Shown here piece after piece: positions 1 through 34,188 of a stretch of 34,188 nucleotides of DNA; the stretch's first letter is position 1, and the number at the start of each line of letters is the position of its first letter. Under the pieces are notes generated by a model. That model had not been told where the DNA came from, made no database searches, and saw only the letters and a list, made by a program, of their open reading frames with translations. A program made the position numbers and the translations under genes. The stretch comes from Macrostomum lignano (taxonomy: Eukaryota): contig NIVC01004822.1 of NCBI GenBank assembly GCA_002269645.1, positions 1 through 34,188 of the forward strand, written 5' to 3'.

Positions 1-73
1 TCATCTAGTCTATTTCAACAAAGCTAAACTTAAATTTCTTGTGATTTAGCAAATATGACCTTTAGCAATTTAG

Positions 74-725
74 GATCTGGAGGGTCTAGCAGCACCCACT
101 GAAGGATCTGGAGGGGTCTAGCGGCACCACTGAAGGATCTGGAGGGTGTAGCGGCACCCACTGAAGGATCTTGAGGTCTAGCAGCACCCACTGAAGGATC
201 TGGAGGGTCTAGCAGCACCCAATGAAGGATCTGGAGGGTCTAGCAGCACCCACTGAAGGATCTTGAGGGTCTAGCAGCACCCACTGAAGGATCTGGAGGG
301 TCTAGCAGCACCCACTGAAGGATCTGGAGGGTGTAGCAGCACCCACTGAAGGATCTGGAGGGTCTAGCAGCACCCAATGAAGGATCTGGAGGGTGTAGCA
401 GCACCCATTGAAGGATCTGGAGGGTGTAGCGGCAGCTACTGAAGGATCTGGAGGGTGTAGCGGCACTCACTGAAGGATCTGGAAGGTGTAGCAGCACCCA
501 CTGAAGGATCTGGAGGGTGTAGCGGCACCCACTGAAGATCTGGAGGGTCTAGCAGCACCCACTGAAGGATCTGGAGGGTGTAGCAGCACCCACTGAAGGA
601 TCTGGAGGGTGTAGCAGCACCCACTGAAGGATCTGGAGGGTGTAGCAGCACCCACTGAAGGATCTGGAGGTGTAGCAGCACCCACTGAAGGATCTGGAGG
701 GTGTAGCAGCACCCACTGAAGGATC
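74..725. repeat. 31-bp minisatellite (GCAGCACCCACTGAAGGATCTGGAGGGT[C/G]TA)n, ~21 copies
   Basis: Directly visible tandem unit with period 31; accounts for ORFs 30-742. Confidence 0.95.
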
Positions 726-794
726 TGGTGAGGTTTATACACGGTTTATGAAAATAACGTACATATGCTTAAAGCACAGAGAACTGTCAATTAC

Positions 795-1005
795 CTTGAC
801 TGCTAACATGAATCACTGCTGTCGAGTTTTCATTATCGTTTTGATCGCCAGAAGTCAGCGCTAGATTTCCGTTGTCAATCAACTCCTTCCAGCTTGCTGG
901 CTGCTGTGACAGAGCAGGCGGCATAATTTTAAGGAAATGGAAATTATCTCTGACTATAATTAGAAATAATTTTGAAAGATTTGAATCGACTCCGAGAGTG
1001 AGCAC
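795..1005 (-). other. candidate exon of an unidentified minus-strand gene
   Basis: Open frame (..MPPALSQQPASWKELIDNGNLALTSGDQ..) bounded by TTGTAG| acceptor at 1006 and AG|GTAATT donor at 794; no recognisable family. Confidence 0.3.
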
Positions 1006-3219
1006 CTACAAGTTCTTTTTTCACCCTAAACAGCTATTTTTCTCTGTAGAAATTGCAGTCGGCTCCTTTGATGTTTTGCTGCCTTGACAGTCATATATTT
1101 GTAGCCCATGTACACCCCACTCCGTTATCTTATTGGCTCTTGCAGATATTAAATACTGTTTACAATAATTTTTTCACCCACTATCCTGTCTATACTTACG
1201 GCTACTGTTAGTAGTCTGTTACGTTGCAAGTGAAATGCATTGTATTTCTTTGCAAGAATACATAAAATTAGCCTTACATACAAAAAAGCCAAAACAAAGG
1301 ACAAAAGGTGAAAGTTCAAGGTCCAAAGACCAATTGAGCGAAATGGTACATGTAAGCTAGGGTCACGCGGATTCTGCGTCATGCCAGCACTGTCGCAGGA
1401 GCACTGACGTATCAGCCTATCACCTGGGCTGAGCCCCCCCCCCATACATGTATGGGGTATGGGCCCTGTCACTCCTCAAAAGGTGCAGTGCTTTGGTAGA
1501 CAGCAGCAGCTGGCTGAGCGGTTATGAGAAAACAGTTCATATAGGTAAGAATTCCGCGCCATACAATTCCACCAGCTGATATAGTTTCTTTGCTATTTCA
1601 GCAAATAAACCGACAAAGCTTTGCACTGCTTTTAGCTTACATATATATAGTATACGTACATGTAGCTGTAGGCATAATGCAGGGTTCATAATCAACAAAT
1701 TAACCTTAACCTGGATAGCGGATTCAAGTAGAATATTTGACCAGTTGCGTTAAAATGAGTCATATTAGTCATATTAGTGCATATATGGTATTTTGTGTAT
1801 TAAGTATATCCTATTTAGTGATAACAAGTCATATTTGCGATTGCGAAATTGTCTTGTGTTTGCTTAAACTGCTTTCTAGGAATGTTGTAAAAATTCAAAA
1901 TAATGAAAATCAGCGGGTTTTAACGCCCGTTTCCCGTTATAATAATAATAATGATGATGATGATAATAGGGCCTTTTCATATTGCTTGTTGTGGTTCCAG
2001 AACCAGATCCAATTTGTAAAGTATTACTTTTTGTCTCCTACACTAGAGGGATAGACAAGCTATAATGTTGTAATTATTGAATGGCAATGGCCAAGAACAA
2101 TGTGAAAAATTGTGCAAAGTAAGGCTGCTGGCTGTTAATTAAGGCAGTTAGGCACTAGGTAGTCACTCAAACATTTAACAAAGTTACATAGATAGATAGT
2201 TATACTGCTTTTTTGGAAGATCCGAATGGATTCTGGTTCTGAAATTGGTAATGTGAAAAGCCTCATGACATAATAGGCATTAACAAACATTGAGTAGGCC
2301 TAAGATAAATATTATTATTTTAAAAAATAAAATAAGTAGGCCTAATCCTAGGATTCCTAGACTGTGCTGTACATCATTTGTCGAGGATATTTTAATGGCT
2401 CCAGCCAAAGTCATCATATTCAAGATTGTCATATCATCCATCCATCTATATGCAGGTTGCAAGAAAAACAACTCAAGTCTAAGTCTAAATCATCTAAATC
2501 ATCAATGTCTCAGCAATGGCAACACAGTTTCTCTAGTTAGGGGGGGGCAGGGGGCAGTAGTAGTTAGGTGGTCACCCCCCATCCTCTAAGGTAGATGGTC
2601 ACCCTTCTAAGAAAGTAAAAAAATATGAGTGGTCGAGTGGACAAGCGTGGTACCTGTGGTTTTAGGCTACTGGTTCAGTTTTGCTGCTATTTCTATTATC
2701 ATGTACTTTTAATTTGGTAGGTTGCTGCCACCAGACTAATGTCCCTTATAGTTAATGTTAAATTAAAATAAGTGAAACAAGAGTCAATGTTATGTAAGGT
2801 TATTAGAACACACAAAGAAGGTATTATTTAACACCAAATATGCAAAGAGTAAAGTTCACACTATTAGTTCCCTATGTTAACAATTCGGTAGACTCCGATT
2901 CTTAATTAGACTAATGGTAGACTCCCTTAGTCTTTCCCTATTTTATCTAACTGACTATACTTAATATTCCTATTCTCGGTAGACTCCGTTTTGACTAAGT
3001 GGTAGACTCCTTCTTAGCCTCCCTATTTTACCCTGGACTTACCCTTTAATTTCCTTTATGTTTTCAGAATTTTAGTATTTTTATCTTTCATACAAGGGGA
3101 GACTCCCTTATATTTGAGTTTGTGCTTTGAGACTTAGTCTCTGAAATATTGTCCTAATGGACGGCCTTGCATGGGGATGCTTTAGACTGATTGTCCCACA
3201 CGGGATGCTTTTCCCGAGG

Positions 3220-4059
3220 ACTATGACTATGACTATGATAAGTGCTTCCGGCGCCTCAGCCTAAGTAAAAAGGCTCTTACGCCACTAGAGATAAATAAGT
3301 TCCAGAATGGGAGTGTACTAATGTACACTAAAAGCCAAATTAGACTATAGAGGACTGTACAGGGCAGTATCAGAAAAACCAAACCTCCCCGGGGACAATG
3401 ACAGCAGTTCGACGAACCAGTCAGGAAGCCCGTGCCCAAAAAACCAGGTTAGAAGGCCCCCAAAGCCTATTAGAGATGGCCCGAAGGCCTAGAGCCGTGG
3501 CAACCATGCTGGGGCCGACCACCCACCACCCCGGGTACAAATCAAAAACCTCCCCGGGGCCAGAGGGGGTTGAGTGAACCATTCAGGGAAGCCCATGCCT
3601 ACTCCTGGGTTAGTTAAGCCAATGCCGGTCATTTGACCGCTCCCCACGGCCGTGGCAACCCAAAGGAGCCTCCCCCCCCAACTAAGCCCCGGGTACTCTT
3701 GCCAACAGACAGTCTCTTATCTTTGAAGCGGCAGGAGGGCTAATCGCCGGGACTGTTTCACCCTTTGCTTTGCCAACCCGCCATTTCTATTGTGACCGTG
3801 CCAATGGTCCCGTCCTGCTCAGACTCAGTCCTGGTTCTGGCACACTCTAGCTTAAATAGGGTCGCTGGCTGTACGCTCAGAGGGCGCCTGAGGGATACCG
3901 TCAGAGCACCTTGGTACAGGTATAGGCCTGCCTTCCTATACAGCTACCCACAGCCTCTCCCGATCCACTATTACCCTCCAACCCAGCCTACTCACTCATT
4001 ACAAGCTTTCAGCCAGGCAGAGACAAGTTTCACAGAAGTGACTGCGGTTAGGCGTCTCT
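3220..4059 (-). mobile_element. 5'-truncated non-LTR retroelement or non-autonomous derivative, ~840 bp, with 15-bp TSD
   Basis: Exact 15-bp direct repeat ATGCTTTTCCCGAGG at 3205-3219 and 4060-4074; (CATAGT)3 tail on - strand abutting the left copy; stem-loop GGCG..AGCCT-ttttactt-AGGCT..CGCC just before the tail; GC-rich island in AT-rich DNA. Confidence 0.65.
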
Positions 4060-5920
4060 ATGCTTTTCCCGAGGCTAAACAGCCTTTTACTAATAGAGGA
4101 ACCTGCTAGTACTCGAATTCCCACAACTTCAGATATTTCCCCGAGGGTGAACTACTAACAGTAGCGTAAAAGCAAAACTGCTTATTCTAGAATTCATGCT
4201 AATAAAATAATTCATCCTGACGAATGGCAAACGCTTTAGCAAAACTGCTTGAAACTAAACCCCCTACTACATGAGCAAATTATGATATACTTCTTACAAA
4301 ATGAATAGGCCTATACAACATGAAATTTCTTATAAAAATCCATTTTTAATCATTGATGCAAGTTGCATAAAAAGGGGTGACTATCTGCCCTCCCTTCCTA
4401 GGGTCTTTTTGAGGGCTGTGGGGATGGTGGGCCAGTCACTCCCCTTGAAGCAGTGACTTATGGTTACCCTAGGCCTAGGGCAGCTGCCCCCTGGCCCCCC
4501 TATCCCTCCCCTTATGCTGCCACTGCTATCTCAGCATTGGACAATGCTACATTTACTAGGCTGAGGCCTAGGTCTAAATAATCATTATGTTCCATTGGCT
4601 ATACAAGGATCTTGGCTTTTATAGCTACAACATGCCAACATGACTATATCATGTCATGAGATTGTTTGCCAACAAAAAATTTCTAACTTTAAATTATTTT
4701 CATAGGCCTAGGCATACTATTGCCTATTGGCTTAAAAGATATTCAAATGTTAAAGTCCTGCAGGTTGGCCATGTTTTATCATCAAATGACAATTTAGAAT
4801 ATGACTATTTTGAATCTTTTTTTTGTTTATACCCATTTTAATATCCTTATATAGGCCCCTAGTATTAAGTTTTCTATTATTTTGGGCAATCCTTCTGTAG
4901 GCCTACCCCTATAAATTCTAAAAAGGCCTTTTCAAACTAAAATAAAATATTTTAATTAAAGTAAAGTTAGAGTAGGCCTACTGTCTACAATCTAAGCTAA
5001 GGACTAAGCCTACTCTAACTCAAGTCAAGTAGTTAAGACAAATAAGTAAGCATCTAGGCCTAATCCTTGGTACAATCTTTTACCCTAGGCCTAAAATTAT
5101 ATAGGCCTAAGGATCATCTAGTCTATTTCAACAAAAGCTAAACTTAAATTTCTTGTGATTTAGCAAATATGACCTTTAGCAATTTAGTAATTGCCAATTG
5201 ATTTAGGCAAGTTCTTTTATAATTAACTTAGGGTTGGATCATACATGCCTAACCTCAAAATTTCACCCATCTGGTACAACTTATTTTTGTCTAGATTTGC
5301 AACTTAGTTTCTCCCAATTGCAACTTAGTTTCTCCCAATTGCGACTTAGTTCCTTTTGCAACTTAATTTTTAGTTTATATGATGACTTTTCTTGCCTTTT
5401 ACTCTTCTCTTCTCTTTCTCTTTATTTTTCCTCTTTCCCTTCTCTCTCTTCTCCCTCCTTTCTTTTCCTTTTCTCTTCCTTTCCTTTCTTTCTTCCCCCA
5501 ATTTTTCATTTTTTTCATTTTTGATTTTGCAACTTATCTTGGCTAGTGGCCATTTCACCTGTCCAGTTCAGACAGGTGTTGGGCATGTATGGGTTGGATG
5601 ACTAGAAAAGGACAATATCACATTTTTTTATTTTCAAAACAAGACCAATTTGATTAAGATTTAAGATTAATCCTAATTAGCATTTAGTTGGCCTTTTTAC
5701 ACTAGGCCTAGGCCTAATTTAACTATAAATGCTAATATGGTTAGGGCTTATTTTTTAATGTGTATAGGCCTAGGCCTAAGTATAATGATAACATTGCAAA
5801 GAAAAACAATAAATGAATATTTAATATTAAGCAGAATATTAATAATAATTTGGTATGTATCATTGTCAAATTCAAATATAAATATAATAATGATAGTATC
5901 ATAGACATAGTCATATTCTA

Positions 5921-6103
5921 TAGGCCCATACATGCGCAACCTTGGGAATCACTTGGCCATTTCTATTAGCAACACATACATGTAAGTCACTATTGGCTGA
6001 AAGCAGTGACTACTATTCTGTCCAATAGCAACTTACATGTGTGTGTTGCCAATAGAAACGGCTGAGTGAATACCAAGGTTGCACCCAAGCATGCATAGGC
6101 CTA
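5921..6103. repeat. ~180-bp imperfect inverted repeat (foldback, MITE-like)
   Basis: Core arms 5956-5996 and 6022-6062 match at 36/41 positions (all differences are transitions); pairing extends with gaps to 5921/6103. Confidence 0.8.
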
Positions 6104-6922
6104 GCTGCATAATTATAAATCTTGAATTTTTGAGATCTTAAATTTAAAACCAAGATTAAAATTAAGAATATTACTAAAATCTTGATGATCAAGAATAATC
6201 ATCAAAAAAGAGAGAAATAAGAGAAGTTGGTATGAAAAATAATGTTTTTTAATTATTAGTATTACTTACTTTATTTAAAACTAAAATTTATATGCAACAA
6301 TTTCAACTAGACAAAGAGTTGGTTGGGCTAAGATGGTTCTAGCTTATAAGTAGGGACATTGGATATTGGAATATGAATGATGGGATTAGCTGAGTAGGTG
6401 ACAAGGAGCAATTCCAAATGGGCTATAGATTAAGGTGTATTCCACTTGAGACTAGCCGGGGAAAGGGTGCCTAGATTCTTAAATAGCACTCTTATAAGCC
6501 AATAGGAAGAATAGGGTTACCCCAGGTAAGAAGAGAGTTTAATATGCAAAATATTACACTCTTTTTATCCTCTCTCCTTATCTCTTCTCAACTTCTATCT
6601 CTCTTCTCTTTTTTTCTTATCTCTAATCTCTTCCTCTTCTCTATCCCCTCTTATTTCTTCTCTCATTTGGTCTGTAGCAATCAACAGATTTTTATCTGGT
6701 CCTGTAGGTAAAAAAGGTTTGAAAGGGTAAAAATAACTAATAAAAGTTTCACCAATAGTCTTAAAGTGTGGTTAAAAGTCTAAAAAAAGCACTGGAGCAC
6801 TGATTTCTAACAGTTAGCATAAATAATACTATATGAATCCATGTAATCCATTTATGAGTCTAGACAGATATAAGTATAGTTTTTGCTAGACTTTCTACTC
6901 ATAGTAGCTAAAATTAGTCAAG

Positions 6923-9900
6923 ATGAACCAATCGGCTAGTGAGGCGCATGCTCGCAGCGTTGAGCAGCAGCTGCTGGAGCAAATTAAACGATTCTTTAAA
7001 CTATTTGGTCTTGTAACCGGCGTCTGGCTTATTGGCTATCTGGGCTTCAGTGTCACCTGGCTGGTAGTTGCTGTGCTGGCTTACATCATCACCAGTTACA
7101 TTAAAGAGCAAAGGAAGGTGCGAACTAAGGCTTTCCAAGCATTGGCAAGGTAAGAAGTCTTAGAGGCTCTTGTGTACCAGATCCTCAGTTTCTGGGCCAG
7201 CCTCCCAGATCCTCAGTTTCTGGGCCAACCTCCCAGATCCTCAGTTGCTGGGCCAGCCTCTCAGATCCTCAGTTGGTGGGCCAGCCTCCCAGATCTTCAG
7301 TTGCTGGGCCAACCTCCCAGATCCTCAGTTGCTGGGCCAGCCTCTCAGATCCTCAGTTGCTGGGCCAACCTCCCAGATCCTCAGTTGCTGGGCCAGCCTC
7401 CCAGATCCTCAGTTGCTAGGCCAGCCTCCCAGATCCCCAGTTGCTGGGTCAGCCTCCCAGATCCTCAGTTGGTGGGCCAGCCTCCCAGATCTTCAGTTGC
7501 TGGGCCAACCTCCCAGATCCTCAGTTGCTGGGCCAGCCTCTCAGATCCTCAGTTGCTGGGCCAACCTCCCAGATCCTCAGTTGCTGGGCCAGCCTCTCAG
7601 ATCCTCAGTTGCTGGGCCAACCTCCCAGATCCTCAGTTGCTGGGCCAACCTCCCAGATCCTCAGTTGCTGGGCCAGCCTCCCAGATCCTCAGTCGTTGGG
7701 CCAGCCTCCCAGATTCTCAGTTGCTGGGTCAGCCTCCCAGATTCTCAGTTGCTGGGTCAGCCTCCCAGAGTGTCAGTTGCTGGGTCAGCCTCCCAGATCT
7801 TCAGTTGCTGGGCCAGCCTCCCAGATCTTCAGTTGCTGGGCCAGCCTCCCAGATCCCCAGTTGCTGGGCCACAAGCCTCCCAAAGTGTCAGTTGCTGGGC
7901 CAGCCTCCCAGAGTGTCAGTTGCTGGGCCAGCCTCCCAGATCCTCAGTTGCTGGGCCAGCCCCCCAGATCCTCAGTTGCTGGGCCAGCCTCCCAGAGTGT
8001 CAGTTGCTGGGCCAGCCTCCCAGATCCTCAGTTGCTGGGCCACAAGCCTCCCAAAGTGTCAGTTGCTGGGCCAGCCTCCCAGAGTGTCAGTTGCTGGGCC
8101 AGCCTCCCAGATCCTCAGTTGCTGGGCCAGCCCCTCCCAGATCCCCAGTTGCTGGGCCCCCTATCCATCACTTACGCGGGTGTTGATTTATGATGTAAAG
8201 AGTCCTTAAATAATGTTTTGTGTTGCTTTCTTCCCTCACCCAGAGACGAGCGCCAATTCCTGGCTAACGTGGAGAACCTGCCATCCTGGGTGTTCTTCCC
8301 GGATGTGGAGCGGGCCGAATGGCTGAACTCCATTATCAAGCAGGCCTGGCCATTCGTCAAGGATTACGCAGTGTCTATCATTGAGAAACAGATCATGCCC
8401 GGGGTTAGGGACAACCTGCCTGGGGTGATTCAGGACTTACGATTTTCTAGACTGGATCTGGGCGATATTGCGCCACGTTTTGGCGGAGTCAAGGTTAGTG
8501 TTGAATTATTTTAATAATTCATTAATAAAGTAATCCAATATTTATCATGGTTATCAAATCGTCGTCATTTTTAATCCCATATATTTTGATACCAACCTTA
8601 AATCCTATTATTCCAAGTCTACATGTATTGGCTGCCTCAAATCCCACTATTCCCAATACATTGCTTCAAATCCCCCATTATCCCAATCCACTGCCTTAAA
8701 TCTTATTATCCGTAGTCCACTGCTTCAAATCCATTATCCCTAATCCACTACCTTAAATCCCCCATTATCCTAATCCACTGCCTCAAATCCCCTATTTCCC
8801 CCAATCCACTGCCTCAAACCGCCCATTATCCTCAATCTACTGTCTCAAACCGCCCATTATCCTCAATCTACTGCCTCAAACCGCCCATTATCCTCAATCC
8901 ACTGCCTCAAACCGCCCATTATCCTCAATCTACTGCCTCAAATCCCCCATTATCCTCAATCTACTGCCTCAAACCGCCCATTATCCTCAATCTACTGCCT
9001 CAAACCGCCCATTATCCTCAATCTACTGCCTCAAATCCCCCATTATCCTCAATCTACTGCCTCAAACCGCCCATTATCCTCAATCAACTGCCTCAAATCC
9101 CCCATTATCCCCAATCCACTGCCTCAAATCCCCCATTATCCTCAAGTTACTGCCTCAAATCCCCCATTATCCCCAATCCACTGCCTCAAATCCCCTATTA
9201 TCCTCAATCTACTGCCTCAAATCCCCCATTATCCCCAATCCACTGCCTCAAATCCCCTATTATCCTCAATCTACTGCCTCAAATCCCCCATTATCCCCAA
9301 TCCACTGCCTCAAATCCCCCATTATCCCCAATCCACTGCCTCAAATCCCATTATCCCCAACCCACTGCCTCAAATCCCATTATCCCCAATCTAATCCTTA
9401 GAAATTGAATATCCCGTACTCAATAATGTGCTCTAATATCCCGGTGCCGCCTCAAACACATTAACCAGGTGTACACGGGCGACAACACTCGCCGTTCGGA
9501 AATAGTGATGGACATGGACTTAATCTACTATGGCGACGCTAAAATCGAAATGAAAACAAAAGGCATCAAAGCTGGCATCAAAAGTATCGAATTGCGCGGC
9601 ATTCTCCGTGTCGTAATCTCGCCACTGATCCCTCGGATACCTATCGCCGCCTGCGTCACAGTCACGTTTCTTTCCGTGCCGTATTTGAACTTTGACCTGA
9701 CCGATCTGGGAAACATACTGGACCTGCCAGGCTTGAGGCAGATGCTTGTCAAAGTGGTTTCCGATCAAATCTCTGCTCAGTTGGTTGTGCCTAATAGGCT
9801 GTTGGTTCCTTTGGCTGGCGATGTGGACCTGACCGCTATGAAGTGGATCCTGCCGCAGGGGGTTCTTCGGTTTAAGGTGAAATATTTCGTTTCAAATCTA

Positions 9901-12900
9901 CCTATATGCATCTGTTTGGGGATAATTTTCCCATGGATTTTAGTGTCAGAGTTTGGGATTATTATCCCATTGGATAATCCTATGTTTAGTTTCATTGGGA
10001 TTATTATCCCATCGGATAATCCTATGTATAGTTTTATGGGGATTATTATCCCATCGGATAATCCTATGTATAGTTTCATGGGGATTATTATCCCATTGGA
10101 TAATCCTATGTATAGTTTTATGGGGATTATTATCCCATTGGATAATCCTATGTATAGTTTCATGGGGATTATTATCCTATCGGTTAATACTATGTTGTGT
10201 AGTTTCATGGGGATTATTATCCCATCAGATAATCCTATGTATAGTTTCATGGGGATTATTATCCCATCGGATAATCCTATGTATAGTTTCATGGGGATTA
10301 TTATCCCATCGGTTATCCCACTCCCAGCTGGTTAATGCTCCACCACCCATATGCAATGCAGGTAGTGGAGGCTCGAGACCTCAAACGCAGCGACGTGGGC
10401 CTGATCAGGTCCGGCAAGTCCGATCCCTACGCCATAGTAACAGTCGGCTCGCAAAAGTACACAACCAAAGCGATTGCCAACTCGCTTAATCCCGTGTGGA
10501 ACGCCGCATTCGAGGCCGCAGTCGATGTGCGACAGGGTCAGCTATTGGATATTGAACTGTTCGACGAGGATGCCGGATCTAAGGACGATGAGTTGGGATC
10601 TGCTAAAGTCGATCTGGGCAGCGTTGCTAGGGAAGGCGTTCTAGATACCTGGCTGAAACTGGATGATGTGGACACTGGCTCGGTTAGGCTGCGGATGAGC
10701 TGGGCCAACCTGATGGACACGGCCTTGTTTCAGGTGGGCGCTGAGTCTGTTGAGATCGGTGTGGGAGGCTGGGATCAGGTTAAGGTGACTGGGATGTGAT
10801 GTAGGGAAGGGAGGCTGAGATGTGATGTAGAGAAGGGAGGCTGAGATGAGATGTAGAGAAGGGAGGCTGAGATGAGATGTAGAGAAGGGAGGCTGAGATG
10901 AGATGTTGGGAAGGGAGGCTGATATGAGATGTTGGGAAGGGAGGCTGATATGAGATGTTGGGAAGGGAGGCTGAGATGAGATGTAGGGAAGGGAGGCTGA
11001 GATGAGATGTAGGGAAGGGAGGCTGAGATGAGATGTTGGGAAGGGAGGCTGAGATGAGATGTAGGGAAGGGAGGCTGAGATGAAATGTAGGGAAGGGAGG
11101 CTGAGATAAGATGTTGGAAAGGGAGGCTGATATGAGATGTTGGGAAGGGAGGCTGATATGAGATGTAGGGAAGGGAGGCTGAGATAAGATGTAGGGAAGG
11201 GAGGCTGAGATGAGATGTAGGGAAGGGAGGCTGAGATGAGATGTTGGGAAGGGAGGCTGATATGAGATGTTGGGAAGAGAGGCTGAGATATATTGAGAGA
11301 AGACTAAGAAAAGATGTAGGGAGATCGGAACATAGAGTATAAAGAGATTAAGATCTTAAGGTCTTAAGGTTCAGTCTTGATAAATAGTCATGAACTCCTT
11401 TTAATAACCGGTTGCCAGGCGCCCAGCACACGAGGCAGCGGTGGCGGCGAGTTCAGCCGGGCCTTCCTGTACGTCGGCGTTGACTGCTGCCGCTCTCTGC
11501 CCACGGTGAAGTGCGGCCAGGAGCCTTCAGCTCTGGTAAGTACAGCTAATTCCCCTGACTGAGTCTGGCACAGGTGTGCTTATGTCATCGAACCACCCCC
11601 TGTTCCTATGTACATATAAGGGAATCCCACCACTAGGCGCTCGCAATGTACACATAGTTAATCCCACCCTCAACAATGTACACATGGAGAATCCCACCCT
11701 CCAAAATGTACACATGGGAATCCCACCCTCCAAAATGTACACATGGGGAATCCCAAATCCCACGCTCCACAGTTTATACATGGGGAATCCCACTCCCCAA
11801 AATTTACACATTGGGAATCCCACCCTCCGCAATGTACACATGGGAAATCTCGCCCTCTAATGTACTGATTGGGAATCTCACCTCCAACCTACACAAAATA
11901 ACACGTATTGTCTCGCATATTAGCAAACTATAAGTTTAATTATCAAGCCCTATTAAATACACTACGAAGGCCAGAGAGTGGACAGCCTAATTTGTTGATC
12001 CCCTAATCTATAAATAATTGCTGCTAAAACCTCCAGGTGGAAATTAGCGTGACGGGCGGAGGCGGGGGCAGTGGCAGCAGCTCAACCGACGCGCAGCGCA
12101 CCGCCACTTTTGAGGACTCGCCAAATCCGATATTCGAAGCGCCGTTTCATTTTTTTGTATCCGAGCCTTCTATTGCAAGCGTACAGCTGACCGTTCTGCA
12201 CAGAGGTCGGCGGCGCCTTGGGCAGGTGCAAATACCGCTGCGCTTCCTGCTGCAGGAGGCCAACATGCAGCTGCATAGGGCCTGGGATCTCAATACTGAC
12301 AGTGGGACGCAGTCTCAGGTGAGAAGATAGTGCTCTATCTTTAGTGCAGTTTTTTATGCCCTATTTATGCCGTTTTTTAATTTGAGTAGTGCCATTTTGT
12401 GTCTGAGTAGTGCCATTTTGTGTCTGAGTAGTGCCATTTTGTGTCTGAGTAGTGCCATTTTGTGTCTGAGTAGTGCCATTTTGTATCTGAGTAGTGCCAT
12501 TTTGTGTCTGAGTAGTGCCATTTTGTGTCTGAGTAGTGCCATTTTGTGTCTGAGTAGTGCCGTTTTGTGTCTGAGTAGTGCCATTTTTATTTAAATAGTA
12601 CCATTTTGAGTCTGAGTAGTGCCATTTTTATTTAAATAGTACCATTTTGAGTCTGAGTAGTGCCATTTTTATTTAAATAGTACCATTTTGAGTCTGAGTA
12701 GTGCCATTGTGCGACCTGAATAGTGCCATTTTTAGTCTGAGTAGTGCCATTGTGTGACCTAAATAGTGCCATTTTGAGTCTGAGTAGTGCCATTGTGTGT
12801 CCTGAATAGTGCCATTTTGAGTCTGAGTAGTGCCATTGTGTGTCCTGAATAGTGCCATTTTGAGTCTGAGTAGTGCCATTGTGTGTCCTGAATAGTGCCA

Positions 12901-14671
12901 TTTTGAGTCTGAGTAGTGCCATTGTGTGTCCTGAATAGTGCCATTTTGAGTCTGAGTAGTGCCATTTTGTGTCTGAGTAGTGCCATTTTGTGTCTGAGTA
13001 GTGCCATTTTGTGTCTGAGTAGTGCCATTTTGTGTCTGAGTAGTGCCATTTTGTGTCTGAGTAGTGCCATTTTGTGTCTGAGTAGTGCCATTTTGTGTCT
13101 AAGTAGTGCCATTTTGTGCCTTAGTGGTGGTTCCATTTTGTGTCTGAGTAGTGCCATTTGTATTTAAATAGTACCATTTTGAGTCTGAGTAGTGCCATTT
13201 TTATTTAAATAGTACCATTTTGAGTCTGAGTAGTGCCATTTTTATTTAAATAGTACCATTTTGAGTCTGAGTAGTGCCATTGTGTGTCCTGAATAGTGCC
13301 ATTTTGAGTCTGAGTAGTGCCATTGTGTGTCCTAAATAGTGCCCATTTTGAGTCTGAGTAGTGCCATTGTGTGTCCTGAATAGTGCCCATTTTGAGTCTG
13401 AGTAGTGCCATTTTGTGTCTGAGTAGTGCCATTTTGTGTCTGAGTAGTGCCATTTTGTGTCTGAGTAGTGCCATTTTGAGTCTGAGTAGTGCCATTGTGT
13501 GTCCTGAATAGTGCCATTTTGAGTCTGAGTAGTGCCATTGTGTGTCCTGAATAGTGCCATTTTGAGTCTGAGTAGTGCCGTTTTGTGTCTGAGTAGTGCC
13601 ATTTTGAGTCTGAGTAGTGCCATTGTGTGTCCTGAATAGTGCCATTTTGAGTCTGAGTAGTGCCATTGTGTGTCCTGAATAGTGCCATTTTGAGTCTGAG
13701 TAGTGCAATTGTGTGTCCTGAATAGTGCCATTTTGAGTCTGAGTAGTGCCATTGTGTCCTAAATAGTGCCCATTTTGAGTCTGAGTAGTGCCATTGTGAG
13801 TCTGAGTAGTGCCATTGTGTGTCCTGAATAGTGCCATTTTAAGTCTGAGTAGTGCCATTTGTATTGAAAAGTGCCATTGTCATTCTGTTTACTTCATGTC
13901 AGAATGCTTCCATTCCGAATCCTCCAGAAACGTTTTTTGCCTATGAAAATTAGCTCATTTTTTTATAAATCTTCATATAAAAATCACCCCCACCCCCAGA
14001 TCGTCCTGTTCCTGGCCCTTCGCGCCATTGTTGAAGGCCAATACGAAGCTCCAGCCGAAATTCCCGTTAAAACGATACCTGCAGCTGAGGCAGCCGAACC
14101 AGCTCAGGCTGAAGCTCAAGATGAACCCGAGGCCGCTAATACAATTTCAACCAACTCGGACAGCGATGGTGTCCGGCAGCGAAAGAATGCACCCGCCGCC
14201 GCACCCGCCGCCGCACCCGCCGCCGCAACCGCCGCCGCACCATCTCAGCAGGGCAGAGTGCAGCTTACCATCCGCTACAGCCAGCCGCGCCAATGCCTTG
14301 TAGTGGTGTGCCACCAAGCCGACTTGCCCATAGCAACCGTTGCTACGGACGACTCGAGCTTGGATCCGTACGCTAAGCTCTACATCAAATCCGACAGTCG
14401 AGGCGCTGTGTCTTCAAAGAAGCAGAAGACTAAGACGATGAAAGCTACTAGGAACCCAGTTTATGACGAGTCTTTCGAATTCTCCCTGCCAGAGTCCGAC
14501 TTATCCAGCAGCTCGCTCTGCGTGGCTTTGATGAAGCAGTGCGGCAAACTGATTGGCGGCAAGAACCATCAGATTGGCTTGGCCAGCATTGCACTGGCAG
14601 ATTTGGAGCAGAATGCCGCTACTGTTTGGTACGATTTGAAGACGGCTGCTGGGATGGCTGGCGACGAGTGA
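6923..14671 (+). CDS. ESYT: extended synaptotagmin (TM hairpin-SMP-C2A-C2B-C2C), 775 aa, 7 exons: 6923-7149, 8244-8493, 9469-9876, 10362-10733, 11419-11535, 12037-12318, 14000-14671
   Basis: N-terminal hydrophobic segment; LPSWVFFPDVERAEWLN SMP signature; GVLRFKVVEARDL, KSDPYA and NSLNPVWN C2 motifs; all junctions are GT-AG and phase-compatible (2328 nt total). Confidence 0.95.
7177..8158. repeat. 28-bp minisatellite (GTTGCTGGGCCAGCCTCCCAGATCCTCA)n, ESYT intron 1
   Basis: Visible tandem array; source of ORFs 7170-8209. Confidence 0.95.
8630..9395. repeat. ~31-bp minisatellite (CTGCCTCAAATCCCCCATTATCCTCAATCTA)n, ESYT intron 2
   Basis: Visible tandem array. Confidence 0.93.
9918..10320. repeat. 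42-bp minisatellite (GGGATTATTATCCCATCGGATAATCCTATGTATAGTTTCATG)n, ESYT intron 3
   Basis: Visible tandem array with internal dyad (GGATTAT..ATAATCC); in frame with exon 3 but removed by the AAG|GTGAAA donor at 9877. Confidence 0.93.
10792..11290. repeat. 26-bp purine-rich minisatellite (ATGTAGGGAAGGGAGGCTGAGATGAG)n, ESYT intron 4
   Basis: Visible tandem array. Confidence 0.93.
11605..11900. repeat. degenerate ~30-bp minisatellite (ATGTACACATGGGAATCCCACCCTCCAAA)n, ESYT intron 5
   Basis: Visible tandem array. Confidence 0.85.
12378..13880. repeat. 21-bp minisatellite (TGAGTAGTGCCATTTTGTGTC)n with ~43-bp dimeric higher-order variant, ESYT intron 6
   Basis: Visible tandem array; source of the MALLRHK ORFs. 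Confidence 0.95.
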
Positions 14672-14764
14672 CTGATTGATTGACAAGTGGTTTCTGGACT
14701 CTCGGTATTTCACACCTTTGCTATGCAGGTGCTTTGTTTTTTTAGATTTGTTTTGTTTTCTCAT

Positions 14765-15800
14765 TGGGGTTGGGGATTTGAGCAATCTCTTATTGGGATT
14801 TGGGATTTGAGCATCTCTTATGGGGATTTGGGATTTGAGCATCTCTTATGGGGATTTGGGATTTGAGCATCTCTTATGGAGATTTGGGATTTGAGCATCT
14901 CTTATGGGGATTTGGGATTTGAGCATCTCTTATGGAGATTTGGGATTTGAGCATCTCTTATGGAGATTTGGGATTTGAGCATCTCTTATGGGGATTTGGT
15001 ATGTGAGCATCTCTTATGGAGATTTGGGATTTGAGCATCTCTTATGAGGATTTGGGATTTGAGCATCTCTTATGGAGATTTGGGATTTGAGCATCTCTTA
15101 TGGAGATTTGGGATTTGAGCATCTCTTATGGGGATTTGGGATTTGAGCATCTCTTATGGTGATTTGGGATTTGAGCATCTCTTATGGAGATTTGGGATTT
15201 GAGCATCTCTTATGGGGATTTGGGATTTGAGCATCTCTTATGGAGATTTGGGATTTGAGCAATCTCTTATTGGGATTTGGGATTTGAGCATCTCTTATGG
15301 AGATTTGGGATTTGAGCAATCTCTTATTGGGATTTGGGATTTGAGCATCTCTTATGGGGATTTGGGATTTGAGCATCTCTTAATGGGGATTTGAGCAATC
15401 TCTTGTGAGGATTTAAGCAATCTCTTGTGGGGATTTGAGCAAACTCTTGTGAGGATTTGAGCCAACTCTTATGGGGATGTGAGCAATATCTTGTAGGGAT
15501 TTGAGCAACCTCTTGTGGGGATTTGAGCAATCTCTTGTGAGAACTTGAGCAATCTCTTGTGAGAAATTGAGCAATCTCTTGTGAGAATTTGAGCAATCTC
15601 TTGTGAGAACTTGAGCAATCTCTTGTGAGAAATTGAGCAATCTCTTGTGAGAATTTGAGAAATCTCTTGTGAGAAATTGAGCAATCTCTTGAGGGGATTT
15701 GAGCAAGCTCTTATTGGGATTTGGAATTTGAGCAATCTCTTATGGGGATTTGGAATTTGAGCAATCTTCCGTAGGGATTTTGGGGATTCAAGCGATCTCT
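14765..15800. repeat. 28-bp (GGGATTTGGGATTTGAGCATCTCTTATG)n array grading into a 21-22-bp variant
   Basis: Visible tandem array 3' of the ESYT stop codon. Confidence 0.93.
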
Positions 15801-16671
15801 TTTGGGGGATTTGAGATTTGATCTATGTCTTTTAATCCTATTTCTATCTAAGTTTGTCTCTCTTATTTATCAAAACAGATTATTAAACATTGAATCAGTT
15901 TCCATTAGTGTAAATGAAGCCATTATTTGCCAATTTCTATCATTTTTTTATTATTGACGTTTTTATATGTTCTGTGCTTTGTTTTTCATGCTGATGACAA
16001 TAGAGATTTATGTATCCATTTCTGTCTAAACTACCGTACAAACAGCTAATATATTTTAACTATTTATTTTTATTTTTTCAAGTCGAGTTTCGTTTCGTAA
16101 AGAAGATCATCAGTGGCTTTAATTGCTGTTATTCGTAGCCAAATTTTATTTTTAAAACCAGTTTTTAAAAATTATATTCTACTTTTTGTTCCTCCTATCC
16201 ATCTGCAGCTTACCTTGCCTTGAAAGTTTAATAATTGATTTTTCTATTTTATCTATCTTTGTACAATTTGATATAGTTGTGTACTCAAGTTATTTTGTTT
16301 TGGTGTGCCGAATTTCTATATCAATATTGCTGGCCAAATAAGTTCAATCAGACAGACTGCTCTCCAGCTGTTTCTGTTCCCTTTTTGTATCTCCTTTTTA
16401 TTGTTACTTTTTCTAGTAGTCTTTTTTCTAAATTTAGACTGGCTTCTATTAGCTTCTGCTGGCACTGCTTTTTGCTGCTGTCTTTTGTGTGAAGCAATTT
16501 TACTCTCTCTCGCTAATGAGCACTGTAGTTCACTGTGAACTATTCAATTTAATTGGGTCAGCGTGTTGCCTTGGCTTTTTTATTCTATTGGCATTCGAGT
16601 ACTGCTTGTTGGCTTTGTTGCTTATTGACTTTTTAGCTGGCTGGATAAGATTGAATAAGTGCTATAGGGAT

Positions 16672-17082
16672 GTCTGTCTATGTCTGTCTCAGTGTGTCTC
16701 AGTGTCTGTCTCAGTGTCTGTCTCCGTGTCTGTCTCAGTGTCTGTCTCAGTGTGTCTCAGTGTCTGTCTCAGTGTCTGTCTCAGTGTGTGTCTCCGTGTC
16801 TGTCTCAGTGTCTGTCTCAGTGTCTGTCTCAGTGTGTCTCAGTGTGTCTCAGTGTCTGTCTCAGTGTCTGTCTCAGTGTCTGACTCAGTGTCTGTCTCAG
16901 TGTCTGTCTCAGTGTCTGTCTCAGTGTGTCTCAGTGTCTGTCTCAGTGTCTGTCTCAGTGTCTGACTCAGTGTCTGTCTCAGTGTCTGTCTCAGTGTCTG
17001 TCTCCGTGTCTGACTCAGTGTCTGTCTCCGTGTCTGTCTCAGTGTCTGTCTCAGTGTCTGTCTCCGTGTCTGTCTGTCTGCC

Positions 17083-17121
<39 letters not shown>

Positions 17122-17123
17122 TA

Positions 17124-17154
<31 letters not shown>

Positions 17155-17160
17155 GTCTCT
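16672..17160. repeat. (CTGTCTCAGTGT)n 12-bp repeat and (CTGT)n microsatellite
   Basis: Visible tandem array. Confidence 0.93.
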
Positions 17161-17273
17161 CAGAATTCTAATGTCCTGAAGTCCAAATAGTGTATAGAAT
17201 GCTCACTTGTCATCTGAATTTTTTATCTCTAGATCTACTAGTACTAAAAAATTAACTCTCTGATTGCTTCCAG

Positions 17274-17765
17274 GAGCAGCAAGAGCAGCAGCGGCAGCAG
17301 TCGGACCCGAGCTATGCCGAGCGCCTCGGCCGCATCGAGCTGACCCTCCGCTACAGCCCGGCCCGGCAGAGCCTGGTGCTGGCCTGCCACCGGGTGCAGC
17401 TGCTGCCGCAGACAGCGGGCCCCACCGTAGACACAAATCTCTGCAATCCCTACGTAAAATTCTCCATAGAAGCAGCGGAATCTTCTGCTTATGCTAATCA
17501 GCAATCCAAGAAGCAGAGCAAGCGCACCGGTACAGCGCGCTCCACTCTCACGCCTGTGTTCGATGAGTCGTTTGATTTTCAAGTGAACGAAATTGAATTG
17601 TCTTATCGTTACCTGCGGGTTCGAGTGCTGCATAGGAAACCGAAGAGCAAGAGCATTCTGCCTGGCCCGGCGGCGCGTCTTAGTCGGGGCGTGTTGCTGG
17701 GCTCGGCTCGAATCTCTCTGGCTGATTTTGAGCACAACTCCACTGCTTGGTACGAGTTAGGGTGA
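17274..17765 (+). CDS. orphan terminal exon encoding a second ESYT-type C2C domain (paralog of ESYT exon 7)
   Basis: TTCCAG| phase-0 acceptor; LGRIELTLRYSPARQSLVLACH..NPYVKF..TPVFDESFDF..LGSARISLADFEHNSTAWYEL parallels exon 7 GRVQLTIRYSQPRQCLVVVCH..DPYAKL..NPVYDESFEF..IGLASIALADLEQNAATVWYDL; AATAAA at 17836-17841. No ATG of its own. Confidence 0.8.
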   Translation, partial: EQQEQQRQQSDPSYAERLGRIELTLRYSPARQSLVLACHRVQLLPQTAGPTVDTNLCNPYVKFSIEAAESSAYANQQSKKQSKRTGTARSTLTPVFDESFDFQVNEIELSYRYLRVRVLHRKPKSKSILPGPAARLSRGVLLGSARISLADFEHNSTAWYELG

Positions 17766-17884
17766 CAGCGTGTACTTTTAATTGGCTTTTGAAGTAAACG
17801 GTTTTTTAACATGATTTCAAAAATTAAAGTTGTGCAATAAATTATTCTGCAATCAGTTCATTAATTAATCAATCAGTTACTTTT

Positions 17885-18440
17885 TGGCGCCTCCCCCACC
17901 CCATATTTGGCGCCTCTCACACCCCCATATTTGGCGCCTCTCACATCCCTATTTTTGGTGCCTCTCACACCCCCTTTTTGGTGCCTCTCAATCCCCCTAT
18001 TCGGCGCCTCTCACACCCCTTATTTGGCGCCTCTCACACCCCCATATTTGGCGCCTCACACCCCCATATTTGGCGCCTCTCACACCCCCATATTTGGCGC
18101 CTCTCACACCCCTCTATTCGGCGCCTCTCACACCCCTCTATTCGGCGCCTCTCACACCCCTCTATTCGGCGCCTCTCACACCCCTCTATTCGGCACCTCT
18201 CATTCCCTATTTGGCGCCTCTCACACCCCTCTATTTGGCGCCTCTCACACCCCTCTATTCGGCGCCTCTCATTCTCTATTTGGCGCCTCTCACACCCCTC
18301 TATTCGGCGCCTCTCACCCCTCTATTCGGCGCCTCTCACACCCCTCTATTCGGCGCCTCTCACACCCCTCTATTCGGCGCCTCTCACACCCCTATATTCG
18401 GCGCCTCTCATTCCCTATTTGGCGCCTCCCATGGCCTTTT
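17885..18440. repeat. 24-bp minisatellite (TTCGGCGCCTCTCACACCCCTCTA)n
   Basis: Visible tandem array. Confidence 0.93.
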
Positions 18441-18811
18441 TGGCGCTTCTCACACCTTCTCACACCTTTTTGTTGGCTCTAAAATCCATTCGATTCCCTA
18501 GTAGCGGAGTTCCTCTTCATCACTACTTCGCAAACTTCTTCAGGTGCTGTGATTTTAATAATAAATCAATTTTTTAAGTTTATTTTAGTGAGTATTTTAC
18601 GGTATGTGCTGCGAAATACAAACTTTACTAGTCTGCAGAGATCTTTGTTTTGCAATATATGATCCAACAAATAAATGCTTTTGTCTTACTATTCAACAGT
18701 ACTAAAGTTCGAGTTAGTTTGAGTTCTTTAAAAATAATTGGCTGTTTTATAAGTAACTCGTATGTAATTACTCAAGATTTTTGCAGAATTTTGACACTCG
18801 TAGCTACTCGT

Positions 18812-19129
18812 TAATAATAATTGATTACACCTGCCCCAATTAAGCAGATGTGCAACCGACAGCTCAGCCGCAGCTATTGCGCGGCGCATCTGAAGGCTGC
18901 GTAAGGCTGTTCAGTCCAAGGACTGGGGGGTCGCCACACAGCCTCAAATACCCCAGTTAATGCTGGCACCCATTTTACAGCTGGGTGAACTGAAGCAATA
19001 CAGAGTTAAATGTCTTGCTCAAGGACACAAATTTTTCCGAGGTGGGATCGGGAATCGAACCCCCGACCTTTCAGTCGTGAGTCCGACACCCTTACCACTA
19101 GGCTACAGTCCCTGCTAGGCTACAACCCC
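18812..19129 (-). mobile_element. tRNA-derived CORE-type SINE, copy 1
   Basis: - strand: A box TAGCCTAGTGG, B box GGTTCGATTC, CORE-like TGTGTCCTTGAGCAAGACATTTAACTCT..CAGCTGTAAAATGGG (resembles the MIR core), (TTA) tail; homologous to 26393-26640. Confidence 0.85.
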
Positions 19130-19275
19130 TTACAACAGCTACTTAAGTAAGTAGTATATCTATCTATAAACAGCCTTCAGTTATTAAGTAAGTAGTATGA
19201 TTTTTATGAAGCATCTATAGTAGTGTCTATATATCTTTAAATTAGCAGTATTTCTACTGATATTTTTGCATGCCA

Positions 19276-22200
19276 ATGGACGTCAGGCAGCTCAGGCAGT
19301 TGGAATTTCCCCAACTAAACGATTATGTCTATCTGGATCATGCAGGCGCCACTCTCTATTCGGAGAGGCAGCTGACCAGGGTGATGCAGGAGCTGCAGTC
19401 GGGGTTATATGGCAATCCGCATACTCAGGTAACGTCTGTTTAACTTGGCTCTTGGATTTACTCTCTCTCCGTCTTTCCTTTCTTTACACTGTCTTCCTGC
19501 ATGTTTGTCTCCCATCATTCATCCCTTCATCTCCTCTATCCCTCCCTTCATCTCCCCTATCCCTCGCTCCATCTCCTATATTCCTCCCTTCATATCCTCT
19601 ATCCCTCCCTTCATCTCCTCTATTCCTCCCTTCATCTCCTCTATCCCTCCCTTCATATCCTCTATCCCTCCCTTCATCTCCTCTATTCCTCCCTTCATCT
19701 CCTCTATCCCTCCCTTCATATCCTCTATCCCTCCCTTCATCTCCTATATCCCTCCCTTCATCTCCTATATCCCTCCCTTCACCTCCTCTATTCCTCCCTT
19801 CATCTCCTCTAGGCTCTATCCCTCCCTTCATACCTCCTATCCCTCCTATCCCATATCTGTCTCCTCTCCCTCCCTGCATCTCGCCAGGCCCGCAAAAGTG
19901 CTCACACCAGTCGCCTAGTTGAGGAGGCTCGCAACTCTGTGCTGAAACATTTCAACACCAGCAACCAGCAGCATGCTGTCATTTTCACATCCGGCGCCAC
20001 GGCTGCAGTGAAAATTTTAGCCGAGAGTTTCCAAGCAGGCCAGCACGGCGCTGGTTTGTTTAATTATTTATTAGACTCGCACACCTCTATTGTTGGCATG
20101 CGGGAAGTGCTCCGGTCCAGAGGATTCGTTGTGAGGTGCAGCAGGACTGAGCTGGAGCTGGAATCAGCTACTAGCAGTAGTAGTGACGGTCGCGTTCTGT
20201 TTGCCCTGCCTGCTCAGTGCAATTTCTCCGGCAGGAAACTGGATTTAAGCATTGTGGACCGATTGAAAGCCAATAATAAAGACGCGTACGTGCTGCTGGA
20301 TGCTGCATCATTTGCCGCCACCTGTCCATTGGATCTGACAGCTTGTTCGGCTGATTTTGTCTGCTTATCGTTTTATAAAATGTTTGGCTACCCTACGGGC
20401 CTCGGAGCTCTCATTGTGCGGCTGGATAGAGTGGCCAATGGTGAATCGGTGCTTAAGAAGGCCTACTTTGGCGGTGGTACCGTGCAGGTGAAGCAAAATT
20501 GTTTTTACTTTTCTGCACTTGTTTATCATCAGTGAATCTCTTATGATGAAACATAAATAGCTAATTGAGGTTATTAGGCACTGCTATTAACTGCTTTTAG
20601 CAACTGGCCCTCAAGAGACCCACATGAATCGTCCGCAAAAATCGCCCTCAAAAATCGCCCTTAAGAATCGCCCCCAATAATCGCCCGCAAGAATCGCCCT
20701 GAAGAATCGCTCGCCTTTAAGAATCGCCCCCAAGAATCGCCCTCAAGAATCGCCCTCAAGAATCGCCCTCAAGAGTCGCCCTCAAGAATCGCCCACAAGA
20801 ATCGCCCTCAAGAATCGCCCGCAAGAATCGCCCACAAGAATCGCCCTCAAGAGTCGCCCTCAAGAATCGCCCTCAAGAATCGCCCTCAAGAATCGCCCTC
20901 AAGAATCGCCCCCAAGAATTGCCCTCAAGAATCGCCCTCAAGAATCGTCCCCAAAAATCGCCCTTAAAAATCGCCCTCAAGAATCGCCCTCAAGAATCAC
21001 CCACAAGAATCGCCCTCAAGAATTGCCCTCAAGAATCGTCCCCAAAAATCCCCCTTAAGAATCGCCCCCAATAATCGCCCTTAAGAATCGTCCCCAATAA
21101 TCGCCCTCAAGAATCGCCCTTAAGAATCGTCCCCAAAAATCGCCCTTAAGAATCGTCCCCAAAAATCGCCCTTAAGAATCGTCCCCAATAATCGCCCTCA
21201 AGAATCGCCCTAAAGAATCGCCTTTAAGAATCGCCCTCAAGAATCGTCCCCAAAAATCGCCCTTAAGAATCGCACCCAATAATCGCCCCTAAGAATCGCC
21301 TTTAAGAATCGCTTTTATTGAATATTAATCGCTTCCTTCCCCCTATAATCACCCACAAGAATCGCCCTGAATCGCCCCATAGAATCGCCTTTAAGTATCG
21401 ATTTTATAAATCGCCCTCAAGAATCGCCAAAAATGTTAGACCTACAAAGAAAGACTCTCTGAAATCGGTGGCAGGCGATGGTCCCATCCGGCTCGTTCGT
21501 CCAGCAGTCGCCGGACCTTGCCGCCGGTTTCGAAGACGGCACCATAAACTATCTGAGCATCCTAGCAGTGCGTCACGGCTTATGGGCTCTCGAACAGCTT
21601 GGCGGCGGGATGCAGCAGATCAGTCAGCGAGTCTTTCGCCTGGCCCAGTACTTGGCCCGGCGTTTAAGCGAGCTGCGCCACTCTGACGGCTCCCCTGTTT
21701 GCCTGCTGTACACCGATAATGACTATACGGACTGGACTAAGCAGGGCGGCATTGTGGCTTTCAATTTAGTGCGCTGCGATGGTAGCTTTGTTGGCTATTC
21801 GGATCTGAGCTCCAGGGCTGAAAACTATCGGATACAGGTGCGATTATTGCTGTTACTTTTAAGTCAGGTCAGTCAGTCAGTCAGTCAGTCAGTCAGTCAG
21901 TCAGTCAGTCAGTCAGTCAGTCAGTCAGTCAGTCAGTCAGTCAGTCAGTCAGTCAGTCAGTCAGTCAGTCAGTCAGTCAGTCAGTCAGTCAGTCAGTCAG
22001 TCAGTCAGTCAGTCAGTCAGTCAGTCAGTCAGTCAGTCAGTCAGTCAGTCAGTCAGTCAGTCAGTCAGTCAGTCAGTCAGTCAGTCAGTCAGTCAGTCAG
22101 TCAGTCAGTCAGCCACCCTGACCCCTATAAAATGGCCCTTCCCCACCCCAACCCTACTCGCCAAAGCTCCGAGTGGGCTGCTTCTGCAACGTGGGCGCCT

Positions 22201-23472
22201 GCCAGCGCTACCTGGACATCACGGACGAACAGCTGTTGGCTAATCTTCGCGCCGGCCACGTGTGCGGCGACGGTGTCGATCTAGTCGACGGCCGACCTAC
22301 CGGCGCTGTCCGAGCCTCATTTGGCTACATGTCGGACGAATCCGACGCCGACGCTCTGGTTGCTATGGTAACGGACAATTTTGTAATAACAAAACCTATG
22401 CCGGTATTTTCGGTTGCGGCGCGTCGGCGCCTTTGATGTCAATGTCCCGAGACGAGCTGGCCAACCTGTGCCGCGGCGGCCAATCAGCAGCGTCAAAGGC
22501 GGCCGCGGAGTCGCACTGGCCCCATTTGGGCCGCATATTTCTCTATCCTGTGAAATCTTGCGCCGCCTTTGAAGTTGCCGCTAGTTGGCCCGTAGATCGG
22601 CGCGGCTTTCATCTTGACCGGCACTGGATGGTTGTAAACGAGTCCGGCTTGTGTCTGACTATGAAACGGGAGCCGCGGCTTAGTCAGGTGATTTATGACG
22701 ATTTTTGTTGCTGTCGTTAATTCTCTTTGTTTAGCCAATTAACCACACACTAGCTAGCCTCCTTATGTGCCTAAGAATCGCCCCTTGACCACCCCATTAT
22801 AAAACCGCCACTCCACCACCCCAATATAACCCCCTTCTCAACTACCCCATTATAAAACCGCCACTCCACCACCCCAATATAACCCCCTTCTCAACTACCC
22901 CATTATAAAATCGCCCCTCAACCACTATAAAATCGCCCCTCAACCACTATAAAATCGCCCCTCAGCCACTGTAAAATCGCCCCTCAACCACTATAAAATC
23001 GCCCCTCAACCACTATAAAATCGCCCCTCAGCCACTATAAAATCGCCCCTCAACCCCCATTATAAATCGCCCCTCAGCCACTATAAAATTGCCCCTCAAC
23101 CATGCTAAAATTGCCCCTTAAACTAGTATAAAATCGCCACTCAACCATTTCAAAGATGGTCGCCAACCCGGATATCAATGGTGCACCCTATTCCTCGTTA
23201 CTCTAGATCCGACCCTTCCTGGACCTTCAACGCCGGCTGCTGATTCTGAACTCGCCCATCAGCGATCAAAATGCGGTTGTCCCAATGGACGCCGGGCACC
23301 AGACTGCCGCTCTCTGCCTGCACAGCCGCGTCTGCGGCAGTCGCGTCCGCCTGCTGGACTGCGGGCAGGCCGCGGCCGACTGGCTCCACAGCGTTGTTGG
23401 GTATCCGTGCCGGCTGGTGCGGCAGGACGGCGACCGGCTGGCCAAGACTGGGGAGCAGGTAAGTGTCCGCTG

Positions 23473-23519
<47 letters not shown>

Positions 23520-23524
23520 CTGTC

Positions 23525-23586
<62 letters not shown>

Positions 23587-24544
23587 ACTAAGCTCAGCCA
23601 GAAACCCCTCCCCAACCAGGCCATATCCCTAGCCAACGAGCAGCAGTTCCTGCTGTTAAACGAGGCCAGTGTCGCCCACCTGTTGGACTGCATCGGTCCA
23701 GAGAGCCCGCTGGACCTGTCCCAGCTGGTGGCCAGATTTCGGGCCAACCTGGTGGTTCGGGGTTGCCAGCCAATGTCCGAGGAGTCCTGGACTCGACTGA
23801 GCATCGGCGGTAGGCAGTTTGCCGCTCACGGAGTCTGCACTCGGTAGGTCTGAGAGATTCTTAGGTGAAGGAGCTTCGAAAAAGGTTGAAGCCAACTAGG
23901 TTTATTGAAGGTAAAAGTTAAGTTAATTACAGAGAAGGTCAAGGGCAACTAAAGTACACAAACTTCAAGATCAGCTAAGACACGGAGAAGATCAAGATTA
24001 ACTGAGAGGTCATGGTCAGCTAAGTAAAAGGTACAGAAAAGGTCAGCTAGGGTACAAATAAGGTCATGTTTAATTAAACTACAAAGAAGGTCAAGGTCAA
24101 GTAAGTTACACAGAAAAGGTCAAGCAAGGTCAGCTAAGCTACAGAAAAAGTCAAGCAAGGTCAACTAAGCTACAGAAAAGGTCAAGCAAGGTCAACTAAG
24201 GTACATTGTACGTCAACTCGATGGTCAAGTAAGATACAAAGAAGGTCAAGCTCAAGTAGGCTTCAGAGTAGGTCCAGGTCAACTAAGACTAGGAACTTGA
24301 ACTAAATATTTGAAAAGCCTAGATAATAAACATTTATCCTCCGCAATGTCAACCCAGCTGCGACATGATTGGCATCGACCAGGACACTGGCGAGTCTACA
24401 ATCGAACCCATGCGCACCCTGTCCCAGATGAAAGGCGGTGCGTTGAAATTCGGTCTGTACGTGTCCGCCACTGCCAGTGATAATACTACTGATAAGACGG
24501 CCAAATTTGAGCTTTCTGTTGGTGATGCTGTTATTGCCGAATGA
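19276..24544 (+). CDS. MOCOS: molybdenum cofactor sulfurase (NifS-like PLP domain + MOSC); exons 19276-19428, 19888-20487, 21475-21837, 22167-22687 (-1 frameshift or cryptic intron at ~22400-22436), 23207-23458, 23593/23602-23843, 24358-24544
   Basis: YLDHAGATLYS, YGNPH, VIFTSGATAA, SFYKMFGYPTGLGAL (PLP lysine), FEDGTINYL, LRVGCFCNVGAC, IFLYPVKSC, SLANEQQFLL, RFRANLVV, CTRCDMIGIDQDTG; GT-AG junctions; AATAAA at 24730. Confidence 0.93.
19520..19860. repeat. 21-bp pyrimidine-rich minisatellite (CCTCCCTTCATCTCCTCTATC)n, MOCOS intron 1
   Basis: Visible tandem array. Confidence 0.92.
20630..21425. repeat. 13-bp minisatellite (AAGAATCGCCCTC)n, MOCOS intron 2
   Basis: Visible tandem array. Confidence 0.94.
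21864..22112. repeat. (TCAG)n microsatellite, ~60 copies, MOCOS intron 3
   Basis: Perfect tetranucleotide array. Confidence 0.97.
22765..23150. repeat. ~22-bp minisatellite (AAAATCGCCCCTCAACCACTAT)n, MOCOS intron 4
   Basis: Visible tandem array sharing the AATCGCCC core with intron 2. Confidence 0.88.
23471..23586. repeat. (CTGT)n microsatellite, MOCOS intron 5
   Basis: Visible array. Confidence 0.95.
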
Positions 24545-24974
24545 GTTAATGATGAGATAAAAACTGTTTTTGTCACTGGAGCTTCATTCACCTCTTTAGT
24601 ATATTGACTAGCTTTCTTTGCCCCCCTCTCGGTGTCTCCTCCAACTCTTACAGTTCTCTCTCTCTCCTTTATTGATTGTATTGTTAAAGTGCTTCCCTTT
24701 AGACAGTGACCATTAATTTGTTCAAACCTAATAAATAAATTCTTTTGGTTGCTAATTGCATGTATTTTTTATCGACATTGCACATTCCACTGTTTCTATT
24801 TTTACGTCAAATCTATTTAATGATAAAATTTTCTATATAAATTTTCTAAATATTGATCGTAAAGTAAACTTAAACTTAAAGATTTTTTGTCAACTTGATT
24901 TAAAATTACTGACATCCAATTAACTTGTCTTAAATATTTGTTACTTCTAAGTTTATTCACTCATCTGATTGCAT

Positions 24975-25325
24975 TTTGTAGACCTTCAAAAGTACCCGGT
25001 CATTGACCTTCAAAAGTACCCGGCCATTGACCTTCAGAATAATCCAACCATTGAACTCCAAAGTACCCAACCATTGACCTTAAAAAGTACTCAACCATTG
25101 ACCTTCAGAAATACCCAACCATTGAACTTTAGAAGTGCTCAGTTATTCACCCTTAGAAGTACCTAAACATAAACAATGACCTTCAAAAGTACCAACCATT
25201 AACCTTTAGAAGTACCTAACTAAACGGACCCCAACCATTGACCTTCAAAAGTACCCACCATCGACCTTCAGAAGGACTCAAAACTTGATAAACCTTAAAA
25301 ATACTGAAACAATGACCTTCGGATG
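24975..25325. repeat. degenerate ~25-bp repeat (CCATTGACCTTCAAAAGTACCCAA)n between MOCOS and ZNF341
   Basis: Visible diverged tandem units. Confidence 0.8.
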
Positions 25326-25369
25326 TTACCTAGCAACTCGCAACTTACCGACTTCCTAAAATTGCAGCG

Positions 25370-28300
25370 ATGCAGCAAAACTCCAGCCAAGAATGCTACA
25401 ACTGTCCTGCTGCCAGCATAGCAACAGATCTATTCGTATGCGGCCTATGCTCAGTTAGCTTTCACGAGCTGGGCCAGTTTCTGGCGCACAGGAATTCCAA
25501 CTGCTTGGCCGCGACCGGCAATGCCGGCTGCAACTACGCGGCCGCGTCATCGACCACTGCTGGCAGGTTTCTGACTCACCTGCAGCAGGTTGAGCCGCCG
25601 CCTAACCATCAGTCCCCAGCCGCCTGCCTGAGCCAGGGCTACAGTGCTCCGCCAACTGCCGTTGTTGTTGCCACGGATGACTTTGTTGGCCAGCAGAGTC
25701 TGCCGTTTTTACCTGCCGATGCTGGTCCAACGGTGAGGAAGTACTTGATGTACTGTTTTCTTTTTAGGAAGTGTTGGGAACAACTAGCAACCGATTAGAA
25801 AGTTTCATCACTTGACTCCACACCAACCAAATAATTAATTTGAATACCGCCCGGAGTCGAACCAGTCCTTCTGCTTATCAGAGCGGCGTTATTGGCCACT
25901 AATTGGACCTCCCCTAAGTTTAAATCGAATCAAATTGACATATATATAAGCTGTTGAAGCCCGCGACTTTTGAAGTCATACTGAAACAAAAACGTGTTAA
26001 TAGTTTGCATTGAAGTTTGAAAAATTTGAGTAAATTCTTGTTAAATTAGGATTTGAGGCAAGCATTGATCTCATCGGCTGGGGTGCTGCGCAGAATGAGT
26101 CTGTTTAAACAATGTGTGGGCAAACTCTGGTCTCTGCCTCTTTCTCCGTCCTGATCTGGTTCTTTGAAACTTATCTCCTCTCTCCTCTTTCCTCTCTCCT
26201 TTCTTTTCTCATCCCATATATCATCTCCTCTCTCCTCTCTTATCCCTTTTCTTTTTTATTTCATCTCTCCTGTCTTATCTCCTCTCTCTTCTCTCTTCTC
26301 TCTGCTCGCTTATCTCTACTCTCTCCTCTCTTCCCTCCCCTTTTCTCTCTTCTCTCTTCTCACTGTTACTCTCTCTTCTCGTATATATATATTTTATTAC
26401 ACCTGCCCTAATGGCCGCAGCCTTTGCTGTTCAGTCCAAGCACTGGGGGGTCGCCACACACAGCCTCAATTGCCCCAGCTAATGCTGGTGCCCATTTTAC
26501 AGCTGGGTGAACTGAAGCAATGCAGAGTTAAGTGTCTTGCTCAAGGACACAAATTGTTCCAGTCCAGTATTGGATTCAAGAATCGAACCCCCGACCTCCT
26601 TGCCAGCAGTCCGACACTCTAACCACTAGGCTACAACCCCCATTTACATATTGAACCATTGCCAATCATTTTAAAGGCCTATTCAAACGGCATGGCGGAT
26701 CCAACTGCAAGTCACCAGCAGCAGCACCAGCCTCAGTCAACTGTCACAGTGCCCAATTGCGGCTACTTTGATCCTGCAGCTTTGACACCTGCCAACAATC
26801 AGCACGTGCATCAGCAGGTGCCTCATCAGAACCCGATGGTTCAACAAATGCAATCAGAGGATGAGCAGCATCAGTCAGCTTTGCCATTAACTGCTCTTCT
26901 CTCTGAGGCATCAGTGGTCATTGATAGTACAGGTGCTTCATCAGTTGCAGTACCAGACTCTGCAGCCTCCAATTGCTTTCATCATCCACCTGTCAATCAG
27001 CAGCAGCAATATGAAGATTGCACTCATCAGCAGTATTCTAACAGCTACGCAGATCCTTATAATCTGCAGCAGCAGCAGCAGCAGAATTATGAGTTGTACG
27101 CGGCCAATACTACTTGTCAGCAGCATCAGCAGTATCAGCATGATCAGTCGCAAATGTTTGCAGAAAATCACGCGGTCAATTCTTATTATAGTTATCAGCA
27201 GCAAGCGGCAGTGGGTCATCAAGGTCATCAGGGTCATCAAGGTCATCAGGGTCATCAAGGTCATCAAGGTCATCAAGGTCATCAGGGTCATCAAGGTCAT
27301 CAGGGTCATCAAGGTCATCAGGGTCATCAGGGTCATCAAGGTAATCAGGATCATCAAGGTCATCAAGGTCATCAGGGTCATCAAGGTCATCAGGATCACC
27401 AGGGTCATCAAGGTCATCAGGGTCATCAGTCGTCTTTTATCCAGCAACCGCAGCCAGCACCTGCTGCAATGATGTCGGAACAAGTTTTAGCACCTTCTTC
27501 TTCGTTAGCCAGTGCTAACAGACAATCGCGAACAGGCGGCGAACAAAGAAACGATAATCAACGCTCCAAAGTGACGTTGCTACGTTCAACTGACAGGCCG
27601 CAGATGTTTCCTTGCACAGTGTGCAACTTTGTGTGCAAATATCAGAATCAGCTGACCCTGCACATGAGAAAGCATACGGGTTGACTTACTTGACTTAGCT
27701 GCAGGGCGGTCCGAAGACGCAGCGGGGAGGCGAGCGTCGCCCATTCCGCTAATCCCTGAAAGACCCGCATAGGCTAGGGCGCGGGGCCGGTCAGGGAGGT
27801 CTGCCGGTCCTGTCTGCAGCGTTGTCTTCGGTGGGGAAGACGGAGGCTCGCTTGGTGGCCCGGAGGAACCGGATGAGCCGTGGGATGTTCTCGGGCCGGC
27901 AAACGTCGTCCAGGGACGGGTTGGGCCCGAGGTGGTTGAGCCGGTCTCGGTTGAAGGCCGGGCAGTAGCAGACGAAGTGCATGGCATCTTCATTCTCGAG
28001 GCTGCAGAAGGGGCAGAGTTCACTCCGGCGAACACATCGGAGGAAGCAGTGCCTGGCAAAGCAACCGTGACCTGTGAAGGTCATAGTGAGAGCGCGGATA
28101 TCTTTTCGATTTTGATTCAAAAGGATTCTCCGCAGCTTGAGGGACGGATTGGGCACTGCCGCACGAGATTGGCGGCAGTTGGAGATACCATCCCATCTGC
28201 GCAAGTGCAGGATGTCCGCCCAGTCGTTAATCTGACGATTAATGACTGTGGCGGGGATGGGGGCCAGGGGCACGGGGCCAAGGGGCGAGCCGGAACAGCC

Positions 28301-31300
28301 CGCCTTAGCGAGGGAGTCGGCGAGCTCGTTACCTTTGAAGCCGGCGTGTCCTGGGATCCACGTGAGCCGGACGGTGTTCCTCCGAGCCAGCTTGTTGAGC
28401 TGCCCGATACAGTCGCGGACTGTTCGGGAGTTCGTAGTGGTGTGACACAGGGCCTGTAAAGCGGCCTGGCTGTCAGAGTGGAAGAAGATTCTTCTGTCCT
28501 TGAAGTCCTTGCGGTGGAGCTCAGCTGCACAGGAGCTGATGGCAAGGACTTCATTCTGGAAGACGCTGGAGAGTCTGCCAGTGTGTTGGGCGTGAGTAGC
28601 AATCACGCGGCCGTTGATAAGGATGCAGACTCCAAAGCCGGATAAACCGTCTTTGGAGGATCCGTCAGTGAAGCAGTGAACCTCCTGATGGGCCCAGCTG
28701 TCGTTGGCGTTCTCCCTGGAGGGGATCGTGACCTTGAAGCGTTGGTAGAGGTTGAGGGAGCGCGGTTCAGCGTCCGAAAGGACAGCCGCACTCCCACTCT
28801 CCTCCAGAACTTTAAGGCACAGGTCAGAGTGCGGCAGGAGCTTGCGCTTCGCCATCGCTCTTTGTGGCTTGAAGCTAACACCAGCCTCGATGAGCCGGCG
28901 GGTGGTTTTAGCAGCCTCGCGACGGACAAAGATGTCCAGAGGCGGGAGGCAGAGAAAGGCGTTGAGGCCGTCAAAGGGAGCAGAGAGCGGGGCATTCAGG
29001 ATCATGCGGCACGCACGTCCCTGCACCTTTTTGAGGGCTTCGTGGCAGGTTTTAATCTGCAAGGCGCTGGTCCAGACCAGGCCGGCGTATGTAACGGCCG
29101 GTCGGACCATTGCGGTATAGATCCACCAGAGACGCTTTGGGGTGAGGCCCCAGGTGGTGCCGACGGCTCTGCGCAGCTGCGCAAGAATCGCGAGGGCTTT
29201 TTTGGTTTTGGCCTGGACGTGGGTGGACCAGCTCAGCCGGTGGTCCAGCGTAACGCCGAGACACTTGGTTTGCTTGCAGGATGGAATTTCCACTCCGTAA
29301 AGCTTTAGTGGGCGAATACGCCAGTTTACCCTGCTGGTGAACATGATCGCGACAGTTTTGGTCTCGGAGAGCCTGAGGCCGCACCTGTCCGCCCAACGTT
29401 CAGCAGAGCGAATGAAGTTTTGCAAAAGATCTCTAAGGGTTTCAGGTGACGGTCCGGATGCCACGGCTGTGACATCATCGGCGTAACCGACCTTGAGGAT
29501 GGGGTCAAGATGGCTGTCCTGGAGGAGCTCATCGATGACCATGTTCCAGAGAACTGGAGAGAGGACACCGCCCTGGGGGCTGCCTTTGCAGACGGTTACC
29601 GTCCGTTGGTGGCCCAACAGGTGTGCGGTGGCAGTACGGTGGCTGATCATATACATGATCCACCGGGTGAGGTGCGAGTGGGTTCCTCTAGCACGTAGAG
29701 CTCTGTCAAAGGCCTCAAAGAGGACATTATCGAAGGCTCCAACAATGTCGAGGAAGACAGCGAGAGCGTAGCCATTACCAAGAACGGCTTTCTCCAGCAT
29801 GTCAACCAGAACGTGAAGCGCGCTCTCCGTGGACCTGCCTGCCCGAAAGGCATGCTGGTTCTCACTGAGCGGCTTGTTCTTCAGTTCCACAGAGAGGAGG
29901 CGCCAGAGCACCAGTCTCTCTAACAGCTTCACCAATGAGGAGGTGAGGCTAATTGGTCTGAAGGATTTAATGGACCGGTAGTCCGGTCGGCCAGGCTTGG
30001 GGATAAAGACCACCTTGGCCTCGGTCCAGGATTTCGGAACAAAGCCGAGCACAATGCAGGCTTTCAGAAGCCGGCAAAGGTTCCGCAGGAAACCGGTGCA
30101 TTTCACCGCCTCCCGCAGGAAGGCTGGCACAACGCCGTCCGGTCCTGGGGATTTGAAGGGTTTGAAGGAGGAGACAGCTTTAGTAACGCGGTCCTCCGTG
30201 ATGATTGAGTCAGCCAGTACGTGTCCGCCCACTGAGTGGTCAGGGGGGCCGGGCCTAGCTGGCTCGTTCGGGAAAAACGCTGTTAGCATCGCTTCCAGTG
30301 TTTCTCCTGGGTTCTCAGTGAGCGAGCCGTCGGCTCTCTTGACTGAGGAGAGTTTGGACATTTTGTCCAGGGTGAGGGCTTTAACGATTCTGGAGGTGGG
30401 GCGGGAGCCCTCAAGTTCCTCACAGTATTCGCGCCACTTGTTGGTTTTGGCGTTCCTAACCTGCCTCTTGAACTCGTGGATAGAGTTCAGGTAGGCGGTT
30501 TGGTCGGCCGGGTTTTTAGTTTTTTGGGCCCTGCGGTGAAGCCTTTTGGCTCTGCGACGGAGGTCGCCAAGCTGCGGGTTCCACCATGGGCCGACTGTTT
30601 GCCTTTATATGCCTTTAGTGGGCATGAGGCTTCGAAGGCAGCAGTGAGCGAGTCCGTAAGTGCGGCCGCAAATTCATCTGCTTCTTCGCAGGTGTTGATG
30701 GAGACTGGAGCGCTAGTGCAACGATAGGTCTCCTCCAGGGCAAGCCTGAAGGCGGTCCAGTCGGTATTCCTAGCATTCCGTTTCCAGTAAAGCTGGCCTG
30801 CGTTACGGGCGCTGGCCAGCGTGAAAGAGATGAACTTGTGATCGGAGAGGGACGCCTCAGGAAGCACCCGCCATTCCCTAGTGCTCTGGAAGAGCCTGGG
30901 CGTGGCGAGGGTGGCATCCAGCACCTCCGATCGGCGTCCGTTATTGAAGGTAGGGGTACTACCCGAGTTACAGAACTCAAGGGTTGTAGTAGCAATATAA
31001 GCCAGGAAGTCTTCACCTCTCTGGTTTATATCAGAACTGCCCCAGTGGGTGTGGTGGGCATTGATGTCACCTGCCACGAGCAGCTCATAGTTTCTGGTGG
31101 AGCAGAGCTCGACCAGTGTGACAAGCTCTACTGGGATCATCTCGCCGTCGCCCGGTAGGTAAACCGAGGCGATGAGGGTAGTCCTCCCAGGGAGTATGTC
31201 TTCAGACTGGATGACACAGATGTCCCTGGTGGACAGGTCTGATCTGAGCCATGCGTTAATAGAACTGGACACCATGATGCAGGATCTTGGTGCCAGGTTT

Positions 31301-34188
31301 CCCTCCCGGGTACCAGCGGTTAAACACTGGTAGCCGGTGGGGACATGTTGGGGGCTGCCCCTAAGCGTCCAAGGTTCCTGGATAAGGATAATCCCTGGCA
31401 CGTATTGGTCAGTGTGCTTCAAGAGGTTGACTGAAGCAGCAATGCTGTGCTGCAGGTTGACCTGCAAGCAGTGGATGCCCTGGGAGACAGTCATGTCTAC
31501 TGTCCAGGGGAGGAGAAAAGCAACTCATTCTCAGCCTCATCGGTGAGAGTTGAGTCGCCAATTTCCATTGGCTCAGGCTCAGCCGCCTCCCCAGCCGCCG
31601 CGGAGGCGGACACGGCGCCCACGGCAGGTGAGTCACCTAGCCGCGCTACACCGCCCTCCTCCCCAGCGACTGGGGTACGGCTGCTGCCTTCGCCTTGCGC
31701 CCCGCCGTCGGGAGTCTGAGCTCGGCCGGCAGCGTCCTCCTGGTGGTAATCCCACCAGTTGGAAGGCTGAGCCGTGCCGTCGTCCAGTTCCCTCGGCTGG
31801 CTTTCAGTGTTTTTTCGAGCGGCACGAGTCTGCTCGAGGTGAAGTCTCAGAGACTGAGCTTCGTCAAGTGCGCGCTGGATTAGACCGGACCGCCGGCTAC
31901 TGCGGGCGGGTCTACGTCCGCGCGAGGCGGACTCAGCAGCGCGAATAGCCTTGTTAGGCTCGGGATCGGGTTGCTGCTGCCGCTTGGCCGGCGGGGCATG
32001 AGCCCCAGCTCCGGGAGCGGCGCGCTTCCCGTCTTTCTTGGTCTCCACCTTGCCCTCCTCACAGCGGAGGATGGTCAGTTGATGGAGACCAAGGTGGAGG
32101 TTTGTGCCGTGCGGTAGCCGCTTGGCCCATCCCTCCGTCAGGCCGAGGATGACTGTGGCCCCGGTCGTGCCCTTGCGGACCGTGCTGTGGTACACAAGAC
32201 CACTGGCGTCGAGATCCGGGTGCCGCTTGAGCAGGAGCTGCCGCAGCTGCTCCCCGGACTTGATTGCACTGTCGGCCGGGACCCAAATCCGATGGCGGAT
32301 GGTCTTCGGCCGCTCGCTCTCCAAGGCGAAGGTCAGCTGGCCCAGGTCGCTGTGCCAGTCGAACTTGGGCAGCTGATCCCGCAGGAGCTGGGTGCTCTCC
32401 TCGGATTTGCACCACAGTAGGATGCACCCGTTCGCCTTGGTGGACTTGACGATGTCCACGAAGACGCCCTCCAGGGTTAGATTGAGCAAGCCCTCGTCGA
32501 TGGTACGCCACGCGACGTCGAGCTGCTCGGGCGTCAGGTCGAAATCCCCGCCGAGGATCATCACGGCGGGTTGCAGCGGCTGCTTGACCTTGGACGCGTA
32601 GGACTCGGAGGTCTTGAGCGGGGCCGCTTTGTCTTTGGAAGGCGGTAGGCCGGCAGGGTTGCCCCCCTGAGAGCCCGAGGACACGGCGGTTCCTGACGGC
32701 CCAGCCGCGCCACCGGACTCCCCAGAGGGCCTCCCCGCTGCGGTGGCTCCCGAAGGCCTCACCGCGGCTTGCGTGCCCTCCTCAGACGCAGCAGCAGCCC
32801 GCTTCTCCTGCCGCTTACGGTTGCGGCGGATGTTCCGCTGTCGTCGAGACTCGGCCGTGCGCGGTCGGCTAGACTGGCGGCCAGGGTGATCGGCGGCAGC
32901 GTCAGCTGGCCCGGTTGGACCAGGTTGGGCGTTGGTGCTACCAGTGGTAGCTACCGGAGCGGCTGATCCCGGTGAGCCAGAGGCGACCGGGTCAGTTTCT
33001 TTAGGGATGGTGGCGTTAGTGGCCATAGCTGAAAAGCGGGGAGGGCTACTCGTTATGCGAGTTGAGTACCCGACTGGCCGACACCTCAAGCCAGCCGGTT
33101 TGAAAAAAGGACCGCTAGCGACCGGACTACTCCCCGGCCTTCCAGCCCATCGGCACGGTCAAACACCTTAGGCATTAGAGGGTACGTTAAGCAGTACCAC
33201 GGCCTGCAGGCTGGTGAGCCAGACCCGCATACCCAAATTCGGCCGAAGCCACTGGATAGGGTCGCCAGCGCCGGAGCCCAGTCTGTCCAGCAGCCCTAGG
33301 GTCTGCCTTGAACACACGCGGGGACGAGTACCCCTGGGTCGACTTGCGAGACAGCGTGGGGGAGTCTGCGGCTGCCAGAGGCAAATAGAGGGTGCAGACC
33401 TCCCACCAGCCTTGACCTGCTGAAGATGGGGGCAGGCGTGAAGCATCGCAGACCTTAGCTCGTAGGCCTAGTCTGTCTCATACTTCACTGGCATGCTGAA
33501 TACGCCTTCGCGTGCAGCATACGGGTTAGTTTTGCCATTATACTACTCGATTTTTTGTTTATAAGTAGCGTAGTATCTGGTATGAATAACATGATTTTCG
33601 ATACATATCGGCCAAAGAACACTTGTAGAGAATTCTTAAGATAGTTTATTTTCCAAAAAATCCGGTATATTTTTTATATTATTTTCGATACATATCGGGT
33701 GTTAATTTTCATTTAATAGTTTAGTTTGGTTTATGAAATTATTTTTAGTAAAAAACATAAGATTGCTAAATTTGCTGTTCACACTACTTGATAACTTGTC
33801 CTTGTAAGTAGTTTAGTTTGAATATATGTTTTATAAATATGTATCGAATATATGCTTTTCGATACATATCGGCTATTTATTGCTATCAACCTTTATTGTC
33901 CGCAGGCGAGAAGCCATTCCAATGCGCTATTTGCGGTCGGTCTTTCTCATTGAAGCACAACGTTCGCAAGCACATGAACTCGCACAGGATCTGGCCCGCA
34001 GCGACACAGCGCCCCCGCCTGCTGCTACATCTTCATCTCCAGCTCCCGCTGAGGCTGCTGCACCGAATTCGGCATCTGCTGGTCAGCCTTCGACTGTTGT
34101 CGACACCGCGTCGGGTGTCGAGGCAGCAACCGGTCAATCGTCGTTGCTATGGCAACAGAGTCGACTCGCCAAGTGTTCCAGCCGACGC
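25370..34188 (+). CDS. ZNF341: ZNF341-like C2H2 zinc-finger gene (partial); exons 25370-25732, 26677-27679, 33906 to window end; intron 2 interrupted by the LINE
   Basis: N-terminal [26 protein letters not shown] finger. The spliced join gives HMRKHTG|[30 protein letters not shown], matching from memory human ZNF341 [33 protein letters not shown]. Splice phases 0 and 1 are compatible. Confidence 0.8.
26393..26640 (-). mobile_element. tRNA-derived CORE-type SINE, copy 2 (ZNF341 intron 1)
   Basis: A box (fwd 26623-26633), B box (fwd 26580-26589), CORE-like segment; aligns by eye with 18812-19129. Confidence 0.85.
27214..27429 (+). repeat. coding 9-bp repeat (GGTCATCAR)x24 = (GHQ)24 in ZNF341 exon 2
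   Basis: 216 nt, in frame, 24 tripeptide units (variants GNQ, DHQ). Confidence 0.95.
27791..31494 (-). CDS. LINE ORF2 pol (APE endonuclease, reverse transcriptase, RNase H, C-terminal CCHC), ~1234 aa, split by one 1-nt deletion at ~30588-30590
   Basis: APE: [32 protein letters not shown]: [18 protein letters not shown]. RNase H: [38 protein letters not shown]8-H-X4-C. Adding one C (GCCCATGG to GCCCCATGG) restores the typical PWWN motif and joins ORFs 30487-31494 and 27791-30361. Confidence 0.93.
31497..33026 (-). CDS. LINE ORF1 (gag-like, 509 aa from ATG 33026; central DUF4780-like region)
   Basis: Long ORF immediately upstream of ORF2, with a basic N-terminal stretch, SYASKVK, and [20 protein letters not shown] resembling LOA-clade ORF1 (recognised by eye); no CCHC knuckle seen. 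Confidence 0.85.
   Translation of the reverse strand: MATNATIPKETDPVASGSPGSAAPVATTGSTNAQPGPTGPADAAADHPGRQSSRPRTAESRRQRNIRRNRKRQEKRAAAASEEGTQAAVRPSGATAAGRPSGESGGAAGPSGTAVSSGSQGGNPAGLPPSKDKAAPLKTSESYASKVKQPLQPAVMILGGDFDLTPEQLDVAWRTIDEGLLNLTLEGVFVDIVKSTKANGCILLWCKSEESTQLLRDQLPKFDWHSDLGQLTFALESERPKTIRHRIWVPADSAIKSGEQLRQLLLKRHPDLDASGLVYHSTVRKGTTGATVILGLTEGWAKRLPHGTNLHLGLHQLTILRCEEGKVETKKDGKRAAPGAGAHAPPAKRQQQPDPEPNKAIRAAESASRGRRPARSSRRSGLIQRALDEAQSLRLHLEQTRAARKNTESQPRELDDGTAQPSNWWDYHQEDAAGRAQTPDGGAQGEGSSRTPVAGEEGGVARLGDSPAVGAVSASAAAGEAAEPEPMEIGDSTLTDEAENELLFSSPGQ
33277..33515 (-). ncRNA. HDV-like (delta-like) self-cleaving ribozyme forming the exact 5' end of the LINE
   Basis: P1 GCACGCG (33515-33509)/CGCGUGU (33320-33314) with G1.U wobble; P2 CCCAG (33338-33334)/CUGGG (33281-33277); P3 GGG/CCC; L3 UACUCGU; P1.1 AC/GU; P4 GGCAG..CUGCU; J4/2 C-A-G-A (catalytic C at 33285). 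Predicted cleavage site coincides with the TSD boundary. Confidence 0.88.

Follow-up and report, generated by a model that had tools for sequence, protein, structure and literature searches.

What happens to a zinc-finger gene when a retrotransposon integrates into one of its 5' splice sites, and did the element choose that site or merely arrive there? Contig NIVC01004822.1 of Macrostomum lignano raises this question in a stretch of 34,188 nt (the window, i.e., the whole stretch of DNA that was analyzed), in which a C2H2 zinc-finger gene is interrupted at the end of its second exon by a LINE. We consider it probable that the LINE entered the donor of intron 2 by target-primed reverse transcription, in antisense orientation to the gene, that its landing there was a matter of chance, and that the result is a null or strongly hypomorphic allele.

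The gene is encoded on the plus strand, and the parts of it that frame the insertion are as follows:

25370 to 25732, plus strand: exon 1 of the gene, opening at an ATG, 121 codons, phase 0
26677 to 27679, plus strand: exon 2, 1003 nt, phase 1 at its end
33525 to 33905, plus strand: original intron 2, 381 nt
33906 to 34188, plus strand: exon 3, with the linker (G)EKP, finger 2 and RIWP, continuing beyond the window end

This gene model follows from the donor of exon 1 (ACG/GTGAGG), the acceptor of exon 2, the phases, and the continuity of HTG/EKP across the junction 27679-33906. Exon 1 encodes one isolated finger, C-x2-C-x12-H-x5-C. The protein encoded by exon 2 is rich in Q and H, includes a 9-nt coding repeat, (HQG)n, at 27214-27428, and closes with C2H2 finger 1 followed by TG, G27679 being the last exon nucleotide. 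When this G is joined to GC GAG AAG CCA at 33906, the HTG/EKP linker is restored and the second finger follows. The original intron is AT-rich, contains TTCGATACATATCGG three times and ends in the acceptor ccgcag/G at 33905/33906; with the insert, intron 2 runs from 27680 to 33905 and measures 6,226 nt, versus 381 nt when uninterrupted. Exon 3 contributes 283 nt inside the window, in which just one finger downstream of the insert is visible. Its frame is ambiguous past about position 33998, after finger 2, where codon usage did not discriminate; either assembly homopolymer errors or another lesion in this gene copy could account for the ambiguity.

The original prediction called the gene ZNF341, a name that we retain as a lead only. 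Searched with the gene as query, a word-indexed protein collection returned generic C2H2 matches of at most 46% identity over at most 25% of the query, and a full HMMER scan returned 80,560 matches dominated by poly-ZNF proteins. The top indexed match (P0001) was discarded as a candidate ortholog because it lies in an unrelated compact genome. The layout of vertebrate ZNF341, in which a lone finger near the N-terminus precedes a pair linked by TGEKP, with H-R-I-W-P after finger 2, would fit the gene. Exact-protein look-up of the window's ZNF ORF, RT ORF and ORF1 retrieved no record, and Rfam and tRNA scans of the whole window gave zero matches. Nearby in the window lies a MOCOS-like exon, whose best match is 52% identical and which has no named close relative.

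The insertion point is delimited by a target-site duplication (TSD) on either side of the element:

27671 to 27682, unstranded: left TSD copy, AGCATACGGGTT, made up of the last 9 exon nucleotides and intron positions +1 to +3; the primer side of reverse transcription
33516 to 33527, unstranded: right TSD copy, AGCATACGGGTT, an exact repeat of the left copy
27683 to 33515, minus strand: full-length LINE, 5,833 bp, antisense to the gene

That the TSD spans the exon/intron junction, as originally predicted, is borne out by this exact 12-nt repeat and by the position of G27679. Both copies directly adjoin the insert ends, at a repeat spacing of 5845, and AGCATACGGGTT has no further copies on either strand of the window. 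An exact 12-mer pair alone is not rare in this stretch, and two other exact 12-nt pairs (D8 and D9) lie inside the same 6.2 kb. The chance of a 12-mer match at the first and last base of the element, in a single register, is about 4^-12 = 6e-8; because the two copies adjoin precisely the outermost bases of a LINE, and a relative supports the ends of that LINE, the TSD is not a chance repeat. Without the insert, the empty site would be expected to read ...GAGAAAGCATACGGGTTAGTTTTGCC....

Between the two copies of the duplication, the element comprises, in its own 5' to 3' order:

33027 to 33515, minus strand: LINE 5'UTR, 489 nt, aligned without gaps to the start of the relative L002
31497 to 33026, minus strand: LINE ORF1, 509 aa from the first ATG, intact
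27791 to 31494, minus strand: LINE ORF2, conceptually about 1234 aa, in two frames owing to a single 1-nt loss
30829 to 31464, minus strand: APE-type endonuclease (Exo_endo_phos_2; Pfam 4e-21)
29246 to 30004, minus strand: reverse transcriptase (RVT_1; Pfam 1e-34)
28295 to 28687, minus strand: RNase H (RNase_H; 1e-12)
27962 to 28015, minus strand: C-terminal CCHC motif in the ORF2 translation
27683 to 27790, minus strand: LINE 3'UTR, 108 nt, without poly(A)

The insert has a G+C content of 60%, versus 41-48% in the flanks. Its identification as a LINE, already made in the original prediction, is upheld by the order of its domains and by matches to solved structures: the endonuclease (EN) is nearest to that of TRAS1 (5.8e-11) and then R1Bm, with no L1 EN above threshold, and the reverse transcriptase (RT) matches R2 and L1 ORF2p about equally. 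The arrangement is that of an APE-type LINE, with EN followed by RT, a TSD, a 3' end conserved in a relative and no terminal repeats; a search of the insert for LTRs and TIRs found none, only short internal chance repeats. The ATG of ORF2 lies 2 nt past the ORF1 stop. ORF1 contains three Cys in total, has no Pfam match and no C-x2-C-x4-H-x4-C knuckle, and is 36% identical to the ORF1 of L002. The 3'UTR shares with L002 a block that runs TTAGCGGAATGGGCG...CCGCTGC...CCCTGCAGCTAAGTCAA, and the tail of the insert, TAAGTCAA-G-TAAGTC(AA), has one GTAAGTC(AA) unit more than that of L002. A candidate 3'UTR hairpin was rejected, its predicted stem being no stabler than those of shuffled sequences (z = 0.11), as was a minisatellite at 23.9-24.3 kb with a tail-like motif as a partner SINE, the core motif occurring at chance level.

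In public data, the most similar proteins are intact ORF2s of 1232-1235 aa from two Logan assemblies (64% and 60% identical); among named entries, the closest are unclassified LINE fragments inside Macrostomum lignano gene models, at up to 75%. These relatives (L002/P0008 from Logan ERR14788467, P0009, and P0010 and P0011 from Macrostomum lignano) have the same ORF1-ORF2 layout, with ORF2 60-75% identical. The lineage of L002/P0008 has a 5' leader block and a 3' terminal block in common with the window copy, but by nucleotide sequence it forms a separate family, and the window copy differs in its extra tail unit and its frameshifted ORF2. At the 3' end, L002 runs through the common terminal block, ...CCCTGCAGCTAAGTCAA, and then into unrelated sequence. 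At the 5' end, the two sequences align from the base next to the TSD onward, ungapped for about 110 columns; this is consistent with the 5' boundary rather than proof of it, since the L002 contig begins at the same base. The relative also bears on the length of the duplication. The last two bases of the TSD (TT on the plus strand, AA in the sense of the element) may derive from the LINE RNA and, as the terminus of L002 reads ...TAAGTCAA, the true duplication would be 10-12 nt; the LINE may then also have supplied the T in the GT that survives.

In its classification the insert stands close to R1/TRAS-type and I-type LINEs, with which it shares an EN nearest to those of TRAS1 and R1Bm, an RNase H after the RT, a C-terminal CCHC motif and a 3' end built of a short tandem unit instead of poly(A). 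It differs from them in its ORF1, which carries neither CCHC knuckles nor any recognizable domain. The RNase H and the C-terminal CCHC are features of the I clade, as ORF1 knuckles are; because ORF1 lacks these, we do not assign the element to the I clade sensu stricto. The TSD of the Drosophila I factor is 10-14 bp long, a range that includes 10-12 nt. A literature search on how such flatworm LINEs are classified yielded nothing useful. Scanning metagenomes for a 3'UTR pattern of two anchors gave no match, and neither did scans, guided by protein sequence, of contigs from metagenomes and prokaryote genomes. Judged from its sequence, the insert belongs to an uncharacterized LINE lineage and is full-length.

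The copy also appears to have inserted recently. Its coding capacity is interrupted at one place:

30588 to 30590, minus strand: ORF2 frameshift site, a C-run (GGG on the plus strand) one base too short

The lesion lies in the context TCG GC.CCA TGG TGG, between KGKQS and PWWNPQLG, so that by the measure of both ORFs being intact the copy has an intact ORF1 and an ORF2 with one 1-nt loss. This loss could be a real lesion or an assembly homopolymer error. Long-read assemblers also introduce 1-nt C-run losses of this kind. The frameshift apart, the 5,232 coding nt contain zero nonsense codons; given that 3.15% of possible substitutions create stops, this absence bounds neutral divergence at no more than 1.8% (95%), whereas the TSD alone gives a bound of no more than 12.5%. 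The full length of the element, its perfect TSD and 5.2 kb of coding sequence free of nonsense codons support a young copy, and with ORF1 intact, the duplication exact and divergence so bounded, the young insertion claimed in the original prediction stands.

The consequence of the insertion for the gene lies in the exchange of its splice donor. The relevant sites were scored with a generic metazoan 5' splice-site matrix whose frequencies are approximate, as are all scores derived from it, and were ranked as percentiles over all GTs in the window:

27677 to 27685, plus strand: junction after insertion, CGG/GTTGAC; -1.33 bits, 4/9 U1 matches, 54th percentile
33522 to 33530, plus strand: original donor, CGG/GTTAGT; 6.26 bits, 7/9 U1 matches, 96.7th percentile
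27682 to 27684, plus strand: read-through stop TGA, in frame after ...LHMRKHTG

The breakpoint falls after intron positions +1 to +3, inside the 9-nt consensus of the 5' splice site. The original donor, whose GTTAGT occupies 33525-33530, now lies 5.8 kb from its exon, and the exon is left with G/GTTGAC, just as the donor swap had been described. Positions +4A/+5G/+6T are replaced by G/A/C, an approximate drop of 7.6 bits by this generic matrix, and at the damaged site positions -2 and +3 to +6 are all non-consensus. Splice-site scoring, which had been proposed as a check, thus agrees with the predicted damage: exon 2 now abuts a donor whose quality is no better than that of a random GT. As a local yardstick, the five real donors in the window (those of three MOCOS introns called by homology and two ZNF donors) score 6.3-9.0 bits. 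Three of the five lack +5G, and the genome may therefore be tolerant of weak intronic donor positions, although each of these three carries the exonic CAG, which is missing from the damaged site.

The in-frame TGA that directly follows HTG had been put forward as a further consequence of the insertion. The stop is present at 27682-27684, but the insertion did not create the truncation, for the original intron reads GGT TAG, with its TAG at 33527-33529 in the same codon as the TGA, and read-through of the empty allele stopped after HTG too. Since the uninterrupted intron also opened with an in-frame stop, the prediction of a null or hypomorphic allele depends on the donor and not on the TGA.

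With the donor so reduced, most transcripts of the insertion allele would be expected to fail in joining exon 2 to exon 3. Read-through into the LINE would meet the TGA immediately and give a 455-aa product with finger 1 only. Skipping of exon 2 would remove 1003 nt and shift the frame, so that translation would stop 16 codons into exon 3. Splicing might also draw on cryptic sites of the antisense element, leading to pseudo-exon capture; the face of the element on the gene strand presents 14 acceptor-like sites and strong donors, for example CAG/GTGAGT at 31627 with 12.4 bits on the approximate scale. The retained GT would possibly permit a small residue of correct splicing. Rescue by a clean, introner-like excision was considered and rejected, as the ...GTGCAG/CATACGG that the end of the element forms together with the TSD would, if used, leave a 7-nt insertion and hence a frameshift. 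Because every aberrant route would lose finger 2 and all that lies downstream of it, a null or strongly hypomorphic allele is a reasonable prediction.

The strongest alternative, which we nevertheless regard as unlikely, is that the insertion is tolerated and near-neutral, either because enough 27679-33906 splicing proceeds through the remaining G/GT with the help of exon 2 enhancers or because a second allele or a paralogue covers the loss. The GT is indeed kept at the junction, it has no competing donor close by (the nearest plausible GT downstream of the exon 2 end is about 680 nt away), and three of the five local donors are themselves weak at +5/+6. The gene strand of the insert contains no AATAAA or ATTAAA, so that there is no obvious premature polyadenylation, and introns generally tolerate antisense insertions better than sense insertions (PMC6466679). 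Set against this, the site retains only four of nine U1 matches, lies 7.6 bits under the original on the approximate scale and falls below every real donor in the window; the intron has grown from 381 to 6,226 nt and has gained many cryptic sites; and in precedents with insertions at or near splice sites the transcripts were aberrant (PMC6466679). The balance favors strong loss of function from the damaged donor.

Such precedents place the allele in a known class of mutation. The nearest is the mouse T^Wis allele, in which an antisense ETn occupies the exon 7 splice donor of Brachyury and gives rise to eight aberrant transcripts (PMC6466679, Table 2), among them products of exon skipping and transcripts that include element sequence (PMC6466679). 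As in the present case, the retroelement lies within the 5' splice site and is antisense to the gene; T^Wis differs in that its element is an LTR retroelement and not a LINE and in that its effect has been demonstrated experimentally in the mouse whereas the effect here is predicted. A further difference is the minimal GT that the TSD restores here to the end of the exon. In Spta1^sph-Dem, exon skipping results from an IAP that lies at an intron/exon junction of the Spta1 gene (PMC6466679). A full-length antisense L1 in an intron of Glrb (Glrb^spa) reduces normal transcript and causes exon skipping (PMC6466679), and many disease alleles due to L1, Alu or SVA are entered as 'I/Splicing' in a human compilation (PMC4859970). 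Glrb^spa and the human L1/Alu alleles resemble the present allele in having a full-length or nearly full-length LINE in the gene, but their insertions lie within introns and off the consensus, whereas here positions +4 to +6 are removed directly; the present element also belongs to another LINE lineage, has an RNase H and lacks poly(A). The allele is thus a new instance of a known mutation class, produced by an undescribed LINE family; the mechanism is not new.

As to how the element arrived, target-primed reverse transcription is the established model of LINE integration, and the junctions can be read in its terms. The endonuclease would have nicked the coding strand of the gene 1-3 nt into the intron, at ...ACGGG(TT)^AGTTTT. 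The cDNA strand would then be the plus strand of the window, its primer ...ACGGGTT-3' ending at 27682. The freed ...GGGTT-3' would have base-paired with the last two bases, AA, of the LINE RNA (...UAAGUCAA-3') and primed the cDNA; as the relatives end in ...GTCAA, the TT/AA pairing would amount to a 2-nt microhomology. A second nick on the other strand, at 27670/27671 and 10-12 nt away, would have generated the duplication AGCATACGGG(TT).

The landing in a donor is most simply explained by chance and not by targeting. That the LINE family is selective for a donor-like motif or for the codons of the H-T-G linker is very improbable in our estimation, although two observations point that way: the target, ...GTT-3', and the RNA end, ...CAA-3', share a microhomology of 2 nt, and the EN is nearest to the endonucleases of the site-specific TRAS1 and R1 elements. 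Two-base microhomology is common among non-specific LINEs. The original prediction had asked whether other copies of the family also lie at donors or HTGEKP codons, and the answer from the single other 3' junction, that of L002, goes against it, for the flank is unrelated (AGTGACCTTGAC versus CCCGTATGCTTT) and in this one junction the lineage departs from R1/TRAS-type elements in showing no site specificity; as L002 is one distant relative (64%), this evidence is weak either way, and there may be a looser preference. The 34-kb window holds no second copy of the element. Slighter still is the prospect that the lineage, with its RNA end ...GUCAA, recurrently hits DNA that resembles 5' splice sites or encodes H-T-G(EKP) linkers; if it did, it would be a systematic mutagen of the zinc-finger genes or donors of its host. 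That the LINE was placed here by a mis-join of repeat-containing reads is scarcely credible: two apparent 1-nt C-run losses, in the LINE ORF2 and possibly in exon 3, do hint at an error-prone assembly, but a mis-join does not duplicate 12 nt of unique host sequence without error and set the copies directly against the two true ends of a full-length element.

A chance integration by target-primed reverse transcription into the donor of intron 2 is therefore the reading that we prefer. Whether the bare GT was regenerated by the duplication or by the terminal AA of the LINE, its presence at the exon end makes the choice between hypomorph and null an empirical question. If the prediction is true, a non-model invertebrate would carry a natural loss-of-function or strongly hypomorphic allele of a transcription-factor gene with multiple fingers, and if in addition the insertion is polymorphic, it would constitute a ready-made mutant. 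Produced by a LINE family that was active very recently, the allele would then also serve as a marker of ongoing retrotransposition.

Two reading frames compete for the part of exon 3 that follows finger 2 of the zinc-finger gene, and both remain open up to the window end. Beyond finger 2 (…SHRIWP), over ~33995-34188 (+), the zinc-finger frame encodes an Arg/Leu-rich peptide with an out-of-frame look, and the +2 frame over the same stretch encodes an Ala/Ser/Pro/Thr-rich peptide that resembles the remainder of the zinc-finger protein. Codon usage after finger 2 (-3.0 vs -0.3 bits) leaves the two frames inseparable. The frames would be joined if a single base had been lost in either CCC (33995-33997) or C5 (34012-34016). 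The frameshift in ORF2 of the LINE (30588-30590) and this possible frameshift in exon 3 (33995-34016) would each amount to the loss of 1 nt in a C-run, a pattern suggestive of homopolymers called too short in the assembly. If the C-run loss is indeed such an under-call, the ORF2 of the LINE, read here in two frames, may in reality be intact.

At the insertion itself (33503-33530, +), the 5' end of the LINE and the target-site duplication form an acceptor-like …CGCCTTCGCGTGCAG|CATACGG immediately upstream of the original donor, and together these two sites could delimit a potential 7-nt micro-exon, the use of which would still leave the frame shifted. Within the 381-nt original intron 2, TTCGATACATATCGG is present in three exact copies (33597-33611, 33684-33698 and 33858-33872, +), two of them contained in a 21-nt repeat, and has no further copies elsewhere in the window, against a chance expectation of 0.03. 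This imperfect palindrome, CGATA-CA-TATCG, may serve as a regulatory motif of the intron or may be what is left of a repeat.

In exon 2 (27214-27428, +), an in-frame 9-nt repeat, GGTCATCAA, occurs in ~24 copies and codes for (HQG)n; the Pfam 'Collagen' match in this exon is a spurious product of that repeat. Intron 1 holds stretches (25830-25900 and 26400-26640) that by eye are tRNA-related or CORE-SINE (MIR-like), for example …cccattttacagctgggtgaactgaagca…ggattcaagaatcgaaccc…; ARAGORN and Rfam scans returned no match for them.

The zinc-finger gene has two neighbors on the same strand. One (~9469-17765, +) has exons with a C2 domain and looks by eye extended-synaptotagmin-like; the other (~19282-23847, +) is molybdenum cofactor sulfurase-like:

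19282-19428, ~19890-20487 and ~21478-21837, +, exons
near 23590-23847, +, MOSC-like end

Nearly all introns and intergenic stretches of the window carry a long minisatellite (21-31-nt period) or tetranucleotide array, as in the following examples:

72-728, 7177-8158, 8632-9391, 10789-11289, 12383-13878, 14765-15723, 17883-18456 and 20626-21312, minisatellite or array stretches
21862-22112, tetranucleotide array (AGTC)62
23473-23586, tetranucleotide array (TGTC)29

Across the whole window, TRF reported 29 rows with a score of at least 150, and the genome is unusually rich in tandem repeats. Units of AAGGTCAAG/CTAAGCTACAG form a degenerate array (23900-24290, +) with a superficial likeness to the 3' tail of the LINE; the core common to array and tail occurs at chance frequency (2 found vs 2.55 expected).

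Sequences of the LINE lineage also appear in other M. lignano gene models. Several of the UniRef entries with ORF2 similarity (P0010, P0017, P0020, P0038 and P0120) join host domains, namely LRR, fibrinogen and ABC transporter, to ORF2 fragments of this lineage, and these fusions are probably annotation chimeras due to intragenic LINE copies.

Follow-up and report, generated by a model that had tools for sequence, protein, structure and literature searches.

HDV-like self-cleaving ribozymes at the 5′ ends of R2 and other non-LTR retrotransposons are an established precedent (PMC3774820, PMC6765202), which the original prediction for this locus had described correctly. Ribozymes of R2 have little in common besides the catalytic C; their P1 helices are 6–7 bp long and the distance between P1 and P1′ ranges from 23 to over 700 nt (PMC3774820). 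Cleavage at the element 5′ end has been reported for R4, Dong, Baggins, L1Tc and RTE (PMC3774820), and large HDV-like ribozymes become activated through structured J1/2 domains (PMC4908430). A ribozyme at a LINE 5′ end is an already known mechanism, published in 2010–2013. The case described here, found in a 34,188-nt stretch of DNA (hereafter the window), is a well-supported new example and brings no new principle.

The LINE in question is a 5.8-kb non-LTR retrotransposon on the minus strand of the window, which contains no further copy of it. Its ORF1 occupies positions 31497–33026 (minus strand, start ATG at 33026) and is followed by ORF2 (27791–31494, minus strand), in which AP endonuclease, reverse transcriptase and RNase H domains were identified with Pfam (Exo_endo_phos_2, RVT_1 and RNase_H). 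Zinc knuckles are absent from ORF1, and there is a weak resemblance between its core and the ORF1 of a distant relative, L045, which is annotated as DUF4780. The 5′ UTR downstream of the putative ribozyme (33027–33276, minus strand) includes blocks kept in both of the closer relatives described below, e.g., GGCTTCGGCC and CCGGGGAGTAGTCCGG. The 3′ UTR (27683–27790, minus strand) ends with a tail of two copies of TAAGTCAA(G); a single copy of this unit is present at the 3′ end of the relative L002. The LINE copy is antisense to the host gene and its ORF2 is split by one frameshift, between 30592 and 30667, so this particular copy may itself be inactive. A probable flatworm had been proposed as its source, and the best named ORF2 matches are indeed proteins of Macrostomum lignano, with identities of up to 75%; identity of ORF2 to insect and metagenome elements is 35–38%.

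The LINE is flanked by a 12-bp TSD, AACCCGTATGCT on the minus strand, with one copy at the 5′ end (33516–33527) and another at the 3′ end (27671–27682). These are the only two matches to AACCCGTATGCT in the window, where the number expected by chance is 0. The two A's of the 3′ TSD copy that adjoin the LINE could instead belong to the LINE tail. The base that follows the 3′ copy is T and the LINE begins with G; therefore, the 5′ junction is unambiguous. When the LINE was removed in silico, a C2H2 zinc-finger gene regained an exact junction of exon and intron: the empty site reads ...HMRKHT-G|GTTAGT at the exon end and, past the intron, cag|GC-EKPFQC, which restores both the host 5′ splice site and the C2H2 H-T-G-E-K-P linker. 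The TSD together with the regained host exon and splice site fix the limits of the insert, and G1 (33515) is therefore its first base, as had been proposed.

A search of both strands of the whole window with our own HDV-like descriptor returned one match, on the minus strand at 33515–33277, with G1 at 33515. The match covers the first 239 nt of the LINE, and its strands follow in the order P1, P2, P3, L3, P3′, P1′, P1.1, P4, J4/2 and P2′. The original prediction had placed every helix exactly here, and the independent descriptor agrees with it. In ribozyme numbering, nucleotide n corresponds to window position 33516 − n, and all positions that follow are on the minus strand. The 5′ strand of P1, GCACGCG (33509–33515), starts with nt 1, and the predicted cleavage lies 5′ of G33515, which puts the putative ribozyme at the very 5′ end of the LINE, with its cleavage site at the LINE's first nucleotide. 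Pairing with the 3′ strand, CGCGTGT (33314–33320), gives 7 bp, six of them Watson-Crick, the first being a G·U pair, as is usual in HDV-like ribozymes, between G1 and U33314. A 170-nt insert in J1/2 (33339–33508), which alignment with L002 and RNAalifold suggest to be a structured peripheral domain, separates P1 from P2. The 5-bp P2 is formed by CCCAG (33334–33338) and CTGGG (33277–33281), the latter being the 3′ end of the ribozyme, and the 3-bp P3 by GGG (33331–33333) and CCC (33321–33323). P3 closes the 7-nt loop L3, TACTCGT (33324–33330), whose first base is U and whose sixth is G; AC at L3 positions 2–3 forms the 2-bp P1.1 with GT (33312–33313). A TCAA joiner (33308–33311; GCAA in L002 and TAAA in L001) leads from P1.1 to the P4 hairpin GGCAGACC cta GGGCTGCT (33289–33307), in which seven of the eight positions pair and one is an A·G mismatch. 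J4/2, GGACAGA (33282–33288), contains the candidate catalytic C33285, which would act as the general acid, followed by AGA.

Two relatives of the LINE, L001 and L002 (ORF2 64% and ORF1 47% identical), were found in public assemblies, L002 in run ERR14788467; P0003 (60% identical) stands outside this DNA comparison. The fold is kept in both: 95.6% of the cells pair, compared to 24–54% when the partners are slid. Both sides changed in six of the 18 pairs across the window copy, L001 and L002, a covariation count based on three sequences, with the P1 5′ strand visible in one relative only, L002. The compensated pairs are P1 pair 3 (A-U to C-G) and pair 4 (C-G to U-A), both changed in L002, both pairs of P1.1 and two pairs of P2. 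The co-change in P1 is hard to explain otherwise, because its two strands lie ~190 nt apart. P1 of L002 has 6 bp and begins with a G-C pair instead of G·U, and the first base of the L002 contig is exactly the homologue of G1. In the same relative P1.1 has 2 bp, as in the window, with both pairs compensated (CT with AG), while in L001 it is reduced to 1 bp, the other pair being U·U. P2 is formed by CTCAGA/TCTGAG in L002 and by CCCAAA/TTTGGG in L001. The GGG/CCC helix P3, invariant in the compared sequences, closes a 7-nt L3 in all three (TTCTCGT in L001 and TCTCCGT in L002). P4 of L001 pairs at eight of eight positions (GGCAGACC act GGTCTGCC), and L002 has an unrelated 10-bp hairpin in its place, GCGCCCGGCC atct GGCCGGGCGT. 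A J4/2 C located four nucleotides ahead of the P2 3′ strand is present in all three sequences. The C-N-R-A motif that had been assigned to J4/2 holds for the window copy (CAGA) but not for the relatives, both of which lack the purine-A after the candidate catalytic C (CGUG and CUGC). The sequence of J1/2 is largely conserved with L002, e.g., GTATGAGA...GCTAAGGTCT.CGATGC, and RNAalifold folds this segment into 41 pairs, eight of them with changes on both sides (two sequences only).

Among more distant relatives, L045 (37% RT identity) has a candidate HDV-like core, for which the first 7 nt of the contig provide the P1 partner. No HDV-like fold was recognised in the 5′ regions of L046, L047 and L048 (34–35% and 32% RT identity) or in L050 and L051 (44%); L049 has no 5′ UTR. 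The full-length ORF1 search returned one homologue, a search with an alignment of the conserved ORF1 core returned none, and viral contigs yielded no locus in a search based on ORF2. The core DNA pattern GCAAGNCGNCNCN{2,3}GGGTNNNCGTN{0,1}CCCGC matched twice in metagenome contigs, twice in bacterial/archaeal genome contigs and not at all in viral contigs. The two metagenome matches were rejected, as they showed no blastn similarity to the LINE; the two genome matches, in Actinomycetota MAG contigs, were assumed to be chance. A 16-mer from the UTR, CCGGGGAGTAKTCCGG, had 38 matches in viral contigs, none with blastn similarity to the LINE.

The HDV-like motif is not overwhelming by itself. In a shuffle test with G·U permitted in P1, the core-only descriptor matched 0.45 times and the full descriptor about 0.1 times per shuffled window (0.006 per shuffled 6-kb element strand); such a permissive descriptor could match by chance where a 5′ UTR is rich in G+C. 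The Rfam results also lean this way. The search with Rfam HDV-like models, put forward in the original prediction as a check, found neither these nor any other ribozyme family, twister included, in the window at the gathering score or at E ≤ 10, and no ribozyme family matched any of the fetched loci at E ≤ 1 either. This silence is weak counter-evidence, because covariance models can neither represent a pseudoknot nor bridge the 170-nt J1/2 insert. The minimum free energy of the 246-nt region revealed no extra stability over shuffled sequences (z = −0.49), a measure that is uninformative for a pseudoknot. What is decisive is that G1 coincides with the boundary of the insertion and that the helices co-vary. 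The chance of a core match near the 5′ end with a P1 partner that is exactly the first 7 nt is about 2e-6, as estimated from the shuffle counts. A chance match would also have to account for six compensatory pairs, for pairing of 95.6%, where no slid control exceeds 54%, and for a P4 hairpin kept in L002 with unrelated sequence, and we consider it highly improbable.

Two other readings accept the fold as real. An internal RNA polymerase II promoter at +1 could set the 5′ end, the fold then being a non-cleaving 5′ UTR structure such as a protein-binding site or a translation-initiation structure. Internal promoters starting at +1 are present in some other LINEs. A start at G1 would equally place G1 beside the TSD and at the beginning of the L002 contig, and both J1/2 and the UTR blocks farther downstream show sequence conservation, as would protein-binding or promoter elements. 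However, co-variation of the first 6–7 nt with a stretch 190 nt downstream, or of both pairs of P1.1, is nothing that such a promoter requires, and the J4/2 C and the L3 U and G keep constant distances, just as they do in relatives that are catalytically active. This explanation seems unlikely to us. The roles are not mutually exclusive, since in L1Tc the same 77 nt are at once promoter and ribozyme (PMC3383444), and a role in assisting translation has been proposed for HDV-like ribozymes (PMC6765202). A real ribozyme could, alternatively, use a proximal P1 just upstream of P2, so that the cut would fall inside the 5′ UTR and not at the LINE's first base: in L001 GCTCGC at 76–81 pairs with GCGAGC (6 bp) some 14 nt before P2, and a 5-bp version, CACGC at 33358–33354, exists in the window. 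Yet the homologous segment forms only 3–5 bp in the window and L002, with uncompensated changes, and of the two P1 candidates only the distal one co-varies. All three DNA copies keep the sequence upstream of the proximal site, and their templates were therefore uncut there. We consider a cut at this position highly improbable.

We conclude that positions 33515–33277 of the minus strand likely encode a large HDV-like self-cleaving ribozyme that would constitute the first 239 nt of the 5.8-kb LINE RNA, an assignment made from sequence comparison. In the proposed mechanism, the source copy would be transcribed, possibly inside a longer read-through transcript, and the RNA would adopt a nested double pseudoknot with P1 stacked on P1.1 and P4, and P2 stacked on P3. 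The structured 170-nt J1/2 domain may keep P1 and P2 together, and C33285 in J4/2 would catalyse scission 5′ of G1. The LINE RNA would then start at G1 with a 5′-OH, and target-primed reverse transcription would copy it to the very end. A copy that begins with G1 next to the TSD is the product expected from this pathway.

More tentatively, J1/2 might be a module with a function of its own (a protein recognition site, an internal promoter or a translation element), in which case the 239 nt would be a composite 5′-end module, and HDV-like ribozymes might be ancestral to a broad lineage of APE-RT-RNase H LINEs with a DUF4780-like ORF1; we regard this as possible, though doubtful. The lineage is represented by the flatworm LINE and related elements from metagenomic assemblies.

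The known picture of ribozyme use by LINEs is unchanged by these results. For one LINE family of a Macrostomum-like flatworm they offer a precise and testable mechanism of 5′-end processing, and they would add to the ribozyme-terminated retrotransposons on record an element with two ORFs and RNase H. A natural large HDV-like ribozyme with a conserved, predicted multi-helix J1/2 should be useful for understanding how peripheral domains tune the fold. For genome annotation, ribozymes of this kind are missed by Rfam models and can be recovered by the combination of a descriptor, a TSD boundary and covariation.

Compared with known systems, the LINE shares with R2 of Drosophila, silkmoths and many other animals, including a planarian R2, a nested double-pseudoknot ribozyme (here predicted) within a non-LTR element's 5′ UTR. 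J1/2 of R2 can be very large (216–498 nt in silkmoths), and the sequences of its P4 and J4/2 are variable (PMC3774820). This J1/2 is needed in silkmoth R2 and dispensable in Drosophila R2. In both R2 and the LINE, P1 measures 6–7 bp and P3 3 bp, and J4/2 contains a catalytic C, here a candidate. R2, however, is a single-ORF element with a restriction-like endonuclease, whereas the LINE has two ORFs, APE and RNase H; R2 inserts only into 28S rDNA and is co-transcribed by Pol I, whereas the LINE lies inside a protein-coding gene; and R2 often cleaves 9–36 nt upstream, within 28S, while the cut predicted here is at the first base of the element itself. The APE-RT-RNase H architecture of the LINE is shared with Baggins. 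Ribozymes of Baggins1 (LOA clade), RTE, R4/Dong and L1Tc cut at the precise 5′ ends of dispersed or site-specific LINEs (PMC3774820, PMC6765202, PMC3185411), as predicted for the window copy; going by their descriptions, they are mostly compact (77 nt in L1Tc), in contrast to the ribozyme with a structured 170-nt J1/2 proposed here. The flatworm Schistosoma mansoni has non-LTR retrotransposons whose self-cleaving ribozyme takes part in retrotransposition (PMC8501958), but that ribozyme is a twister variant and belongs to another class than the HDV-like fold of the window. The drz-Agam-2 family, like the window ribozyme, has a structured domain in J1/2, which is proposed there to pinch P1 and P2 together (PMC4908430); in that mosquito sequence the domain is a single helix, P1.2, whereas in the window ribozyme it is modelled as a multi-helix domain of 170 nt.

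The LINE occupies 33515 to about 27683 of the minus strand and comprises ORF1 (33026-31497, minus strand; start ATG verified) and ORF2, whose domains are AP endonuclease, reverse transcriptase and RNase H. A window-wide search found the 12-bp target-site duplication, AACCCGTATGCT, only at 33516-33527 and 27671-27682 (0 matches expected). The base following the 3′ copy of the duplication is T and the first base of the element is G; the 5′ junction is therefore unambiguous. Without the insert, a plus-strand host gene is restored: the empty site presents an exon end followed by GTTAGT, an AT-rich intron and the next exon after cag, and regains the canonical C2H2 linker H-T-G-E-K-P-F. Together, the duplication and the rebuilt gene fix the first inserted base as G33515, just inside the duplication, where the original prediction had placed G1. 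The suggested flatworm origin is supported by the best named ORF2 matches, which are Macrostomum lignano proteins with identity of up to 75%.

All HDV-like elements listed in that prediction were found in place at 33515-33277 of the minus strand (ribozyme nt n corresponds to position 33516 − n). P1 pairs nt 1–7 with 196–202 (GCACGCG/CGCGTGT; G1·U202 plus six Watson-Crick pairs) and is followed by a 170-nt J1/2 insert (nt 8–177). P2 (178–182 with 235–239, CCCAG/CTGGG) and P3 (183–185 with 193–195, GGG/CCC) come next, along with L3 TACTCGT (186–192), P1.1 (187–188 with 203–204, AC/GT), a TCAA joiner (205–208), P4 (209–227, GGCAGACC cta GGGCTGCT, with a single A·G mismatch) and J4/2 GGACAGA (228–234), in which C231 is C33285. 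The C-N-R-A motif claimed for J4/2 holds in the window copy; two related elements, L001 and L002, have no purine-A following the C.

L002 is a Logan contig (run ERR14788467) with both ORFs intact and an ORF2 64% identical to that of the window copy; L001 is a JGI metagenome contig (ORF1 47% identical) that breaks off about 90 nt into the 5′ UTR. Neither pattern nor protein scans of public collections yielded further relatives. The 5′ UTRs of the three sequences can be aligned, and the first base of the L002 contig is precisely the homologue of G33515 (GCCTGCAATGG vs GCACGCGAAGG). Pairs of P1, P2, P3 and P1.1 were counted on this alignment, L002 being the only relative with the P1 5′ strand. 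Pairing was found in 95.6% of cells, compared to 24–54% in a control with 3′ partners slid by 1–3 columns, and 6 of the 18 proposed pairs have changed on both sides. These include P1 pairs 3 (A-U in the window, C-G in L002) and 4 (C-G and U-A, respectively), whose strands lie about 190 nt apart in sequence, both pairs of P1.1 (AC with GT in the window, CT with AG in L002) and two pairs of P2 (CCCAG/CTGGG in the window, CTCAGA/TCTGAG in L002, CCCAAA/TTTGGG in L001). L001 forms P4 as a fully paired 8-bp hairpin and L002 as a 10-bp hairpin of unrelated sequence; each of the three sequences has a C four nucleotides ahead of the P2 3′ strand. P1 of L002 has 6 bp with G1-C as the first pair, and P1.1 of L001 contains one U·U. 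The fold is encoded and kept by compensatory change. Immediately upstream of P2, L001 carries GCTCGC (76–81), which can form 6 bp with the P1 3′ strand and is not kept in the window copy or L002; it may be left over from an earlier proximal cleavage site or represent an alternative pairing in competition. Downstream of the ribozyme (33090-33276, minus strand), the 5′ UTR shares conserved blocks with L001 and L002, among them small hairpins (GGCTTCGGCC; CCGGGGAGTAGTCCGG).

The whole window was also searched on both strands with an independent descriptor that called for a 3-bp P3, L3 with U1, C3 and G6, a 7-nt P1 3′ strand ending in U, P1.1, a stem for P4, the C-N-R-A motif, 5 bp of P2 and, at most 300 nt upstream, a P1 partner. 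A single locus matched, with G1 at 33515. Dinucleotide shuffles gave an expectation of 0.45 core-only matches per window, and of about 0.1 full matches per window (G·U permitted in P1) or 0.006 per 6-kb element strand; on its own, the descriptor is not very specific. By combining shuffle rates, we estimate at about 2 × 10⁻⁶ the chance that a core would arise near the 5′ end with precisely the first 7 nt as its P1 partner. The finding stands well above chance because of two independent facts, the exact insert boundary and the covariation. A search with Rfam models, a check proposed along with the original prediction, returned no ribozyme family, either for the window or for any related locus; we weigh this lightly, since covariance models have no means of representing the pseudoknot or spanning the insert. 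The MFE of the ribozyme region was not unusual.

The predicted cleavage site falls on the base with which the integrated DNA begins. The element RNA would cut itself 5′ of G1 via the J4/2 cytosine, which would free it from any upstream transcript, and reverse transcription up to the cut end would yield the window copy. A promoter starting at +1 may instead set the 5′ end, possibly alongside the ribozyme, as in L1Tc, where promoter and ribozyme coexist (PMC3383444). Such a promoter would produce an identical DNA end; however, it leaves the covariation unexplained. The reading of 33515-33277 as an HDV-like ribozyme is supported, with catalysis itself predicted from sequence and the promoter independence proposed in the original prediction only putative.

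The window copy and L002 show partial conservation of the J1/2 sequence. RNAalifold on these two sequences predicted 41 pairs, 8 with changes on both sides, which is suggestive of a structured multi-helix domain. By eye, a short helix (nt 11–13 GCG with CGC before a conserved AAG; GCAG with CTGC in L002) could close this domain beside P1/P2.

Among more distant relatives, L045 (37% RT identity; ORF1 with DUF4780; contig assigned to a bacterial MAG) shows at 1–198 a candidate HDV-like core, seen in this single sequence and composed of P1, P3, L3 and P1.1 (P3 AAA/TTT, L3 CTCTCGG, P1 3′ strand CCGAAAT, P1.1 GA); the contig begins with the 7-nt P1 partner, GTTTCGG. Two JGI relatives with 44% RT identity, L050 (72–150) and L051 (80–160), share a 5′ end starting near GGGG and a conserved 7-bp helix with compensatory change (CTGCATG/CATGCAG vs CTGCACG/CGTGTAG), followed by GGGCAAAG. 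This helix region could be fitted neither to an HDV-like fold nor to any Rfam ribozyme.

In the window copy, the ORF2 frame changes at 30592-30667 (minus strand), between the endonuclease and reverse-transcriptase parts, unlike in L002, where ORF2 is one continuous 1232-aa frame; the copy is either decayed or carries a sequencing error. The 3′ tail is a short tandem repeat rather than poly(A): TAAGTCAA(G) occurs twice in the window copy (27683-27700, minus strand) and once in L002 (about 5950–5963).

The LINE lies antisense to a Gln/His-rich C2H2 zinc-finger gene (27604-27682 and 33516-33985, plus strand), exactly on its 5′ splice site; the duplication takes in the final 9 bases of the exon and GTT. 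GTTGAC now comes after the exon, with the original donor GTTAGT 5.8 kb off, and splicing of the LINE-bearing allele may be affected. The host intron contains three exact copies of a near-palindromic 15-mer, TTCGATACATATCGG (33597-33611, 33684-33698 and 33858-33872, plus strand; 0 expected by chance), which may be a small repeat or a MITE-like remnant. Elsewhere, host C2-domain exons (10335-10799 and 13871-14671) and a molybdenum-cofactor-sulfurase-like gene (19939-22720; Aminotran_5 and MOSC_N) were found. ORF translations revealed many long tandem or low-complexity tracts, both between and inside host genes (7170-8210, 9950-10490, 13205-13860, 16600-17180, 17880-18580, 19500-19920, 21800-22000 and 26900-27480).

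HDV-like ribozymes are established at the 5′ ends of R2, R4/Dong, RTE, L1Tc and Baggins LINEs (PMC3774820, PMC3185411, PMC6765202). R2 ribozymes have a P1 of 6–7 bp, P1 strands separated by 23 to >700 nt, J1/2 loops of 216–498 nt and a sequence that, apart from the catalytic C, is little conserved (PMC3774820), and large ribozymes of the HDV-like type are activated by structured J1/2 domains (PMC4908430). In flatworms, a ribozyme was already predicted in a planarian R2 (PMC3774820), and the LINEs of Schistosoma employ twister variants (PMC8501958); our literature search found no paper that connects HDV-like ribozymes with Macrostomum or with flatworm LINEs other than R2. A ribozyme at the 5′ end of a LINE is thus a known mechanism, to which the Macrostomum element adds a further example.
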